Under the pieces are notes generated by a model, which saw nothing but the letters and a program-made list of their open reading frames with translations, made no database searches and had not been told where the DNA came from. DNA of 64,000 bases from a virus: positions 32,001 to 96,000 of IMG/VR virus record IMGVR_UViG_3300032073_000007. The stretch is one strand, 5' to 3'. Position numbers and translations under genes: made by a program. Each line of letters starts with the position of its first letter. Position 1 is the stretch's first letter. This document shows positions 1 to 64,000 of the stretch, piece by piece.

Positions 1-1
1 G

Positions 2-772
2 ATGAGTGATAAAAAAATTTACGGGCCTGATGTTTACAAGCGAAACGAGCATGGATTGCTTGGGAATGCAGACTACGAATTTAATGAAGATGGTTCCGTT
101 AACTGGCGAGCCATGATTAAGGAGGAATTCCTCTATCCTAATAAGGATTGGTTTGCCTCAAGAAAAAAAGACGTTCCAAGTTCTGTGGAGGGTCTCTCTG
201 ATAAGCAGCTTTTAATCATGCTAGGAGGCATTAAGGAGTTGGCTCGACTCAGAGGATTTGAGAGTGTTTCATTCAGAACTGATCACATTAGTGATAATTA
301 TGTTGTAGCTAATTGTGAAATTGCTTGGTCTCCTAATTACGAAAGCAACAATCAAGGTGTTGTTTACCAAGATGTCGCAAATGCGACACTGCAAAATACA
401 GACGCTTTTTGTGCTAAATTTCTAGAAACAATTGCTTGTAACCGAGCTTTTGTTCGTTGTGTTCGTAACTATCTGAATATCCACATTGTAGGAGCAGATG
501 AGATTGATAAGTCAAAAGGAGCCAATAATTCAAATACTGTGGAATATGATGCTTCTAGCGACTCTGCCATGCTCCCATTAACGCCCGCAGGGACGCTTCA
601 GAAGGCTTTGTCTGAAGAATTGGGAGTGAAGACCTTTGAAGATTTCAAAGCTCTTCTCAGGACGTTCTGGAAGCAAGAGAAATACAGGAATGAGGAAGCC
701 GCAAATTGGGAGTCTTATGGAGATATTCCACCTAAAGATTGCAGAAAACTCATACTAATCTGCAAATCATAA
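2..772 (+). CDS. Conserved phage protein, possibly a Rad52/Sak-like ssDNA-annealing protein
   Basis: 256-aa ORF; LGGIKELA ... LETIACNRAFVRCVRNYLNIHIVGADEI resembles the helix motif of Rad52-like annealing proteins (pattern recall only). Confidence 0.4.
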   Translation: MSDKKIYGPDVYKRNEHGLLGNADYEFNEDGSVNWRAMIKEEFLYPNKDWFASRKKDVPSSVEGLSDKQLLIMLGGIKELARLRGFESVSFRTDHISDNYVVANCEIAWSPNYESNNQGVVYQDVANATLQNTDAFCAKFLETIACNRAFVRCVRNYLNIHIVGADEIDKSKGANNSNTVEYDASSDSAMLPLTPAGTLQKALSEELGVKTFEDFKALLRTFWKQEKYRNEEAANWESYGDIPPKDCRKLILICKS

Positions 773-3286
773 TTTAAAGAAGTTTCTCTGAGAAGCATTA
801 AACGTAGACGGTATATTCCCTTTCCTTGCATTTGTATTTCCAAAGGAATCTATGGAGAATGTCTGATCTGGTGGTATAAGTGATAATGTAGACTCACCAA
901 TTGTAGTCGTTATTCCTCCAGAACCTACTGAAATAGACAAAGAATTTATTGTTGGAGTAAATCTAGGTATATGTAATCCGTATAAAGTTCTTGAAGATGA
1001 AGCTGGACGAATGTTTGGATTAACAAGAGACCCTTTGATCTGTTTCAATTTCTCCATCTCTATAGTGCTACCACTAGCCGACGATAAAGTTAATTTGTTC
1101 GTCCTGTCATAAGGTGGAGAATCTACCTTGTAAGATTTAAACTCTACCTTGTCGAAAAGCTCGTTAAGTTGCTGTTGAGCGTCACTTGACTCTGCTACTG
1201 CATCGTCCTCTTTTTCTTCATCGTCTTCCTCTACATCATTAACTCTAGTTTTACTTCTAATATATTTCAATTTTATTGATTTTTTACCAACAATTGCCTT
1301 CTTGTATTTTTTAAATGATTTTTCTGCCAAATCATATACACCGTCAAAAACATTCCCCACCTCGTCGGTAGCTCCTCCAATGAAAAATTGTCTCTTCCTG
1401 TTTGAAGGTTCAAAAAATTCTAGATTTTCTTGAAGAGGGGCATAATTAAGAGGCTGATCCTCTTCATCTCCATCTTCTCCAGCATTTTTCTTTTCAAGTG
1501 AGGGTATATTTCTTATGCCTATAAAAAAGTGAGCTTTTTCTTTTGATCTAGATATTTTAGCGTCACCATTAGTGGATTCTGCTAAATCCATGATAGTAAC
1601 CTCTGTTTGTGGATTAGGGTTATCTTTATCCTCTTTTGATTTAGTAAGAAGTTGTAGCCAATCATTCAACATAGACAAATCATCAATTTCTCTTACTTTT
1701 TTATCTCCTCTGAATGGTCCTAATACAGTCATGTTTCCAGTGTTTTGGAAACTCATTCTTGCTGTTTTATAATCACTGTAAGCATTAGTAATATAAACTC
1801 CTCCTGCAAGTGGGAAGTATGTATTCAAATATTCATAAAGCGGGCTGCCAGAGGGTCTAGGCATTATTTTAGCTCTACCTGTTTGCTTGCCCTCGTCATT
1901 AGTTGGTTTATATTTTAGTAATTTATATACAAATTCATCAGTAATTCTGTCTAATTTTGGCAACTCAGTTGGATTGTCTTCATTTGTTTCTTTTGCATTA
2001 GCCTCGCCATATAAAAAGGGTTTGTTGTCTCCAGCCCCACTCCAATGCCAAGTCTGAGTATTAAAGGGAGAGTAATCGTATAACTTTTTAAAATCTAATA
2101 TTCTACCAAGTCTTTTTTCGTTTGGAGCCTCACCGTTTTTTGGCTTGACATTTCCGTGCATCAAAATATATGTAAATTTATCAAAAACATCAGTGCCTTC
2201 ATTTTGATTGAATATTCCAAAGAATATGCCCATTTCTGGATAACCTAACATTTCCTTGAAAACATCAGTTTTTCTAAATGGTATTCTTTTGAAGAAAACT
2301 GGTTTTGGTCTATCATCATTTTCATTTGATCTGTCTGAATTGTCTTGTGGCTTCTCAGTGGTCCCCACATATGTATTCACAATCAAATTAGATCTTTGAC
2401 TTTTAGTAAATGATGCAGATATAATATTTTCACTTGAACTATTAGTATAATCTCTAATTTGTAAAGTTGAAGCTTCTTGAGAATTAATAAACCTAATTGA
2501 ATATGTCGATGGGTCTATATACCAATAATAGCCTAAGTAGGAGGCTACAGTTCCAATGACGCTTGCTAAAGTTCCTGTCGCTTCAAATATTATACTGTTA
2601 GTAGCTTCAGTTTGAGGCAACCCAATTATAGGGATACCTGCTAATCGAACAATATCTCCAAATTCTTTTAAAGTATAACCTCCTCGGAAGTTATATTGAG
2701 ATAAATCAGGATTGTTTCTATACTCTGTGGTAACAGAACCTAAATTTAAAGATAAATCTTCTATTGGTTGCCCTCTCTTATTATAATACAAAGATATTTT
2801 TGTGCCATCAAACTTCGCCGCTGTTTCAAAATTGTAAATCTTCCCTGCTTTAATAATAGATCCCTCTCTTTGAGGCCCAACAGAGGGGAAGGGTTCTAAA
2901 CCCCTAATGTTTGGAGCGTTGATAACTTCGGCAAATGGTGCAAACGGTCCATTAAAATTTAAAGTATTATCTGGAGGACAATTCACTCCCCTCACTAATA
3001 CGATAATAGATTCTAAAATCAAACTTACTTTGTCAATATATTTCCTGCTGATTGTTTTCTTTGTAGGATCTGCATTTGTAGTAATTTCTGTGCATACATA
3101 GTTATTCATTAAAGATTGTAATTCATCATTAGAGAAAGAATTTATTTCTCCAAGATTTCCTATTACAATTCCTAACCCTTTAGATGAATCTAGATTTTTA
3201 GCGTCTACAATAGAGGTTACCGATGCACTGTGACCTCCACCTGCATTAGTAAAATTTAAATCTAGTTTTGTAATTGATTCCCTCAT
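767..3286 (-). CDS. Putative tail-tip/baseplate hub protein
   Basis: 839 aa, last gene of the structural operon downstream of the tape measure; YYWYID...IRFI segment resembles hub proteins. Confidence 0.5.
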   Translation of the reverse strand: MRESITKLDLNFTNAGGGHSASVTSIVDAKNLDSSKGLGIVIGNLGEINSFSNDELQSLMNNYVCTEITTNADPTKKTISRKYIDKVSLILESIIVLVRGVNCPPDNTLNFNGPFAPFAEVINAPNIRGLEPFPSVGPQREGSIIKAGKIYNFETAAKFDGTKISLYYNKRGQPIEDLSLNLGSVTTEYRNNPDLSQYNFRGGYTLKEFGDIVRLAGIPIIGLPQTEATNSIIFEATGTLASVIGTVASYLGYYWYIDPSTYSIRFINSQEASTLQIRDYTNSSSENIISASFTKSQRSNLIVNTYVGTTEKPQDNSDRSNENDDRPKPVFFKRIPFRKTDVFKEMLGYPEMGIFFGIFNQNEGTDVFDKFTYILMHGNVKPKNGEAPNEKRLGRILDFKKLYDYSPFNTQTWHWSGAGDNKPFLYGEANAKETNEDNPTELPKLDRITDEFVYKLLKYKPTNDEGKQTGRAKIMPRPSGSPLYEYLNTYFPLAGGVYITNAYSDYKTARMSFQNTGNMTVLGPFRGDKKVREIDDLSMLNDWLQLLTKSKEDKDNPNPQTEVTIMDLAESTNGDAKISRSKEKAHFFIGIRNIPSLEKKNAGEDGDEEDQPLNYAPLQENLEFFEPSNRKRQFFIGGATDEVGNVFDGVYDLAEKSFKKYKKAIVGKKSIKLKYIRSKTRVNDVEEDDEEKEDDAVAESSDAQQQLNELFDKVEFKSYKVDSPPYDRTNKLTLSSASGSTIEMEKLKQIKGSLVNPNIRPASSSRTLYGLHIPRFTPTINSLSISVGSGGITTTIGESTLSLIPPDQTFSIDSFGNTNARKGNIPSTFNASQRNFFKL

Positions 3287-4170
3287 AAAATAAATTGTTC
3301 TATGGAGTTTTCACCCCCCACAACATATGGTTCAAAACCAGAGCTTGGCAGTGTAGCAGAAGCACCTGATTTAATAATTCTTACACCTGAATATAGCTCT
3401 AAATAATTAGATTGAAGCTCTTCGACTCCATTTATGTAAAAATTCGTTCTTTTCTCGATAAATTTCTGTCCTTGCATATCTGGAGAAACACCAGTAGCTG
3501 ACAGTGTATTTTTACTCTTTCTACTCGCAGTGTATTTAAAAAATGTCTTTCTTTCATCTATAACTACTCCATTTACATTTGCAGCAGTGCTAAAACTTGG
3601 TTGAAACCCAGTCGCGGTCAACCCCGCGAATTCTGACCCTAGAAAAACACCAACTCCCTGCCCAGAGTAAACTTTCTGACCATTTAAAAAGTAATCAAAA
3701 TCTGAAAAGACATTCAATCGTCCTCGACTATTTGTGATTCCAGTTTTTAGACTTCTTCCGAAATCTTTCTCTCCTGCAAAAATACCGCCAGTAACGATAT
3801 TATATACAATAGTTGATGTAGCTTTAGCGGGAGTTGTGGCATCAAAATTTATAGTAGTTCTTTCTAGAATTGGAGCAGATTCTTTTTTTGTAAAGAAATC
3901 TCCTGTAAATATCTGATAGATACTTTGATTTATTGTTTGCGTTTCTTGCGGGATCTCTTGTTGAAGAGTTTGCCCGTTCAGCGATAATCTTATAGAACTT
4001 CTTTCTGTGTTAAAATCCAACCCTGTTGTTAAATCCCTATCATAGTAAAACTCACTAGCTGTATTGATAGCGACAACATTCCTTTTCTCAACAATATCTG
4101 ACCCCATATCAGGAGAAGAACACCCTGATATAGATACCCGACCTGTTGTTACAACACTCTCGTAAATCAT
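3283..4170 (-). CDS. Putative virion tail protein
   Basis: 295 aa, Thr/Gly/Ser-rich with repeated LNGQ/INGV motifs; overlaps its neighbours in the tail module. Confidence 0.5.
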   Translation of the reverse strand: MIYESVVTTGRVSISGCSSPDMGSDIVEKRNVVAINTASEFYYDRDLTTGLDFNTERSSIRLSLNGQTLQQEIPQETQTINQSIYQIFTGDFFTKKESAPILERTTINFDATTPAKATSTIVYNIVTGGIFAGEKDFGRSLKTGITNSRGRLNVFSDFDYFLNGQKVYSGQGVGVFLGSEFAGLTATGFQPSFSTAANVNGVVIDERKTFFKYTASRKSKNTLSATGVSPDMQGQKFIEKRTNFYINGVEELQSNYLELYSGVRIIKSGASATLPSSGFEPYVVGGENSIEQFIL

Positions 4171-5564
4171 AATCTTTCTCCTAAGTAATAAATATAATCC
4201 TTCTTAAACAATTCTGACTCTGCACTCATTTCCACGCCAGAACTTATAAACACTTCTCCGTCTATTATATCTTCATAAATAGGCTGTTGAATGACACCAC
4301 TAACTTCTTCTAAAATACCAGTTTGTATTCTTGAACCAAAAAGTTTCACAAGAACTTTCTGAGCGCCAGAGATAGCTTGCTCTTCTATGTATTCACCGAC
4401 TGCTCCTTCAACATTTTGCAGACCAAGCGTATCAAAAGCCCCTTCTCCAGTAGGTAAATATTGATAACCAGAATCTCCCTTTAAAAATCCTACCTCTTGT
4501 TTAGAAAATGTTTTTATTCCACTTTCAATAAAAGCATTATACTCAAAATATCTATCTCCTTCTCCTGTATTTGTATTGGTATCAAAACTTATTCCTCCTG
4601 ATAACATATATCTGGCAGTAGATATTTCAATACTACCCGTATGTTGATAATCATAACCAGTTATACCTGTTTTAAATGTTGTTATTTGATTATATCCAGT
4701 AATTCTTCTTGAAGATATATCAGTAGAACTTGACTCAAAGTAATCACCAATTAATCCACTGGATATTGTGAACACTGAACTTTGAGGTAAAAAACCAGAA
4801 AATAATGCAAATGATTTTAAGTTAACCTTTGAAGTCACATATTCTCCTGAAGCTCCATCTGGCCCTGTTCTAAAATATTCATTAGATCCTCCTAAATAAA
4901 ATCTACTGGTATTAGCAATAAATTCTGTATCTATAGAAAAGTCTTCGGAATCTATTGAGTTGTTTAAGACATCTACTCTACTTAAAGATAAATTATTATT
5001 TCCTAAAGAAAAACTGACAATATTTCTACGAGACAATTCTATAGAATTTGCTGTGTGGATAAAATCTCCACCCTTATCAAAACCTTGATAAAACAACTTC
5101 CCTCTATCATTTATCCCAAAGTTATAACCGCTTGCCCCTGATACCACTTCTGAGTTTATTGTCTCAGATCCTTTACCCAAGGAACCAAATAAAACACAGT
5201 TTGTTACAGCCTCATTAAATTCAAAATCAAAAATAACCGATTGATTGGAATACGGCAAATTACTAGTTCCTGTTACTTTTATATTAGATAAATTTAAATG
5301 AGCCTTATCATCTTTTAAAAATGTTCCTGTAGTATATTTTTTAGCATCAGCACTGCTTCCCCCAAAGCCAACAACAACTCCGCTATAAATACCTGTATTT
5401 GATGCTGGATCACAATTTTCTATAACTCCATAATTAATAGAAGAACTAAGGCTATCAATACCGATGTGCCTTCCGCTCATTCCAGAAAAATCATAAAACA
5501 CTAAAAGCCTATCGGTTTTCCCAAGAGCTTCTATTGTGGAGTATTCTAATGCGTTCCGACTCAT
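4167..5564 (-). CDS. Putative tail protein with a LamG/ConA-like beta-sandwich
   Basis: 465 aa; LLVFYDFS, YNFGINDRGKLFY and FYLGGS patterns; tail-module context. Confidence 0.5.
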   Translation of the reverse strand: MSRNALEYSTIEALGKTDRLLVFYDFSGMSGRHIGIDSLSSSINYGVIENCDPASNTGIYSGVVVGFGGSSADAKKYTTGTFLKDDKAHLNLSNIKVTGTSNLPYSNQSVIFDFEFNEAVTNCVLFGSLGKGSETINSEVVSGASGYNFGINDRGKLFYQGFDKGGDFIHTANSIELSRRNIVSFSLGNNNLSLSRVDVLNNSIDSEDFSIDTEFIANTSRFYLGGSNEYFRTGPDGASGEYVTSKVNLKSFALFSGFLPQSSVFTISSGLIGDYFESSSTDISSRRITGYNQITTFKTGITGYDYQHTGSIEISTARYMLSGGISFDTNTNTGEGDRYFEYNAFIESGIKTFSKQEVGFLKGDSGYQYLPTGEGAFDTLGLQNVEGAVGEYIEEQAISGAQKVLVKLFGSRIQTGILEEVSGVIQQPIYEDIIDGEVFISSGVEMSAESELFKKDYIYYLGERL

Positions 5565-5565
5565 A

Positions 5566-7167
5566 CTAGTAATATCTACTCATGTTAAATGATAATGTAT
5601 TCTCATTTACACTACTACTTTCTGCAAATGTAAATACTCCTGTTAAATGCCCACTCACAACATCTTTTAATTGTGGCAAGCTACCTGTCTCTGCCTCGCA
5701 AGTAGCGTTGACTGTTATTTCTCCAGCCGTTCTTTCTATTAACTTTTGTTTAGCAAATCCCCCAAGACTGGGAACAATACCACTTAGTTCTATGGGTTTT
5801 TTATCTGATATTGAAACTTTAAGCCCAGTCAAAGTTCCAGCAGAAATATCTATCCTATTATCAAAAGATAAAGAATAAGAAATAGAACTATTCTGAGGAT
5901 CTTTATTTATACTTTTATTTATTTCAACAGGATTTAAATAATCTCCACTTATGTGGTAACCTGTGGCATCTCCAGTAAAATCTTGTAGTGCTTCAATAGC
6001 TAAATTTAAAAAACCAGAATCGTCTTGGACACCGCTGAAAAAACTATCGACCTCTAGAAAGCGCTGCCCTGTTGCTGGGTCTCCTGTGGGAATAATGTTA
6101 AACGGATTATTATATTCAATGTTCCCATTAACAGCAACTGTTATCTTTGAATTATCTTTTGATGCAGATACACTAGCAGATTTTTTGTGAATGACATTTC
6201 CTATTTGATCTAAATTTTCAGGGTCATCAAACGTAAAAGCAAAATCAATTTTATTTGATCCTGTATCAACTTTATAATTAACAGAAGAGGGCTTTCTTGC
6301 GCTAAATGTATAGGCTCCACTTTCATAATCAGATAAAGATGACACAACAGCATTTACGGCTATACCAGATGCCATATCTGCTGTGATCACTCCTGTGTCC
6401 AGCATCCCTACCCCATCTTTTCCAGCCAACATTGATCCTTGGACAGAAACATTCACCCCAACACTTAATCCTCCATTTTTATCAAATGATATTTGCGTAT
6501 TAGATGTAGTAATTCCAGAATCTGTTATAGGATTTTCACTAGTGTTATATTTATAAGTTTCTGTGATAGAGTAAGAATTTGCTTTTCGATCAATGCTTTC
6601 ATTTTTACTTACTAAAAATCCAGTCGCCCCAGTTTGAAACAAACTTAAGTTATAATAACCAGTGACTCTAGAATCAACAAAGTTTTTAGCATTTACTAAT
6701 GCCGCTGAAGAATTAGCCTTTACGCCCACTGCTGATACATTGTGTGTTGCTTGAGTTATTTTTCCTTGTTCTTCGTTGAAGCTCCAGTTGTCAACAGGAT
6801 TTGTTATGCCAAAAAATTTTGAAAAAGATCTATCTGTGTAAGAAGTTAAAGAAACAGAGTAGGGTAAAACCGTAGTTAAATCTGAATCATCAAATGTTAT
6901 TGAATTTGGTTTCGAAAAAGCGAATCCTGTAGTTGATGACCCATGAGTGATCGACAGAGTTTGAAAATCTGGGAGTAGACCACTTATCATTTGCATTTTT
7001 TGCAAGTGCAAGCCACTTAAATCTACCCCAGTTAAAGTGCCGATTAAATTTATATTTTCTAAAAAATGATCTACCTTTCCTTGTATGTAGACAGGTTCAA
7101 CAGACTGCCCAACCAAAGGAGTAGGACTAGGAAAGTTATAAGAACCATATGTAATTGCTTCACTCAT
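5566..7167 (-). CDS. Putative tail-tip protein
   Basis: Beta-rich ORF; likely start at ATG 7167 (MSEAIT), overlapping the upstream stop. Confidence 0.5.
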   Translation of the reverse strand: MSEAITYGSYNFPSPTPLVGQSVEPVYIQGKVDHFLENINLIGTLTGVDLSGLHLQKMQMISGLLPDFQTLSITHGSSTTGFAFSKPNSITFDDSDLTTVLPYSVSLTSYTDRSFSKFFGITNPVDNWSFNEEQGKITQATHNVSAVGVKANSSAALVNAKNFVDSRVTGYYNLSLFQTGATGFLVSKNESIDRKANSYSITETYKYNTSENPITDSGITTSNTQISFDKNGGLSVGVNVSVQGSMLAGKDGVGMLDTGVITADMASGIAVNAVVSSLSDYESGAYTFSARKPSSVNYKVDTGSNKIDFAFTFDDPENLDQIGNVIHKKSASVSASKDNSKITVAVNGNIEYNNPFNIIPTGDPATGQRFLEVDSFFSGVQDDSGFLNLAIEALQDFTGDATGYHISGDYLNPVEINKSINKDPQNSSISYSLSFDNRIDISAGTLTGLKVSISDKKPIELSGIVPSLGGFAKQKLIERTAGEITVNATCEAETGSLPQLKDVVSGHLTGVFTFAESSSVNENTLSFNMSRYY

Positions 7168-8707
7168 CTTTAAGAAATAAATAGTTGATAGTTCTTGTTG
7201 CTTGACCTTCTCCAAGATTTAAAGTTATTGAATCAGATGTAATATGTGTGATATCTTCATTCACTAATTCTGTTAACTCTTCCGTCTTTTCTTCTAATAT
7301 TGTTTTTGCTTGATAAATACCTGCACTTTGACTAACTACTGCCTGTGCAGACACACTAGCATTACCAACTGTTTTTAAATTTTTTGTTACAACTTGTTCT
7401 TTTAGGTTTTGTAAATCTAAAAATTTCTCAATTCTATTGATTTGATGTGTTTTATTCAATGTTTTTTTTAATTTTAAAACGCCATCGTCGTTATCTTTAT
7501 AAGAATCGTCTGTTGTGAACATAATAGTTTCAGAAATATTACCTTCTGATTTAGCAAAGTTCGTGTTCCTAGATTTTTCATAGATAGGAACAGTAGGATG
7601 AAAAAGTCTAGCAATCCTAGTTTCTTGGAAAGGTTGTTCTCTAATCCAAACAGCTTTTGCATTAACAAATTTTTCTTTATTATTTTTTCCTAAAGAATTA
7701 TATCGGATATTTAAAGTATATTCTTTAAATTTACCAGCTTTAGTCTCTGCCCCAGTGTAAGATATTATTTCATCTTGAGATGATGGGTCTGTAGTAAATT
7801 TTACAGTTAAAGTTGCGGTATATCCATCTCTAGATATGCCCTTAGAAATAGAAGAGGGAGAACCAAATTCACTAGCTTCACTCGCTTTTAGTTCATCTAT
7901 TATTTCCCCAATAGCTGTATTTAAAACATTCTCAGAATCCTGTCTTAAAGCAGATAATTGTATATTAAAAGTTTTATTAACAAAACCTTGTTTAGTTATA
8001 TCTATAGATTGAGTTTCTTTTCTCCCGACATTTTTTGCGGTATCTACAAAAGAAGTAGAAACATCTTCATTTAATTCTACAGATAAACCAATTAGATCAT
8101 AAGTTTCACTAATAAGTCCTCGAAACTTGTCATCTAACCTCGCATTTTCTGAAATACCATCTTCTTGATATCCAAAGTCAGGTCTATTTGCAAAATAGTA
8201 ATTCGTTAAAAATACTTTTGCGTCATTTAAAAATTGATCTCCCGCTTCTTGCTTATATGTGAGACCTATTTTTCTTTTTGAAGTGTATTCTCCTCCAGAT
8301 CTACTAAAATCATAAGACTCTGAAAAATCTTCAACTAATTGAGGGTTAGGTATATATCTTGTGAAAGATGTATTAGAATAATCATCTAATCTTCTGGATT
8401 CTTCTATTGTTATTGTTACAACTTCAGAACCAACTAAAGCTCCAGCTTCAAAATCAAAAGATTGTATTCTTCCATTGATGTAATCATCTGCGCCAATACG
8501 AGCTACTATATTTTCTCTACCGTAAGCGTGAACTATTGCGTCTCTTCCTTCTATTAGAACTGTATCATGATCTACTATGTTGATATCTGAAATATCAATC
8601 TGATAAGTTCCTACTACTTCATAGCCAAATAGTTCTTCTTCAGTTGCATAACTGTAAGTTATATTAACCGATGAAGATAATACATTGTTGACTATTAAAG
8701 CTGCCAT
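7160..8707 (-). CDS. Putative distal tail protein
   Basis: 515 aa, immediately downstream of the tape measure gene. Confidence 0.5.
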   Translation of the reverse strand: MAALIVNNVLSSSVNITYSYATEEELFGYEVVGTYQIDISDINIVDHDTVLIEGRDAIVHAYGRENIVARIGADDYINGRIQSFDFEAGALVGSEVVTITIEESRRLDDYSNTSFTRYIPNPQLVEDFSESYDFSRSGGEYTSKRKIGLTYKQEAGDQFLNDAKVFLTNYYFANRPDFGYQEDGISENARLDDKFRGLISETYDLIGLSVELNEDVSTSFVDTAKNVGRKETQSIDITKQGFVNKTFNIQLSALRQDSENVLNTAIGEIIDELKASEASEFGSPSSISKGISRDGYTATLTVKFTTDPSSQDEIISYTGAETKAGKFKEYTLNIRYNSLGKNNKEKFVNAKAVWIREQPFQETRIARLFHPTVPIYEKSRNTNFAKSEGNISETIMFTTDDSYKDNDDGVLKLKKTLNKTHQINRIEKFLDLQNLKEQVVTKNLKTVGNASVSAQAVVSQSAGIYQAKTILEEKTEELTELVNEDITHITSDSITLNLGEGQATRTINYLFLKDE

Positions 8708-8709
8708 TG

Positions 8710-11700
8710 TTAACTTCCTTGTGCGCTTTCTATTTTGGCTTTAGCATCTAAGATCGTATCCTGCGCCTGTCTAACTACCTTCTCAGCATCTAGTAAAACT
8801 TGTGTGTTTTGCTCTATTAAATCTGCAACTTTTTTTGTTTCTTCAGCATCCTTTTTTATAAGATCGCCAAAATTACCTAGACCAGTAGTAGCATTAACCA
8901 TACTTTGATACATGTTTTTCATTTCTACCGCTAGATTTTTAGTATCTTCTTCGGTGAATAAGCCCGCCAAGTTATCGTTTGCGATTTTGAGTCTGTCTTT
9001 TAAGCTTTTTGCTTCATCATCAAGTTGTTTGACTCCATCACTTACGTCTACACCTGCGTCTTTGTAGAATCCTTTAGTTCCTCCCTTGACTTCATTACCA
9101 ATTACTCCTACAAGTCTTTTACCTTCTGCTGATTTCGCTGACGCTCCGATTCCTGCTTCTAAGGTAGTTTGAAGAACTTTTGCGAGTTTCTCTGCCCCAA
9201 TGCTAGGATCGAATTGTTGTATTAAGTCTCCTATCTTAACTCCGAGACCCTGATCATCGAACTCAGACATTAGTTGACCTAACTTTTCAGGGTCCATTCC
9301 TGCTCCTTTATTTATTTCGTTTACGATTTCTGAAACTTGTTGTCCCATAAAGTCCATGTCTAAAGCTTCTCCTCCGAAGACGGTTGCTATTTTATCTGAT
9401 GCTGCTTGAATAGATGACTGCATCAGAGCCGCTCTAGCTTCTGCGTTTTTCCTCTGTGCTGCTTCTATCTCATTGATTGTCTTTTGGAACCCTATATAAG
9501 CTTTCTTTACATTTAATTCAAAATTATCTGAGGCTTTATCTAGAGCTATAGCGCTATCTCCTGCTGCTTCATTAAACGCTTTGGCATCTGCGATAAGATC
9601 TTCACTTTCTCCAGAGACATCCTCTCCAGTTCTAAGTTTCTCTGCCACTCCCTTAACTCCTTCTGCTGTAAATCTAGAGTTCGCTAGAACATTTTTGCCA
9701 GCCATTCCTGCTTGATTTTCGGCTGCTGAAACCGCTGCTCTATCTGCTTGGATGCTCGCCATAGTTTCAGCTTGACTTGCTCTTAATACGTTTGTCTTTT
9801 GGTTAAATCCAAATTCGTCTCCTGTTCCCTTCCCAGTAGGAGTAATCCCCGCCATCATGCTACCTAACTGTGCATTTTGAAGATTTTTACTTGCTGCCGC
9901 TAAGAGTTTTTTATTTGAGTCAATTACTTTTGCATGTGATGCAGCTAATGCTTCCTGCGCTGCTGCCAGTTTTTTGTTGGCTTGTTTTATTATTTTCTCT
10001 CTACCTCGTTGGTCTTCAAGTTGACGGCCATTAAGTTTCGCTCCTTTATTTACTACAAATTCTAGCTTTTGATTTGCTGAATTAAGATTCTTATAAGCAA
10101 TCTCTAATTCTTCAGCGGAAATTTTACCGTTTTTTTGTTGCCGTTGTGCCAAAGATAGCTCTAAACCATATCTATCTATATTCTCTTGTGCCTCTACTAG
10201 ACTTTGAACAAACTCTGGAGTGGCGTTACCCGTCTCTCTCATTCTTTCATCAAATAGATCTAGTGCTGCATCGCGTCTTTGTTTGCCATCTTTAGTATCA
10301 TCTGTTAAATTTTCCCCAAAACCTGCTTTCTCAAGAATTTTTGGGAGTTGCATGTCTGTGTTTTTTCTGGCAAGCTCAACAGGACTTAGATCTTTCTCTA
10401 ACTCCTCTTGTGTCATTTTCCCACCAGCGATGGCTTCACCCGCTGCTGATCCTGCCATACCACCAGCCGCTCCGAGTAACGCTCCAGCGACTAAACCTAT
10501 AGCCGTTCCAAAAACAGGAACAATAGATCCTATAGCGGCTCCTGCCGCTGCTCCTGCTAATGCTCCACCAGCACTTCCAACGATTTTCCCCGTATTTCTC
10601 TTCCTCTCTTCTTCTCCAATATCTGATCTATTAGCATTACGATTAAGCTCGAAACCAGCACCCCCAACTGTTAAAGCTGTTCCAATAAGACCCAACCCTT
10701 TTGGGCTTTTGGCAAACTTTCCAATTCTACCCCCGATTCCTTGTTTTGCATTTTGGGCTGCGGCAAATGCCCCCGCTTGAGTTCTAACTCCTCCTACTTT
10801 TTTATTATTAGCTAATGAAGCTTGGGCGCGAGCCGAACCCTTTCCCTCTCCTCCTCCTCCTCCAAAAGTTCCAAGAATTGCAAAAGTTGAGGCGACACCC
10901 GCGAATTTATCTAATGAGCCAGCCGCTCTTTCAAGTAATGATCTTTCTGCAATTCGATTTTGGGTAGTTCTTTTCATCTCCAAAATCTCTTGCGCTCTCA
11001 AAGTAACAGATTCTTTTATTTTGCCGTTTTCTTCATCTAAAAGAAGTTTTGTATTTATTCTCTCATCTAAATTAGCTTGCATGGCCGCATGTTGTTGCTC
11101 CATGCTTGCTGTGACCATCCCACTAACAGCACTTAAAGCGAAAAGACCAGTAGTCGCTTTCCCCATTTTATTTTCCATGCCCCCAAGACCCTTGGCTACT
11201 GATTTTGTCTTGGTATCAAGCTTGCTTAATCCTTTTTTAAATGTTGGGAAAAGTTTTGTCAAAGCTGCTCCAACATTATAATTGGGAACAAATCCACCAG
11301 CAAACATCCCAACACCATCACGCTCTCGCTTTATAGCATCTTGTAAACCATTGGGTTCATCTCTTAAATTAGTTACTGCAACAGGCTCACCTTTATCATC
11401 TTTGTGAACTCTCATCAGAGAAGTAGGAACTCCACCTCTTTTTGTGAAGTTTGGTATAAACCCTCTAGCCTTCCCTTTAGCTTTTTTCTTTTTGTTTGCT
11501 TCTCTATGGCGAGCCATATCATCAGCATAATTTGGATTATGCCTTAATATTTTACCAACAAAACTATCAACAGTATCTTGAGTAGCTCCAACTTTCATAT
11601 CTGCAAAAGATATGCTTGGAGGACTACGAAATATTTGACTTACCTCACCGTTCCCTACAGTGTTCAACTGTCTGACATCCCAGTCTGCGCCACCTTTTGC

Positions 11701-14022
11701 CGCTTTAAATTCTGCCAAACCTAAAGCCGAAAACACAGCGGCTTCAAATGCTGCTCCAACAGCACCCCTTATCGCACCATGCGCCCCTCTTTGCCCACCC
11801 TGAGACAGTCTGCGGTTTATGTCTGATGAATTCGCCTTATTATTTTTACCTTTCGGTATAACTAATAAGTTAGCATATTTAGTCGCAGATTTTACTACAC
11901 TATCTTTTATTCTTTGCTCAAGTTTAGAATCGTAAGGCTCCGCAGCTTTATCAATGCTTTCTCCATGCATCATGGGGGCAAACGGTCTAATTGTAGAATT
12001 AAGTTCATAGGGGTATCTATTACCACTCACTTTAGAAGAGCCTTTTTTGATACTTTTTGCTGCCGCCCCCGCTCCCAGCGAAGGAACTAAAAAACCATAA
12101 GGAGCAGGTGACACGCTAATAGGAGGTATTTTCTGTGCCGCCCTTGCATCCATTGCGGCTAATTTCTTTTTAGCATCTGCAATTTCTTCTGGAGTCTTTC
12201 TCCCACTCTTATTATTTATAATTGATTGGTAATTTCTCCTTGAATAATTCGGGACAAACCCTTTTGGGTATCTTGGTATAACAGCAGAGTCTCTACCTCC
12301 AGCAAAGTTAGGAACCTCCATTTCTTGGTTATTCATGATGAACTTCTGTCCACCAATTGTTCCCCTACCCATGTGAGCTTTCACACTTGGGCTAGCCCCA
12401 AGCATCATTGCTTCAGCTTCCTCTGCTCTAAATCCAGCATTGAATCTTCTTCCTCTCCTACCAGTGAATCCTCTTGAATCGCTAAATCCTCTAACACCTC
12501 TAGCAGAAGCAGCAGAGGCTAGATTCCTCATTAGCTGTGCTTGTGTAGTCAGTAAGGCATTTTCTCTTTTTATCGCGGCTATAACAGCTTGCTCTTTTTG
12601 AGCCTGACTCATTGTCGTGCTTTCCATTTGTTTCCTCAAAGTAGCATCTCTTTGAAGAAGCCCAACTATGCCGCCCTCAATTTGCTTGACTCTTTCTGTT
12701 TGAGTCCCCATTTGGAAAAGACTTTTTAATCCATCTCCAGCAAACCTCGCAATAAGTTTTGTTATTTTTACAAAAGCTACAGTAAATAGAACTATAGCAG
12801 GTCCACTTAAAAACGTTCCAATAGCTTTAAAGAATCCTTTTATAAAAGTATTACCCTTTTCTGGGTCTAAAGCATTATCTAAAAATTCAGTAAACTTTGT
12901 TGCTATACTTACTATGTTTTCAAGAATTGGCCCGAAGGTTACTGAACCCACCCTCTCGGCTAAACTAGTTAATCCAACAACTAACTTATTAATATTATCA
13001 GCTAAACTTTCTCCTAAAGCTTTATTTTTTTCAAAAGCTTCGTTTGTAGCAAATGCTGCTGTTTCAGCAGCTTCTTTAAATATACCAGTTTCACTACTCA
13101 AGTCTTTAAGAGCCGCACTAACTACGTTGATTTGAAAAACACCACCTGCTAATTCTTTAATTTTAGAAACGACAGTTGGATCAGATATCCCTTCTATAGC
13201 GGTCGATAATGCGCTTAACTTTTGAACACCTGTCTGGGTTGCATCTATTTGAACGCCTAATGCTTTTAGTTCTTCAATTGTAGTTCCTCTGGAAAGCCTT
13301 GTAAAAATTGATTTAAATGCGTTACCGATAACGGCTCCACCCCTCGCTGTTTTCTGCTCAACGGCAGTAACCAATCCCAAAAGCTGATCAAAACTAACCC
13401 CAGCATCTTCTGCTGTGGAACCAGCACGACTAAAGGCTTCTGCTAAATCTTGCGCTGAAACAGCAAAAGCCGTGTCAACTGCTACCATCTTATTGACGAT
13501 CTCTGTATGCTTTAAACCAGCAGATTCAAATCCATTTATAGCAGCCGTTAATGCCTTAACAGACTTTTCTGCATCCAATCCAGAAATCCTCGTTAAAACT
13601 AGAGCAGACTTTAGTCTAGAAGCTGTCTCTTCAGCGCTTAAACCTTGACGAGCTAATTCTGCTGCTCCGTCTGCAACAGTGCTAAACGATTGACCTGTAT
13701 CTTTTGCTACCTGAAATATGGCATTTCTAAATTTACTAAAACTCGCTTCTGTAGCTTGAAAGATGGAGTTAACTTCAATAAGTCTTTTTTCGACTTCAAT
13801 AGTTGTAGATATTAATTTTTTAAAGGATTGAGTAACCCCATTCAAAACGGCAGTTGTTGCCCCGAAAGCAAACACACGGGCAGTAGAGGCATCCAGAGAT
13901 TTTTGAAATTCTGAAGCCTGTCCTGTAATTCGACCTAAAGCTTGCTTAACCTGCTTTGTAGAAGCATTTAAGCTAGCAGTATTAAGGGAAACATTAAGTG
14001 AAGCATTAAAACTTTGAGCCAT
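8710..14022 (-). CDS. Tail tape measure protein (TP901-like N-terminal core)
   Basis: 1770 aa, Ala/Gly-rich and helical; AAELARQG ... DLAEAFSRAGSTA ... GGAVIGNAFKSIFTRL core; GAAAGAAIGS segment; GF(V/I)PN(Y/F) motifs. Confidence 0.9.
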   Translation of the reverse strand: MAQSFNASLNVSLNTASLNASTKQVKQALGRITGQASEFQKSLDASTARVFAFGATTAVLNGVTQSFKKLISTTIEVEKRLIEVNSIFQATEASFSKFRNAIFQVAKDTGQSFSTVADGAAELARQGLSAEETASRLKSALVLTRISGLDAEKSVKALTAAINGFESAGLKHTEIVNKMVAVDTAFAVSAQDLAEAFSRAGSTAEDAGVSFDQLLGLVTAVEQKTARGGAVIGNAFKSIFTRLSRGTTIEELKALGVQIDATQTGVQKLSALSTAIEGISDPTVVSKIKELAGGVFQINVVSAALKDLSSETGIFKEAAETAAFATNEAFEKNKALGESLADNINKLVVGLTSLAERVGSVTFGPILENIVSIATKFTEFLDNALDPEKGNTFIKGFFKAIGTFLSGPAIVLFTVAFVKITKLIARFAGDGLKSLFQMGTQTERVKQIEGGIVGLLQRDATLRKQMESTTMSQAQKEQAVIAAIKRENALLTTQAQLMRNLASAASARGVRGFSDSRGFTGRRGRRFNAGFRAEEAEAMMLGASPSVKAHMGRGTIGGQKFIMNNQEMEVPNFAGGRDSAVIPRYPKGFVPNYSRRNYQSIINNKSGRKTPEEIADAKKKLAAMDARAAQKIPPISVSPAPYGFLVPSLGAGAAAKSIKKGSSKVSGNRYPYELNSTIRPFAPMMHGESIDKAAEPYDSKLEQRIKDSVVKSATKYANLLVIPKGKNNKANSSDINRRLSQGGQRGAHGAIRGAVGAAFEAAVFSALGLAEFKAAKGGADWDVRQLNTVGNGEVSQIFRSPPSISFADMKVGATQDTVDSFVGKILRHNPNYADDMARHREANKKKKAKGKARGFIPNFTKRGGVPTSLMRVHKDDKGEPVAVTNLRDEPNGLQDAIKRERDGVGMFAGGFVPNYNVGAALTKLFPTFKKGLSKLDTKTKSVAKGLGGMENKMGKATTGLFALSAVSGMVTASMEQQHAAMQANLDERINTKLLLDEENGKIKESVTLRAQEILEMKRTTQNRIAERSLLERAAGSLDKFAGVASTFAILGTFGGGGGEGKGSARAQASLANNKKVGGVRTQAGAFAAAQNAKQGIGGRIGKFAKSPKGLGLIGTALTVGGAGFELNRNANRSDIGEEERKRNTGKIVGSAGGALAGAAAGAAIGSIVPVFGTAIGLVAGALLGAAGGMAGSAAGEAIAGGKMTQEELEKDLSPVELARKNTDMQLPKILEKAGFGENLTDDTKDGKQRRDAALDLFDERMRETGNATPEFVQSLVEAQENIDRYGLELSLAQRQQKNGKISAEELEIAYKNLNSANQKLEFVVNKGAKLNGRQLEDQRGREKIIKQANKKLAAAQEALAASHAKVIDSNKKLLAAASKNLQNAQLGSMMAGITPTGKGTGDEFGFNQKTNVLRASQAETMASIQADRAAVSAAENQAGMAGKNVLANSRFTAEGVKGVAEKLRTGEDVSGESEDLIADAKAFNEAAGDSAIALDKASDNFELNVKKAYIGFQKTINEIEAAQRKNAEARAALMQSSIQAASDKIATVFGGEALDMDFMGQQVSEIVNEINKGAGMDPEKLGQLMSEFDDQGLGVKIGDLIQQFDPSIGAEKLAKVLQTTLEAGIGASAKSAEGKRLVGVIGNEVKGGTKGFYKDAGVDVSDGVKQLDDEAKSLKDRLKIANDNLAGLFTEEDTKNLAVEMKNMYQSMVNATTGLGNFGDLIKKDAEETKKVADLIEQNTQVLLDAEKVVRQAQDTILDAKAKIESAQGS

Positions 14023-14040
14023 ATAGGTAAATTACACCTA

Positions 14041-14916
14041 TCAGCTTAAAAAGTCCTCTGCTTTAAGCTCGCCACCCCTCATTGCCATTTTTGTCCTCAA
14101 GTCATCTACTCCGTGAGATGTTTTAGACTCTTGATGAGGTTTTTCCTCATATTCATAAACCTTTACTGGATCACCTGCAATTTCAGAAGGAATACTTACA
14201 TTTTTAATTTTATTAAACAAAGCATTAGAATAAACAATTAGGTTCTTTTGAAAACAAGTTAACTTATCAAAAGTGACACCAAAAATTGATAGGGGATTTC
14301 CTGTTTGAGCTACATAAAAATCAAAAAAACCTCCATTATAGGAAGCCCTTAAACAAGTCTCTCTTGAATTTAAATGATTAAATTTTGCGAATAAAATAGC
14401 TGTTAAAGGCGCTTGATGCTCTTCTTTTAATTTTTCTGAAAAGTCTTTATTTAAAAAAACGGAAGAACTAACCATTTTTTTTATTTTTTTTATTTGGGCA
14501 AGATGTTCTGCGCTGTAATTTGTAATTTTAGCTTTCTCATCTTGGATCTCTTTTAATTCCTTTCTTTGAGATTCAATCTGATTGTTAAAAATCTTTCTTT
14601 GATTTGCGTCTTCTATTTTAGATAAAGCAGCTTCGGATTTTTTTATCATCCAAATAGTAGATTTTAACTTGTCTTCTTTTTTTTCGCTCCAAGAACCAAT
14701 ATTTATAGCAGACTGAACTAACTGTTCAGATGTCTGAATACCAGTTTTTACTGATTTCTCTATTTCTTGTTTCTCTTCAAAATCTAGAGATAGCACATCT
14801 AATATACTAAAGTGCTTAAAATAATAATTTGTATTTAGATATTCTAATGTAGAATACCCTTGCAATATTTCTAATAAATCAACTGAATGTGACTCATCAG
14901 TCTTGCTCATCTTCAA
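14041..14916 (-). CDS. Putative tail assembly chaperone-region protein
   Basis: 291 aa, directly upstream of the tape measure gene. Confidence 0.45.
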   Translation of the reverse strand: MKMSKTDESHSVDLLEILQGYSTLEYLNTNYYFKHFSILDVLSLDFEEKQEIEKSVKTGIQTSEQLVQSAINIGSWSEKKEDKLKSTIWMIKKSEAALSKIEDANQRKIFNNQIESQRKELKEIQDEKAKITNYSAEHLAQIKKIKKMVSSSVFLNKDFSEKLKEEHQAPLTAILFAKFNHLNSRETCLRASYNGGFFDFYVAQTGNPLSIFGVTFDKLTCFQKNLIVYSNALFNKIKNVSIPSEIAGDPVKVYEYEEKPHQESKTSHGVDDLRTKMAMRGGELKAEDFLS

Positions 14917-15688
14917 AAACTTCTTTTAATGCAGCATCAATAGACTTTTGATCATTGCCGTAATTATTATACCAAACGCTTAGAACTCTAACTAAAGTTT
15001 GATATGATTTCTCAAAAAGTTTTTGTTTTTTAAGAAATTGAACATCTTCAACGTCATCGTCTTTTTCTTGAAGTCTTAAAAGATAGCTTCTTTTTTCTAC
15101 ATAATTTTCTCCTTTAAAGAATGGAAATAATTCTTTTTTATCATCTTCCTTTAAGCTCTCCTCAAAAAAGGTAAAATTAAGAATAAACCACTCAATAAGT
15201 TTTTGTTCTGCTTTCGAGTCAGCAGTCTGACTGAATTGTCCTCTCAAACTAGTCTCGTAATCTCTAATTTGAGTCTGCGTTGATGCAAATGCAACCTTTG
15301 CATCCTCAAGCTGTTTCTTTTGCTCTTCGCTAAGTTCTTTTGCTTCTCCAAAAAACTCGATTACCCTAGCAGCATCAGTATTTTCCACAACTAATTCTCC
15401 AATAATATCCTCTGTTCTTTTTGAGGTCATCCCTCCAAGATCCCCCATCTTTTTTGCCAGCATAGCTTTTGTTAAAAAACCAGCATTAATAAATTCGTTG
15501 TATTTCTGACCATAGAAAAACTCGGCATCTTCTACGTCTGCAACACTAGGTTTGGCCACAACAACCCTAGTTTTAATAGAACTTTTAACTTTTTTAGTTG
15601 TTTCAACAGGCCCGTTTTTAGTCTTCCTTACATGAGGGACTTCTTTCTCAACCTCTCTTTTTACATCAAATGAATATAGCTCTTTCAT
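14897..15688 (-). CDS. Putative tail assembly chaperone
   Basis: Charged helical protein between tail tube and tape measure genes; likely start ATG 15688, 7 nt after TATAAT. Confidence 0.45.
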   Translation of the reverse strand: MKELYSFDVKREVEKEVPHVRKTKNGPVETTKKVKSSIKTRVVVAKPSVADVEDAEFFYGQKYNEFINAGFLTKAMLAKKMGDLGGMTSKRTEDIIGELVVENTDAARVIEFFGEAKELSEEQKKQLEDAKVAFASTQTQIRDYETSLRGQFSQTADSKAEQKLIEWFILNFTFFEESLKEDDKKELFPFFKGENYVEKRSYLLRLQEKDDDVEDVQFLKKQKLFEKSYQTLVRVLSVWYNNYGNDQKSIDAALKEVFEDEQD

Positions 15689-15719
15689 TAGTAATATTAT
15701 ATGAAATATTAAGGCAAAA

Positions 15720-16976
15720 TCAAAATTTAAAAAATGAAAATGAGTCAATATCGAATATTTTTAGTTTAAATCCCGTGTTAATACTCGCCGCGCTATCAGA
15801 AGCAGCTATTAGTGTGTTTATATCCGAAGCAAAGTGAACGTAAGATGGCCCACCAGTAGTAGTAAAGTAACTAGTTAAAAGAACAGCCTCTCCTCCAATT
15901 ATCAAAAATATTGGATTCCCAGAATCTCCAGTGGTAAGAAGTTCGGCTAAATTATCATAAGGATCTGGCACATTCGTGGGATTAGAATCAAAAGTAGTTG
16001 ATTTAAATGAAAAGCTATTCACAGCAGTCAATACGTTTAAAGTTAATTTTTTTTCAAAATCAAAACCTGCTACTATAGGCTTGTAATATTCTTCAATTAT
16101 ATCTACGGTTGTTGTTTTTAAATAATCATTAATATTTGAAGGTAAAACCTTTGAAAAAGAAATATTATCTGGAAGTTCTTCGTTTAAAACTCCCACAGAG
16201 ATATCTTGACTAGCATGATCTGCTGTAGCAGAAATTGTTCGTGAAACCCAAGTTCCATCAGGATCAACAAAATAAACAACATCAGAAGCTTGCAATTTAA
16301 AATGCTTCGCCATTATAATATGTCTTTTTGTAATTGCTGTTGCTCCTCTTTGTCTAAAATCTAATGGAACACCATGCCCACGATTGTTCCAAACAACAAC
16401 TGAGGTGAAATCAATATCTTTACCCCAAAAATCAGTTGAACGAGCAGCATTAAATCCTCCACCGTTTAATGTTCCATTCGGGTTTGTAAAAGATTCTAAC
16501 ATACTAGCATTAGCAGCTATACTCATTGTGTTGGTGATATTATCGTTAATTTGTGAGGTAGAATGTTTTGCTAAAGAGTTTTTTGGTCGGCCTGTTACAG
16601 AAAGTGACAGTTCTGAAGTGCCATTTTTATGAAAAGATAAAGAATTTATACTTTTATCAGTGGCTCCATTGGATTTTCCTGTTATATCTAACCCATTCGC
16701 GATTAAAGTCTGATCTTTGTAATAAAAAAATGTGCTGTTCGCATAATCATAATGGACTTCTAAATCAAAAGGAACTCCACTTTGATAACCTGCAAAAAAG
16801 TTTCCGCTTTGATCAAACAAATAACCGTCTGCCCCAGAAAATGTTATTAAATTAGAAGAGTAAAATTTTCCACTCTCAAATAAAGATAACTCAAAACCAC
16901 TATCAGGACTATCTATAATCAAAGATATGTCATATATAGCATTTTGATAATTGGAGAAACTTTCATTTATAATCAT
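15720..16976 (-). CDS. Tail-module protein with a C-terminal trypsin-like serine protease domain
   Basis: Catalytic triad motifs in order: ITKRHIIMAKH (His), DISVGVL (Asp), TGDSGNP (Ser). Confidence 0.75.
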   Translation of the reverse strand: MIINESFSNYQNAIYDISLIIDSPDSGFELSLFESGKFYSSNLITFSGADGYLFDQSGNFFAGYQSGVPFDLEVHYDYANSTFFYYKDQTLIANGLDITGKSNGATDKSINSLSFHKNGTSELSLSVTGRPKNSLAKHSTSQINDNITNTMSIAANASMLESFTNPNGTLNGGGFNAARSTDFWGKDIDFTSVVVWNNRGHGVPLDFRQRGATAITKRHIIMAKHFKLQASDVVYFVDPDGTWVSRTISATADHASQDISVGVLNEELPDNISFSKVLPSNINDYLKTTTVDIIEEYYKPIVAGFDFEKKLTLNVLTAVNSFSFKSTTFDSNPTNVPDPYDNLAELLTTGDSGNPIFLIIGGEAVLLTSYFTTTGGPSYVHFASDINTLIAASDSAASINTGFKLKIFDIDSFSFFKF

Positions 16977-17866
16977 TGTATTATGGGGAAGTAGTAAGAA
17001 AAGGTGACGCTAGTATTATCATCCAAAGAAGTTGATTCATCCACTGTCTCTAGACAACATCCACTAATGGAAAAATCCATAACAGAAGTATCATCTTCTC
17101 CTTTTAAATCAATTTTAATTACACCACTTTGGCAAACTAAACTAGATAGATTAACCCCTGTAACTTCTGTCTTTAAAACAGTAAAGCTTAAATCACCTGC
17201 GGCTGGTAACTCAGGATATCTAAACCTTGGGGTTCTTGTCCCTAATCTTGTCTTAGGGATTCTTGGCGTATTTACGCTTAATGAAAAATCTTGTATATTC
17301 AAACTTGCCGTATCAATACCCTCGTCCCCATTTGTTATTGTTGTTATCTCAATATCCTCTGGCCTAAAAAAACCTCCAAAACTATCATTTGTTTGGTCTT
17401 TTCTTTCTAAAGCTCCAACGGGACTAAAAATAGCAGCATCTCCCTCGTATGTTGCAGAACCTCTTACTAAATCTCCTACAGAGCCATTCAAAGAATAATC
17501 AACAATAGAGCTATCTAATATATCGGTTTGACCAGCGAGATCTTTTATTGTAAAATCAATTTTACCTGTGTTTAGAAACCCGAAATGTATTGCTTGATTG
17601 CCTTTACTGTAAGGTTTATTTAGGAAGAAACTATAAAAAGGGTCTATACCAGTAGCTCCAGTTGTAAGCATTATGTCCATGCTCAAAGTAGTAGTCTGAT
17701 TAGAGCCTAGTATTCTCTCAGAAGCATTCAAGTCTCCTAGCCTCCTTATTTCAGATACCTGCTTATTTGTAGAAATACTTAATGAATTAATAGCTGGTAG
17801 CCGCCCATCAGGTATTGTATTTACAAATACTTGGACATCACTAGAATTAATTCTTTCTATAGACAT
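16973..17866 (-). CDS. Tail tube-like protein (paralogue of 17938-19284)
   Basis: Shares EIRRLG/DIREFG, RPEDI/RPEDV, LNIQDFSL/MHVQSASI and SLDDN/GLDDN motifs with the adjacent gene. Confidence 0.6.
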   Translation of the reverse strand: MSIERINSSDVQVFVNTIPDGRLPAINSLSISTNKQVSEIRRLGDLNASERILGSNQTTTLSMDIMLTTGATGIDPFYSFFLNKPYSKGNQAIHFGFLNTGKIDFTIKDLAGQTDILDSSIVDYSLNGSVGDLVRGSATYEGDAAIFSPVGALERKDQTNDSFGGFFRPEDIEITTITNGDEGIDTASLNIQDFSLSVNTPRIPKTRLGTRTPRFRYPELPAAGDLSFTVLKTEVTGVNLSSLVCQSGVIKIDLKGEDDTSVMDFSISGCCLETVDESTSLDDNTSVTFSYYFPIIQ

Positions 17867-17882
17867 ATACTTAGTTTACACA

Positions 17883-17912
17883 AAAAAGCCCCGCATTTCT
17901 GCGAGGCTTTTT
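17883..17912 (-). terminator. Rho-independent terminator after the major tail gene
   Basis: AAAAAAGCCCCGCA-TTTC-TGCGAGGCTTTT hairpin with A/T tracts. Confidence 0.7.
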
Positions 17913-17937
17913 GTGTTTAAGATTTTTGGACTTAATA

Positions 17938-19284
17938 CTAAGTTCCGTCAGCAGCAGAGTATGGTCCCTTAACTTGGTTTTTCTTATAGAAGTATCCACG
18001 GGGGAAATTCCTACCTCCAAAGCTTGTTCCATAGTGATCAGGAAGATTCGTCTCACCTCCATTGGTGCAAGCCCCTGAATAAAAGAAGCCTTGATCAATT
18101 TGGTTATCTCCACCAATTTGAGTAGAGAATGTTAAATCAATAGTCTCATTATCATCAAGTCCTTGAGAGAATCCTTGTGAATCCATAACAGCTTTTTGCA
18201 TGATATATCTATGCTTATCTGTTCCATCTTCTCCTTTAACATTCAACGTAATGTTAGTGGTTTCGTTCCCAGCAGCACCAGTCAAAATCTTATCAACTTG
18301 ACCTGCACTGAAGTTCTTAAGAAGCGCACTAACAGACATTGTTACGTTAATTGGGAAGTCTAAAGGTTTGGCTACCGCTTTCGCAGAACCAAGAGCCTCA
18401 ATTGGAGTTCTTGAAAGAGGCACTTCGATTGAAGCGCTCTGAACATGCATGTCAGTCAAATCCGTTCCACCAAATGTGAAATCACCATCACTAAATGTAA
18501 GAGTTACATCCTCTGGACGAAGGACTAAAACACTCATGTTACCAGTGCTAGGAACACCAAGCATAAGCTGACCCGTATCCGCTCTTGCTCCTGCTTTATT
18601 TAAAGAAGGGTTATAGATTCCAGAGTTACCAGTATCAAATGTAATGTTTTCTGCCGTTCCATCAATATCGACTCTTGGGATTTCTCCGACAGCAAAATTA
18701 ACGGTGTAACTTTCGAAGTTGCAGTTTCCTAAAGATACAACATCCTGAGAATCTAATTCTGCGGTCGTATAGGTTCCAGTTGGATCTGTAAGGAAGGAGC
18801 CTTGGTTAATGCCTTCTTTTCCTTTTACATCACTTGCGCTTGTCCCAACAGTTGAAAAAGCGTCTGACCCCTCCTTAGTTGTTAAAACAAAAAGGTTCTT
18901 TTCTCTCTTGTCTGGATCTTCAGCAAGAATGCCAGATATAAACTGACTTTTTAATACGTTACCGTCGGTAATTCCATTTGTTTGAAAGCCTAAATTATAT
19001 TCATTTTCTCCGTCACCTAAGAAATAACCAAGGGAGAAAGAAGGGTTTAAATCACCAAGTGTGATTGTTCCGATTCGTGCTAACTGACCAAATTCTCTAA
19101 TATCTTGCCGTCCACCAGCAATATCAATATCAAAAGAGAAAGTGTCAACACGATGAAGTTGAGGTGGTTTTACGCCAGAGTGAGACTGTATTGAAGCGCC
19201 TAAATCGCCAATTAAGCCAGTGTTTGAAACGTAAACCGCTTTACTTTGAGAGATTACTCTCGTTCTAGATTGATTAGAAGCCAT
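17938..19284 (-). CDS. Major tail tube protein
   Basis: 448 aa, follows the neck genes, beta-rich, has its own terminator. Confidence 0.65.
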   Translation of the reverse strand: MASNQSRTRVISQSKAVYVSNTGLIGDLGASIQSHSGVKPPQLHRVDTFSFDIDIAGGRQDIREFGQLARIGTITLGDLNPSFSLGYFLGDGENEYNLGFQTNGITDGNVLKSQFISGILAEDPDKREKNLFVLTTKEGSDAFSTVGTSASDVKGKEGINQGSFLTDPTGTYTTAELDSQDVVSLGNCNFESYTVNFAVGEIPRVDIDGTAENITFDTGNSGIYNPSLNKAGARADTGQLMLGVPSTGNMSVLVLRPEDVTLTFSDGDFTFGGTDLTDMHVQSASIEVPLSRTPIEALGSAKAVAKPLDFPINVTMSVSALLKNFSAGQVDKILTGAAGNETTNITLNVKGEDGTDKHRYIMQKAVMDSQGFSQGLDDNETIDLTFSTQIGGDNQIDQGFFYSGACTNGGETNLPDHYGTSFGGRNFPRGYFYKKNQVKGPYSAADGT

Positions 19285-19329
19285 GTTAATTTAAATTAAA
19301 GTGAATTGTTTACACTTTCTTACACGGAT

Positions 19330-20214
19330 TTATAATCTAGGGAAACGATAAGTGCATAATTCAAAGTCAATATATCCTACAGAGATGTTTTTATTCAGAT
19401 TCTCCCTAATTCTCTCTGAGACTATTTTAGACACAGAAACCTCTTGTATATGGGACTTTGTTGGATTTGATTGAGATGCTACCAAATTATCGTAACTATA
19501 AGGAAAATCTTTCAAAGAGAAAGAGAAACCATATGGGAAATCTTCATATGGAATATGCGTAATATCTCTTCTGACAGTATCTCTAAATAGAGAAAGAACA
19601 GAATCTAATGTGTAATTATCAAAAGATAACACCATTACTCGCATTCTTGTCCTAGTATCTTCCTCCCCTCCAAAAGAGAATTCAGTGTTATCTGAAGAGG
19701 CTACAGAAATAAAACAAGCAGGTAAGAAATATGTGGTTTCGTCATATTCTGCTGTTTTACCATATTGATACGGAAGCTCTGTAGCACTGTCTTTAAAATC
19801 TGAGTGAAGAATTATTTGGGCATCCGTATCATTTGTAATATAAGTATTAACTTCTTTTACAGTAGAATTTGCTGTCAGCGCCGTGCTTCCTATCTCAGCG
19901 CCAGATGCTTGAGGAAATATTAATCTTCCATTCTCATAATCTGTGAAAACACCTCCGTTCTTGTCGTAGTTGCCAGTAATAAAATCATTCCCTAAAAAGA
20001 ACCCAGAATTTGGGTTATCTACATTATACTCCCCGACTAAAGATCTATACTTTCCTTGAAAAGCGATATGAGTATCAGGAACATCTGAGAAAGATCCAGA
20101 AGTAAAAGCATTATCTAAGTTGATTTGATATGCTTTAGCAGAACTACCTAACAAGCGGTTCTCAAACCATAGGTAGAAACTTGACAAAACATTCTGATCA
20201 AACTGCGCCTTCAT
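19330..20214 (-). CDS. Putative tail terminator/completion protein
   Basis: Position between neck and tail tube genes; FSFGGEE ... GYIDFEL. Confidence 0.5.
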   Translation of the reverse strand: MKAQFDQNVLSSFYLWFENRLLGSSAKAYQINLDNAFTSGSFSDVPDTHIAFQGKYRSLVGEYNVDNPNSGFFLGNDFITGNYDKNGGVFTDYENGRLIFPQASGAEIGSTALTANSTVKEVNTYITNDTDAQIILHSDFKDSATELPYQYGKTAEYDETTYFLPACFISVASSDNTEFSFGGEEDTRTRMRVMVLSFDNYTLDSVLSLFRDTVRRDITHIPYEDFPYGFSFSLKDFPYSYDNLVASQSNPTKSHIQEVSVSKIVSERIRENLNKNISVGYIDFELCTYRFPRL

Positions 20215-20852
20215 TTATCTAATCTTAATAATTTCTGTTTAAAATCTTTTGTTAATTTACCAACATATGGCATTCTTTTAAAACTTACACCAGAAGACCT
20301 ATTTTTGGCTTGTATACCTGTTCCAGAAGTAGAACTATCAAACCCTGTAGAACTAAATAAATATTGTCCCAAGTTAGTCAATCCCCCCTCTTCTATACTT
20401 CTAGCCCAGCTTTTGCCAGCCATCCAAGGTATTGGAGTTAATCCATATATTTCTTCAATGCTTGGAATAAAGAAGGTGATTTGATATTTTCCTGAATTAT
20501 TTTTCCTTCTTACCTTAAATTTTATTTTTTCACTAAATATTTTAGATATAATCTGAGTTGGATTATCTCCTGAAGAAAAACCTATAAAGGAAAATAGGTT
20601 ACCGTATCCCCCTAAAGTTCCACTGGTGTTAGATGCTCTAGGCCCAGCGTCAAGCTCTATTGTTATTGGATGAGCTTCAAATTCCTTAATTAACTCAGAT
20701 TGTCTTTCTTGAATTTTGGGATCAATCAAGCCTCTGATGGCCATCGCCATGCTTTTATTATTAGGTGAATCTACCGTTAGCTCTCTAAGTAATTCTTTTG
20801 CGTTGACGGTTACTACTGGGGTAGAGACCGACATAAAATCTCTTCCAGCCAT
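20211..20852 (-). CDS. Putative neck protein
   Basis: Head-tail module position; GNLFSFIGF motif. Confidence 0.45.
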   Translation of the reverse strand: MAGRDFMSVSTPVVTVNAKELLRELTVDSPNNKSMAMAIRGLIDPKIQERQSELIKEFEAHPITIELDAGPRASNTSGTLGGYGNLFSFIGFSSGDNPTQIISKIFSEKIKFKVRRKNNSGKYQITFFIPSIEEIYGLTPIPWMAGKSWARSIEEGGLTNLGQYLFSSTGFDSSTSGTGIQAKNRSSGVSFKRMPYVGKLTKDFKQKLLRLDK

Positions 20853-21298
20853 TAGTTTTCACGTTTTAAAAATATTGAATAAAATTGAGTATCAAATGGG
20901 CCAATAACCTTTGCGTCTCCATCTACAACATATAGTTCATTATCAACCTCTATCTTTGAACAAATTTTAATTTTTTCATAAGCTGCTGCTTTTACTTTGA
21001 TTCTAATTTGTCCCTCAGATCCAACTAGATTCATTTGCCCATTACCATCAATGATATCTTCTTTTTGCTCGTTTTTATAATATACTCTAGCACTGTAAGT
21101 ATATCTTTCGAGAGTTTCTTCTGAAGATATTTTCGCTACATCTTTCCTCCTACCATATAGAGGATTATAATTTAATTCTACAGGAACACTTGAGACTTCT
21201 TTTACATAAACATGAATATCTCTAGCAAAAGTATCGTGAACGTCACTTAATGCTGAATTAATAGCTGTTTTTTCTGCGTCTGTAAGAAGTGAGGCCAT
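20852..21298 (-). CDS. Putative head-closure protein
   Basis: 148 aa, beta-rich, second gene of the connector module. Confidence 0.5.
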   Translation of the reverse strand: MASLLTDAEKTAINSALSDVHDTFARDIHVYVKEVSSVPVELNYNPLYGRRKDVAKISSEETLERYTYSARVYYKNEQKEDIIDGNGQMNLVGSEGQIRIKVKAAAYEKIKICSKIEVDNELYVVDGDAKVIGPFDTQFYSIFLKREN

Positions 21299-21302
21299 AG
21301 TG

Positions 21303-21791
21303 TCATGTTAATGTCCCAGATAGGGTGTAAGTGCCATCGGTTCCTGCGACTTGAATAGGTGAAGATTTTTGGTAATTGTATTGATATAAAAGATCATTTA
21401 ATCTTTCGCTCGTCTCAACAGACAAATCTCTATATGTTTTAGCAACAGAGTTTTTATTTTGTCTTTGTATAGTTGTATCACCCTCTTTTATAGTAACCCA
21501 ATCAACAGAATCAGAATAAGTAAATGATCTTAGAGATTCTCTAGCAGATTTTTGATAATACCAAAGTTCATAAAGAGTCCCAAAGATACTCTTCTCCACA
21601 TCTGCTAAACCTGTGCCATTCATTCTGATAGCACCAGTTGAGTTCACTTCGAACTCTTCATGGATGAGACCATTAAGCTCTCCAATGTTAGTTTCTAGCC
21701 ACCCAGAAACAAAACCAACATTATATGACCCTGTATCATTAGGGAAATCATATGTTACGATGTCAGTAGCTAAAACTCCAAGATCATTCAT
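21303..21791 (-). CDS. Putative head-tail adaptor
   Basis: 162 aa; WVTIKEGDTTI motif resembles adaptor proteins; follows the capsid genes. Confidence 0.5.
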   Translation of the reverse strand: MNDLGVLATDIVTYDFPNDTGSYNVGFVSGWLETNIGELNGLIHEEFEVNSTGAIRMNGTGLADVEKSIFGTLYELWYYQKSARESLRSFTYSDSVDWVTIKEGDTTIQRQNKNSVAKTYRDLSVETSERLNDLLYQYNYQKSSPIQVAGTDGTYTLSGTLT

Positions 21792-21794
21792 TAT

Positions 21795-22232
21795 TTAAAA
21801 GCCGTCCTTAAATAACCTTACAGTAGAATCATAGTCTGGGGAACTTGGATCTAAAATTGGTTTAGCAGAACCTTGAACAGTAACGTTATGTTTTTGCACA
21901 TAAAAATCAAACGACTTCATCAAAGACTTCCTAAGTAGATTCATATTCCTTTCTCTAGGAACCCCTACCCTAGCAGCTAAATCAGTTAATTCTGAAGCCG
22001 AGGATGCCTCTACGCGCTGTTTGAATATGTCTCGGTGCAAAGTTCCATATGGATTCATTTGAGGCATTCCTAGGAGTTCCTCAAGCTCTTTGACTTTTTC
22101 GATTTGCTCTTCTTTTTTACTTCGATCTTTGCCATCTGTTACATCGAATTCCTCCAAGTGTTTTTTCTCAATTCCTTTAGAAACTGGCATAGCCTCAAGA
22201 CTCTTGTTTTTAGCACTCTTCTTTTTACTCAT
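21795..22232 (-). CDS. Hypothetical protein
   Basis: 145-aa ORF within the operon. Confidence 0.6.
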   Translation of the reverse strand: MSKKKSAKNKSLEAMPVSKGIEKKHLEEFDVTDGKDRSKKEEQIEKVKELEELLGMPQMNPYGTLHRDIFKQRVEASSASELTDLAARVGVPRERNMNLLRKSLMKSFDFYVQKHNVTVQGSAKPILDPSSPDYDSTVRLFKDGF

Positions 22233-22266
22233 AATATATAATACCTAAATTTTGATATAAATCAAT

Positions 22267-22301
22267 AAAAAAGAGCCGCCCCTTTCGAGGCGACTCTCTT
22301 T
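22267..22301 (-). terminator. Terminator after the major capsid gene
   Basis: AAAAAAGAGCCGCC...GGCGACTCTCTTT hairpin. Confidence 0.65.
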
Positions 22302-22320
22302 ATAAGTGTTATGGTCTTGC

Positions 22321-23460
22321 TTATACGCAAAGTCCGATAAGAGCAGTATTGTCGATGCAAATACGACCCTCTTCAACTTTACCGTAGTAACCAATCTTGT
22401 TCTGACGAACAGAGAACTGGTCATCAACAAGAACTTGAAGCTCAGATGGAGATCCTTCACCAACAACAACAGGGCGAATAAGGGAATCCTTACTCCTGTC
22501 GATACCGATAACAATCTCGTCATCACCTGTTACCCAAGTTCCAGAACCACCACCACCGATAACAGTAGCACCTTCAGATGCAACGATAGCACCAAAGAGC
22601 TTGTTAAACAGTTGGCCGTTACCCATCTGGTTGATTTCCATGATGTTAATACCATAGAAGGAAGGAAGACCAGCAGCGCTGTAAAGCTCTTGACGAAGGG
22701 CTTCTGGAGCCATTTGTCCGTCAGCGGGAGTTCCACCAACAGGAGCAGCAGCAGTGCTTACAGGGTTGTAAGCCATTGCGCGGAGTTCCTCAACCATTTC
22801 TGGAGAAACCAGAAGGTCGGTGATACCAGACTTAACGCCACCAACAGGAGTTCCTCCACTGAAGGAACTGTTGATACGCTTACTCTTGGTGATCAAGTTA
22901 TTGAAGTCAGCAAGAACAAAACGATCTGCTGCTGCGGAACCAATGATGCTTCCACCAGCGGAACCACTTGTTCCAGTAGCTTTAACCAGAGCGGTTGCAA
23001 GCACGTTGAAAGCAGTTTTCGTTTGTTTCATTAAAACTTCTTGAGCCATCCGAGTGAAGGTCTTGCTAACAACATCAAGACGCGCCTTACGGACATACTT
23101 GCGATCAAATGCAAGCGCACTGTCCAAGGTGTAAGTCGAGAACTTGAGTTCGTTGTGAGCAGGGAATACCTGACTATAAGGAAGGCCACCAGCGACCTGT
23201 TGAGAATACACCTCGATGTAATCCTCACCAGTGATATCGTGGAAAAGGTCTAAGGGCAAAGAAGGATTGTCATCTTCTCCATAGGAAAGGCTGGTATACA
23301 GATTTCCAATGGTAGGAGCGTTATTAATAACTTCCGAAACGACTGGTCCAAGCAAGTCTGCGACTGCTGCCTGTGCCTCATAAGCCTCTTCACGATTATT
23401 AGATCCCATTGCTCGGATAAGAGCTAACTGATCTTCAGTTCTTTTAATTGTGATTTTCAT
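22321..23460 (-). CDS. Major capsid protein
   Basis: 379 aa; follows portal, protease and decoration genes; elevated GC; followed by a terminator. Confidence 0.75.
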   Translation of the reverse strand: MKITIKRTEDQLALIRAMGSNNREEAYEAQAAVADLLGPVVSEVINNAPTIGNLYTSLSYGEDDNPSLPLDLFHDITGEDYIEVYSQQVAGGLPYSQVFPAHNELKFSTYTLDSALAFDRKYVRKARLDVVSKTFTRMAQEVLMKQTKTAFNVLATALVKATGTSGSAGGSIIGSAAADRFVLADFNNLITKSKRINSSFSGGTPVGGVKSGITDLLVSPEMVEELRAMAYNPVSTAAAPVGGTPADGQMAPEALRQELYSAAGLPSFYGINIMEINQMGNGQLFNKLFGAIVASEGATVIGGGGSGTWVTGDDEIVIGIDRSKDSLIRPVVVGEGSPSELQVLVDDQFSVRQNKIGYYGKVEEGRICIDNTALIGLCV

Positions 23461-23472
23461 GATCGTAAAATA

Positions 23473-24102
23473 TTAGCAGCTAAGTTTAAGAATTGCGTAT
23501 GCACCAGCGAAAGCATCGGTAGTGCTACCTTGAGATTCCCTATTACCAGTAGCGATAAAGGTTCCGATAGAGTGAACGTGATGCTGACCGTGGGTAGCAG
23601 CAGTGCTGGTCACTCCAGTGATGGTTCCATTTAAAGAAGGAACAGCATATTGGTTGACTGTAGGTGAAACACCGTTAGTCAAACCCCTTGTGTTAATAGT
23701 GAAGATCCCTTTCGTAGCGATAGGAACAGCTTCACCAGAAACAACACACTGAAGTTCTTCTTTTTTCTGTGGATAATAAAGTAAATTCTCTCCATTTTCA
23801 TCCTTATTACGAACATCTCGTAAAAGAATTCCCAAAGCCTTTTCGTTGCCTCCAGTTGATTCCATTTTAGTTACCTTATAAGGAACCTCTGGATAGAGCG
23901 AAAGACCCTTGCCTAAAGTATTGAGGAACGAGTCAGAATCGCCTCGCTCAACATACTGGACAGGCTCATTATCTAAGTTAGCAGCGCTAACTTTGACAAC
24001 GGAACCTGCTTCACCTGTTTCGGCATCGAGAGAATAGAAGTTAATAACATCATTCTCGTCATATTGACGAAACGGCAATAAACGTGTAATTTCGTTAGCC
24101 AT
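23473..24102 (-). CDS. Putative capsid decoration/cement protein
   Basis: 209 aa between scaffold and capsid genes; ALGILL...VPIATKG pattern. Confidence 0.55.
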   Translation of the reverse strand: MANEITRLLPFRQYDENDVINFYSLDAETGEAGSVVKVSAANLDNEPVQYVERGDSDSFLNTLGKGLSLYPEVPYKVTKMESTGGNEKALGILLRDVRNKDENGENLLYYPQKKEELQCVVSGEAVPIATKGIFTINTRGLTNGVSPTVNQYAVPSLNGTITGVTSTAATHGQHHVHSIGTFIATGNRESQGSTTDAFAGAYAILKLSC

Positions 24103-24127
24103 AATTGATTAGTTTGTTTTGTTTTTT

Positions 24128-25630
24128 TTAGTTAGAAACTTCTACTGAGAAGTTCTTCTTCAGCCTCTCGACGAAAGAAATTTGTTCGCTAGCTTCTGCG
24201 TTATTATTAGGGATGGAAGCCTCGGCCTCATCTCCTTCAACTTCAAGCGCCTCTTCAGGCTCTTCTTCAGTTGCTTCCACTTCCTCTTCAATGTCATCTC
24301 CCTCTTCACGGCTAGCTACAGCTTCGTCAATGCGAGCTTTAATTTCAGCTTCCTGAGTTTCGATGTTCTTTTTGAGTTTGTGGGCAAAAATAACTTCAAG
24401 CTTATCTTTGTAATTGTTAAAGTCTTCATCGGAAGAACCAAGCTCCTTGACTTCTGCGGTAACTAAGGCAAGCTCTTTTTCATTAAGCTCGTAGTCGCTG
24501 TCAATAAAGTTCATACGGTCATTAAAAAGATCCACAGCGGCTTTGGCCTCTACTTCGTTTTTAAGAGTATTGAGTTCTTCTTTAGTATGCTTGAAAGAGT
24601 CTTGTAACTCTGCAAGCTCCGCTTCGGCTTTAGCCTTGGCTTCCTTTTCAACTTCCATCTTGGATGTCCAAGACTCGTTGTGTTCTACGAGAGTATCACG
24701 GATAGTCTCGCTAACAGTTTTAGCCTCTGAGCCTTCCTTCACTGCGGAAGCAACGCTCTTGGACAACTGAGTAATAAGTTGGTCGAATTGTTCTTTATCC
24801 ATATTAAAAATGTTTTTTAATTTGTTTGACTTTACATTAATATTAGTGTTTCGGGAAATTTTTTCTAATTTTTTATCACTTGAGTCATCTTTAGTTGTAT
24901 AAACTCCTGTGACAGCAGCGGCTGGGTTTTTAGTTAAAGCCGCTCCTAATGGATACGTTTGACCAACAATCAATCTATTAACAGGCTCGCCTTCTGGATT
25001 TTCTCCTTTGCCACCTAAACCCTTGACATATTGTTTTAGGTCTTCTTTTTCTGCACCTGTCACAACAGTTGAATCTTGTAAAAATTTAGATCCAACAGCT
25101 ACTTCAAATTCTTTAAATGCTAATTCCCAGCTAGTAGAAATACTTTGATAGGTTTCGTTATCTTCATTTGAAGCTTCTTCAATTGCCTCTGCTAATTTTG
25201 GGTAAACTGACTTATAAATTAAACCAGCAGCATTCATGTAGAATGGCTCCTTTTTGTCGGCGTAAGATTCAATATCGTTATTTTTAAAGTCAAACTCTCG
25301 TTCTGAGAAGGACGCATTAATCATGTGGCCGACGATTTTATCTTTTTTATGTTCGATATTAATCGGTTTATTGATAAATCTTTTTATAGCAGCTATGGCA
25401 GTCTTAGCGTCGATGCCATCGCCATTTTTGTTGAACTCATTAACTTTTGCTAAGTTAAAGACAACAGGTAAAACATCAATATTTTGATCTGGGTCAAATC
25501 CCTCTGGCAGCAGTGATTCTGCGGCTTCTTGAATATTTGCCTGAGAGAGTCCGAATGCTTCGAACTCTTCATCTTTTATCTCTCTTACCTTGCCTTCAAA
25601 TAAACAAATATTAAAATCATCCAATGACAT
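24128..25630 (-). CDS. Prohead protease-scaffold fusion
   Basis: N-terminal NKNGDG...KPINIEH...IVGH...SISTSWE...GAALTKNPA; C-terminal acidic coiled coil. Confidence 0.75.
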   Translation of the reverse strand: MSLDDFNICLFEGKVREIKDEEFEAFGLSQANIQEAAESLLPEGFDPDQNIDVLPVVFNLAKVNEFNKNGDGIDAKTAIAAIKRFINKPINIEHKKDKIVGHMINASFSEREFDFKNNDIESYADKKEPFYMNAAGLIYKSVYPKLAEAIEEASNEDNETYQSISTSWELAFKEFEVAVGSKFLQDSTVVTGAEKEDLKQYVKGLGGKGENPEGEPVNRLIVGQTYPLGAALTKNPAAAVTGVYTTKDDSSDKKLEKISRNTNINVKSNKLKNIFNMDKEQFDQLITQLSKSVASAVKEGSEAKTVSETIRDTLVEHNESWTSKMEVEKEAKAKAEAELAELQDSFKHTKEELNTLKNEVEAKAAVDLFNDRMNFIDSDYELNEKELALVTAEVKELGSSDEDFNNYKDKLEVIFAHKLKKNIETQEAEIKARIDEAVASREEGDDIEEEVEATEEEPEEALEVEGDEAEASIPNNNAEASEQISFVERLKKNFSVEVSN

Positions 25631-25638
25631 ACTTCTTC

Positions 25639-27600
25639 TTACACAGAAATTTGAGTTGAATGATATAAAATTGCAGAAGACAAGTCATCTAACTGATGTT
25701 GAGAACCCAATTCAAGAACCTTGGCATTGACATTTAATAAACTTATTTTGTCTAAATCTTCTACTATTTCAGTTAAAGTAGGCTCCCATTCACTTGCGTC
25801 TTTTGCTATAACAATAGATTCACAAACTTGAGTAACCATTTCTTTTTTTTGCTTAGACATCCGTTTCAAACCGAATTTAGAAGCAAATTCTTTAAAGGCT
25901 AATAGTTCAAATTCATTTAATCTTTTAGTTGCCTCGACAATATTCTTTTTTGAATAATTTGAGTTTGATACTCCTACTGGTCTACCACCAGAAGGCGAGA
26001 CAGGTTTCTCTTCTTTTTTTTCTGGCTCTGATGAAGTTTCACCATCATCATACAAATTTATTGTATTAACTAAGGGCATGTAGTGTCCCTTTTCTCTATC
26101 GTCTACAAATTTCGTTTGAGCCGCTTCCATATCTTTCCCTTGAGGGAAAACTCCAGTATGAACAACTTGCATCCCTTGTTCTGGGGTAAGAACACCAAGC
26201 TCCATAAGTCTCGTTGCTAGCTTGGACAAGTTATTATCATCCATCGTATCTGTCTTTGCAAACTTCGCTTCTGGGAAGCTACGCAAGCCAGCAGCCTTAC
26301 AGATTCTTCTAATTTCTGGATTAATAAAGTCATGCAAGAAAGATCTCCTAGACTCTTCAAGCCTTTGGAAGAAAACCTTCATTTTCATTGTGGCATCAGA
26401 ATACTTTGAATCGCCAATCAAAACATTTTGCAAACCATCTTCAATGTCTTTGTTAATAACTGCATATTTTTCTGGCCCAACAACTTTTCTAATATCAGGA
26501 ATGATAAAATCTGCTTTAGTAGTATAATCAGAAACAAGCACACGACCTACGCTTTGATTTTTAAATATCTGCTGCATAGCTGCTAGATTTCTATGATTTA
26601 CTCCTCCCTTGTCTGGCTCATTACCCATCGTGACAAGTAACACAACATTCTCAATAGATCTACTAATTGCCTGATCAATGTTTTTTAATTCTATTTTTCT
26701 ATTGATATCGTCTAGAACAGAATAACCGACTGGAACAGCCATCGGCTCATAGTCTTGTTTTTTAGAAAAGACTACATGTAATAACTTAGGATCTAATTTA
26801 ATTTGAATCCTTGTCATTGCATATTGATTCTTCCCGTTGGTAAGTGCTTCTTGCACATCTTTTGGTAAAGATTTAAACATCTCTAACTCATGATCTGTCT
26901 CTGGTTTTTGGAGCCTAGAGATCTCAAAAGGAGTTAAGACTTTGAAATATTCATAACCACTAAAAGAAACCGAACCTTTGGTCGCTATATCTGTAGGGTT
27001 AATCAGTAAATATTTTATAGGAATTTCTTTTCTCGCGCTTGCCCCATATGCCTCCAACATTTTTTGAGAGTTTTTGAGTGGTATTTTTCCATCCACTCTA
27101 TAAAAGAAGACATTTCCCGATCTGTAATATTCTCTAAAATATTGTTCTTTTAAGTTGTGCATCCTGATTCTCTTGAACCAAGCATCAATAAATTTTCTTG
27201 ATTTATCATTACCCCCCTCTAAATAAATATCAGAGTCTGCAAACTCAGACAATAGATCTACAGTCCCCCTAAATGACGAAATATTAAAGTAAGCTTTCTG
27301 ACAAAGTTCTACCGCCTCCCTAGTGTCTGCCCCTCCTTTTTCATAATTAAAGGGTAAAATACCATTTTTAATATTTTCAAATTTGTTATCTAACCCCAAA
27401 GTCGCTACTGCGTTGGTTCGCGCCTTTGTTCTGGCTGTTGGAGAAGTCAAACGTGAAGCCTCGCTTGAACTAAAAATAGGTTCGCCAATTAGCTCTGGGC
27501 TAAAACCATCTTCTTGTGGGTTTAATAAATTTTCTATGGGAGTATCCGTCTTGTTGAATTTTTCCCAATACTCTGATCTTTTGGTATATTTACGAGGCAT
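25639..27600 (-). CDS. Portal protein
   Basis: About 653 aa from ATG 27600; directly after the terminase; FREYYRSGNVFFY motif. Confidence 0.75.
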   Translation of the reverse strand: MPRKYTKRSEYWEKFNKTDTPIENLLNPQEDGFSPELIGEPIFSSSEASRLTSPTARTKARTNAVATLGLDNKFENIKNGILPFNYEKGGADTREAVELCQKAYFNISSFRGTVDLLSEFADSDIYLEGGNDKSRKFIDAWFKRIRMHNLKEQYFREYYRSGNVFFYRVDGKIPLKNSQKMLEAYGASARKEIPIKYLLINPTDIATKGSVSFSGYEYFKVLTPFEISRLQKPETDHELEMFKSLPKDVQEALTNGKNQYAMTRIQIKLDPKLLHVVFSKKQDYEPMAVPVGYSVLDDINRKIELKNIDQAISRSIENVVLLVTMGNEPDKGGVNHRNLAAMQQIFKNQSVGRVLVSDYTTKADFIIPDIRKVVGPEKYAVINKDIEDGLQNVLIGDSKYSDATMKMKVFFQRLEESRRSFLHDFINPEIRRICKAAGLRSFPEAKFAKTDTMDDNNLSKLATRLMELGVLTPEQGMQVVHTGVFPQGKDMEAAQTKFVDDREKGHYMPLVNTINLYDDGETSSEPEKKEEKPVSPSGGRPVGVSNSNYSKKNIVEATKRLNEFELLAFKEFASKFGLKRMSKQKKEMVTQVCESIVIAKDASEWEPTLTEIVEDLDKISLLNVNAKVLELGSQHQLDDLSSAILYHSTQISV

Positions 27601-27643
27601 ATGAAAGTTTACACTAAAGTTATAAAAGTTACTTTGAAACTTT

Positions 27644-29539
27644 TCAAATCGCAAAGGGAATAAATGTTCCTTCTGGTTTCTGCTCTAAAGATGCATTCTC
27701 AGCATCAAAGAATACTTTTGCAAACCAATTCCCTAGAACTAAAGAAGAATAAGAGTCTTTTCTAGCTCTATTCGGGCCTTTCTGTCTTCTTAAATTTTGA
27801 GGTAAGTTAAATGATTGAGAGCCTTGGGGGTTAGCAATAACCTCAATGTTAGCGCATTCCGACTTTGTAAGTTCAACCACATACTTTTGGTGGTCTATGA
27901 AATCAATCATCATAGCTCCCTTAGAAGCCTTGGGGGATTTTATGTCCCAGTTTAATTTATCTATAGGCAAATTCTTTTTTCTTTGCTCATCAAAGTGAGA
28001 GTCGATTGCTCTAGAAGCAAATAAAATTCTTTTATGGTCTATCGCTGCTTGCAACATCTCATTGGCATTTCTAATCCAGTTTGATGTAGGTTTTCTTAAG
28101 ATGCAGTAATTCCTTTCTCTTAAGTTATATTGATTTTTAAAACTTGTTATATCTGTATTCCAGTTCTCTGGCTTCTCTAAATCAACATCAATCACACCTA
28201 TGTTTATATTCTCGTTTTTAAACAAAGCACTTTCGTTACAAGAATTTATAAACTGAACTCCTCCATTATAGTCACCACATATACCTACAATATTAAAATG
28301 TTTCAGCAAGTATAGCATATATTCCATATGCTGTTTTAAAGAAACCCCTGCTATGGCATAACCATGAACTAAACAAACTTTTTGTGCTTCTCTGTCTATC
28401 TTGAAGACATGCATAGCAAAATGGTCAGCACTTGTGTTCCCAGCCCAGTTTGGGTCAAAAGATAATAAGTATTCATGACTGGGGTTACCAACTACTTCGA
28501 CAGCGGGTAATTCTCCGTCTGGTATCGTGCAAGCGGCCATCTTTGATAATCTGTAATATCCATCACTCTCATCTATGAATTGTGCGCCAAACTCTCTTTT
28601 AAACTGCATTTCACTCATGGTGGCTTTAGCTTGTTTAAGCAGATTCTGATCGTATAGCATTGATGGGGCGCAGTCGTAACTAAGCTGCATTATTAGCCTA
28701 TAAGCATCATCTTTAAGGGTATCCTCTTCCTCATCTTCTTGCCCATCCCCTTGTCCTTGTATTAACTCTTCATATTTTTTATAGAGTTTATACATATACT
28801 CAAATTTAAATGATGGAGATGAAAGAATAATAAGTTTGTTATTAGGCCATATATATCTATCCTTTTCTCTCATCTCGCCTTTGTCGATTAGACGGGATTC
28901 TAAATTGTATAGTTCCTCCCTCTCGATAGGATTCTCTACCACCCCCAAAAATGGTATAATAACTTCATTAAATATTTTTTCAGGTATCGTTAAGAACTCA
29001 TCCAACACAATCCTATTAAATCGAAATCCACGAAGTCTCTCACCATTAGCTAACGGAAGGGCTATCGCCCTAGCCTTACCTAAAGTCATTGTCCATTGGT
29101 CAGTTCCTTTTGTTATTTTAAATCCACATTCTTTAATTAGACTTGCTTCGGGTTTGCTAATTATATCCTCCATCTTTTGGAAGATTTGTTTAGATTGCCT
29201 AAATGTCCCAGCAATAACCCCTATGTTTGAATTTGGGTTGAGTAGGCACTCCAGTAATACGTAGATCGCAGTAGAGAATGTCTTCGACATACCTCGCGAG
29301 AATACGAACATGGAATAGTCAGAAACCATCATCCCCTTAATAGCCATAGCCTGAAAGGGGAATAACTTAACACCTAAAAATAACTCAGAAGTAAATGCTA
29401 TATTGTTCCGCAAGAACTTATACAGCAAATACTTCGCTTCTTCTTCTTTGATACTGCCATCAATTCCCTTTAGGAACTCGTTGAGTTCCTGAGAGGAATG
29501 CTCAAACCGATATCCTTGTTCTCCCTTTGTCCAAGACAT
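27644..29539 (-). CDS. terL: Terminase large subunit
   Basis: LFPFQ, SRGMSKT (Walker A), LRGFRFNRIVLDE (Walker B), FKREFGAQF, nuclease SFDP ... RKDSYS. Confidence 0.9.
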   Translation of the reverse strand: MSWTKGEQGYRFEHSSQELNEFLKGIDGSIKEEEAKYLLYKFLRNNIAFTSELFLGVKLFPFQAMAIKGMMVSDYSMFVFSRGMSKTFSTAIYVLLECLLNPNSNIGVIAGTFRQSKQIFQKMEDIISKPEASLIKECGFKITKGTDQWTMTLGKARAIALPLANGERLRGFRFNRIVLDEFLTIPEKIFNEVIIPFLGVVENPIEREELYNLESRLIDKGEMREKDRYIWPNNKLIILSSPSFKFEYMYKLYKKYEELIQGQGDGQEDEEEDTLKDDAYRLIMQLSYDCAPSMLYDQNLLKQAKATMSEMQFKREFGAQFIDESDGYYRLSKMAACTIPDGELPAVEVVGNPSHEYLLSFDPNWAGNTSADHFAMHVFKIDREAQKVCLVHGYAIAGVSLKQHMEYMLYLLKHFNIVGICGDYNGGVQFINSCNESALFKNENINIGVIDVDLEKPENWNTDITSFKNQYNLRERNYCILRKPTSNWIRNANEMLQAAIDHKRILFASRAIDSHFDEQRKKNLPIDKLNWDIKSPKASKGAMMIDFIDHQKYVVELTKSECANIEVIANPQGSQSFNLPQNLRRQKGPNRARKDSYSSLVLGNWFAKVFFDAENASLEQKPEGTFIPFAI

Positions 29540-30455
29540 TTACTCGTTCGTCTATAAAATATTGTAAGTCAACATTCCACATAGCTTCTCCGTGATAAAG
29601 AATAAGTGGAATTAGCTTTTTAGCTCCTGCTCTGTTGTGTGCAAAAATGATTTGTATGTTTTTGGGGTAGTCTATAATTAAGTTTCTTATATTGTGCCAT
29701 AGGTAACCAAGATTAGACTTAAACTTAGAAGTCTTGTTGTCTTCTTCTAATTTGTCTATTGTTGTTTCTGCTACAACAAACATGTAAGAGTTAAACTCTA
29801 CGCACCTGTCCATCTCGCGTCGAAACCTGTCAATGTCCTTACCGAAGGTTTGCCTAAAGTCATCTTGTGATTTGCGATCAACAAATGTCTTTGTATATAG
29901 GTCTCCTCTTGCAGTATAGTCTCCGAAGTCTAATTTATTTGTTACAGAGTCTTGAAACTTAAGTGGGGCTTTTTCTCTAGTGTCAGTAAAGATAGGTATA
30001 GTCTGATAGTCATGCTCCCAGAAATCTTTGGGTAGATTTGTATTGAAGTAATTTTCTACCTCAAGTTCTTCTAAGAAGGCAGAATAAGAACCCCAGAACT
30101 TTTTATAGTAAAATATGCTTGCCATCTGCGACAAGTCATAAAAAAGGTTTGGCGGTGATATAGAAATTTCTTTTGATGTAAATTTATCTACTACCTTTTC
30201 TTTGATATATGTTTTGACCTCCTCCTCTGGAGCCGAGTCCATCCATAACTTAAAATTATCATAACAGTTAAAGCTATCCCTAAAATATTGATCATAAGAT
30301 CGAAAAGCCAGTTTTTCACCCGTGTATAGGTCTCTTCGGTCGTAGTGTTTGACATAATAATCTCCTATAGTTAGAGAATGAGCTTTCAAGTGAGCATGGA
30401 AGCTCCTCTTTTTGTCAAACTCTTTACCACATTCTTTACAGACAAAATTGCTCAT
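29502..30455 (-). CDS. C2H2 zinc finger plus ERCC4-type nuclease
   Basis: CKECGKEFDKKRSFHAHLKAH finger; DTRE...KLDFGDY...VDRKS ERCC4 motif. Confidence 0.75.
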   Translation of the reverse strand: MSNFVCKECGKEFDKKRSFHAHLKAHSLTIGDYYVKHYDRRDLYTGEKLAFRSYDQYFRDSFNCYDNFKLWMDSAPEEEVKTYIKEKVVDKFTSKEISISPPNLFYDLSQMASIFYYKKFWGSYSAFLEELEVENYFNTNLPKDFWEHDYQTIPIFTDTREKAPLKFQDSVTNKLDFGDYTARGDLYTKTFVDRKSQDDFRQTFGKDIDRFRREMDRCVEFNSYMFVVAETTIDKLEEDNKTSKFKSNLGYLWHNIRNLIIDYPKNIQIIFAHNRAGAKKLIPLILYHGEAMWNVDLQYFIDERVNVLDKGRTRISV

Positions 30456-31513
30456 AAGATCTCTTTTTTAGATATTCCTAGAATCCGAGCTTTGTAGTCA
30501 TCCATAGACTCAAGTCGGTCAGCTTCTTCTTCGATTAGTTTGTTTTGCATTTCTGCCATCATAATCATCCTATCACGCTCCTCTTTCTCTTGAAATGCCT
30601 CCACTAGCGCAGCAATGCTACCGTTTTGCTCTCCTCTTGCCTTTAAACGCGCCTGACGGCTTCCGTTGAGGTCTTTGGTCAAAGATTCGATTCTTTTCTC
30701 ACATTGATTTAGCTCGTCGCTGGTGGCCTTTATAAGCTCAGTAAGACGCAAGGTTATATCTCGCTCATTTTCTGTGTCATTGAGCATATTGTTCAATCTG
30801 TCGATTCTTTGCTGAATATGCTTCTGACGAACATAGTTCGTGCAAACAGTAATATACAAGTTTAGCTCATCATTTGTTAAATCGGGCTTGTCCCACACCG
30901 TCCGAACAAACTCACTCTCAAATAAGTCTCTATCTGCTATTGTTGAGTATTGATTAATGAAATGAACGAAACGAGGACTCTTCAGGTAGAAGAGAAGCCT
31001 TTCGCACATTTTCTTTTGTTTTGTTTGTATTGATATTTCGTCAAATGTCTGACCAGCCCAATCGTTAACCTTCTTAATGGCCCTAGATAGCGATTTAGGA
31101 GGAGTCCACTTGTCACTAGTGATCATATCATTGTCATCGACAATCTCTGGCCTGTAACTACGGAGAAACTCCATAACCATCCTATGCTGCTGACTAAGTG
31201 GCTGTATCTCTCTATCCCGAAAAGCTAATCTAGTAGCCTCTAAAGCATTCATACCTCTCTCGATGTTATCACTCATCAAGAATTCTCTTTGTTCAGTTGT
31301 TAAATCTATTTCTTCAACTCTTTGTGGTGTGGTGGTATTAAATTCTAAATTATTATTAATTAAAAATGCTCTGACAGCCCGACCCTCCTTAGAACGACCA
31401 TCCAAACTATCGTTTTCAAACACTATTTGTGTGATATGCCTCAAATCTGGATTTTTAACGAACTCTTCTTGTATTTGAGTCTTTTGTTTCTCTGTTAATG
31501 CTAAATTGTTCAT
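30452..31513 (-). CDS. Hypothetical protein, possible terminase small subunit
   Basis: 353 aa with C-terminal coiled coil, upstream of terL. Confidence 0.4.
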   Translation of the reverse strand: MNNLALTEKQKTQIQEEFVKNPDLRHITQIVFENDSLDGRSKEGRAVRAFLINNNLEFNTTTPQRVEEIDLTTEQREFLMSDNIERGMNALEATRLAFRDREIQPLSQQHRMVMEFLRSYRPEIVDDNDMITSDKWTPPKSLSRAIKKVNDWAGQTFDEISIQTKQKKMCERLLFYLKSPRFVHFINQYSTIADRDLFESEFVRTVWDKPDLTNDELNLYITVCTNYVRQKHIQQRIDRLNNMLNDTENERDITLRLTELIKATSDELNQCEKRIESLTKDLNGSRQARLKARGEQNGSIAALVEAFQEKEERDRMIMMAEMQNKLIEEEADRLESMDDYKARILGISKKEIL

Positions 31514-32187
31514 AAAATGTCATTGTTCTTTATAATCTTAAGAGCAATTAAATAAAATTTCTTTTTTAAATTTGCCATCTGTTTGTATCTCGGTTTTTTC
31601 CGCTTGGCAGAGTCGGCTTTGAACCCAAATTTCTTCGCAACATCATTTTCTTCAATGTTCTCGACGTAAAGCATGTAATAAATCTTTTTATGCTTCTCGC
31701 TTAACTGATCCATTACAAGTTTATGCAATTTCTCAGCCGAACCATCATAATCAACAAAATCTTTTATTGTCGCGGTTCCTGTCGAAACACCTTCTTCCAA
31801 AGCTAATGGAAGCTTTATGTTATACGCTCTTTCTTTTTTCTTTTTCCATTTAGCAAAATCAGGGCAAGATTCATCTTGCTCTTGGCTTTTTGTAAATTCA
31901 CAAGAGTTTGCCCCCATATTATGAGGGCAGCGCAAACATGGCTTTGCAAAACTTGAATAATTATTACGAATCAGGTTTTTAATCTGATTTGATATAATCA
32001 TCGAAGCCCAAGGCTTGAATGGGCGAGACTGATCCCAAAGATGCCACTTATTATGTATATGTATTCGGATTATTTGACAAACATCATCATAATCCATCCA
32101 AGCTAAAGCGCTTAGTTGCCATTTTGGTCTATATTTTTTAAGAAGCTCTTCTAAATAATCTCGCTGACTATCAAAATCATTATTCAT
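31510..32187 (-). CDS. Phage RNA polymerase sigma factor (sigma70-family-like)
   Basis: Region 2 DDVCQ...WDQSRPFKPWASMIISNQIKNLIR; region 4 LSEKHKKIYYMLYVE...DVAKKFG. Confidence 0.75.
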   Translation of the reverse strand: MNNDFDSQRDYLEELLKKYRPKWQLSALAWMDYDDVCQIIRIHIHNKWHLWDQSRPFKPWASMIISNQIKNLIRNNYSSFAKPCLRCPHNMGANSCEFTKSQEQDESCPDFAKWKKKKERAYNIKLPLALEEGVSTGTATIKDFVDYDGSAEKLHKLVMDQLSEKHKKIYYMLYVENIEENDVAKKFGFKADSAKRKKPRYKQMANLKKKFYLIALKIIKNNDIL

Positions 32188-32542
32188 CTACATCTCTCAT
32201 CCGAGATGAGGAACAATCTTTAATAGTTTGATCTAAAAGTTCTTTTCCATCAGGATCTTTCGAAGCTGGCCTAGAAAAACTATCTCTTTCCATTCCTGCT
32301 TCGGCAGCAGTAACAGAACCCCAAATTTGTTCAACTGTAGTCTTTTGATTAGAAGACTCTACAACAATGTCTCTTTTTAATTTATCTAAATCAACATCTA
32401 ACTCAGGCTGCTCGTCCACATCTTGTTCTCTTGAAGCCTTGGATAAGCCATCGAGACTCTGCCCACATTCTGGGCAAAACTTAGGCTTCTTTACCTCATA
32501 CAAGATCTTATGTCCACACGATACACAAAAAAGTTTATTCAT
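32180..32542 (-). CDS. Zinc-ribbon protein
   Basis: FCVSCG...KFCPECG. Confidence 0.7.
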   Translation of the reverse strand: MNKLFCVSCGHKILYEVKKPKFCPECGQSLDGLSKASREQDVDEQPELDVDLDKLKRDIVVESSNQKTTVEQIWGSVTAAEAGMERDSFSRPASKDPDGKELLDQTIKDCSSSRMRDVDE

Positions 32543-32553
32543 GGCTAATTTTA

Positions 32554-33231
32554 TTAATTTAATTGGTTTTTTTCAATTTTATCTACTAAATAGCTGATAA
32601 TCTTATCTCTCATAACATCATCCTTCGTAAAATGTAGATGATGTATCCCATGACTTCTACTTTCTTCATCATCGAAGACCTTACAAAATTGTTGAAAGCC
32701 AGTAGACCTAATATCACTCTGCATAGTATCTCCACATATAAATAATGTAGAGTTCGCACTTATCCTAGTAATGACAGTTGTAAGTTCTTTTATCGTCATG
32801 TTTTGCGCTTCGTCAACGATAACGACCTTATTCCTCCATGTAGACCCACGAATAAAGTTAATCGGGGCCGCATCTATCGCATTCCTTTGTTGTAATTGTT
32901 GTTTTTCATGTGGACTTAAAAGTTCATCCAGTTTATCATCTAGGGGTCCAATATATGGATTGAATTTATCATCCATACTTCCTTTCAGAAAACCCATCCC
33001 CTTATCCGCACTCTCTGCCAAACTCCTCAAATAAAGAATATTAAGCAGATTGTCCTGATTGTGTTTGTATATAGCCGTATACACTGACAAAAATGTCTTT
33101 GCCGTCCCTGCTGGCCCACTTATAAATACTACCCTCGTATTGGGGTTCCTCATGATCTTATGAAATTGACTTTGTTTTTCTGTAAGTTCTATATGCCCCA
33201 ACAAAAAAGAGTTTTTATATTTATATGACAT
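32554..33231 (-). CDS. phoH: PhoH-family ATPase
   Basis: GPAGTAKT, GFLKGS, FIRGSTW, IVDEAQN, GDTMQSD, DDVMR. Confidence 0.92.
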   Translation of the reverse strand: MSYKYKNSFLLGHIELTEKQSQFHKIMRNPNTRVVFISGPAGTAKTFLSVYTAIYKHNQDNLLNILYLRSLAESADKGMGFLKGSMDDKFNPYIGPLDDKLDELLSPHEKQQLQQRNAIDAAPINFIRGSTWRNKVVIVDEAQNMTIKELTTVITRISANSTLFICGDTMQSDIRSTGFQQFCKVFDDEESRSHGIHHLHFTKDDVMRDKIISYLVDKIEKNQLN

Positions 33232-33243
33232 GTATGTTCTTTT

Positions 33244-33249
33244 TTACAC
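33244..33249 (-). promoter_or_regulatory. GTGTAA candidate late-promoter motif (other copies at 14032, 17876, 19310, 19320, 25639, 27609, 50771, 61338)
   Basis: Same hexamer lies 8-12 nt upstream of six late-gene start codons and further upstream of two more. Confidence 0.6.
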
Positions 33250-33424
33250 GAATAACTGAATGGTTGGTTACTTGTTTATAGAATTCACCACCCCCCCGCG
33301 CTGTGAGCGTCAAGTCATTTCTCAAAAATTCTCAAAAAACCCACCCCTACCTACCCGCCAAAAAAAAGAAAATAAAAGCATCTTTTCTCTTGCTTTCTAT
33401 CTGGATCTGTGCTATACTATGCCC

Positions 33425-33622
33425 ATGAAAGAAATTAAAACTTCCTTAGTCTCCGATCTTACATTCATTGAAATTGCTGATACTCTTCGGCCTGACCAAT
33501 GGGCTGATTGGTATGTAGAGTTTTCTTACAAGGGCAAAGACTACGAAGGGTCTTTACAGGCTGGAGTTCACAACGCAGAAGATTTTCATCACGATCTAAT
33601 CGAATACGTCGAAGAAAAATAA
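33425..33622 (+). CDS. Small early hypothetical protein
   Basis: ATG 6 nt after TTGCTT-17-TATACT; the provided ORF start at 33260 is probably too far upstream. Confidence 0.65.
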   Translation: MKEIKTSLVSDLTFIEIADTLRPDQWADWYVEFSYKGKDYEGSLQAGVHNAEDFHHDLIEYVEEK

Positions 33623-33680
33623 TTCAAAATAATAGCAGAAAAAGCTTTTTTAAAATCAATTTTTAATGTATAATTCCCAC

Positions 33681-33941
33681 ATGACAGAAAACAAAGAATA
33701 CTACCGCAGCGTAACTTGGGACGATGGTCGCACAGTTAAATTCAACGACGACTTCGAGGTCGAGGGCTTCACCAAGGTTACCGACATCTGGCCTTCCGAG
33801 AGTTCTGTAGCTAGGAACCTTGAACAGCGCAAGGCTTTGGGCGGTGGTAAGTCCTATGGCTACCGCTACAAGTCTATGCAAAGACAAGATTGGTATGTAG
33901 ACTTCGATGCAAAAGCTTTCTGGGCCGTTGATAATGTCTAA
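33681..33941 (+). CDS. Small early hypothetical protein
   Basis: ATG 6 nt after TATAAT. Confidence 0.7.
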   Translation: MTENKEYYRSVTWDDGRTVKFNDDFEVEGFTKVTDIWPSESSVARNLEQRKALGGGKSYGYRYKSMQRQDWYVDFDAKAFWAVDNV

Positions 33942-33960
33942 AAAAAAGAATAAAAAACCC

Positions 33961-33989
33961 TTGCACAGAATCAAAATCTAAGCTATACT
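33961..33989 (+). promoter_or_regulatory. Sigma70-type early promoter for a leaderless transcript (representative copy)
   Basis: TTGCAC-17-TATACT, ATG 6 nt downstream, A-tract upstream. Confidence 0.8.
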
Positions 33990-33995
33990 AAACCC

Positions 33996-34178
33996 ATGAC
34001 AGAGACAACCACTACCAAGACTGACCAAGATAAATTCTTTCAAGAGCGCAACGCAGCAACCGAAATGCGTGATGATCTTTTCTTCGTTGTAGGATGGCTT
34101 AAAGCTGACAATCCAGAGATCTCGAAAAGACTTGAAGACATTCTCAAAAACCACGACAGAAACAGAGTCGGCTGGTAA
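33996..34178 (+). CDS. Small early hypothetical protein
   Basis: 60-aa leaderless ORF. Confidence 0.7.
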   Translation: MTETTTTKTDQDKFFQERNAATEMRDDLFFVVGWLKADNPEISKRLEDILKNHDRNRVGW

Positions 34179-34219
34179 TTCACCCAAACCCAAAACCAAA
34201 CACTAACAAAAACAAAATC

Positions 34220-34555
34220 ATGAACCATCGTTTAAACTACCTCAAGAACTTCGTCACTATCGTAATGATCACCCACCTTGCCGTGCTTGCCGTCTTCGGC
34301 TTGTTGGCTTACTTCGTTGGCTTACCTCAAGCCATTGATAACATAGGAGGATGGTATGAGACCAAAGCAAACGGAGAGGTCTACTATCATGCCTATAACT
34401 TCCTGCACTTCATGGCTCTCACTTACCTTCCTGCTATGGTGCTAGCTCCTTGCATTACTGCCATCGACTGGATCAATGACGCACCCGCAAGACGCAAGCT
34501 CAAGCGCACACCTAACACAATCACAGGAAAAGAATTAGTTGATATAAAACTCTAA
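34220..34555 (+). CDS. Small membrane protein
   Basis: Two hydrophobic segments. Confidence 0.7.
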   Translation: MNHRLNYLKNFVTIVMITHLAVLAVFGLLAYFVGLPQAIDNIGGWYETKANGEVYYHAYNFLHFMALTYLPAMVLAPCITAIDWINDAPARRKLKRTPNTITGKELVDIKL

Positions 34556-34597
34556 AATAATCCTTGCAATAATCTCAAACTAAACTATACTAACATC

Positions 34598-34939
34598 ATG
34601 ACCGTTAAAAAACCCGCATTCATCTATTCCGTAATCGTTAAAGCCCTCAAGGATTGTCGCTTGAGGGAAGACCACGCTCAAGTAGAAGAGCCATCCATTG
34701 ATAACTATACTGGAGCTGTAATCATTGACATGTGCAGGGCAGCAGTTAATCATAACCGCGACCTCCGTGACTTTCGCACAGTGTGCGAGGAAACACTGAA
34801 GGTAATCCTCCGCTTGCGTAGGGATTCAATACCAATGATCGGCCCGACTTGTCACAATGATCTCGTCAAGGAAGGTCTTATGGTTGAGGGCGAAGATCTG
34901 GCCACGAATAACATGAATGAAAAACTCTCGGTAGGGTAA
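34598..34939 (+). CDS. Early hypothetical protein
   Basis: TTGCAA-16-TATACT-6-ATG. Confidence 0.7.
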   Translation: MTVKKPAFIYSVIVKALKDCRLREDHAQVEEPSIDNYTGAVIIDMCRAAVNHNRDLRDFRTVCEETLKVILRLRRDSIPMIGPTCHNDLVKEGLMVEGEDLATNNMNEKLSVG

Positions 34940-34955
34940 CCTGCCACTGTCATGG

Positions 34956-34990
34956 AGCCTCGTCACCCCAACGGGTGGCGAGGTTTTTTC
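34956..34990 (+). terminator. Rho-independent terminator
   Basis: AGCCTCGTCACCC-CAAC-GGGTGGCGAGGTT followed by a T tract. Confidence 0.8.
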
Positions 34991-35020
34991 TTGTAAAAAA
35001 ACAAATAAAAAGCTTGACAG

Positions 35021-35099
35021 CGTAACTCACTGATACTCAACGAGTTACGCGCGGCGGCCCGCCCCCGCCCCGTAACTCCTTGATAACCAACGACTTACG
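35021..35099. repeat. 79-bp double-palindrome element, copy 1 (orientation A)
   Basis: 29-bp palindrome + 21-bp GC-rich spacer + 29-bp palindrome. Confidence 0.95.
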
Positions 35100-35247
35100 A
35101 AGATTCCTCATGTATCATACTTTCAGATCAACGCAAGCATTTAAATGAAAAAAATTAACCTGTCTGACAACTTAAAAAAAAATCATTTTAAAGGTAAAAA
35201 AAGCTTTTAATTCATACGGATCTGTGCTATACTTCTCCCAGCAAGAA

Positions 35248-35361
35248 AGCTCTATAGTTTAAAAAGTAAAACATTCTCCGCGACCGCTTCAACAATAAGT
35301 CACCGCAACCCCAATGGTTCGGGCGAGAAAGATAAAGGTGCAAGTCCTTTTAGAGCGACCA
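35248..35361 (+). ncRNA. tRNA-like RNA with a 39-nt insert in the anticodon arm (possibly Pro-CGG derived)
   Basis: GCTCTA/TAGAGC acceptor stem + ACCA; D stem GTTT/AAAC; TTCTC/GAGAA anticodon stem; T arm AAAGG-TGCAAGT-CCTTT; TATACT at 35228. Confidence 0.7.
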
Positions 35362-35423
35362 ATTTCCCTAAAAAAACAAAATAAAAGTTTGCACTATCTC
35401 AAAAACTAAAGTAGATTCTACTC

Positions 35424-35612
35424 ATGACAGAAAAAGAACAAATCGAACACCTCAAAGATCAAATCTTCAAACTTCAAATGGTAATGAAGGGAGTTTCAGG
35501 CATCGCAGCAGCAAGGTCTTCATTCAAAGAGACTTCTGCCTTTAACAAGGAGACCTTCAAAAGAATCGAGAGCCAACTTGATGAAGCAGTCAAGGAAGTT
35601 CAGTTAGGGTAG
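35424..35612 (+). CDS. Small coiled-coil early protein; last codon and stop overlap the mini-tmRNA
   Basis: TTGCAC-17-TAGATT-6-ATG. Confidence 0.7.
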   Translation: MTEKEQIEHLKDQIFKLQMVMKGVSGIAAARSSFKETSAFNKETFKRIESQLDEAVKEVQLG

Positions 35613-35671
35613 CAAGGGTTTCGACGGGACGCAAGTCGCGGATGGGGGTTCGACTCCCCCGCTATCCACCA
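35607..35671 (+). ncRNA. Minimal tmRNA-like RNA (tRNA-like domain only, no tag ORF)
   Basis: Acceptor GGGTAGC/GCTATCC with G3.U70 and ACCA; GGTTTCGAC D-loop without a D stem; short P2 capped by GCAA; T arm GGGGG-TTCGACT-CCCCC. Confidence 0.8.
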
Positions 35672-35739
35672 AAAAAAAATCAAAATAAATACAAAAAAAG
35701 CTTTTTACTCACTCAAATCTCTGTTATAATTCTCTCGTT

Positions 35740-36075
35740 ATGAAAAACACCACTACCACTACCACCACCCGCTTCGATCACTCTCTCTATGGACTCAGTG
35801 ATCAAGACCTCAAGAAAAAGCTCACCAATCGCGTTGTTATCTACTGGAACAGCGAAGAATCCTCCGTCAAGAATGATGGTGTCCGTCAGTTCGTGGTCAA
35901 GTCAATCGACTACACTGGTCACGCCAAGGGTTCGGGTCGCCGTTACATCCAAGGGGAGTTCCAAGACCTCGACGATGGAGGCAAGACCAAGTTCCGCACT
36001 CTCCACGTTGCGGGAATCGAAAAGGTGAAGGGTCGCGTGGCGACCGCTTACAAGCTAGCCAAATCAGTTTTTTAA
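35740..36075 (+). CDS. Stand-alone WYL/SH3-like domain protein (paralogue of 37202-37480)
   Basis: LT..V.Y...SSV..D..R.F.V.S ... G..Y ... DGGK.K.R.L.V..I pattern shared with the paralogue. Confidence 0.55.
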   Translation: MKNTTTTTTTRFDHSLYGLSDQDLKKKLTNRVVIYWNSEESSVKNDGVRQFVVKSIDYTGHAKGSGRRYIQGEFQDLDDGGKTKFRTLHVAGIEKVKGRVATAYKLAKSVF

Positions 36076-36089
36076 GTGCATAGCGTGTT

Positions 36090-36126
36090 GCCCGTCAGTC
36101 TCTTCGGAGGCTGGCGGGTTTTTTTT
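36090..36126 (+). terminator. Rho-independent terminator
   Basis: GCCCGTCAGTCTC-TTCG-GAGGCTGGCGGGT followed by a T tract. Confidence 0.85.
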
Positions 36127-36155
36127 GCATTAAATTGTTTTTTGGCCTTGACAGC

Positions 36156-36234
36156 CGTAACTCCTTCATACTCAGTGAGTTACGCGCTGCGGCCAGCCCG
36201 CCCTGCGTAACTCCTTGATACTCAACGAGTTACG
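36156..36234. repeat. 79-bp double-palindrome element, copy 2 (orientation A)
   Basis: Same 29+21+29 architecture. Confidence 0.95.
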
Positions 36235-36375
36235 TCACCTTACAAAATATGCAGTGTGATGCCCTGTCAAGTAAATATTTAGCTATTTGTTATTTGTTGT
36301 TCTAACCTGTAACCTAAGACAAAAAAAAGATAAAAAAACATTTGCACTCCTGCGATCTTCTGGTAGGTTACTCGC

Positions 36376-36612
36376 ATGACAGTTCAAAACCCTATTGGCC
36401 AACTCGCCCCGATGACAGAATCTGACCTGCGCGATATGCTCAGTGATGGGCCTCGCTGCGGGAACTGGAACCCTACGCCCGATGAGGTGCAGGAGGTTCT
36501 CGCTGAGATCCACTCTGATCTCGGTGATCGCGATCCTCAGTGGTCTACTGATCAGGACGGATTGGACCCCTCAGACGCTCAAGCCCTCCAGTCTTACCTC
36601 GACGCTGAATAA
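36376..36612 (+). CDS. Small acidic early protein
   Basis: TTGCAC...TGGTAGGTT-6-ATG; 78 aa, Asp/Glu-rich. Confidence 0.7.
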   Translation: MTVQNPIGQLAPMTESDLRDMLSDGPRCGNWNPTPDEVQEVLAEIHSDLGDRDPQWSTDQDGLDPSDAQALQSYLDAE

Positions 36613-36638
36613 TCAAAAGAGACAAGACTCTCTTCAAG

Positions 36639-36664
36639 GCTCCCGAAAGGGAGCTTTTTTTTTG
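36639..36664 (+). terminator. Rho-independent terminator
   Basis: GCTCCC-GAAA-GGGAGC followed by a T tract. Confidence 0.8.
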
Positions 36665-36719
36665 TGCTTTTATGTAAAAAAAAGATTGCCAAAAGCAAAT
36701 TATCTGTTACACTACTCTC

Positions 36720-36938
36720 ATGTATACGTTCAGCTACTACATCGTCGCCAGCACAGGAGTTTACACAGGAGTCGCGATGTCGCGTTCTCCCAAGAAGGCT
36801 TCTGAAGAAGCCTCGCGGATCGCTTGGGAAAATCTCTACGAGGGGGATGCCAAAGCTGAATACTGTTCGGGCATCTCCGTGGAGGGGTGGACAGCGTGGC
36901 GAGGTCATAAAAAAATCGCGGAATACATGGACATCTAA
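36720..36938 (+). CDS. Small early hypothetical protein
   Basis: TTGCCA-16-TACACT-6-ATG; stop codon lies inside repeat copy 3. Confidence 0.65.
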   Translation: MYTFSYYIVASTGVYTGVAMSRSPKKASEEASRIAWENLYEGDAKAEYCSGISVEGWTAWRGHKKIAEYMDI

Positions 36939-37012
36939 CTCCTTGATAATCAGGGAGTTACGGGGCGGGGGTAGGCCGCAGCGCGTAACTCATTGATATA
37001 CAACGAGTTACG
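36934..37012. repeat. 79-bp double-palindrome element, copy 3 (spacer inverted, orientation B)
   Basis: Spacer GGGCGGGGGTAGGCCGCAGCG resembles the reverse complement of the A-type spacers. Confidence 0.95.
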
Positions 37013-37201
37013 ACTGAAAAAAAATGAATTTAAATGCAGAAATCGCTTGCATATCTGGTGATATTTGGTAAACTATTTGCATCGAAGCTATTTAACCTAT
37101 GCTTCTCTAACCTACAACAAAAACAGACCATGCTCAGAAAAAAATTAAAATTCAGCAAAAAACCTCTTGCACTCACTCAAAATCCTGTTATACTTATCCC
37201 A

Positions 37202-37480
37202 ATGCAAACAAACACCATTACTGCCAACCTCACCCTTCCTACTAACCCTGTGCAACTTGCTTCTGCTCTTACTGGCAAGACAGTTCACTATACAACTAAA
37301 AAAGATTCTTCTGTTACCTTCGACAGAGAAAGGGTCTTCAAGGTTGAATCCGTAGAGGACGTTTCAATCTCTCAATCAACGGGAGATCAATATGTAAATG
37401 TCAAGATCATTGACCCTCAAGATGGTGGTAAGGAGAAATACAGAAACCTCATTGTAGATAGAATTTCGACTGTTGTGTAG
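37202..37480 (+). CDS. Stand-alone WYL/SH3-like domain protein
   Basis: TTGCAC-16-TATACT-7-ATG; C-terminal KYRNLIVDRISTV resembles the WYL R.F..DRI motif. Confidence 0.55.
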   Translation: MQTNTITANLTLPTNPVQLASALTGKTVHYTTKKDSSVTFDRERVFKVESVEDVSISQSTGDQYVNVKIIDPQDGGKEKYRNLIVDRISTVV

Positions 37481-37494
37481 GTGTGTAAACGCAT

Positions 37495-37540
37495 AAGGGG
37501 TGGTAGGTGTGTGTGTGTCTTAAGTCCTGCCACCCCTTTC
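37495..37540 (+). terminator. Hairpin, probable terminator
   Basis: AAGGGGTGGTAGG ... CCTGCCACCCCTT. Confidence 0.5.
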
Positions 37541-37588
37541 TACAACAAAAAATTTGACAAACAACAAACAATAGAATAAATTAGCATC

Positions 37589-37810
37589 ATGCCTAAATCA
37601 TCAGAAACACTTCGTATCGAAGTCAAAACACAGGAACAAGCCGCCATTCTTAACTATGCTCTTGGCTTGGTTCATCAGCACCTCGCAAGTCGTCTTGAGG
37701 AGGTAGAAGATAATAAACTTGATACCTTCTTAGATAATGTTAAGTGGACTCGCAAACACGCAAAGTCTCTTAATGACAAGTTTTCTCTTAGTGAGTTACA
37801 GAATTCCTAG
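37589..37810 (+). CDS. Small early hypothetical protein
   Basis: TTGACA-17-TAAATT-6-ATG. Confidence 0.7.
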   Translation: MPKSSETLRIEVKTQEQAAILNYALGLVHQHLASRLEEVEDNKLDTFLDNVKWTRKHAKSLNDKFSLSELQNS

Positions 37811-37970
37811 GAGTTGAATTGGACCACAGAGAAATCATGGTTCATCTAGAAACTCCGAAGAACAGGTGGTAACAGTGACCAACTCTTAATTGACTGGCAC
37901 TCGTCAACAAGCCGACCCTCTCTCACTCTTCTAGACAGTGAGGGAGGGAACCACTTTCTTGCTAGATGGG
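37810..37970 (+). ncRNA. Candidate structured non-coding RNA
   Basis: Nested complementary segments in an ORF-free gap, followed by a terminator. Confidence 0.4.
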
Positions 37971-37973
37971 GTA

Positions 37974-38015
37974 AGTCCCGTCCTCCTTCGTCACTGGGGG
38001 GCGGGGCTTTTCTTT
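37974..38015 (+). terminator. Rho-independent terminator
   Basis: AGTCCCGTCCTCC...GGGGGGCGGGGCT followed by TTTCTTT. Confidence 0.65.
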
Positions 38016-38088
<73 letters not shown>

Positions 38089-38167
38089 CCTAACTCCTTA
38101 ATACTCAGGGACTTACGCGCTGCGGGCGGCCCCCGCCCCGTAAGTCGTTGATACTCAACGACTTACG
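38089..38167. repeat. 79-bp double-palindrome element, copy 4 (orientation A)
   Basis: Begins immediately after the tRNA discriminator base. Confidence 0.95.
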
Positions 38168-38270
38168 CAGGAAAAAGAAACACATGTTTTTAAGTCTGTC
38201 AAGCAGAAAAAAATAAAAGAAAAAGCTAAAAAAGGGTTGCATCAAATCAATTATGTGGTAAACTTCTTGC

Positions 38271-39029
38271 ATGTTGATACTAGCTAAAAACAAAGTCGAT
38301 TCCGAGCAACTTGCAGAAGTCATCACTCCTGCCGCTACGGATACCCACACTCCAATCGGTCACGCACTCCTTGCGGAGCGCACTCGCAATGTCATCGCGA
38401 AGGCTGGTCTTGAGATCACTCAAGAAGAACACGCCATCGCGCGTGGCGGTCTCCGCTACTTCGGCGGCTTCGCCCTCAAGGGCGAGGCAATCGACGGGGA
38501 TGATCGCAAGCTTGTGCTTGGTCTCCGCAACGCGCACGACAAGTCCTTTGCGGCTTCCGTGTGCATCGGCAACCAGATGATGGTCTGCGAAAATCTTTGC
38601 TTCTCTTCTGATGTGAAGCTCGCTCGCCGTCACACCGTCAACATCCTTCGGGATCTGAACACGGTCCTTTCGTCTGCCGTCAGTCGCGTTACCTCGCACT
38701 GGGCTGACATGGGCAATCGGATTGCCTCCTACAAGGAGAGTGAAATCTCTAAGGAGGCGGCTTCCGACTTGGTTGTCGATCTTGCCGAGATGGGTGCGTT
38801 TCCTGCGCGTTCCGTCTACAAGGCGATTCAGGAGTTCCGCAACCCTCGCCATGAGGAGTTCAAAGGTGGGACGCTCTGGACGCTCTACAACGGCGTGACT
38901 GAGCATCTCAAGGGTGGCGACCTTACCAAGTTGCCACAGCGCACGATGACCACGCAGTCTGTCTTTGACAGGCTCGCGGGCCACAAGCCCAAGATCGTCG
39001 AGGCCGAAGAGATTGCCTTGCCCGCATAG
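38271..39029 (+). CDS. DUF932-family protein
   Basis: LGLRNAHDKS...MVCENLCF...GTLWTLYNGVTE motifs; leaderless promoter TTGCAT-16-TAAACT. Confidence 0.75.
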   Translation: MLILAKNKVDSEQLAEVITPAATDTHTPIGHALLAERTRNVIAKAGLEITQEEHAIARGGLRYFGGFALKGEAIDGDDRKLVLGLRNAHDKSFAASVCIGNQMMVCENLCFSSDVKLARRHTVNILRDLNTVLSSAVSRVTSHWADMGNRIASYKESEISKEAASDLVVDLAEMGAFPARSVYKAIQEFRNPRHEEFKGGTLWTLYNGVTEHLKGGDLTKLPQRTMTTQSVFDRLAGHKPKIVEAEEIALPA

Positions 39030-39048
39030 CCCTGCCGCTACCATCACA

Positions 39049-39080
39049 GGCCCGCATTCCGAAAGGGGTGCGGGCTTTTG
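39049..39080 (+). terminator. Rho-independent terminator
   Basis: GGCCCGCATTCC-GAAA-GGGGTGCGGGCT-TTT. Confidence 0.8.
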
Positions 39081-39126
39081 CTTGCAAAAATAAAATGTTT
39101 TTTTAGTTGACACGGTATTCAAGCCT

Positions 39127-39205
39127 CATAACTCGTTGAATATCAACGAGTTACGGGGCGGGGGCCGCCCGCGCAGCGTAACTGCTTGATACTCAAGGAC
39201 TTACG
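39127..39205. repeat. 79-bp double-palindrome element, copy 5 (orientation B)
   Basis: Same architecture with an inverted spacer. Confidence 0.95.
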
Positions 39206-39264
39206 ACTGAATTTTAATTCTTTTTTAATTTGACAGTTTTTTTTCTTTGGGGTATATTTTTGCC

Positions 39265-39471
39265 ATGACTAAGACATATAATATTTCTCGACGAGGATCG
39301 CGCACAAACCCACATGACCTACCTTTTGATTTTGTATTTGAGTGGTTTAATGGGACAGAAGAAATAGGTATTTTCTGCTCATTACACGCAGCGATCACGC
39401 TTGCAGAAGAATTTGAAAAGTTCGGTTATAAAGAGTTGGAGGGCAGCATTCAATTTACCTCTGCAATTTAA
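39265..39471 (+). CDS. Small early hypothetical protein
   Basis: TTGACA-17-TATATT-6-ATG. Confidence 0.65.
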   Translation: MTKTYNISRRGSRTNPHDLPFDFVFEWFNGTEEIGIFCSLHAAITLAEEFEKFGYKELEGSIQFTSAI

Positions 39472-39516
39472 ATTAATTTTAATTGACAAACTAGAAAACT
39501 CTGTTACATTACCCAC

Positions 39517-40203
39517 ATGGCAAAACTACTTAACGATGGAAATTCCAAAACAAGCAAGGGAGAAAAGTATGGTTGGAAAACCTATGGAATACACCTTGCC
39601 CCATATAACCTATCAGGAAAAAATGTTTGTGCTTCTGCTTCTGCTGGTTGCGCTGCTGCTTGTCTCAATACTGCTGGTCGTGGATCAATGAATTCAGTTC
39701 AAAATGCCCGAGTTAAAAAAACACAGAGGTTTCATGAGGATCGGGATGGATTCCTATCGCAGTTATTCAAAGAAATTAAAAGCTCGATTAAAAGCGCTAC
39801 GAGAAAAGAACTAAAGAGTTGCTTCCGTTTAAATCTTACAAGTGACATCCTTTGGGAGCGATTTGTTGTTGGACATTTTCCAGATACTCAATTTTACGAC
39901 TATACTAAACACCTAAATAGATTCGTTCGTTTCTTGGAGGGCAAACTACCAAGCAATTATCATCTCACTTTTTCAAGGAAAGAGAATACTCCTGACACTT
40001 TGGTAAAGAGCTTGTGTGCAAGTGGTGGCAATGTTTCAGTTGTGTTTAGGAAAAAGTTACCTAAAACGTGGCTTGGAATAGAAGTAATTGATGGCGACGA
40101 TTCCGATCTGCGTTTTGAAGATGGCAATGGCAAGATTGTCGGTCTAGTAGCAAAAGGCAAAGGAAAGAAAGACGAAACAGGTTTTGTTGTGGAGCCAGAA
40201 TAA
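39517..40203 (+). CDS. GP88-family phage protein
   Basis: CASASAGCAAACLNTAGRG, FRLNLTSD, FYDYTK, NYHLTFS, DGDDSDLRF, IVGLVAKG. Confidence 0.75.
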   Translation: MAKLLNDGNSKTSKGEKYGWKTYGIHLAPYNLSGKNVCASASAGCAAACLNTAGRGSMNSVQNARVKKTQRFHEDRDGFLSQLFKEIKSSIKSATRKELKSCFRLNLTSDILWERFVVGHFPDTQFYDYTKHLNRFVRFLEGKLPSNYHLTFSRKENTPDTLVKSLCASGGNVSVVFRKKLPKTWLGIEVIDGDDSDLRFEDGNGKIVGLVAKGKGKKDETGFVVEPE

Positions 40204-40283
40204 AGATCCCCTGCAAAAAAAATGCAGGAAAATCAAATAATTTTTATAGTAATAGTAACAGCAATAATAACAATATACTTTTC

Positions 40284-40466
40284 ATGACAATAGAAGTAAC
40301 ACAAAAGGAAGTTTATGGAAACACCCTAACCTATGTGGCAGATGAATCTGTCAGGAATTCCATAAAGAAACTAACGGGAAGAAAAACTTTGACCGACTAC
40401 GACATTGAAGCTCTCAAGGAACTGGGCTTCGTCTTAGTCCTCAAGCAAATGACCGTCAACATCTAG
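40284..40466 (+). CDS. Small conserved-type phage protein
   Basis: KEVYGN...LTGRKTLT..DI.ALKELGF pattern. Confidence 0.7.
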   Translation: MTIEVTQKEVYGNTLTYVADESVRNSIKKLTGRKTLTDYDIEALKELGFVLVLKQMTVNI

Positions 40467-40474
40467 CCCATCTC

Positions 40475-40553
40475 CGTAACTCCTTCATAATGAGGGAGTT
40501 ACGCGCGGCGGCCCGCCCGCTCGGCGTAACTCGTTGATAATCAGTGACTTACG
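40475..40553. repeat. 79-bp double-palindrome element, copy 6 (orientation A)
   Basis: Same architecture; lies where plus- and minus-strand early genes converge. Confidence 0.95.
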
Positions 40554-40567
40554 ACAGATCAATGTAT

Positions 40568-40594
40568 AAAAAAAACCGCACAAACGTGCGGTTC
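40568..40594 (-). terminator. Terminator for the minus-strand genes
   Basis: A tract + AACCGCAC-AAAC-GTGCGGTT. Confidence 0.65.
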
Positions 40595-40635
40595 TGTGGT
40601 ATGCTTATTTGCTTATTAAGGCTTTAACCTATAAC

Positions 40636-41160
40636 CTAAGACTGAATTTTATATGGACTGCTATCAGAATTATTAAGTTCATTTGCTACAACCTGAAGCT
40701 TGCCATATGTTTCTTGCTTTCTGCCTCTCATCCACATACAATCCCAACGCTGTCTTCGAGGTTTGCGGTGGTAGTATCGGTATATTTCTCCTGTGTCTTT
40801 ATTAATCAGTTTCCATTTACCTTTAATGGTTTTTACTGTGCCTCCTTTCTCTTCAGGGGTATAGCATCTCTCAGGTCGTGCGCCCACCTTGATACACATC
40901 CGCTTCCACTCAGCGTCGTGACCATGCCCGCTGCCCGCAAGAGCGTGGGCAATCTCATGGAGAACAACGTCTTTAGATTCTTCTATTGTATTAATCAGAA
41001 CCAGCTTCTTTGTAATACCAATTTCTTTTTTGTAGTATCTGCATTGCCCGTATCTGCTGGTGGCCTTATTGTCCCAGACCATTTTCCAGCCTATTCCTGC
41101 TAAACACCATTCTTCAAGCTTCTCTTGCGCGAACTTCTGTATTTCTATTAGCTTGTTCAT
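40636..41160 (-). CDS. SprT-like zinc metalloprotease
   Basis: RYGQC...VLHEIAHAL..GHGHDAEWK; start uncertain (41160 or 41211). Confidence 0.85.
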   Translation of the reverse strand: MNKLIEIQKFAQEKLEEWCLAGIGWKMVWDNKATSRYGQCRYYKKEIGITKKLVLINTIEESKDVVLHEIAHALAGSGHGHDAEWKRMCIKVGARPERCYTPEEKGGTVKTIKGKWKLINKDTGEIYRYYHRKPRRQRWDCMWMRGRKQETYGKLQVVANELNNSDSSPYKIQS

Positions 41161-41224
41161 TGATTTAAAGTAACTATTATTGTTATTATTACTAGGAATA
41201 TAATCCACCACTGATATAGTGTCA

Positions 41225-41518
41225 TTACTGGTTGATTAGGTGTTCGATGTGCTGCTCGATATACTGCTCGAAATCACCAATATTATTTAGGTGTTTAGCC
41301 CGCTCTTTGGTGGCCTTTTCATACGCCCCGCCAGCCACAGGAGGGTAGTAGTTATTGTCCTGCACATAGTAGTCCCTGCCGTGGAATTCACAAGAACTAA
41401 TAGCTTCCTTTAATTCACTAATAGCAGATAGGATTTTAACATTCCCCTGCAATAACATTTCTTTTGATGTTCCATTAAGGTGAACTGTCGGTAGTGGATA
41501 GTTTACTGTTTCAGTCAT
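41225..41518 (-). CDS. Conserved-type phage hypothetical protein
   Basis: PTVHLNGTS...HGRDYY; TTGACC-17-TATAGT-6-ATG. Confidence 0.7.
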   Translation of the reverse strand: MTETVNYPLPTVHLNGTSKEMLLQGNVKILSAISELKEAISSCEFHGRDYYVQDNNYYPPVAGGAYEKATKERAKHLNNIGDFEQYIEQHIEHLINQ

Positions 41519-42098
41519 GAGCAAACTATACTCCCCACCTACGGTGGGGTCAAGAATAAAAATGAATAAAAATCACTAAAAATTAAGAAAGTAATCACTT
41601 AAAAGATAAAATGCGGTTGCTAAAAAAACTAAATATAAAGTTGCTTCTATTCTGCTCATGTTTATTAAGGTTTTATTCTATAAACTGGGGTTCTTTATTT
41701 GTCGATTAAATGTGCAATTATCGACACGTTTTGTCTATATGTATTCTATATACACATATACTTATTAAGACAAACGAAAATAAACTGGCGATTAAATAAC
41801 AGTAAATTATTATTAATTAGACTGAATCACCGAGAAAGCCCTTTTATTTGGTTGAATTAGGTTAAATTGAGGTGGGCTAGGGGAACCGAAAGAACTTATT
41901 TATTTATTTAGCGCGTAGGCGACTATCCTAAATTTCTTTCTTATTTGTTCTATTGATGCTAAAACCCTTATTTTATCTTGTTTTCTTTTATATTTACCCC
42001 TATGTATTTCTTATATAGATCTATTCTATTTTATTCTTTTAAAGAGTCTTTTAATTAATTATAAATGGAGAAGTAATTTAAATTGATTTTATTGTAAT

Positions 42099-42719
42099 TT
42101 ATAATAACTGAACCCTTTCAAACTGCTTTTCTTCTACTATTCCCAGCTTATCTTTTATTAGCTTAATTAGTATTGATATGGGTCTGCCTCCTGTCTTCTC
42201 TTCTTCATATAGCCATATGTTATTTGCACAGGTTCTACGGTTTGGATTCTCTGGAGTAGGGCAAAGGTCATTAGGTTTAAGCACTCTTGTTTTAAGCTTA
42301 TCAAAATCATGTATATCATTCCACCCAAGAAGTTTTGCTGTAGCTGTTTTTATATTGCCCCGATATAAAACATCATACCACACAACAACAGCATTGTTTC
42401 TTTTGTATTTCTCCTTATGGGATGGTGCTAGAGAATGCCAAGCATTTGCTTTTATCTCAAATATCTGATCTTCTATCTGTATATCACTCCCCTTATTGGT
42501 AAAGTGCCTTGCCTCAAATTTAATTTTATCCTCTGGTATACCTTCTTTAATCAAAAGATTATAAAAACTATATTCCGCAATAGCTCCTCTAATAGCAGAA
42601 GATTGATTGTTGTGTTTATAGGCGTTTCTACCAGTCTGCTGTCGTTTTTTATTTAATTCAACAGCTTTTTTAGCTCCTATTTGTATTTCTTCGGTTTGTT
42701 TATCTGTAAGGGTGTTCAT
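42099..42719 (-). CDS. Putative PD-(D/E)XK nuclease
   Basis: GAIAE ... GSDIQIEDQIFEIKA. Confidence 0.55.
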   Translation of the reverse strand: MNTLTDKQTEEIQIGAKKAVELNKKRQQTGRNAYKHNNQSSAIRGAIAEYSFYNLLIKEGIPEDKIKFEARHFTNKGSDIQIEDQIFEIKANAWHSLAPSHKEKYKRNNAVVVWYDVLYRGNIKTATAKLLGWNDIHDFDKLKTRVLKPNDLCPTPENPNRRTCANNIWLYEEEKTGGRPISILIKLIKDKLGIVEEKQFERVQLL

Positions 42720-43312
42720 AAAAATGATTTCTTTCTCTTTCTTTTAAGCTTTTCTAAAACACGACGAAAAAGGAAGGCTCTAGTAGAGTAGTTGGGACCA
42801 GATTGTCCCCAATGAACGCTTGATTCTTCTAAATTTTTCTTATATTCATCTTCAAAAACCAATTTAAAAGATTGTATTTGGCCATAAGAGAACCCTCCAA
42901 GTTTTTTTACGCAAGCTTTTATTAAATCTTCGTGAAAGCAAGACCCAAAAATTTCTTTATAATCTCTATTAGTCCTAATTTCAAGCCAAGTATTATAATA
43001 AGGAACGCTTGTTTTTTTTATCCAAAGCCACATAGCGTCTTTACAATTTATGTTGGGAGCTTCTTTATGGCAGTGTTTGCATAATAAAACAAGATTACAC
43101 GGTTTGTCTGAGCCTTTTAATGAATGGGGTATGATATGACATCTTTCGATCCTGTTTGTGGTTTTTGACTCGCATAAGTCGGCGCATCTCCAGCATCTAC
43201 GTTCTGGCGAATCTGCCCAATCTATCCCCATATCGCCTTCATAAACTCTCGATTGCCAATAATCTACAATTTCTGAATGAGAAGGTAATCGTCTTTTTGT
43301 TTCCTTTTTCAT
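42716..43312 (-). CDS. HNH endonuclease
   Basis: CWRC...ERCHIIPHSLKGSDKPCNLVLLCKHCH. Confidence 0.85.
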   Translation of the reverse strand: MKKETKRRLPSHSEIVDYWQSRVYEGDMGIDWADSPERRCWRCADLCESKTTNRIERCHIIPHSLKGSDKPCNLVLLCKHCHKEAPNINCKDAMWLWIKKTSVPYYNTWLEIRTNRDYKEIFGSCFHEDLIKACVKKLGGFSYGQIQSFKLVFEDEYKKNLEESSVHWGQSGPNYSTRAFLFRRVLEKLKRKRKKSFL

Positions 43313-43324
43313 TACTTAATTGTT

Positions 43325-43400
43325 TGGTAGCGGGAGTGGGATTCGAACCCACACTTTAGCGATTTTAAGTCGCTTGCCTCTGCCGTTGGGCTACCCCGCC
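43325..43400 (-). tRNA. tRNA-Leu(TAA) with a short variable loop
   Basis: GGCGGGGTAGCCCAACGGCAGAGGCAAGCGACTTAAAATCGCTAAAGTGTGGGTTCGAATCCCACTCCCGCTACCA. Confidence 0.9.
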
Positions 43401-43405
43401 AAAGG

Positions 43406-43489
43406 TTACCTTGATGCCGATTTGAAAAATAACAAAATCAAAGCGACAACAAATAACCAGAGTATAAATCCTATAGCATATGGTGTCAT
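43406..43489 (-). CDS. Tiny single-helix membrane peptide
   Basis: MTPYAIGFILWLFVVALILLFFKSASR, ATGA-coupled to the upstream gene; not in the ORF track. Confidence 0.45.
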   Translation of the reverse strand: MTPYAIGFILWLFVVALILLFFKSASR

Positions 43490-43878
43490 TGTTCTATGAT
43501 TTTTTCTCCAGTGTATCGAGATAATTGAGTAGAGGATATCTCATATTCATTACTTGCCCCTCTTGCTACTGATCTGAACGTCATGTAGTCCTCTGGTAAA
43601 GCATGTATGTATAACCCCTTCTGTTCATTATAATACCCATTCTTCTCTTCAAGCAATTGAAGCATCTTTTCTAACTGGAATTTAGTTAATTTTACCCGAA
43701 CATCAAATCTTTTGTATTTAGTAGGTTGTTTATCTACTGAAATAGATTCTTCGGGTAAGTTAAATATCTCTGTTACCTCAGATTCTTCCTCAATGAAGTG
43801 AGTAGCGACCAAGAATGCCAAGGCAAAGGTGACCGCAAATGATACTATTCCAATTTCAAGCCTTCTGTCTTTCTTCAT
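43486..43878 (-). CDS. Membrane-anchored hypothetical protein
   Basis: N-terminal hydrophobic helix. Confidence 0.65.
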   Translation of the reverse strand: MKKDRRLEIGIVSFAVTFALAFLVATHFIEEESEVTEIFNLPEESISVDKQPTKYKRFDVRVKLTKFQLEKMLQLLEEKNGYYNEQKGLYIHALPEDYMTFRSVARGASNEYEISSTQLSRYTGEKIIEQ

Positions 43879-44014
43879 TTAACTGTTTAATCTCAAATGC
43901 TCTTATATCTCCGTCATTGATATCTATCCACTCCTTTAGTATGTTGCAAGCTTCTTCGTATGTTTCAGCCTCTATATGGTCTAAAAATGTAATTTCAAAT
44001 GTTTTTTTGCTCAT
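43856..44014 (-). CDS. Small hypothetical protein
   Basis: 52-aa ORF (MSKKTFEITF...) filling the operon gap. Confidence 0.5.
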   Translation of the reverse strand: MSKKTFEITFLDHIEAETYEEACNILKEWIDINDGDIRAFEIKQLNEERQKA

Positions 44015-44018
44015 CTTG

Positions 44019-44255
44019 TTATCGGATTTCTTCTGAATGTATGTTAAAATATCTTTTTAAAGCTTCGATCTTATCGTCAGCCGAAGCTAATGCTTCCAAA
44101 GCTTCGTTTGCGTTGTTGTAAAAATCACTGGTTGAATGATCTCCAATCCCCGCTGGATGGTTTGAAAGCAAATCAAGTGTTAGAAATGCTTTATTTTTTT
44201 CTGCCTCTGCTTGTGATAGTAGCATATCATACAGAGGTAATTTCATCTGTCTCAT
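44019..44255 (-). CDS. Small conserved-type phage protein
   Basis: LLSNHPAGIGDHS motif; likely start ATG 44255. Confidence 0.6.
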   Translation of the reverse strand: MRQMKLPLYDMLLSQAEAEKNKAFLTLDLLSNHPAGIGDHSTSDFYNNANEALEALASADDKIEALKRYFNIHSEEIR

Positions 44256-44263
44256 TTTTTCTT

Positions 44264-44737
44264 CTATTTTGTTGTTTCTTTGAACCATGCAGGTGTTTTT
44301 CTTGTTTTCCAAGTAGCGAATCCTGCTTTCTCGCCATTGTAGTAAGCTCGATATGCTGTAACAGCACAATCGTTTTTGTATTCTTCTGGCATTGCTTGAG
44401 CAAATGGTGTCAGACCAGTGCGCGGAAGAGATAGCTTGTGATAGTTTTTACCACACCACTCGATAGTGTCAAGAGACTTATGAACTTTACCATAACGTCT
44501 GGTATATTCCTGACACATAGCATAGGCGTGATCGAGAAGCCACTCATAGTTTTGCTCTGTCTCTCTAGCCCATATGGTGCATGGGTGATTGTAAAAAGCT
44601 CTTTTGTATGGTGCGGTTCCCTTGTCATAGACTGCACAAAGCATTTGTGCTGATTCTAAAATCATCTTGACAACGTGCTTGTCACACAACTGTTGAGCGG
44701 ATACTTTTGGGTCTCGATCTACTGCAAATATATTCAT
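44264..44737 (-). CDS. Pyrimidine-dimer DNA glycosylase family (DenV-like)
   Basis: MNIF...CDKHVVKMILESAQML...NHPCTIWAR...EYTRRYGKVH...QAMP. Confidence 0.8.
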   Translation of the reverse strand: MNIFAVDRDPKVSAQQLCDKHVVKMILESAQMLCAVYDKGTAPYKRAFYNHPCTIWARETEQNYEWLLDHAYAMCQEYTRRYGKVHKSLDTIEWCGKNYHKLSLPRTGLTPFAQAMPEEYKNDCAVTAYRAYYNGEKAGFATWKTRKTPAWFKETTK

Positions 44738-44779
44738 AAAGGCAATTTAAATTAATTTTAATTCAGGGTCAAGGACAAA

Positions 44780-44926
44780 TTACCAGTTTTTTATAATGTT
44801 TGCGATAATAAACAAATTACAAACAATAGCTTGGAGAATAATTAAGGTTCGAATTAAAGCCACACAATCAGCTTCATTATCTTTTCCTTGTTTCTCTCCT
44901 AGTGCTTTTGCCCATAATCTCCACAT
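44780..44926 (-). CDS. Small membrane protein
   Basis: MWRLWAKALGEK...ALIRT; 48 aa, not in the ORF track. Confidence 0.6.
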   Translation of the reverse strand: MWRLWAKALGEKQGKDNEADCVALIRTLIILQAIVCNLFIIANIIKNW

Positions 44927-45129
44927 TACTTCTTTGGGTGAACTAATTTTTGATCACCGTCTTCGTATACTTCGTATACTTTGCCATTAGAATGTTCTGC
45001 ATTCATAATAGCCATAACGATGGCAGGAGTTGAATGAGATAATGGAGGGCCAGAAAGCTTTGTGGAATATCCTCCCATCCAACGATTCTTATTGTCAAAT
45101 ACAACGTAACTAGTTACTTTTTTCTTCAT
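44926..45129 (-). CDS. Hypothetical protein
   Basis: ORF coupled to its neighbours. Confidence 0.6.
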   Translation of the reverse strand: MKKKVTSYVVFDNKNRWMGGYSTKLSGPPLSHSTPAIVMAIMNAEHSNGKVYEVYEDGDQKLVHPKK

Positions 45130-45304
45130 TTGTGAAAAGTTTATAAACTTCTTTTATTTCTGCTTCTCCCTCTGCTCCTCCAAGATCAACGTCACCATTC
45201 TCATTGCTTACAAGAATAGTCATATCACCTGTTTCTTCATCAACTTCTGCTTTGATTCTCCATCCATTTAGGAGAACAAAATTAATCCATTTATCTTCTA
45301 TCAT
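45110..45304 (-). CDS. Hypothetical protein
   Basis: ORF coupled to its neighbours. Confidence 0.6.
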   Translation of the reverse strand: MIEDKWINFVLLNGWRIKAEVDEETGDMTILVSNENGDVDLGGAEGEAEIKEVYKLFTNEEKSN

Positions 45305-45522
45305 TATTCAGTGATTTTAAATTCTACTGCTCCTGCCTCTGCTGTTGGCTTAACAGAAGCATTGATTTGATTAGCTTCCTGCTCGACAATCAGGATGTTC
45401 ATTTTCTCTAGCCATACCCTGCTGACAGGGATGTGCTGCTTTGAGCCAAAGTATTCGTTCAGTGTCTCCATGTCAATGTTGACAAACGACTTTGCTCCTT
45501 TTGGTCTTCCTCTTGTAGCCAT
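45304..45522 (-). CDS. Small protein with an AT-hook-like N-terminus
   Basis: MATRGRPKGAK. Confidence 0.65.
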   Translation of the reverse strand: MATRGRPKGAKSFVNIDMETLNEYFGSKQHIPVSRVWLEKMNILIVEQEANQINASVKPTAEAGAVEFKITE

Positions 45523-45536
45523 ATCTTTTTGTTTTT

Positions 45537-45701
45537 TTAGTTTGATAGATTTAGTATTGCAGACTCTTCTGCACTTGTTGCAGTCAAAAAGAGATCATCT
45601 TCCATCTCTCCTGCTTCGATAAGTATGTTAGTAAGAGCATCCAGTATATCCCCTGCTTCAGAGGAGAAACTGTCGCCATCAATATCTAATGTGATCTTCA
45701 T
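45537..45701 (-). CDS. Small acidic protein
   Basis: 54 aa; TTGACC-16-TATACT-6-ATG; not in the ORF track. Confidence 0.6.
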   Translation of the reverse strand: MKITLDIDGDSFSSEAGDILDALTNILIEAGEMEDDLFLTATSAEESAILNLSN

Positions 45702-45755
45702 GGTTTTAGTATACAGTAATTTGAATTTGGGTCAAGAGTTTTTTTGAATAAAAAT

Positions 45756-46064
45756 TCATTTTTTATAGAATGCTCTATATTGTTCTTTTATAAATGGTCC
45801 CATGATATTCTCATATGCTCTGACCAGTGCTTCTTCTAGCTCCTCTTGGACATCCTCTAGGATGTAGCCTAGACCAGAGAGAGAAAGCATGGCATGGAAG
45901 CCTTCATGAATAATTGTATCTAATAAAACTTCATCTTTTATTTTATTAGACACATAGATTTTCTTACCATCAGAATCTAACTCTCCATAATCTTTCATTT
46001 GTTTGTAAACTATGGTGAACTGGTGACCTGCTATAGTCACCTCTTTTGGTTTGTATGCTTTCAT
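45756..46064 (-). CDS. Small HExxH metallopeptidase-like protein
   Basis: DTIIHEGFHAM...EEALV. Confidence 0.65.
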   Translation of the reverse strand: MKAYKPKEVTIAGHQFTIVYKQMKDYGELDSDGKKIYVSNKIKDEVLLDTIIHEGFHAMLSLSGLGYILEDVQEELEEALVRAYENIMGPFIKEQYRAFYKK

Positions 46065-46072
46065 GTTAAATA

Positions 46073-47011
46073 CTATGCGATCTCTCTCGCAAGGTCTAAA
46101 CCTTTTTTAGTTAATTCTCGTTTAGTGTCAATCTTTAAAAGGCGTTTCTTGATCAGCATGGTCTCGTAGTCCTTCTGGATTGCTCCTCTCTGGAAGCCTG
46201 TAACGGAGGCAAGACCATTCAAGGTCATGGCTCCCCGCTCTCCCAGCGCCTTCACTATAGCCATCTCTGATGCAGTCAAGCCAAATTTCTTGACTCCCAT
46301 TGTGTCGGAAAACTCTTCCCAGATTTTTTTGGTTACCTTTTTGACGTTTCTGGCAGAAACGTAGATTTTTAAATCTTCCGCTTTGACAACGGCATCTCTT
46401 GGGTTTCCCCTAAAAGATGAAACGATATCTTCTTTTGCGGAATCATCAATATCGGCACTCCACTCTAAATTGTCGTGGAAGATATCATAGAGTTCTTTAT
46501 TTTTATATTCTTCAAATGCAATATCTCTAAGGCGATCTCTAAGAGGCTCTGCCAACTTCTGCTGATCGGTAGTCGCCATGCAGAAAGTCAGTTTAGTAAA
46601 ATCAAAATCATAAGGGATTCCCTCATGCTCGACTGTTCTCTTAGGATTCTTGTCTACATTAAGAACAGAAAGAAAAATTTGCTGAAGGTCATTAGGAAGA
46701 TTGTGTCCTTCGTCAATAAAAAGAAACGCATTGTGCTGAATCCAAACTGGGTAAATCTGCTCGAAAAAGCTCCCTGCATTTTTTATGGTTTTACCATTGA
46801 CTTCTAGCATCGGTGGTTTAGCTCCATCACTCCTCCGAAGCGCCTCTCTGAACTTTCGAGCGAAAAATGTTTTTCCCCCTCCTTTGCCAGTAGTAAGATT
46901 AATAAATGGCAAGCGGTCAGTTTTCTTGTAAGCATCAATGTAGATACTCAAGGTCTTCTTGACTGACTCTTGCCCGATTGCGTCATCGAATATGCTGTTT
47001 ATCGTTGGCAT
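46073..47011 (-). CDS. ruvB: RuvB-like Holliday junction branch-migration ATPase
   Basis: FDDAIGQE, GKGGGKT, LFIDEGH, ATTD..KL..PLRDR, RGNPRDA and a C-terminal winged helix ending RELT..G. Confidence 0.8.
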   Translation of the reverse strand: MPTINSIFDDAIGQESVKKTLSIYIDAYKKTDRLPFINLTTGKGGGKTFFARKFREALRRSDGAKPPMLEVNGKTIKNAGSFFEQIYPVWIQHNAFLFIDEGHNLPNDLQQIFLSVLNVDKNPKRTVEHEGIPYDFDFTKLTFCMATTDQQKLAEPLRDRLRDIAFEEYKNKELYDIFHDNLEWSADIDDSAKEDIVSSFRGNPRDAVVKAEDLKIYVSARNVKKVTKKIWEEFSDTMGVKKFGLTASEMAIVKALGERGAMTLNGLASVTGFQRGAIQKDYETMLIKKRLLKIDTKRELTKKGLDLAREIA

Positions 47012-47107
47012 GTGAGGAAATTACCACAAATATGAACCCGTGCAAGCATTTTTTATGAAAAAAAATAACCCCTTGACGCATAGGGTTTTCTGGCTATAAT
47101 AGAGTGC

Positions 47108-47344
47108 ATGAGTAAATACCAACATTTTGCAGGGAGATTCATAATTTTAATTGCTTCAATATTAGTCGGGATACCACTCGGGATTGTCATTGGCCTGATT
47201 TACTTCTTAAGAATATCTTTGACCTACCCAATTACCATGTATAATTTAGCTGTTGACAAATGGGAGCATAAAGTAAGAATACAGCAAGCAGATATCTGGG
47301 CTAGACATCTGGAAAGAATGGAAAGAAACAAAAACTTAAACTAA
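47108..47344 (+). CDS. Small membrane protein
   Basis: Hydrophobic segment; TTGACG...TATAAT-7-ATG. Confidence 0.65.
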   Translation: MSKYQHFAGRFIILIASILVGIPLGIVIGLIYFLRISLTYPITMYNLAVDKWEHKVRIQQADIWARHLERMERNKNLN

Positions 47345-47682
47345 TGAAAAACTTTGGAGAATTAAGTAGCAGTGTCCTAATTTGGGCAAATGAAAGAGGG
47401 ATTTTTGATAACTACTTCACGGATAAATCCCTCGCCAACTGGGAGCATAGAGCTTTAGCTCAATTAGATAAAACTCAAGAAGAACTAAACGAGACAATCG
47501 AAGCTGTAAAACGAAAAGACGAAGCGGAGATTAGAGATGGTATAGGAGATATGCTAGTCACTATTATAATCGCATCAAAAATGCTTGGCGAAGATCCAGA
47601 AAGATGTTTGGAGCTAGCTTATAATGAAATAAAAAATAGAACAGGCAAAATGGTTGATGGAAAATTTGTTAAAGACCAATAA
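47344..47682 (+). CDS. MazG-like nucleotide pyrophosphatase
   Basis: WANERG...QLDKTQEELNE...IRDGIGDMLVTII...CLELAYNEIKNRTG. Confidence 0.85.
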   Translation: MKNFGELSSSVLIWANERGIFDNYFTDKSLANWEHRALAQLDKTQEELNETIEAVKRKDEAEIRDGIGDMLVTIIIASKMLGEDPERCLELAYNEIKNRTGKMVDGKFVKDQ

Positions 47683-47704
47683 AACATAATAAAAAATAAT
47701 AAAA

Positions 47705-48079
47705 ATGAATACTGAACAGTTATTAAATCTACATGATGAAACTTGCGGTAAGTGCAAGGAGATAATGAAACAAAAAAATAGCGATTATACTGGAGGAAAA
47801 AATGCCACTGACGTATTCGCTAATTTTAATTCTTCTATTATCCTAGATATTCACCCAGTCCAAGGTCTTTTACTGCGGTTAATCGACAAAATTCAAAGAA
47901 TCCGTTCTTTTACTAATGATAAACAATTACAAGTTTCAAATGAGTCGGTTGAAGACGCTTGTGAGGATATTGTAAATTATGCGATTCTAGCAAAAGCAAT
48001 GTTAATCGAAGAAAGAAAAAAGATCGAACAGAATTTAGAGAACAAAAAGAAAGAAAAAAGTTATTCATTTGTTGACTAA
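47705..48079 (+). CDS. DUF1599/nucleotide-modification-associated helical protein
   Basis: KNSDY...NF...RLIDKIQR...ESVEDACEDIVNYAIL. Confidence 0.7.
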   Translation: MNTEQLLNLHDETCGKCKEIMKQKNSDYTGGKNATDVFANFNSSIILDIHPVQGLLLRLIDKIQRIRSFTNDKQLQVSNESVEDACEDIVNYAILAKAMLIEERKKIEQNLENKKKEKSYSFVD

Positions 48080-48157
48080 CCTATTATTTGGCATTCTTTT
48101 GTTCATCCTAGCCTCTTTATATATTTGGCTCTTTTGTGTTCATCCTAGGTTAAATTT

Positions 48158-48958
48158 ATGATTAAAATCATCACAACCTGTTATAATTGTGAAAACTTTA
48201 TAGAAGAGTGTATTTTTAGTGTCTTACTCCAAGAATATGATGACTGGGAGATGTATATCTTTGATGACGCTAGCACTGACAATTCTGTAAAGGTGGCAGA
48301 AAATATAATTAATGGCGATTCTAGAATAAAAATTATTAAAAATTCAAAGAATATGGGTGCGGTATACAACAAAACATTTAGTTTTGTTAAGCATTGTTCT
48401 CCAGAGGATGAAGATATTATAGTTACTCTTGATGGGGATGATTTTTTAATTCATAAACAAGCACTTAGTTATTTGAATAGTCTTTACCTAAATGGTTGGT
48501 GGATGACTTATGGAGGAGCTTCTCACAGCAATTATGTAAGATTTGCAGATGATTTTTATACAGAAGTTGATTGGTCGAGATCTTTAAGAAATCAAAACTT
48601 CTGTCTGGGCCATCTTAGATCACATAAATTCTTTTTAATGAAGAATATTAAAGATGTAGATCTAAGATATAAGAATGGCACTCTATTTAAGGTTCCAGAA
48701 GATGTTATTTTGTTTATTCCAATGGCAGAGATGTGTGGAAAAAAGAAAGCTCATCACTTTAGACAATCTCTTTATTTCTATCGTTGGCATGATAATTGTG
48801 ATGGGTTAATACCAGAAATAGACTCTCACAGAAATGATATCATGAAACTTGATTTAAGTTTTAGAAAACCATACCCGCAAAAAACAAAAGAAGAATTAAT
48901 TAATTGGAAATGTGATTGGACTTATAAACTTAAAAACGAAAACTATTTATCTAAATGA
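48158..48958 (+). CDS. GT2-family glycosyltransferase
   Basis: IITTCYN, FDDASTD, TLDGDD, LYFYR. Confidence 0.85.
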   Translation: MIKIITTCYNCENFIEECIFSVLLQEYDDWEMYIFDDASTDNSVKVAENIINGDSRIKIIKNSKNMGAVYNKTFSFVKHCSPEDEDIIVTLDGDDFLIHKQALSYLNSLYLNGWWMTYGGASHSNYVRFADDFYTEVDWSRSLRNQNFCLGHLRSHKFFLMKNIKDVDLRYKNGTLFKVPEDVILFIPMAEMCGKKKAHHFRQSLYFYRWHDNCDGLIPEIDSHRNDIMKLDLSFRKPYPQKTKEELINWKCDWTYKLKNENYLSK

Positions 48959-49116
48959 ACCCCGACCTAATAACTAAATATGTTCCTCTTATTGCAGGAA
49001 TCATGTATGCCATTGTTGCTATAGCTTATTTTATGAAACGTGACGTTGGATGGGCTATTATTTGGCTATCTTACGCTACAGCTAACTTTGGATTAATGGT
49101 AGTAGGAAACCAATGA
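48955..49116 (+). CDS. Small two-helix membrane protein
   Basis: 53 aa (MNPDLITKYVPLIAGIMY...), ATGA-coupled on both sides. Confidence 0.6.
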   Translation: MNPDLITKYVPLIAGIMYAIVAIAYFMKRDVGWAIIWLSYATANFGLMVVGNQ

Positions 49117-49442
49117 AATATAACATTAAGGATATCAAAGGAGAGGTTGTTAAAAACAACGATACTTATTTGCTTAAAGATAATAAGATGTTAAATAATC
49201 TTATACTAAGTAGCACTCGATTAAAACCCAAAAAAGAAACAAGAGGTCATAGCCATGAAGGAAAGGAAGAAATCTATTACTTTGTTGAGGGAAAGGGTAT
49301 TATGATGCTTGGAGACGAGACCCTTCACGTTAAAGAAGGAGATGTCGTATTAATTCCTGACGGCGTATTTCATAAAGTAGATAACCCAACAAACAAAGAC
49401 TTATATTTCGTCTGTGTATTTGATGGGAGTAGAGATCACTAA
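49113..49442 (+). CDS. Cupin domain protein
   Basis: GHSHEGKEEIYYFVEGKG...GDVVLIPDGVFHKV. Confidence 0.9.
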   Translation: MKYNIKDIKGEVVKNNDTYLLKDNKMLNNLILSSTRLKPKKETRGHSHEGKEEIYYFVEGKGIMMLGDETLHVKEGDVVLIPDGVFHKVDNPTNKDLYFVCVFDGSRDH

Positions 49443-49445
49443 AAT

Positions 49446-50204
49446 ATGAAAATAGCTATTTGTATGTGGTATGATGGTAATGTCTATGAGTATGGAGATG
49501 TTTGTCGGGAAATAAATAGACTCTACTGCGCGAAGTATGGGTATACCCTTATAAAGTCGAGTCGCAGGGCATACAAAAATAGACCGTCAACTTGGGAGAG
49601 ATTTCCTCTTTTGTTAAAGCACATAGAAGACTACGATTATGTAGTGTGGATAGATGCAGATGCCTTCTTTTATAATTCGGCTCCCCCCTTAGAGGACATT
49701 ATAAACCATTATGAAAAAGATATACTATTAAGCGCAGATCCCGATAGATATCTTAAATCTGATAGCGTTAATGCGGGATTTTTTATATTAAAAAATACAA
49801 AGCAAGTAATCAATATCTTAACCAAATGGGCTGGAGATATGGAATTGGCGCAGAGATTTCAACAGGAGTTGGGCGTAGAGCTTGAGCATTGGCAAGAGGA
49901 TCAAGCAATGATAAGAGGATTTATCAGGTATAATATTGATGATATACGAGACTTTGCGAAAGTATTGCCTTATATGGAACTACAGCATTTCCAATTGCAT
50001 GAATACGCAATCTTGAAAAGAAATGGTATACTACCTTATGTTTTTCACGCCGCTGGGAGATCCTCTCAATTTAGATACCATGTATGTAAATCATATCTCC
50101 AACAAATAATAGGGAATCCCTTAAACCCGTTTATGGTGGACAACTTTCAAGATCGGCCTCACCCCCTTGGTCCCCTTCATCTAGGAGATCAGGATCAGAC
50201 TTGA
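49446..50204 (+). CDS. GT34-like glycosyltransferase
   Basis: WERF, WIDADAFF, VNAGFFILKN, WQEDQ, FHAAG. Confidence 0.75.
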   Translation: MKIAICMWYDGNVYEYGDVCREINRLYCAKYGYTLIKSSRRAYKNRPSTWERFPLLLKHIEDYDYVVWIDADAFFYNSAPPLEDIINHYEKDILLSADPDRYLKSDSVNAGFFILKNTKQVINILTKWAGDMELAQRFQQELGVELEHWQEDQAMIRGFIRYNIDDIRDFAKVLPYMELQHFQLHEYAILKRNGILPYVFHAAGRSSQFRYHVCKSYLQQIIGNPLNPFMVDNFQDRPHPLGPLHLGDQDQT

Positions 50205-50207
50205 AAT

Positions 50208-50236
50208 AAAATAGCCCCCTAAGTGGGGGCTATTAA
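50208..50236. terminator. Bidirectional terminator between convergent genes
   Basis: AATAGCCCCC-TAAGT-GGGGGCTATT. Confidence 0.65.
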
Positions 50237-50237
50237 T

Positions 50238-50729
50238 TTAAACTTCGTCATCGTCCTCTTCAACGGGATCTGGCTCTGGCTCTGGCTCTGGCTCTGGTTC
50301 AGGCTCTGGTTCAGGCTCTGGTTCAGGCTCTGGTTCAGGCTCTGGATCTACTGGTGGATCTGGCTCTGGTGGAGCGGTATCAGCCCACTCTCTAATCGCA
50401 GGGATCGCTGCAATGATCGCGTCCATAGCTTCAGCAGCTTCTGGAACTTCAGCCATCATCTGCCAAAATGGTTTGCGACCGTTAATGCGACTAGGGACAT
50501 TAATATACTCAACTCCCTCATTGTCAGCGGTAACAAGAACTTTTTCACTGTCACCATCATACGGAAGCATTTCAATACTTACAGAGCCTTCAGTCGGCGC
50601 TTCCTCCGCTGTATTTGGCACATAAATATTAATACTACGAAGCCAAACAGAATCAAATGTTTGTTCTGGCTTGGCTGGAACCACAAATGGTTCGTCTCTT
50701 GGGATTGGTTCTCCTAAATTGTCTGGCAT
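50238..50729 (-). CDS. Acidic protein with a (PE)n tail
   Basis: 163 aa, C-terminal PEPEPE tract. Confidence 0.7.
   Translation of the reverse strand: MPDNLGEPIPRDEPFVVPAKPEQTFDSVWLRSINIYVPNTAEEAPTEGSVSIEMLPYDGDSEKVLVTADNEGVEYINVPSRINGRKPFWQMMAEVPEAAEAMDAIIAAIPAIREWADTAPPEPDPPVDPEPEPEPEPEPEPEPEPEPEPEPEPDPVEEDDDEV
50269..50345. repeat. 6-bp tandem repeat encoding Pro-Glu
   Basis: TCTGGC/TCTGGT/TCAGGC units. Confidence 0.9.
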
Positions 50730-50770
50730 AGCTAATTATAGATTGTATTGTTAATAATAACTACACTAAA

Positions 50771-51463
50771 TTACACAAAAAAGGATTTTAAATGACCAAC
50801 TCTTAATTTAGGCACAACCAGAGGCTTAATTTCTAGCTTTTCATAGACATTTTTACAAAAACTAACGTCTTCAAAGCTTAAATCATTAACTGTCATTTTT
50901 TCCTCTTTTTTACTTGGGTGGTTGCAATCTGGAATATGAGCTTTATTTAAGGGGTAATATGGGTAATCCATCTGTTCATAAATAGATCTATGGACTTTGG
51001 TAAATCCAAATCCGCACCAATCTACTTCAACTAACTTATTTGGTTCTTCTTCGCCTAATTTATCAAGCCATTTTACTGACGTAAAAGGCATATGGAGATT
51101 CTCTCTAAAATAATCCTCATCCCAATTGCCCACCATTGCTTTATCTCCGTAATCAGACCTATACCATCCAGTAACAAACTTTTTATCTGGGGATATACTA
51201 AGCATATGTTCTATCTGCTCAATATTAAATTTTACGTCAGAATCAATCCAAAAGAGCCACTCCGCTTCTGGCGGGGAGGTATCTGCAAATCCACCACCTC
51301 CTGTTGCCAAGAAGTTTCGAGCGAAATTTAAAAACAACCCATTACAGGAAAAAATAGCAGAGTTATTTTTATGACACCAAGTTTGCAACTCTAAATATTG
51401 CTCGAAACACTGTCCTTGAATTCCCCTATGATCAATAGGGATTAAAAATACACAATTTAACAT
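50771..51463 (-). CDS. GT-A fold glycosyltransferase-like protein
   Basis: ARNFLA, LFWIDSD, CGFGF, FEDVSFC, VGHLK; TTGATT-17-TATAAT-6-ATG. Confidence 0.7.
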   Translation of the reverse strand: MLNCVFLIPIDHRGIQGQCFEQYLELQTWCHKNNSAIFSCNGLFLNFARNFLATGGGGFADTSPPEAEWLFWIDSDVKFNIEQIEHMLSISPDKKFVTGWYRSDYGDKAMVGNWDEDYFRENLHMPFTSVKWLDKLGEEEPNKLVEVDWCGFGFTKVHRSIYEQMDYPYYPLNKAHIPDCNHPSKKEEKMTVNDLSFEDVSFCKNVYEKLEIKPLVVPKLRVGHLKSFFV

Positions 51464-51506
51464 CAACACATTATAAGTTATGATGGTAGCAAAATCAACT
51501 GCTTTG

Positions 51507-54500
51507 TTAGCCTGAGTATTCTATATCGTCAATTTCTATCTCAAGTTTTCCTATGTCCTTGCGTTCTGCATAAACAACATAGAAATAATTAAGAGGAGTT
51601 TCTGTATTTGAACCTATAGTTACTTCTCCATCATCCGCGATTGATTCAACATAAAGATCTTGATTTGGACCTATGGCTGTAATATCTACTGTCATCGAAT
51701 CAATATGGACTAGACCAATCCAGTAATCAGGCATCTCAAGTATATTTGAGGTGCTTTTCCCTCGGAAATATACACCATTTTCTGGACCCTCGATACACGC
51801 ATGGAGTAACTGCTTACCCTCTTTTGTCGGGTGTTTTATTAAGAAGCTTTTTGATGAGCCTACAATAGAACCGCCAACTTGAAGTGCATAAGAAGCGCTT
51901 GTTACTCCTATGCCAACGTTACCTTGAATAATAGCTCCGTTAGATGGGGCAGTGTTCCCAACATAGCTAGCTCCAACAGCTATGCCTCCAGATACGTCTA
52001 GTTTGTTAGCTGGATTATTTGTTCCTATACCAACATTACCGTCTTGCTCTATAGAAAATCTTTCTCCACCAGTGGCACTATTGATATGTTCATAAATCCT
52101 AAAGGAACCCCTGCCACTACCACTTCTATTAACTCCTATACTCCATCCATAGTTAGTAACTGTGCTTGAAGCGAAGGAGATACCTTGCCATCCAGTATTA
52201 TCAACTGTATTAGTAGATTCTAGTCGTATTTGACTAGAAGCCCATTGTGCAGCCACACCCATCGGTGCTATTGTGTTAATGCTACCTCCGACGGTCAGCT
52301 TTTGAGATGGACTTGCTGTCCCTATACCAACTTTATTATTTATAACCGTCCCACCTGAATTAACACCAAGTAAGATATCATAACCTGTTCCTCCATCATT
52401 ACGTATTCTTAAATCATTACCAGCGTGGTTGAATTTCCACAAGTTACTATTATCACTGCGACCAAGCTCTAATGATTCGTCGTTACCATTTGTTGATTCA
52501 AATTTAGCAGTTCCTTGGTATACATGAAGTTCCTGTTCTGGACTCGTTGTTCCTATACCAACATTACCTGATAAAGTTGCCCCACCTGTTATAGAAACGC
52601 CTGTGCTTGTTGTCTCAAACCTTTTAGTATTATTATAGTAAAGTTCTACAGCATCGTTCTCACTTGCATTTATAATTAATTCGTCTGTAGAAGCATTATA
52701 AACTCTAAACTGATTTGTGGATAAACGTAATCCACCAGACCCTGTATCATTTATATAACTATTAGAGCCATCGTGGTAGATTTGGAGATCGTTACCATGA
52801 CCGAAAGTTATTCTTCCGAAACTAGTGCTAGACGAATCAAGTAGTTGAATATTACCACCAACATAAATACCTGTAGAAGTTGTCTCTAATTTTGCAGAAT
52901 TATTATGGTATAAGTTTACCGCACCGCCTTGGTGAGCAATCAACATAGAAGAACTATCTGCCCCCAGTAACCTTAAGCTGTTGCTTTGTAAATTGAAATT
53001 ACCTGTCCCAGTATCTTGAATATAACTATGGTTACCATCATGGAATATCTGGAGATCCAAGCCAGTTCCAAAGATGGCCTTCCCGTTATCTACAGCAGTT
53101 AAAGCAGTAGAGGAAGTTGTTATTACGCTTCCAGCGGTTAAATTATTAGCTTGTGCAATATTTACGTTACCTGCAAAGGTTGCATTAGTTGATGTATCTA
53201 AAGTTAAAGCAGTAGTATTACCTAGTATAAATCTTAATTCTCGAAGGTTATTTGAAGCGTTTACATAAGTTGATTGAATATAACTATAAGCAGAATCATT
53301 TGTGCCTATTTGTATTGCTGTTCCACCCGATCCATTATGTATTGTTAAACCAGTAGACGCTACATTGCCAGAGGTTGTAGGCGCACCATTGGAATTAATT
53401 GATAATTTACTAAACGGGCTAGTTGTTCCTATACCAACGTTACCTCCGTTAAACCAGCTATTTCCTGCGGTATCAATCCTTACGTCTTCTGTTCCTGCAT
53501 CAAATAACGATAGCAAACCTTTATCAAGATTACTTCCTGTTCCTCTTGGGATTATTCTTGCGACACTATAATCCGCTGACTTCAAGTATATCTCCGCGCC
53601 ATCACCTTTAATGTCTAATGTTGCTGTCGGACTCGTTGTTCCTATACCAACATTGCCTGTGTTTGTTATACTTAATCGGGCATTAGTTCCTAAAGTAGTA
53701 TTGTCTGCTATTTCAAAGGTGCTGCCATTAACACCTAACGCAAAAGTATTGGATGAAGCGGCTAATTTAATTTGAGGGCGTGAATCTCTTGAGCTTATTT
53801 CTACTGACCCACTACCGCCAACGTCACGGGTAAATTTAGCTAATGGCCCACCAACACCTCCTCCAGTTACCAAAAGACCTGTCCCAGCAGTAGCGTTATC
53901 GTCGATGTGAAATTTAGTTGTCGGACTCGCTATTCCTATACCAACATAGCCGTCAGATTGCTTCATAGAGATAAGACCTGTCAGTGATCCACCTGTATTA
54001 TATCCTTGAATTTCAAAACCTGTTGTATCGTTGTTTTGTATTTGGAAAGCCCCGAAAGTGTTATTGTAGATAGCTCCCGTGCTTGTATTTCTGTTAAGTC
54101 CTATTCTACCACCGTTGGCGTTTTGTATTTTTACATTACCGACTCTAACGCTACCATTTACTTCAAGCTTTTCATTAGGAGTAATTGTTCCTATACCAAC
54201 GTTGCCTGTAGGTTGAAAAATTGTGTCGGCTACTGAATTTATCCTTAAATCAATGCCATCTGTGGTTATAGTGCCTACAGTTGATTCACTCCCGACTGAA
54301 CCATATTTAAAGTGCATGAAGCCAGCACCAGATGTATTAATTGTAATATCACCGCCAGTTACATCTAACCTAGAGTCAGGAGTCGCTGTTCCGATACCAA
54401 CGTTGCCGTTTGTTTTGAACCTAGCAATTTCAGATGATTCGATTTCAAAAGCTAAGTCACTATTGTTAATGATTTCCCAATCAGATCCACCTCTTCTCAA

Positions 54501-57500
54501 ATGAAGTCTTGCTTCGTGGGTTCCAGCATCTTCATGAACTGCAATCGTTGTATTAGCGCCATTACCGTAAACTTCTAGCTTCCCAAAAGTCGGACTAGTT
54601 GTTCCGATACCGACCTTGCCAGCGTTAAACCAACTGTCTCCGTGAGCGCTTAACCTAATATCCTCGTTATTAGAAGCGTCTAAGATAGATATCTTTCCTG
54701 AACCTACCCCATCTAAAGAATGATTAATTTTGACAACGCCATTTGAGTTTGAAAAATGAGCTATATCTACACTTGTAGTTGCAGTCGCAGCCACTTCTAA
54801 CTTAGTGCTAGGACTAGTCGTTCCTATACCAACATTGCCGTCACCTTTGAGCCGCATGACTTCAGCGCCAGTGGTATTATTTCCATTAGAAACACCTAGA
54901 GCCATGTAGTTGTCTGCTACAGTAGAGAATTCCTTGGTTCTTATGTAAGAGACATAATTGGTTCCATCAAATGTAAATTTGATACCACCTTCACCAGTCC
55001 CTTTATTTAGATTTAGCACATCAGTGCCTCCACCTGATCCCTTGATCTCCAGCTTGTTAGTCGGACCAGTTGTTCCTATACCAACGTTACCCGCCCCTTC
55101 ATTTAGCACTAAAATACCGCCACCACCATTACCACTGTTAATGTAAGATCTAGTTTCGTCTACCCAAATTCTTATAGATCTACCAGCAGAAGCAGATAAA
55201 ACACCTATACCCGCTTCATCAACATTAGTAGCTTGATTAACTTGTAAAGCTCCAAATGCATTAGGATTATTAGAGTTGCCTACTTGAACATCCCCGTCTA
55301 CATGTAAATTTGCGATAGGATTCGTTGTTCCTATGCCAACGTTACCGTTAGTATCAATACGCATTCTTTCATTACCAGCATTTGTAGTGAAAGTCAAAAA
55401 CCCTCCTGTGGAACTACCTCCTCTGTAGAATGTTACAGCAGCGTTCTCTGTGGTATTATAATATAATCCATGTTTAAAAGCGTAAGCGTTACTCCCGTTA
55501 CTTGTGCCGTTGTTATAAGTAGTTAGCCTAAATGCAGTTTCACTACCATTTATTAAGCTCATCCAAGCAGCGCCAGATGTAACAGAAACATCTAACTTAG
55601 CACTTGGACTAGTTGTTCCTATTCCAACACTATTAGTCGTAGTATTACCATTGTCAGTTACTTCTTGGAGAGTTGCGCTTCCAACTTGAGAATCTACATA
55701 ACCTTTTGATGCTGCATCTGTAGAGTCTGTTACAGTGTCTATACCTTGGATACGTCCTGTTCCACCTAATGATATATTCCCACTGTTTACGGTAAGCCCA
55801 GTGCTTGTAATGGAACCCATAGCTGTAGCAGCAGAACCATTCCAGTATTCAAAAATATACCCAGCACCTGTGTTTGTGCTAGTAAACCTATGATGTTGGC
55901 CACTAACGGCTGGAACTATATCTAAATGTCTAGATCCGCTAGCTTCTTCTAAACGCAAAGCCGCTCCTTTTACATGAAGCTCCTGCTGTGGATCTTCTGT
56001 TGCTATACCGACAAAACCAGCATTAAAAGTCATGTGTGGATTAGATCCATCTCCATCTGCGAAAAGGTGTGTTTTTGATGAATCATCATAGAGAGCGAAT
56101 CTGAATCCACCCCCTCCTGTATACTTATAAAAACCTCCAGCGTTAGAGTCTAACCTAATTCTAGTGCCTACCACATGTAGTTGATTCGCTGGATTAGTTG
56201 TTCCTATGCCAACATTGCCAGAAGAGTCGATACGCATACGTTCTGAACCATCATCTAACCAACGTAGTCCCTGATTTGAACCATCAACTTGCATTTCCCA
56301 GTAACCAGAACCATTAGTCGCACGGTAACCAACATAAGCGGAAGTATTGGTGCTCTCTGTTATTACTCTCTCTGTTGTTCTCGCTGATGATATATGTAAT
56401 CTACTTGATGGACCAGTTGTTCCTATGCCAACGTCACCATCGCTTTTAATAAGCATGGTTGTGGTGTTCGCCGAGTTGTGGGAACTACCAAACTTAAAAT
56501 GAGTTTCTGAAAAAGAGTGGATATGAGCTATGTCAGCAGTTGAAGCTTGGAAACCAACATTCCTACTGGCATTAAAATGCATTAACCCGTTATAATGATT
56601 GTTATCTATCTTTTGTGCGGTCCCAGAATTTGTATATAAAAGATCTGCTGAAAAAGTATTACCATTATCAGTTACTTCCTGCAAAGTATCTGCGCTACCA
56701 ACTTGAGCATCGACATACGCTTTGTTTGCTGCGTCTGTAGAATCTGTTACAGTATCTATACCTTGGATACGTCCTGTTCCACCTAATGTTATGTTACCCC
56801 CGTCTACGGTAACAGTGCCTAAAACTTGTAAGGTGTTAGTCAAGCTTCTTTTTATATGGACTAGATCGGTCAGTGTAGAACCAATTCTTCCTCTAAACTC
56901 TAGTCGATCATCGGCTCCATTATAGTTAATATCAAAATTAGTCGTATTAGATACTTCTGAAAATATAATTGTGCCGTTAGGATCAGTGTTCGCTCCAGAA
57001 TTATCGTATAATGTAATAGTCGGGTCCGTCTTAGCGATTGTTAAGTTGCCTGTAAGAGTTCCACCTGCTAGTGGCAAGTAACTTCCAAGACCAGACGTAA
57101 TAGCATTATCAACGTAAGTTTTACTCGTAGCGTCAGTCCCTGATGAAACAGTATCAATACCTTGTATTCTACCTGTCCCACCTAATGTCAAACTACCCCC
57201 AAGAGTTAAATCTCCTGCTTGAGTTAAAGTCATAGCGGTTTGCATACTAGCTCCACTGCCATTGCCGACCCTCCACAGCCATGAACCGTTGTTGTCGGAT
57301 GTATTACTATCCCATTGATCAAATCTAGTAGTCATATTACCACTAGTTTCATCTTGTCTATGCACTAAATGTGCATTCCTGTCATCCACATATGCTCCCC
57401 AATATTGATTACTACTTCTACCAATTTTTATTTGAGGTTGAGTCGTTTGGACTTGTGCATTAGTAAATACCTGAAGACCTGCGCTCTCATCTGTATGAAG

Positions 57501-60500
57501 AATATTTAAACGCGCATTACTTGCGTCCCATTCCATGTATTCTCCCGAATCATTACCATAGAATTTGACATCATATCCCGTATCATCTACGCCAACTTGG
57601 ACGGTTCCGTCTACATGTAATTTAGATGCTGGGCCAGTTGTTCCTATTCCAACGTTGCCGCTATCGAACATTAAGGTCAGAAGGTTACTAGAGTCTGTAT
57701 CATTATTAATTACAAATCTGTTACTTCCTTCTAATGCTAATTCTATAGTATCATGTCCACTTCTACCGAATTTCATTCCCGTAGAAGAAGGTTGATATAA
57801 ATGCAGTGGCGCTGTCGGACTCGTTGTTCCTATACCAACTTTGCCAGAAGAGTCAATTCGTAATCTTTCGGAGTTATCTGTAGTAAAAGCTAGAAAATCA
57901 CTTGACTCATTTCCAACTATTCTGACTCTGCCTATGTTTGCGTCTGCTGTTGACCAAGTTATTCTCTGACCGTCATCTAATCTTATGTTGCCACCCGAAA
58001 TATCTAGTTTTTCTTGTGGACTAGTTGCTCCTATACCGACCTTATCTGAAGTTAATATTATATCTCCTGATGCACCAGATTGTAAGTATAAATTTTGGCT
58101 ACTAGAGAAGTAGCTAGATCTAATTTTTTTTGTTGCTATACCTTCATTAGCATCTACCCTAACTTCTCCGTTAACATGGAGTTTTTCTGCTGGGCTATTT
58201 GTTCCTATACCAACGTTACCAGAAGAGTTAATACGTAACCTCTCTGTCGGATTATTTGAGTTAGTTCCATGACCAATAATGAAGTTACCAGATCCATCGT
58301 TGTAAATTCTGCTATCTAAACCTCCAGAAGGAACGACAAACAACATATTAGGAGCTGCCGCAGTTATAGATAATGTGCTATTAGCAACGTTAAGATTATC
58401 ATCAAATTGAGATGTTCCCGCAACCTGCAACTTGGTGGACGGATTAGTTGTTCCTATACCAACGTTATTATTAAGTCTATTTATAACTAAAGCGTCTGAA
58501 CCTAATTGTGTGTTCCTAATGCGGAACATGTCGTTAGTAGCTCCTCCAGTATATTGGTTTTCTAATTCCCAAGTAGTGTATGTCCCTTCTAATCGAAGGT
58601 GTGGACCAGAACTAGCTGACACTCCAGAGATACCGAATTCACCAAAAACGGTATTTGAAGTTAGATATTTAGAAACAAATGGAAGCTCTAACTGTGTCGT
58701 CCACCTGTCTGATAAATAATTTATAGCTGCTACTTTTACTAAATTTGCGTCTGTTGTTATTGAAATCTCAATATCAGTTAAGTAGTTATTCGTCGATATT
58801 GGAAACTTTATTACCTTGTAACCGCTATTGGTAGATACGTCTGTTCCTGTAGAAGAATAATAAACACCACCACTTTTATGCCTTAAACTTATAGCCGTGT
58901 ATGCATGGTTCGTATAATAGAAAGATATATAAACATTGCCTTGCGGGTAGGTGATACCATTAGACGGGACTCCTTGTTGACCAGCTACGTTTACATTTAT
59001 GACATTAGTAGTGTTAGTAGGTAAGTTACCTGCCTGATCAAAGCCCCCATTAAAGAAACTTGGGCTACCTCCAGTCACTGTGAAGCGTAGATCTGCTTTA
59101 TAAAAGACATCAGACAATTCATTTAGCTTAATTCTGCTCTGTCCAAATACCGAAACAACAGAGCTGTATTCTAACGTATCAATGCTAGCAGTGCCAGCTA
59201 CGTGTAATTTAGAAGACGGATTAGTTGTTCCTATACCAACGTTGCCTGCACTATCAATAACGAAATCTGCTGTCTGACCATTGCCATTTACAACCTCTAA
59301 AAGATTAGCAGAGGTGTGGACATTTCTCGCTAGTAATTGTATAGCTGTTACTCCATTTGCGGCGCTAGAAGCTACTTGAGCAGGACCGTTTGTTTTTTGG
59401 AAATGAAGTTGTTGTATTGTAGATCCAAATTGTATTTCAGCAGAGTTACCTCTTACATAACGCGAAGTATCAGTTCCAAATTGAAGTGTTCCGAAAGATG
59501 TGCTACTCGCATCTTCAATTATCCCGATACCTTTAACATGAAGAGTTTGAGATGGATTAGTTGTTCCTATCCCTACTTTACCGCCGTCATCTATAACAAG
59601 TGGCGAACTTGAATAATCTCCACCTATGTTAAATATAGCTTTATTATTAGCATTATCATAATTTATAGCTAAACATTTATTAGTGCTAGCTTCGGAGCCA
59701 ACATAAATAGATGAAACTCCACTAGTTCTATCTTGACCAAAAATTGCTTGGTTTTGGCTGCTTCCTGCAACCGAAAGAGATAGATCTGGACTATCTGTTC
59801 CTATACCGACATTACCATCAGAATCAATCCGCATGGTTTCAGCAGAAATGCCTGTGCCATTAGTAGAAAAAATTAAATCATTATCTGTATTAGATATAAT
59901 AGAACCCCTACCGCCAGCAGGATCTCTAAACAACAAACCTGCATTATAAGAGTTGGAGACTAAGAAATCTATGTTGTTATCTTTTGCTTCGGCAGCGGTG
60001 CTGATAGACAATGCCTCGGCTGGGGCGTTATTACCTATTCCTACATTACCGCCAGCGGCTGGCATCAAAGATATATCAGGGTCACCAGCCCCAGCATTTG
60101 TTACTATTTCAAACCTATTAAATCTTGAGCTTATCCTAGCAATGTTTGCACTAGCTACACTACCATCAACTTCTATGTAATTAGACCCAGCATTTTGGAA
60201 TCGAGCAATACCGCTTCCTAAATGGAATTTAGTTGAAGGACTATCTGTTCCTATACCGACATTACCAGCAGTTTCGTTTAGTAATAAATCGGCAGTTGGG
60301 TCGATGCTTAGATCTCCAGCGTTTGTTGTAATCTTTCTATTGCCAAGACCACCACCAAAAAATGTAAGGTCATCTGCTACAATATCAACACCATGAGCGT
60401 TGTTAGGGTTGGTGAGCGTGAATCCATCCGCTGCATCCATTTCGATTTTGGAGTTAGCTGCCCCTTTAATATCGTTAGTCCCTATATCAATACTGCCTCC

Positions 60501-61328
60501 ACGAACCTCAAGAGCGGAGCTTGGAGAGGTTGTTCCGATTCCCAAGTTGCCAGTAATGAAAGAATTGCTACCATCTCCAGCTAATCTAACCGTTTCATTA
60601 GAACCTGTATCATACAGTCTTAGTTGACCACCCCCAGCAGAGAATTGAACTATTCTAGCAGCTAAATTATTATCGGCTTTTCTTATAGAGAAATCTGCTG
60701 ATGTCCCCACAATTGTCAAAGCATCATCAGGAGTCGATGTCCCTATTCCCACATTGCCAACTTGTGTAATTCTTACTTTTTCTGTGCCGTTGGTATAGAG
60801 CTGCATGAAGTCGCCGTGGTCGTTGCCATCAATACCCATATTTCTACCACCAGCGCTCCTAGCCCAAATTCCGAATTCAGCTCTTATGTGTTTACTGTTA
60901 GCTATTAAGTCATTTGCTTGAAAATCAAGTATCTCACCATTAGAATCAATAATGTTGTCTTGACTTAATGAGAGCTTGGAGCCTGATATATGTGCAACTT
61001 TTATGTCAGTTGTTGTCGTATTACCTCTACTAGTAACAGTTTGTAAAGTATCTGCTTCTGGTGATGCTCCTGTCATCACAGGGTTGCCACCAACAGTGAT
61101 TGCTGTTGAGAAATTTCCGCTTGTGCCATGAATAGCGCCCTCTACATCTAGTGTAAATTGAGGGTCTGTCGTTCCTATACCCACATTGCTGCCCGTAAAC
61201 CAAATGTTTCCCCCTGTAGCGTCTAACCTTATAGGCGCGGTAGAAGTATGAAAAGAATCATCACAACCTGCGACTCCAGTATTGAATTCGATTACTCCTG
61301 ATTGTGGGCTGATAATAATATTAGACAT
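51507..61328 (-). CDS. Giant modular tail fibre/adhesin (3273 aa)
   Basis: More than 20 G(N/K)VGIGT.P repeats separating variable modules; C-terminal KSFLIKHP...EGPENGVYFRG domain. Confidence 0.85.
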   Translation of the reverse strand: MSNIIISPQSGVIEFNTGVAGCDDSFHTSTAPIRLDATGGNIWFTGSNVGIGTTDPQFTLDVEGAIHGTSGNFSTAITVGGNPVMTGASPEADTLQTVTSRGNTTTTDIKVAHISGSKLSLSQDNIIDSNGEILDFQANDLIANSKHIRAEFGIWARSAGGRNMGIDGNDHGDFMQLYTNGTEKVRITQVGNVGIGTSTPDDALTIVGTSADFSIRKADNNLAARIVQFSAGGGQLRLYDTGSNETVRLAGDGSNSFITGNLGIGTTSPSSALEVRGGSIDIGTNDIKGAANSKIEMDAADGFTLTNPNNAHGVDIVADDLTFFGGGLGNRKITTNAGDLSIDPTADLLLNETAGNVGIGTDSPSTKFHLGSGIARFQNAGSNYIEVDGSVASANIARISSRFNRFEIVTNAGAGDPDISLMPAAGGNVGIGNNAPAEALSISTAAEAKDNNIDFLVSNSYNAGLLFRDPAGGRGSIISNTDNDLIFSTNGTGISAETMRIDSDGNVGIGTDSPDLSLSVAGSSQNQAIFGQDRTSGVSSIYVGSEASTNKCLAINYDNANNKAIFNIGGDYSSSPLVIDDGGKVGIGTTNPSQTLHVKGIGIIEDASSTSFGTLQFGTDTSRYVRGNSAEIQFGSTIQQLHFQKTNGPAQVASSAANGVTAIQLLARNVHTSANLLEVVNGNGQTADFVIDSAGNVGIGTTNPSSKLHVAGTASIDTLEYSSVVSVFGQSRIKLNELSDVFYKADLRFTVTGGSPSFFNGGFDQAGNLPTNTTNVINVNVAGQQGVPSNGITYPQGNVYISFYYTNHAYTAISLRHKSGGVYYSSTGTDVSTNSGYKVIKFPISTNNYLTDIEISITTDANLVKVAAINYLSDRWTTQLELPFVSKYLTSNTVFGEFGISGVSASSGPHLRLEGTYTTWELENQYTGGATNDMFRIRNTQLGSDALVINRLNNNVGIGTTNPSTKLQVAGTSQFDDNLNVANSTLSITAAAPNMLFVVPSGGLDSRIYNDGSGNFIIGHGTNSNNPTERLRINSSGNVGIGTNSPAEKLHVNGEVRVDANEGIATKKIRSSYFSSSQNLYLQSGASGDIILTSDKVGIGATSPQEKLDISGGNIRLDDGQRITWSTADANIGRVRIVGNESSDFLAFTTDNSERLRIDSSGKVGIGTTSPTAPLHLYQPSSTGMKFGRSGHDTIELALEGSNRFVINNDTDSSNLLTLMFDSGNVGIGTTGPASKLHVDGTVQVGVDDTGYDVKFYGNDSGEYMEWDASNARLNILHTDESAGLQVFTNAQVQTTQPQIKIGRSSNQYWGAYVDDRNAHLVHRQDETSGNMTTRFDQWDSNTSDNNGSWLWRVGNGSGASMQTAMTLTQAGDLTLGGSLTLGGTGRIQGIDTVSSGTDATSKTYVDNAITSGLGSYLPLAGGTLTGNLTIAKTDPTITLYDNSGANTDPNGTIIFSEVSNTTNFDINYNGADDRLEFRGRIGSTLTDLVHIKRSLTNTLQVLGTVTVDGGNITLGGTGRIQGIDTVTDSTDAANKAYVDAQVGSADTLQEVTDNGNTFSADLLYTNSGTAQKIDNNHYNGLMHFNASRNVGFQASTADIAHIHSFSETHFKFGSSHNSANTTTMLIKSDGDVGIGTTGPSSRLHISSARTTERVITESTNTSAYVGYRATNGSGYWEMQVDGSNQGLRWLDDGSERMRIDSSGNVGIGTTNPANQLHVVGTRIRLDSNAGGFYKYTGGGGFRFALYDDSSKTHLFADGDGSNPHMTFNAGFVGIATEDPQQELHVKGAALRLEEASGSRHLDIVPAVSGQHHRFTSTNTGAGYIFEYWNGSAATAMGSITSTGLTVNSGNISLGGTGRIQGIDTVTDSTDAASKGYVDSQVGSATLQEVTDNGNTTTNSVGIGTTSPSAKLDVSVTSGAAWMSLINGSETAFRLTTYNNGTSNGSNAYAFKHGLYYNTTENAAVTFYRGGSSTGGFLTFTTNAGNERMRIDTNGNVGIGTTNPIANLHVDGDVQVGNSNNPNAFGALQVNQATNVDEAGIGVLSASAGRSIRIWVDETRSYINSGNGGGGILVLNEGAGNVGIGTTGPTNKLEIKGSGGGTDVLNLNKGTGEGGIKFTFDGTNYVSYIRTKEFSTVADNYMALGVSNGNNTTGAEVMRLKGDGNVGIGTTSPSTKLEVAATATTSVDIAHFSNSNGVVKINHSLDGVGSGKISILDASNNEDIRLSAHGDSWFNAGKVGIGTTSPTFGKLEVYGNGANTTIAVHEDAGTHEARLHLRRGGSDWEIINNSDLAFEIESSEIARFKTNGNVGIGTATPDSRLDVTGGDITINTSGAGFMHFKYGSVGSESTVGTITTDGIDLRINSVADTIFQPTGNVGIGTITPNEKLEVNGSVRVGNVKIQNANGGRIGLNRNTSTGAIYNNTFGAFQIQNNDTTGFEIQGYNTGGSLTGLISMKQSDGYVGIGIASPTTKFHIDDNATAGTGLLVTGGGVGGPLAKFTRDVGGSGSVEISSRDSRPQIKLAASSNTFALGVNGSTFEIADNTTLGTNARLSITNTGNVGIGTTSPTATLDIKGDGAEIYLKSADYSVARIIPRGTGSNLDKGLLSLFDAGTEDVRIDTAGNSWFNGGNVGIGTTSPFSKLSINSNGAPTTSGNVASTGLTIHNGSGGTAIQIGTNDSAYSYIQSTYVNASNNLRELRFILGNTTALTLDTSTNATFAGNVNIAQANNLTAGSVITTSSTALTAVDNGKAIFGTGLDLQIFHDGNHSYIQDTGTGNFNLQSNSLRLLGADSSSMLIAHQGGAVNLYHNNSAKLETTSTGIYVGGNIQLLDSSSTSFGRITFGHGNDLQIYHDGSNSYINDTGSGGLRLSTNQFRVYNASTDELIINASENDAVELYYNNTKRFETTSTGVSITGGATLSGNVGIGTTSPEQELHVYQGTAKFESTNGNDESLELGRSDNSNLWKFNHAGNDLRIRNDGGTGYDILLGVNSGGTVINNKVGIGTASPSQKLTVGGSINTIAPMGVAAQWASSQIRLESTNTVDNTGWQGISFASSTVTNYGWSIGVNRSGSGRGSFRIYEHINSATGGERFSIEQDGNVGIGTNNPANKLDVSGGIAVGASYVGNTAPSNGAIIQGNVGIGVTSASYALQVGGSIVGSSKSFLIKHPTKEGKQLLHACIEGPENGVYFRGKSTSNILEMPDYWIGLVHIDSMTVDITAIGPNQDLYVESIADDGEVTIGSNTETPLNYFYVVYAERKDIGKLEIEIDDIEYSG

Positions 61329-61337
61329 CGTATTTTA

Positions 61338-64000
61338 TTACACTTTTAATGGTTCTATCTCTAGTTTATCTATATCTTTACGCTCTCCATAAACTACATA
61401 ATCAAAAGAACCTTCTGCTCCTCCAATTTTTATTAATTTATTTGATTTTTCTTTAATAAATAAATCTTGTTTCTTACCAATTGGGGTAAGAACGACAGTT
61501 ATAGAGTCCTCATGCACAAGTTCTGACCAGTATTCTGGGAGATCTATTGTTTCTTTGTCTGTTGTCCCTCTGACATAGACTCCGTTTTCTGGACCCTCTA
61601 AAGATGCGTATTGTAGTTTTTTGTCTTTTTGGGTCGGGTGGTCAATGATGAATGACTTGCTTGTTGCTGCAAAGTGGCCATTTACTTCCAGTTTAGAGCA
61701 AGGGTTTGTTGTTCCTATACCAACATAGCCACCACTCTTAATTTCCAGTAATGAATCCTCTGAAGTTCCTACTGAAAACCTCATTCCATTATCTAAACTT
61801 GCGATCTGTCCAATTTGAGCAGTATCTGATCTAAACCTTATGCTTGGTCTGTGGGAACCTGCTGTAGGATCATTATCTTGAATTGTTAAAAAATCAGTAT
61901 CATCATCTGTGTTCCCAACAATATCTAACTTACCTCTTGGACTAGTTGTTCCTATACCAACGTTTTGATTAGTATCAATCGTTATGGCTGTTGTATCAGC
62001 AGTCTCAAAAGATAAATTTTTACTAGCTATTGTGCCAACCTTTAAACCGTTAGTGTTATCGTATCTGATAAGAGAGCTATTGCTTGCTTGACTTAATCTT
62101 ATAGCAGCACCGTTAGTGTCGCTGTTAATATGTAATGTAGTTTTAGATCCGTTTGCAGACGGGCTGTTTGTTCCTATTCCAACGTTGCCAGATCCATCAA
62201 TACGAACTCTCTCAAGTCTATCTGTTATTATACCTATATTGTTTGTCGCTGGTAGATATAACCCCGACTCATCCCCAGTGGTATCGTCAAGTTGAATCGA
62301 AGGAGACGTTAATGCGCCCCCGTTTAATGCTTTAAATCTATCACCAGAGACAACACCATCTAAATGAATATTAGCACCTCCAATAGTAAAGTTGCCACTA
62401 TTGTCAACATAGATTGCCGCCTTATCGGTTCCAGTGTAGGTTTGGAAAACCATTGCTGTGCCTGCTGTAGAACTAACAAAAGGAGCATTACCATCTGGTT
62501 GTCTAAATCTTATTGTGCCAGCAAAAGATGATGCTTTGATTTCTAATTTACCAGATGGATTAGTTGTTCCTATACCAACGTTACCGCTTGCATCAATATT
62601 TAAATTATTAGCGTGTGTGCCAACTTGAAACCCAAATGATCCTTTGCTGTCTGCAGCGGATAAATAAATTTGTGTATCATCATCATAAATCCCTATAGCC
62701 GCTTTATTATCTAAAGAATTAAAAGAAGCTACTATATCATCTGTTGCTGTTTCTACATCTAATGTGTGGTTAGGTGAAGTAGTTCCTATACCAACTTTGC
62801 CGTCATTTTTAATGACCATTCTGTCGTTAACTCCTCCAGTAACGAAAACGTAATCATTAGCACTAAAATTTAATTGTTTGTATGCGGAGGCTGATCTTTT
62901 GTAACTGAATATAACATTTCTGTTATTAGCATCTTGCGGTATAAATTCTAAACCTGTTCCTCCTGAGTCTACTACGCTTAGTAAATTGGCTGGATTTGTT
63001 GTTCCTATACCAACGTTACCGTCAGTTCTTTTTATTACTAAAGCTTGAGAAACTTCTGCTGTTCCTATTTCTAATCTATTAGCAGAACCATCATACTTCA
63101 TCCACGCTTGATGAGCACCACCATCCGTTTCCGCGAAAGCAAGTTTACCACTATTTGCGGAGTTTCCTGTCACAGCGTTTATTAAAATTGTTGGATCAGA
63201 ATCTCCTTGGACATTTAATAAAGCGTTTGGACCCGTTGTTCCTATACCAACATTTCCTGTGTTTGTTATACTTAATCGTGGATTAGTTCCTAATTTATCA
63301 TTATCTGCTATTTCAAACGTGCTGCCATTAACGCCTAACGCAAAAGTATTAGATGAAGCCGCTAATTTAATTTGAGGGCGTGAATCACTAGAATTTATAG
63401 CTATCGTCCCACTACCACCAACATCACGGGTAAATGTAGCTAGTGCTTGTCCAAGGCCACCTCCAGTTAGCAGAAGACCTGTCCCAGTAGAAGCATCATC
63501 GTCGATGTGGAATATAGTGGATGGATTTGTTGTTCCTATACCAACGCTTCCTTCAAAATAGTTCTTATCACCTCCTACATATATACCATATGCATTTGCA
63601 CCTTTAGTTCCTTCGTAAGCACCTTTAAATAAATATTGATTACCAAAGTTAGGCACAGATCCTTCATTATTATCTATAATTGACGACACACCAATCATTG
63701 TGCCATAATTTATAGTGGAAGCTTTATCTATTGTAACTTCTCCTTCAACGCCTTTCGTGACACCAACATCAGCATCACCCCTACCAGAGGAAATAAGAAC
63801 TAAAAATTTTCCTCCAAAACTATTATCTACATCGCCTAAATCTTGGACATTGCTATATCCATAAACTCCATACATATTTGATACTCCTCCAGAGGTAGAG
63901 GCTGCATCATGTATTGCTTGTCCGTAAACTCCTATTAATTGACTTGTTTTTGCTCCTGTATAGTTTGATTCAGCGAGAAAATACCCACCACGAACTATAT
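61338..64000 (-). CDS. Second modular tail fibre, 5' end beyond the window
   Basis: Same repeats and C-terminal KSFIIDHP...EGPENGVYVRG; the frame stays open from 63875 to the window edge. Confidence 0.85.
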   Translation of the reverse strand, partial: IVRGGYFLAESNYTGAKTSQLIGVYGQAIHDAASTSGGVSNMYGVYGYSNVQDLGDVDNSFGGKFLVLISSGRGDADVGVTKGVEGEVTIDKASTINYGTMIGVSSIIDNNEGSVPNFGNQYLFKGAYEGTKGANAYGIYVGGDKNYFEGSVGIGTTNPSTIFHIDDDASTGTGLLLTGGGLGQALATFTRDVGGSGTIAINSSDSRPQIKLAASSNTFALGVNGSTFEIADNDKLGTNPRLSITNTGNVGIGTTGPNALLNVQGDSDPTILINAVTGNSANSGKLAFAETDGGAHQAWMKYDGSANRLEIGTAEVSQALVIKRTDGNVGIGTTNPANLLSVVDSGGTGLEFIPQDANNRNVIFSYKRSASAYKQLNFSANDYVFVTGGVNDRMVIKNDGKVGIGTTSPNHTLDVETATDDIVASFNSLDNKAAIGIYDDDTQIYLSAADSKGSFGFQVGTHANNLNIDASGNVGIGTTNPSGKLEIKASSFAGTIRFRQPDGNAPFVSSTAGTAMVFQTYTGTDKAAIYVDNSGNFTIGGANIHLDGVVSGDRFKALNGGALTSPSIQLDDTTGDESGLYLPATNNIGIITDRLERVRIDGSGNVGIGTNSPSANGSKTTLHINSDTNGAAIRLSQASNSSLIRYDNTNGLKVGTIASKNLSFETADTTAITIDTNQNVGIGTTSPRGKLDIVGNTDDDTDFLTIQDNDPTAGSHRPSIRFRSDTAQIGQIASLDNGMRFSVGTSEDSLLEIKSGGYVGIGTTNPCSKLEVNGHFAATSKSFIIDHPTQKDKKLQYASLEGPENGVYVRGTTDKETIDLPEYWSELVHEDSITVVLTPIGKKQDLFIKEKSNKLIKIGGAEGSFDYVVYGERKDIDKLEIEPLKV

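Follow-up and report, generated by a model that had tools for sequence, protein, structure and literature searches.

Mycobacteriophages of Clusters A and O carry stoperators and 17-bp palindromes, respectively, which are single sites of 13–17 bp that occur genome-wide and are bound by a phage repressor. In phage lambda, attP and cosB combine IHF bends with sites for phage-specific proteins; each is a single locus whose enzyme is known (integrase or terminase). In the first-step-transfer region, T5-like phages contain blocks of the type inverted repeat–spacer–inverted repeat that carry paired DnaA boxes of the host; T5 itself has two such blocks, each of 131 bp, as well as a long non-coding region, and the function has only been proposed (bioRxiv 10.1101/866236). 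The PeSL cassettes of T4-type phages consist of a working early promoter and a stem-loop terminator and are connected with modular shuffling of early genes (PMC2839356, PMC4122927). On the chromosome of E. coli, BIME-1 elements, also termed RIP or RIB, are composed of two REP palindromes around an IHF site (reviewed in PMC3333891 and PMC2817692). The title of PMC3733652 names GTAG and CGTC as REP tags.

Anatomy and transcriptional context of the elements

The DNA analysed here (the window, 64 kb in length) stems from an abundant uncultured marine phage. Six 79-bp double-palindrome elements are located between early genes. Their starts, which an earlier note on this DNA had placed at 35021, 36156, 36934, 38089, 39127 and 40475, were found at exactly these positions (start-to-start steps of 1135, 778, 1155, 1038 and 1348 bp). 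The claimed invariance of length was likewise borne out, each copy comprising a 29-bp palindrome (P1), a spacer of exactly 21 bp and a second 29-bp palindrome (P2), with palindrome starts 50 bp apart in all six. Searching the 64 kb with the palindrome pattern, allowing ≤3 mismatches, gave 19 strand-hits, all within the 12 palindromes (10 of which were matched), in agreement with the statement that no copies occur elsewhere in the window; 100 shuffles gave an expectation of 0 matches. The elements and their main neighbours are as follows.

34954–34987, plus strand: intrinsic terminator ahead of element 1
35021–35099, no strand: element 1; P1 35021–35049, GC spacer 35050–35070 (orientation A), P2 35071–35099
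36090–36119, plus strand: terminator ahead of element 2
36156–36234, no strand: element 2; P1 36156–36184, spacer 36185–36205 (A), P2 36206–36234
36934–37012, no strand: element 3; P1 36934–36962, spacer 36963–36983 (B, inverted), P2 36984–37012
38089–38167, no strand: element 4; P1 38089–38117, spacer 38118–38138 (A), P2 38139–38167
38271–39029, plus strand: DUF932 gene (Pfam PF06067, E 6.6e-10), between elements 4 and 5
about 39049–39079, plus strand: hairpin with T-run ahead of element 5, read by eye
39127–39205, no strand: element 5; P1 39127–39155, spacer 39156–39176 (B, inverted), P2 39177–39205
39517–40203, plus strand: GP88-family gene (Pfam PF17338, E 3.6e-47), between elements 5 and 6
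40475–40553, no strand: element 6; P1 40475–40503, spacer 40504–40524 (A), P2 40525–40553

The intervals between the elements hold 1–3 genes, all on the plus strand as had been claimed, each with its own sigma-70-like promoter and mostly leaderless. Terminators precede elements 1, 2 and 5, and promoters follow all elements except the last; where a terminator lies ahead, the element thus sits between the end of a transcription unit and the next promoter. No terminator intervenes between elements 3, 4 and 6 and the gene or tRNA immediately before them. In relatives, terminators adjoin the element or lie inside it, and in some of them the spacer is a true terminator hairpin with T-run, or a T-run follows the second palindrome. 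In the window, none of the palindromes has a U-run behind it, and three of the six elements adjoin a -35 box, without a -10 box at usable distance. An element lies 24 to 107 bp from the promoter that follows it, too variable a distance for a fixed activator geometry.

The terminator of element 1 is situated 34 bp upstream, and a TTGACA box with an A-rich upstream tract stops 1 nt short of P1; TTGACA also occurs at 36148–36153, upstream of element 2, and at 39107–39112, 14 nt upstream of element 5. P1 of element 3 contains the stop codon of the ORF 36720–36938. Element 4 abuts the 3' end of tRNA-Met (38016–38090) and is the upstream flank of the DUF932 gene, of which element 5 is the downstream flank. 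Element 6, the last copy, closes the plus-strand island and is followed by a terminator (40572–40595) that serves converging minus-strand genes. The layout element–DUF932–element recurs in about 20 related loci, and almost all relatives have the GP88 interval next after that of DUF932, with a swapped order in locus L027.

Palindromes and spacers

The palindrome corresponds to a symmetrised IHF consensus, YAA-N4-TTGAT-W-ATCAA-N4-TTR. The IHF consensus WATCAR-N4-TTR, as quoted in PMC10380432, is matched exactly by 133 of 205 phage palindromes; in the window, 9 of the 12 palindromes have such a match, and none of the six elements is without one. Both palindromes of elements 1 (on the minus strand), 3 and 5 carry it, as does P2 of element 2 (0 mismatches to the search pattern), element 4 and element 6 (on both strands). 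Palindrome identity is 0.79 within and 0.77 between genomes, and the consensus is the same. Positions G22, A23, C28 and G29, which E. coli IHF does not specify, are conserved, and the first palindromes of some lineages have a GCG centre and lack the ATCAA core, suggesting that the binder may be another dimeric factor, with a site that merely looks like the IHF consensus.

Base-pair covariation was analysed over the 13 mirrored pairs of 222 unique palindromes. Watson-Crick combinations numbered 2310 in all 13 pairs as compared to 2288 expected, 128 (expected 128.5) for pair 6–24 and 146 (expected 152.6) for pair 10–20. A mean of 2.6 of the 13 pairs were non-Watson-Crick, which equals the prediction for independent half-sites, and G-T was as frequent as A-C among the mismatches. 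The TCA/TGA double change in P1 of element 6, which the earlier note had taken as compensatory, does exist, but there is no general compensation over the 222 palindromes. Since mirrored positions vary independently, a hairpin or cruciform is not under selection; such independence is the pattern of two half-sites for a putative dimeric DNA-binding protein.

The window spacers have a GC content of 86–100%, versus 38% for the whole window. Pairwise direct and reverse-complement matching confirmed that their proposed order of orientation, A,A,B,A,B,A, is real: the spacers of copies 1, 2, 4 and 6 match one another directly (14–18 of 21 positions), that of copy 3 matches the others best as reverse complement (14–18 of 21; 18 of 21 for copies 1 and 4), and that of copy 5 matches copies 1 and 4 as reverse complement at 16–18 of 21 (18 for copy 4). 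Spacers show concerted evolution within a genome and are often flipped, with an identity of 0.71 within versus 0.53 between genomes; orthologous spacers of the window and locus L028 are only 33–57% identical despite 78–88% identical flanks. Spacer and central triplet occur in either orientation relative to the genes, without a strand rule across lineages.

Copies in other genomes and comparison with known systems

The same architecture recurs in the early-gene islands of a large number of uncultured phages, with 115 elements counted in 33 IMG/VR loci, the palindrome-to-palindrome distance being 50 bp in the window and 48–51 bp in relatives. Pairs are the rule; clusters of up to 7 palindromic units occur in locus L030. 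Complete relatives have the elements in one early island only, adjoining the same conserved module. The nearest cultured GP88 homologues belong to phages of Pelagibacter and other Alphaproteobacteria. An HU/IHF gene is absent from three near-complete relatives, so that a binder of the IHF type would have to be supplied by the host.

A scan of the genomes of 185,579 species, with the three central bases left free, yielded 56 loci, about 40 of them single chromosomal copies, mostly in Fibrobacter, Verrucomicrobia and Bacteroidota. The exact IHF consensus is present in 36 of 37 cellular single copies, versus 22% expected (p = 5e-23). In Fibrobacter, two orthologous intergenic loci are kept across about 25 species while their flanks diverge. 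The largest chromosomal family, 9 copies in one Akkermansia genome, is associated with promoters, being located 23 or 31–32 nt upstream of a TAnnnT box, several copies lying before polysaccharide genes. We know of no sequence-specific IHF from Fibrobacter or Akkermansia. Abundant dispersed copies, by which the earlier note would have recognised a REP-like repeat of the host, were not found in any of the 185,579 species, a collection that may not include the actual host; this argues against such a repeat.

The phage elements do share with REP and BIME sequences the clustering of palindromic units with short linkers at 3' ends. Both are composite intergenic elements, in which a short linker joins two palindromic units where a transcription unit ends, and clusters of more than two units are also seen in L030. 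BIMEs bind a DNA-bending host protein, for which a candidate is predicted here, and a part in structuring the DNA and in controlling its supercoiling has been proposed for them. However, the phage elements are reversed, with the IHF-like consensus in the palindromes and a GC-rich linker; they are confined to one island, whereas BIMEs are dispersed in hundreds over the chromosome; the Y1 transposase (PF01797) is missing from three relatives; and the stems are not kept paired. Membership in the REP family was rejected on the tag, the foot of the palindrome being CGTAA(C/G) rather than GTAG or CGTC, and on copy number (56 loci in 185,579 species, with 9 in the largest chromosomal family).

Like PeSLs, the elements are conserved non-coding motifs present in several copies, set at intervals within hyperplastic early regions of small genes with their own strong sigma-70 promoters, and mosaic boundaries between relatives fall at the motifs. 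Unlike PeSLs, their consensus is common to cellular genomes; a PeSL cassette was rejected because the window elements have no usable -10 box or U-run. With the mycobacteriophage sites they have in common many copies of one short motif in intergenic gaps, conserved across a phage cluster, with binding at the present elements predicted from sequence; they differ in being 29 bp long, in being paired at a fixed distance on either side of a GC spacer and in their confinement to the early island, and they also occur in cellular genomes. The conserved host-bender site of lambda attP and cosB, beside sequence that differs between related phages, has a likely parallel in the pattern of palindrome and spacer, although the present elements occur at six or more loci. 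T5, a large siphovirus, offers conserved inverted repeat–spacer–inverted repeat blocks in the region that is expressed first, with consensus sites for a host DNA-binding protein and stronger conservation than in adjacent genes; however, host protein, sequence and number are different, and T5 lacks an element between every transcription unit.

Possible roles of the elements

Our preferred, albeit tentative, reading is that the elements may be protein-binding sites on duplex DNA at the boundaries of early transcription units. Each 29-bp palindrome, with its dyad symmetry, would accommodate one dimer of a DNA-binding protein with a specificity common to many phages and cellular genomes; the best candidate is a DNA-bending protein of the IHF/HU type from the host, given that the palindrome reads as a symmetrised form of the IHF consensus. 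A symmetric site would fit one IHF dimer, whose kinks, 9 bp apart in the IHF-H' structure, would fall inside each ATCAA. Two sites at a set distance would flank about 21 bp of lineage-specific, very GC-rich DNA, which might serve as a further recognition module or as a rigid connector that resists melting, and the complex would occupy the poorly transcribed gap from terminator to next promoter. With two sharp bends in each element, repeated at intervals of roughly a kilobase, the early DNA could be partitioned, and partitioning might insulate adjacent strong promoters from read-through and supercoiling or stop silencing proteins from spreading; the identity of the binder, the bending and the insulating role are what we infer from the sequences. 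Of the periodic binding scaffold or cruciform suggested in the earlier note, protein binding fits the half-sites, the consensus and the cellular copies, whereas the cruciform is at odds with the lack of covariation. The elements could double as homology patches for segment exchange between related phages, since they are the only long conserved non-coding sequence. As a counterpoint, the distance between the palindromes varies by up to 3 bp between lineages, which shifts the relative phase of the two bends, and the GC-rich, lineage-specific spacer is not accounted for by a host bender alone.

Spacers that are uniform within a genome and diverged between orthologues look as if they co-evolved with a genome-encoded protein, and might point to operators for a phage-encoded regulator that would read palindromes and spacer as a composite and, after its synthesis, occupy all gaps between units and shut off or block early transcription in a stoperator-like manner. 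The restriction of the elements to the early island is consistent with this, and identical spacers without identical flanking palindromes (0.84 vs 0.78) favour selection on the spacer over simple gene conversion. However, the palindrome also occurs at conserved bacterial chromosomal sites without phage context or a common neighbour gene, no Pfam DNA-binding domain was found among the early proteins scanned, and the elements do not overlap promoters; most are downstream of terminators, leaving little for a roadblock to stop, and we regard operators as rather unlikely. It is quite improbable that the elements act as RNA, in the form of three consecutive hairpins that would be processing, stabilising or termination signals at early transcript ends, comparable to REP hairpins or to the RNase III sites that lie between early genes of T7. 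Each palindrome can form a stem of 13 bp, the folding energy of spacers is slightly more favourable than that of shuffles (mean -7.9 vs -6.6 kcal/mol, p = 4e-6), some relatives have the terminator-hairpin spacers or trailing T-runs mentioned above, and no terminator separates elements 3, 4 and 6 from the preceding gene or tRNA. Nevertheless, covariation is lacking, with 2.6 of 13 pairs mismatched on average and G-U not favoured over A-C; spacer and centre take either orientation with respect to the genes, a hairpin is missing altogether from many spacers, strong terminators stand ahead of elements 1, 2 and 5, and most element bins are covered sparsely or not at all by RNA contigs, which is weak evidence.

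An integron-like cassette system, the other proposal of the earlier note, did not hold up, while its remark that no recombinase is visible in the window does apply to the scanned ORFs, PF00589 not being seen among them. Three near-complete relatives likewise lack serine recombinases (PF00239), tyrosine recombinases (PF00589; control genomes all positive) and HUH transposases (PF01797). An attC array was rejected on the absence of an IntI-type tyrosine recombinase from the relatives, on conservation of sequence but not of pairing (Watson-Crick counts equal to the independent half-site expectation), and because the genes carry their own promoters, 1–3 per interval, with single genes gained or lost also at element-free junctions (e.g., family F9 in locus L008 versus the window); a resolvase res site was rejected because the three relatives have no cognate serine recombinase. 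That any dedicated site-specific recombination or transposition system (attC-, res- or REP/RAYT-like) moves the intervals is highly improbable, even though spacers occur in both orientations, one cassette-order swap is found, and two dimer sites plus spacer come close to the size of the res sites of Sin and beta resolvases: genes keep one orientation even where spacers are inverted, folding is not selected, a 3-bp palindrome centre would be odd for staggered cleavage by known recombinases, and no host-like genome has abundant dispersed copies. Contigs from independent samples retain the arrangement and cross every element without change; neither minicircles nor joints at elements were seen among them, apparent joints being 29-nt palindrome matches to relatives. 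Portable homology for PeSL-like shuffling of early genes between co-infecting phages, with binding secondary, is hardly likely to be the main role, as about 94% of the homology-block ends fall away from the elements, single promoter-gene units such as F9 in L008 are inserted at element-free junctions, the elements have no working promoter or terminator, unlike PeSLs, and selection for evolvability alone cannot keep a consensus of 25 bp unchanged from phages to cellular genomes. The gene-content breakpoints at elements that the earlier note had proposed to look for are nevertheless present in part, beside turnover elsewhere: 75 of 1345 block ends among relatives lie at element outer edges versus about 17 expected, an enrichment partly forced by the conservation of the elements everywhere, and L027 has the DUF932 and GP88 intervals in exchanged order. 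This edge mosaicism and the swap would be compatible with a secondary role in homologous exchange. In addition, spacers evolve in concert and often inverted, close relatives differ in the contents of their intervals, and the DUF932 unit is kept as a block together with its flanking elements.

Architecture of the elements and their position in the early island

The early island extends from about 33.3 to 40.6 kb of the window on the plus strand, comprises small genes, and contains six elements starting at 35021, 36156, 36934, 38089, 39127 and 40475. Each consists of an imperfect 29-bp palindrome, a spacer of exactly 21 bp and a second 29-bp palindrome, the start-to-start distance of the palindromes being invariably 50 bp. 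From their sequence and placement we infer that the elements are conserved candidate protein-binding sites, presented as duplex DNA between terminators and promoters across the early island of a widespread uncultured phage group. A search of the 64-kb window for the palindrome pattern, allowing up to three mismatches, recovered 10 of the 12 element palindromes and nothing else, confirming that no further copies occur in the window; 100 shuffles gave no match. The GC content of the spacers is 86–100%, as compared to 38% for the window. The spacers of copies 3 and 5 resemble those of other copies most when reverse-complemented (identical at up to 18 of 21 positions), in agreement with the orientation A,A,B,A,B,A read in the earlier note.

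Each gene of the island has a sigma-70-like promoter, and the starts are mostly leaderless. Between 33260 and 40470, nearly all early genes start 4–9 nt (mostly 6 nt) past the -10 box, which predicts leaderless mRNAs, and the -35 boxes have A-rich tracts upstream. The island is bordered on either side by structural and replication modules on the minus strand. Intrinsic terminators are located 30–45 bp upstream of elements 1, 2 and 5, a stop codon lies within element 3, and element 4 directly adjoins a tRNA-Met gene. The next promoter follows 24–107 bp downstream of every element but the last.

Distribution among phages and turnover of early genes

Among 50,697 cultured-phage records, no close relative of the window was present, and neither the 79-mer nor the island was matched. 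Fifteen seawater or viral metagenome runs contain the window almost whole (89–99% of sampled words), and 16 contain at least half of it; the 20 runs with the window stem from 17 studies. An exact-pattern scan of IMG/VR identified 115 elements sharing this architecture at 33 loci, with palindromes 48–51 bp apart and GC-rich spacers throughout. Variants exist: at the related locus L030, palindromes directly abut one another in clusters of up to seven, whereas other lineages have 13-nt spacers, or spacers which are true terminator hairpins with a T-run. The latter type is found on a 139-kb contig binned as Saccharibacteria (L046), its palindromes being 57–58 bp apart.

In three near-complete relatives, the palindromes are limited to a single region. 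The 147.7-kb relative G001 (IMGVR_UViG_3300042549_009011) contains one island of about 11 kb, adjoining the conserved module that also neighbours the window's island; an apparent second cluster is an artefact, since the contig end (144371–147652) repeats positions 20000–23282 at 99.4% identity. This terminal repeat implies a unit genome of about 124 kb rather than 147.7 kb. The nearest cultured homologues of the GP88-family gene (39517–40203, between elements 5 and 6) belong to phages of Pelagibacter and other Alphaproteobacteria, a weak hint that the host might belong there too. A PDB sequence search with the DUF932 protein (38271–39029, between elements 4 and 5) returned no matches.

The earlier note had proposed, as one of two readings, integron-like cassettes bounded by the elements, and had seen no recombinase in the window. 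That observation extends to the three near-complete relatives, in which no genes for serine recombinases, tyrosine recombinases, Y1 transposases or HU/IHF were detected, control genomes being positive. Contigs of independent samples cross every element without difference; all runs were contigs, and RNA coverage over the elements was too thin to use. Seeming rearrangement joints in contigs, whose sides measure about 29 nt and whose spacers are foreign, turned out to be elements of related phages. In gene maps of 43 loci, DUF932 is flanked by elements in about 20, usually with the GP88 interval next; the two intervals are swapped in one lineage (L027), and interval contents vary between close relatives. 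In 75 cases, compared with about 17 expected, a homology block stops at an element's outer edge, an enrichment that follows in part from the elements being conserved everywhere; these stops represent about 6% of block ends, with about 94% lying elsewhere. Single promoter-gene units also insert at element-free junctions, for example the early-gene family F9 after GP88 in L008, a locus 95% identical to the window. Given the lack of recombinases in the three relatives, the lack of selected folding (see below) and the gain of genes at element-free junctions, the cassette model is not supported; homologous exchange at the elements is likely a by-product.

Palindrome and spacer as candidate sites in duplex DNA

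Mirrored positions vary independently in a set of 222 unique palindromes with 13 mirrored pairs. Pair 6–24 (C/G) is of Watson-Crick type in 128 palindromes (128.5 expected) and pair 10–20 in 146 (152.6 expected); the 13 pairs sum to 2310 Watson-Crick combinations versus 2288 expected, and a typical copy leaves about 2.6 of the 13 unpaired. G-T mismatches are as frequent as A-C mismatches. The independence of mirrored positions and the lack of a preference for G-T over A-C led us to reject a selected RNA hairpin or DNA cruciform. The sole excess is a double change of C12-G18, observed seven times as compared to about one expected. It includes the compensatory change reported for copy 6, which is genuine but does not reflect general compensation; several of these changes share descent, and such symmetric double changes can stem from hairpin-templated correction. 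When oriented by the DUF932 gene, the central triplet and the spacer show no fixed orientation relative to transcription, and the plus-strand bias of the palindrome centre is specific to the window's lineage. Compared with shuffles, spacers have only a slight folding advantage, and many lack any fold. The independent mirrored positions, the flipping of centre and spacer and the weak spacer folding suggest two independently read half-sites in duplex DNA, and speak against an RNA element, a cruciform and a folded site of the attC type. Of the scaffold alternative raised earlier, the protein-binding part fits, while the cruciform does not. A role as intrinsic terminator was dismissed because the window palindromes are not followed by a U-run, and a promoter within the element because the plus-strand GATACT/GATAAT boxes and the TTGACA abutting elements 1, 2 and 5 give spacings of 12–15 bp or no -10 box. 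Rfam contained no match to the elements.

The IHF consensus WATCAR-N4-TTR, as quoted in PMC10380432, occurs in 9 of the 12 window palindromes, including one or both in every element, and in 133 of 205 phage palindromes. The full palindrome, YAA-N4-TTGAT-W-ATCAA-N4-TTR, corresponds to this consensus symmetrised about W. In the IHF-H' structure, the consensus begins at the dyad, and the kinks, 9 bp apart, fall within ATCAA; reasoning from this geometry, one dimer could occupy the symmetric palindrome. Conservation extends to G22, A23, C28 and G29, and the first palindromes of some lineages have a GCG centre, both of which count against a plain E. coli-type IHF site. A literature search for the motif as text matched only unrelated primers. 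A host bending protein of the IHF/HU type would be the best candidate for the palindrome binder.

Scanning one genome per species for 185,579 species, with the three central bases free, yielded 56 loci, comprising about a dozen phage-like arrays binned into MAGs and about 40 single chromosomal palindromes. The IHF consensus is present in 36 of 37 distinct single cellular sites, versus 22% by chance (p = 5e-23). In about 25 Fibrobacter species, the palindrome is found at two orthologous intergenic loci and is kept while the flanks diverge. These conserved sites and the IHF matches indicate that the palindrome is very probably read by a cellular protein. A REP-like host repeat, the other possibility mentioned previously, is not borne out as far as the collection reaches, since abundant dispersed copies are absent from every genome in it.

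One Akkermansia MAG (G005, L090–L098) harbors nine copies, each 23 or 31–32 nt upstream of a TAnnnT box, and several precede genes of polysaccharide pyruvyl-transferases or glycosyl-transferases; GT2 and dynamin-like genes are among the downstream neighbours. The set resembles a small regulon. Three copies are located near contig ends. Each copy is followed by a GCATT-N-AATGC motif and then the TAnnnT box. The two orthologous Fibrobacter sites, represented by L035, L062 and about 23 other loci, are divergent-promoter regions; one has a giant protein (1800–2350 aa) on one side and a small ORF plus an M23 peptidase on the other, and the second adjoins the gene of a 1302-aa protein. Sigma-54 promoters beside the Akkermansia and Fibrobacter sites were inconsistent by eye. 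No gene family is common to the neighbours of the cellular palindromes and no flanking gene is homologous to the phage early genes, so that the binder could not be named in this way.

Palindrome identity is 0.77 between genomes and 0.79 within, whereas spacer identity is 0.71 within a genome and 0.53, near background, between genomes. Orthologous spacers of the window and the related locus L028 are 33–57% identical in surrounding DNA of 78–88% identity, and GC-richness is the only spacer property universal across lineages. Among pairs of similar spacers from one genome, about 30% are inverted. Near-identical spacers occur without near-identical palindromes (0.84 versus 0.78), which favours either selection acting on a genome-specific spacer sequence or conversion over very short tracts. 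The uniformity of spacers within a genome points to a second, phage-specific layer, in which the GC spacer would be a lineage-specific module with a putative partner of its own.

By analogy with bacterial BIMEs, the mosaic elements of REP palindromes in E. coli, the phage elements may serve as boundaries or insulators. They would be the first phage counterpart of such bacterial mosaic elements, albeit built the opposite way round. A more elaborate scheme, which we consider rather improbable, is that a host bender on both palindromes presents the lineage-specific GC spacer to a putative phage-encoded factor. With this factor, the phage would label its own early DNA, for instance for switch-off, for shielding from silencing or nucleases, or for nicking; repair off sister copies would homogenise the spacers and drive early-gene exchange between co-infecting relatives. 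As these phages are present in seawater metagenomes of many studies, an organiser of their first-expressed DNA would act at large scale. The 29-bp symmetric site, which a conserved cellular protein seems to read in several phyla, would, if the binder is of the IHF type, offer a handle on sequence-specific DNA bending outside Proteobacteria, and an example of a virulent phage partitioning its early genes with host architectural proteins.

Other features of the early island

The following features were identified in or just outside the island:
35248–35358: tRNA-like gene carrying a long insert (41.6 bits over 111 nt with the Rfam tRNA model; no ARAGORN call)
35607–35671 (65 nt): tmRNA-like tRNA-like domain lacking a message part (43.9 bits with Rfam RF00023, whose gathering score is 47)
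40636–41211, minus strand: SprT-like metalloprotease gene, just outside the island
42716–43312, minus strand: HNH endonuclease gene, just outside the island

The tmRNA-like domain overlaps the stop codon of ORF 35424–35612, and RNA-contig depth peaks in its bin in two metatranscriptome runs (69.8 and 14.2). ORF 33260–33622 has a weak, sub-threshold match to Lsr2 dimerisation.

TTGACA boxes are present at 35014–35019, 36148–36153 and 39107–39112, i.e. 1, 2 and 14 nt upstream of elements 1, 2 and 5; they have A-rich upstream tracts and lack a usable -10 box. Mirrored TGTCAAG boxes occur about 30 nt downstream of elements 2 and 4, and facing boxes, CTTGAC-N5-7-GTCAAG, lie beside the palindrome cluster of L030. 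Another repeat, TAACCT-N-TAACCTAAGAC, is preceded by a T-rich lead and is located after elements 2 and 6 (36284–36320 and 40606–40642), and a weaker copy follows element 3 at about 37092–37119.

Follow-up and report, generated by a model that had tools for sequence, protein, structure and literature searches.

Bacteria depend chiefly on trans-translation for ribosome rescue and quality control. A short element on the + strand of a viral contig raises the question of whether a phage can encode a tmRNA stripped of its entire mRNA domain and, if so, what such a molecule would do to its host. The element occupies positions 35607-35671 of the window, by which we mean the whole 64,000-nt stretch analysed (positions 32,001 to 96,000 of IMG/VR record IMGVR_UViG_3300032073_000007). 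A first-pass annotation, made from the letters alone, had described it as a 65-nt alanine-type tmRNA tRNA-like domain (TLD) lacking the whole mRNA domain, and had offered two roles for it: blocking trans-translation by sequestering SmpB, or adding alanine to stalled chains with no degradation tag. Judged by sequence, the element is a real TLD-only mini-tmRNA gene of the type known from Mycobacterium phage DS6A, one of a large family in phages whose members are mostly unannotated.

Sequence, fold and model scores of the 65-nt element

Read from the window, the letters at 35607-35671 agree exactly with those quoted in the first-pass annotation. The parts of the element can be assigned as follows.

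35607..35671, + strand: TLD-only mini-tmRNA gene with encoded CCA (Rfam RF00023, models R1 and R2, conservation in contig L011)
35607..35613, + strand: 5' strand of the acceptor stem, GGGUAGC, with G3 at 35609 (7/7 pairs with 35661-35667)
35614..35625, + strand: D-loop analogue AAGGGUUUC plus GAC, the latter being the start of P2 and forming sheared G.A/A.G pairs with GGA
35626..35639, + strand: P2 hairpin GGGAC-GCAA-GUCGC, standing in for the pseudoknots and tag ORF (RNAfold, element parsing)
35640..35643, + strand: GGA on the 3' side of the P2 base, near-invariant in 49 parsed elements, and a linker U
35644..35660, + strand: T arm GGGGG-UUCGACU-CCCCC (Rfam alignment, covariation)
35661..35671, + strand: 3' strand of the acceptor stem, GCUAUCC, with U70 at 35665, then A73 at 35668 and CCA at 35669-35671 (sequence, unbiased scan)

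The acceptor helix GGGUAGC/GCUAUCC comprises seven pairs including G3.U70 and is followed by A73 and the encoded CCA, a description on which direct reading and the Rfam alignment agree with the first-pass annotation. The D stem is absent, as had also been claimed, and the GG..UUCGAC motif of the D-loop analogue is invariant across alignments A2 and A3. P2 (CGGGAC/GUCGCG) contains a single G.G mismatch and is closed by a GCAA loop; just 14 nt, forming this GCAA-capped stem, separate GAC from GGA. The fold described at first pass, with its short P2, GNRA loop and canonical T arm, is both the minimum free energy and the centroid structure in RNAfold (-27.4 kcal/mol). Its z-score against shuffles is only -1.5, and stability by itself is therefore not the evidence for the RNA.

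Rfam and ARAGORN, proposed as checks at first pass, gave a divided answer. In E-value mode the Rfam tmRNA model RF00023 aligned to the element end to end (model 1-374), skipping 312 internal positions, and placed the D-loop analogue on the tmRNA consensus GGaUUCGAC with high posterior probability. At an E value of 2.9e-16 (501 nt searched) the match is well outside what chance would give; its 43.9 bits fall just short of the gathering score of 47, and a default Rfam run therefore makes no call at 35607-35671. ARAGORN is silent at these positions too; over the whole window, ARAGORN and thresholded Rfam report only a tRNA-Met (38016-38090) and a tRNA-Leu (43325-43400). Among related elements, those of L011 (48.0) and L004 (49.8) exceed the 47 bits set for bacterial tmRNA, while those of L001 (45.7), DS6A (43.2) and L003, whose copy is identical to that of the window (43.9), do not. 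The window RNA scores 78.2 bits with model R1, and 62.8 bits (E 3.4e-12) with covariance model R2, built from 48 elements with both the window's clade and DS6A left out; R2 gives DS6A 50.5 bits, and 41.7 and 23.5 bits to the true tRNAs of the window. The mitochondrial tmRNA model RF02544 had no match at E <= 10 in the L003, L011, L001, L004 and DS6A records. Since ARAGORN and thresholded Rfam miss mini-tmRNAs, such genes are under-counted in phage genomes.

Compared with bacterial one-piece ssrA (RF00023), the window RNA retains G3.U70 and A73, GGxUUCGAC, the GAC/GGA base of P2, a GGGUUCGAxUCCC-type T arm and CCA. What it lacks, in its 65 nt, is PK1-PK4 and the tag reading frame with its resume codon and stop, which correspond to the deleted internal positions (312 of 374).

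The phage family and its known relatives

The window is phage DNA of ~37% GC, with the following hallmark genes:

27644-29539, - strand: terminase large subunit
31510-32187, - strand: sigma-70 region-2 protein
32554-33231, - strand: PhoH

It further encodes a clamp loader, an ERCC4-type nuclease, an HNH protein, a pyrimidine-dimer glycosylase, SprT-like, MazG, DUF1599, DUF932 and GP88 proteins, glycosyltransferases and one 3273-aa ORF. The terminase, PhoH, clamp loader, sigma factor, GP88 and tRNAs mark the element as phage-encoded, and the L003 and L011 copies likewise lie on IMG/VR viral contigs. A nucleotide search with the cassette that contains the element found no match in 50,697 phage records. 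The terminase is 25% identical at best to those of isolates (Bacillus phages), PhoH ~35% identical to its best matches and GP88 45-51% identical to proteins of MedDCM and Pelagibacter phages. Across 17 studies, many metagenomes (seawater, marine, viral) contain the stretch; by CheckV, a relative contig of 21 kb is only 15% complete, which therefore points to a large marine phage. The 50 window ORFs scanned yielded no homologue of an integrase, SmpB, ArfA/B, Pth or a release factor.

To what extent is the element shared? A first search pattern joined a TTCGACG D-loop end, a short gap, a T arm and CCACCA, and left the 5' acceptor strand unspecified. It retrieved 11 IMG/VR contigs, nine of which had a perfect 7-bp acceptor helix with G3.U70 at the right spacing; the other two (L005 and L010), in which the 5' acceptor strand is missing, were discarded. 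A relaxed pattern applied to metagenomes yielded at least 48 unique complete elements, and all scans together locate complete elements at no fewer than 86 phage or metagenome loci in at least 70 distinct contexts. They fall into two size classes, one of 63-70 nt with a simple hairpin, to which the window RNA belongs, and one of 80-84 nt with a bulged P2a/P2b-like hairpin.

The relaxed pattern and its filter had themselves imposed G3, U70 and A73, and the viral scan was therefore redone with the 3' acceptor strand and the discriminator unconstrained. Under these conditions 35 of 38 loci still had a 7/7 acceptor helix, and all 29 unique elements carried G1:C72, G2:C71, G3.U70 and A73, with CCA encoded in 15. 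That these positions are fixed while pairs 4-7 vary indicates that the AlaRS identity set of the family is under selection.

Covariation among homologues, another check proposed at first pass, supports the fold. In an alignment of 53 sequences, pairing holds in 84.7% of cells, as against 45-59% with slid partners, and double-sided changes occur in 120 cells against 5-32 in the slid controls; none of 500 shuffles matched the observed values. Acceptor pairs 4-7 covary. The T stem is 100% paired, with four pair types at its second pair, and G3.U70 is found in 49 of the 53 rows, which include four ordinary tRNA matches and DS6A. MAFFT puts 5' ends out of register when D-region lengths differ and Infernal displaces a few rows by 1-2 nt; exact counts therefore come from anchor-based parsing.

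Within the window's own clade, named for its GGGUAGC acceptor strand, acceptor and T arm are identical among members while the P2 stems differ in sequence and keep their pairing (GGGAC/GUC(G/U)C, GCUU/AAGC, GUAA/UUAC), that is, they covary. A further comparison is with the relative L011, whose neighbouring proteins are ~85-90% identical to those of the window. The two RNAs are identical at 64 of 65 positions (98.5%), whereas the flanking 30-60 nt are 42-57% identical, and the sole difference turns the G.G mismatch of P2 into G.U in L011. Homology, covariation and conservation support the first-pass identification; they show a conserved, structured RNA in which all the TLD features are present and the alanine identity set is under selection.

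Searches in other collections were less productive. Compared with phages by BLASTN, the 65 nt found partial matches to the 3' half only, none of them a mini-TLD: the match in Pseudomonas phage PA_L9 is an ssrA-like piece limited to the 3' part, its 5' acceptor strand missing, that in Acinetobacter phage phiAbaA1 a different tRNA-like sequence, and that in Erwinia phage Ea9-2 a 57-nt tRNA-like piece without G3.U70. Matches of 41 nt in genome contigs, mostly of Nocardioides, resemble ordinary tRNAs, and as none of the 120 loci listed passes the acceptor filter they are uninformative on prophage copies or hosts. When the genes neighbouring the elements were clustered, none of the recurrent ones had a link to ribosome rescue; they encode only GP88-family proteins and small proteins without annotation.

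The novelty of the element had been overestimated at first pass. Hudson, Lau and Williams had catalogued 'Mycobacterium phage DS6A (TLD only)' by 2014 (PMC4131195), and ~65-bp plastid tmRNAs without a CDS are known from Mallomonadaceae, together with message-less mitochondrial tmRNAs (PMC11915505). In the literature searched, DS6A is the sole phage example documented (tmRNA Website tmID 11587; Mao et al. 2009 RNA Biol 6:355). What is new here is a minimal 65-nt form from a marine phage unrelated to DS6A; the type itself was already known.

We located the DS6A element, unannotated in GenBank, at 28478-28560 of NC_023744, between gp33 and gp34. It has a GGGGCCG/CGGCUCC acceptor with G3.U70 and A73, no CCA and a length of 83 nt, which places it in the long class. 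Both RNAs are phage-encoded and combine a 7-bp acceptor containing G3.U70 with A73, a T arm, a D-loop analogue that ends with GAC, and a P2 hairpin where the mRNA-like domain would be; their RF00023 scores are similar and both are matched by R2. The window RNA shares with the DS6A type a TLD with GG..U(U/C)GAC, loss of the mRNA-like domain and recognition by R2, a model that contains neither of the two. DS6A differs in its long bulged P2 (P2a/P2b-like), GGUCGAC D loop, GCGAG/CUCGC T stem and ACUA end with CCA unencoded, whereas the window RNA has a 6-bp P2 with a GCAA loop and encodes CCA. The hosts differ as well, being a high-GC actinobacterium for DS6A and some marine host for the ~37% GC phage of the window.

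Two further groups of TLD-only molecules are relevant. The T. thermophilus TLD crystallised with SmpB consisted of 25 nt, UUCG and 34 nt (PMC3929946); the window RNA, with 25 nt, GCAA and 36 nt, has a near-identical, tetraloop-joined design. The engineered fragments are laboratory constructs derived from full-length bacterial tmRNAs, whereas the window RNA is a natural, conserved phage gene. This near-identity means that existing assays apply to it directly. Organellar tmRNAs (those of jakobid and oomycete mitochondria, RF02544, Jacob et al. 2004, and of Mallomonadaceae plastids) likewise consist of a TLD with no tag frame but are vertically inherited and presumed to serve the rescue system of their own organelle.

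Predicted function and competing readings

Both roles put forward at first pass, a block of trans-translation by SmpB titration and tag-less addition of alanine, are those that the literature supports for such molecules. We consider it probable that the RNA matures as a tRNA does, is charged and bound by host SmpB, and competes with host tmRNA, with a drop in tagging and rescue as the result. The gene would be transcribed from the + strand within an early cassette, jointly with the 62-aa ORF upstream of it. It would then be released in tRNA-like fashion, by RNase P cleavage at G1 and 3' trimming of an A/U-rich trailer up to the encoded CCA. Host AlaRS would charge it with alanine through G3.U70, A73 and G1:C72/G2:C71, and host SmpB and EF-Tu would bind it as they do engineered TLD fragments of the same design. 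Lacking a resume codon, the mini-tmRNA could not complete trans-translation; it would compete with host tmRNA for SmpB and stalled ribosomes, and tagging and rescue would therefore fall.

Several of these steps have precedents. The 5' end of tmRNA is made by RNase P, the RNA is alanylated and EF-Tu-bound, and SmpB binds the TLD, boosts charging and accompanies Ala-TLD into the A site (PMC3985003, PMC3929946). The latter source also reports that engineered TLD fragments (e.g., Shimizu & Ueda 2006) bind SmpB and enter ribosomes with it. According to Hudson et al., a molecule similar to the TLD-only RNA of DS6A strongly inhibits tmRNA, perhaps via SmpB titration, for which they cite Mao et al. 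2009 (PMC4131195). The 2025 tmRNA database paper likewise has the DS6A form inhibiting endogenous tmRNA in E. coli, per Mao 2009 (PMC11915505). A likely benefit for the phage is that its own proteins, when translated from mRNAs that are truncated or cleaved, avoid being tagged for degradation, or that the host's quality control of translation suffers. To hijack or block trans-translation with an RNA is a compact, protein-free way for a phage to take over host translation.

The main rival is a productive use of the same partners, which we regard as appreciably less probable. The Ala-charged RNA together with SmpB would donate one or more alanines, and ribosomes would be freed without the ssrA degron, leaving by drop-off or some other release route; the aim would be the rescue of phage translation, a role proposed for message-less mitochondrial tmRNAs. 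Retention of the AlaRS set in 29 of 29 elements argues that charging is required, while pure SmpB titration would not need it, inhibition having occurred 'whether or not chargeable' (PMC4131195). SmpB and a TLD fragment support template-free poly-Ala synthesis in vitro (PMC3929946), and tmRNAs lacking the tag frame persist in mitochondria alongside SmpB (PMC11915505). Against such rescue, a molecule devoid of resume and stop codons has no known way to terminate normally, the window ORFs tested include no ArfA/ArfB, Pth or release-factor-like gene, and the DS6A form, in the accounts cited above, was inhibitory in E. coli.

We think it improbable that the RNA instead titrates or triggers a host factor outside ribosome rescue, for example an SmpB-like or tRNA-binding defence protein, or, in the same low range, that its function is specific to the phage and lies outside translation. 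SmpB-like OB folds do occur in defence systems, such as CoCoNuTs (PMC10542128), and the mini-tmRNA shares its early cassette with another unusual tRNA-like gene. Every AlaRS, SmpB and T-arm feature of a genuine tmRNA is strictly kept, however, which argues for the canonical partners.

3' fragments of ssrA are common in phages, where they serve as attachment sites, and a 3'-only piece of this kind occurs in PA_L9. That the element is a non-functional remnant, whether an ssrA copy in decay after an internal deletion or an attP-type relic of integration into a host tmRNA gene, is nevertheless very improbable: both TLD halves are present and perfectly paired, compensatory changes extend across many lineages, the same architecture recurs at the 86 or more loci, and no integrase occurs among the window ORFs tested. 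The first-pass annotation had itself named decay of a full ssrA gene as an outcome that would overturn it, and the conservation of the element at 98.5% against ~50% in its flanks, with its compensatory changes, speaks for the opposite. Least credible of all is a decoding, D-armless tRNA-Ala with the central hairpin as anticodon arm, which would account for the alanine identity elements and normal T arm but not for a GCAA loop of 4 nt (4-6 nt and unrelated in sequence in clade relatives) with neither a 7-nt loop nor an NGC anticodon in register, for the invariant, tmRNA-specific GG..UUCGAC and GGA motifs, for tmRNA as the best Rfam match, or for the failure of ARAGORN to find a tRNA at the site.

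The cassette and its upstream junction

Two terminator-like hairpins bracket a + strand cassette made up of the following features.

34954-34987, + strand: terminator-like hairpin closing the preceding unit (intrinsic terminator scan)
35248-35358, + strand: tRNA-like gene with a 45-nt insert (Rfam tRNA, 41.6 bits)
35389..35417, + strand: candidate promoter TTGCAC-17 nt-TAGATT, recognised by eye only, 6 nt before an ATG (leaderless)
35424..35612, + strand: 62-aa ORF without a family match; the TAG stop at 35610-35612 falls inside the acceptor stem
35607..35671, + strand: the mini-tmRNA
35740-36075, + strand: 111-aa ORF in the same cassette as the mini-tmRNA
36090-36119, + strand: terminator-like hairpin ending the cassette (intrinsic terminator scan)

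No terminator was found directly after the mini-tmRNA, where the trailer is A-rich. The TTGCAC-17-TAGATT motif was not called by a consensus promoter scan, and it is a candidate rather than the only possible promoter; contigs from RNA libraries begin further upstream as well. These contigs cover 35200-35601 (X15, no differences), 35096-35374 (X17) and 35205-35552 (X16), and a metatranscriptome contig, X20 (35497-35669), spans the junction of the 62-aa ORF and the mini-tmRNA. Being assembled contigs and not reads, they show presence rather than ends, strand or level, with DNA carry-over possible, and they lend weak support to transcription of the cassette. Zero cover at 34900-35095 and 35701-36300 in four RNA-library runs is not evidence of silence, and 31-mers at 35669-35700 represent A-rich noise in oligo-dT libraries.

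The overlap of the 62-aa ORF with the acceptor stem recurs in a related form elsewhere. Throughout the GGGUAGC clade, wherever a same-strand upstream ORF is present, it stops at the 5' edge of the RNA; these ORFs belong to four unrelated families. Relative to the RNA start, the stop lies at +6 in the window, where UAG occupies RNA positions 4-6, at -1 in L001 and at +1 in seven contexts, in which the G of the stop UA|G is nucleotide 1 of the mini-tmRNA. In L011 the orthologue of the 62-aa ORF, 88.5% identical, stops 4 nt before the RNA (-4). Release of the RNA by RNase P would leave most of the upstream messages non-stop.

This arrangement suggests a tentative proposal, in which the mini-tmRNA and its upstream gene would form a functional unit and the upstream protein would accumulate untagged only after the mini-tmRNA has shut down host ssrA tagging. 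If true, it would bring an ArfA-like logic to a phage early cassette, expression being licensed by the loss of trans-translation. We hold such coupling to be unlikely. Of the three frames, two are closed at this boundary by the conserved UA|GGGUAG, tight packing is usual for phage genes, and the L011 stop lies upstream of the RNase P cut site, all of which count against it. In other clades the distance between ORF stop and RNA ranges from -194 to +15.

Stop codons and a promoter-like motif at the edges of the elements

Within the GGGUAGC clade, the subgroup of TLD-only tmRNA genes named for the 5' strand of its acceptor stem and to which the mini-tmRNA of the window belongs, the stop codons of the upstream ORFs fall between -4 and +6 nt from the first base of the RNA, and the ORFs ending there belong to four unrelated families. 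In seven contexts of this clade the stop reads UA|G, its G being G1 of the RNA. Processing of the RNA by RNase P would deprive the upstream mRNA of its stop codon. The junction and the upstream ORFs at other phage or metagenome loci of the clade are as follows:

Window 35604-35612, ORF/RNA junction
L002:457-672, upstream ORF
L035:1090-1281, upstream ORF
L004:1645-2067, upstream ORF
L105:1433-1894, upstream ORF
L001:12958-13878, upstream ORF
L011:3609-3800, upstream ORF

A conserved GGAACTC-N3-5-TATAAT-like motif lies about 10-20 nt 3' of the RNA in several other phages and is not found in the window. In L001 this motif, probably a phage promoter, also occurs 5' of the upstream ORF.

L001:13943-13970, motif
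L002 near 370-395, minus strand, motif
L020 and L274, motif just 3' of their elements

The surrounding cassette

An intron-like or interrupted tRNA gene lies about 250 nt 5' of the mini-tmRNA and in the same cassette, where the Rfam tRNA model matches with 41.6 bits (cutoff 29) and the anticodon loop is interrupted by a 45-nt insert. Neither ARAGORN nor the Rfam gathering-threshold run over the whole window called this gene, and its unspliced form is present in contigs assembled from RNA libraries.

Window 35248-35358, plus strand, tRNA gene with insert
Window 35740-36075, plus strand, ORF directly after the mini-tmRNA
Window 37034-37480, plus strand, 148-aa ORF 1 kb downstream
Window 39517-40203, plus strand, GP88-family (PF17338) protein about 4 kb downstream of the mini-tmRNA
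L006:2738-3460, minus strand, GP88-family (PF17338) protein directly adjoining a long-class (80-84 nt) element

The ORF directly after the mini-tmRNA and the 148-aa ORF are paralogues (34% identity), the first of which is absent from the close relative L011; therefore, the gene content of the early cassette varies. The GP88-family protein of L006 belongs to a neighbour cluster common to seven loci with seven distinct elements, and the proximity of such genes to the elements may reflect the shared ancestry of marine phages rather than a functional link. Farther along, the window encodes two very large phage proteins, a 3273-aa ORF (51507-61328, minus strand) followed by one of at least 845 aa.

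Unannotated elements in isolate phages

The published TLD-only tmRNA of Mycobacterium phage DS6A, between gp33 and gp34, carries no annotation in RefSeq NC_023744. Two further pieces are likewise unannotated: the Pseudomonas fragment comprises the T arm and CAGCUCCACCA without the 5' strand, while the Erwinia piece is located within the phage's tRNA cluster.

DS6A 28478-28560, TLD-only tmRNA
Pseudomonas phage PA_L9 (L252) 1493-1537, 3'-only ssrA-like fragment
Erwinia phage Ea9-2 (L254) 1473-1529, 57-nt tRNA-like piece

DS6A also encodes an RtcB-type 'tRNA splicing ligase' (gp76).
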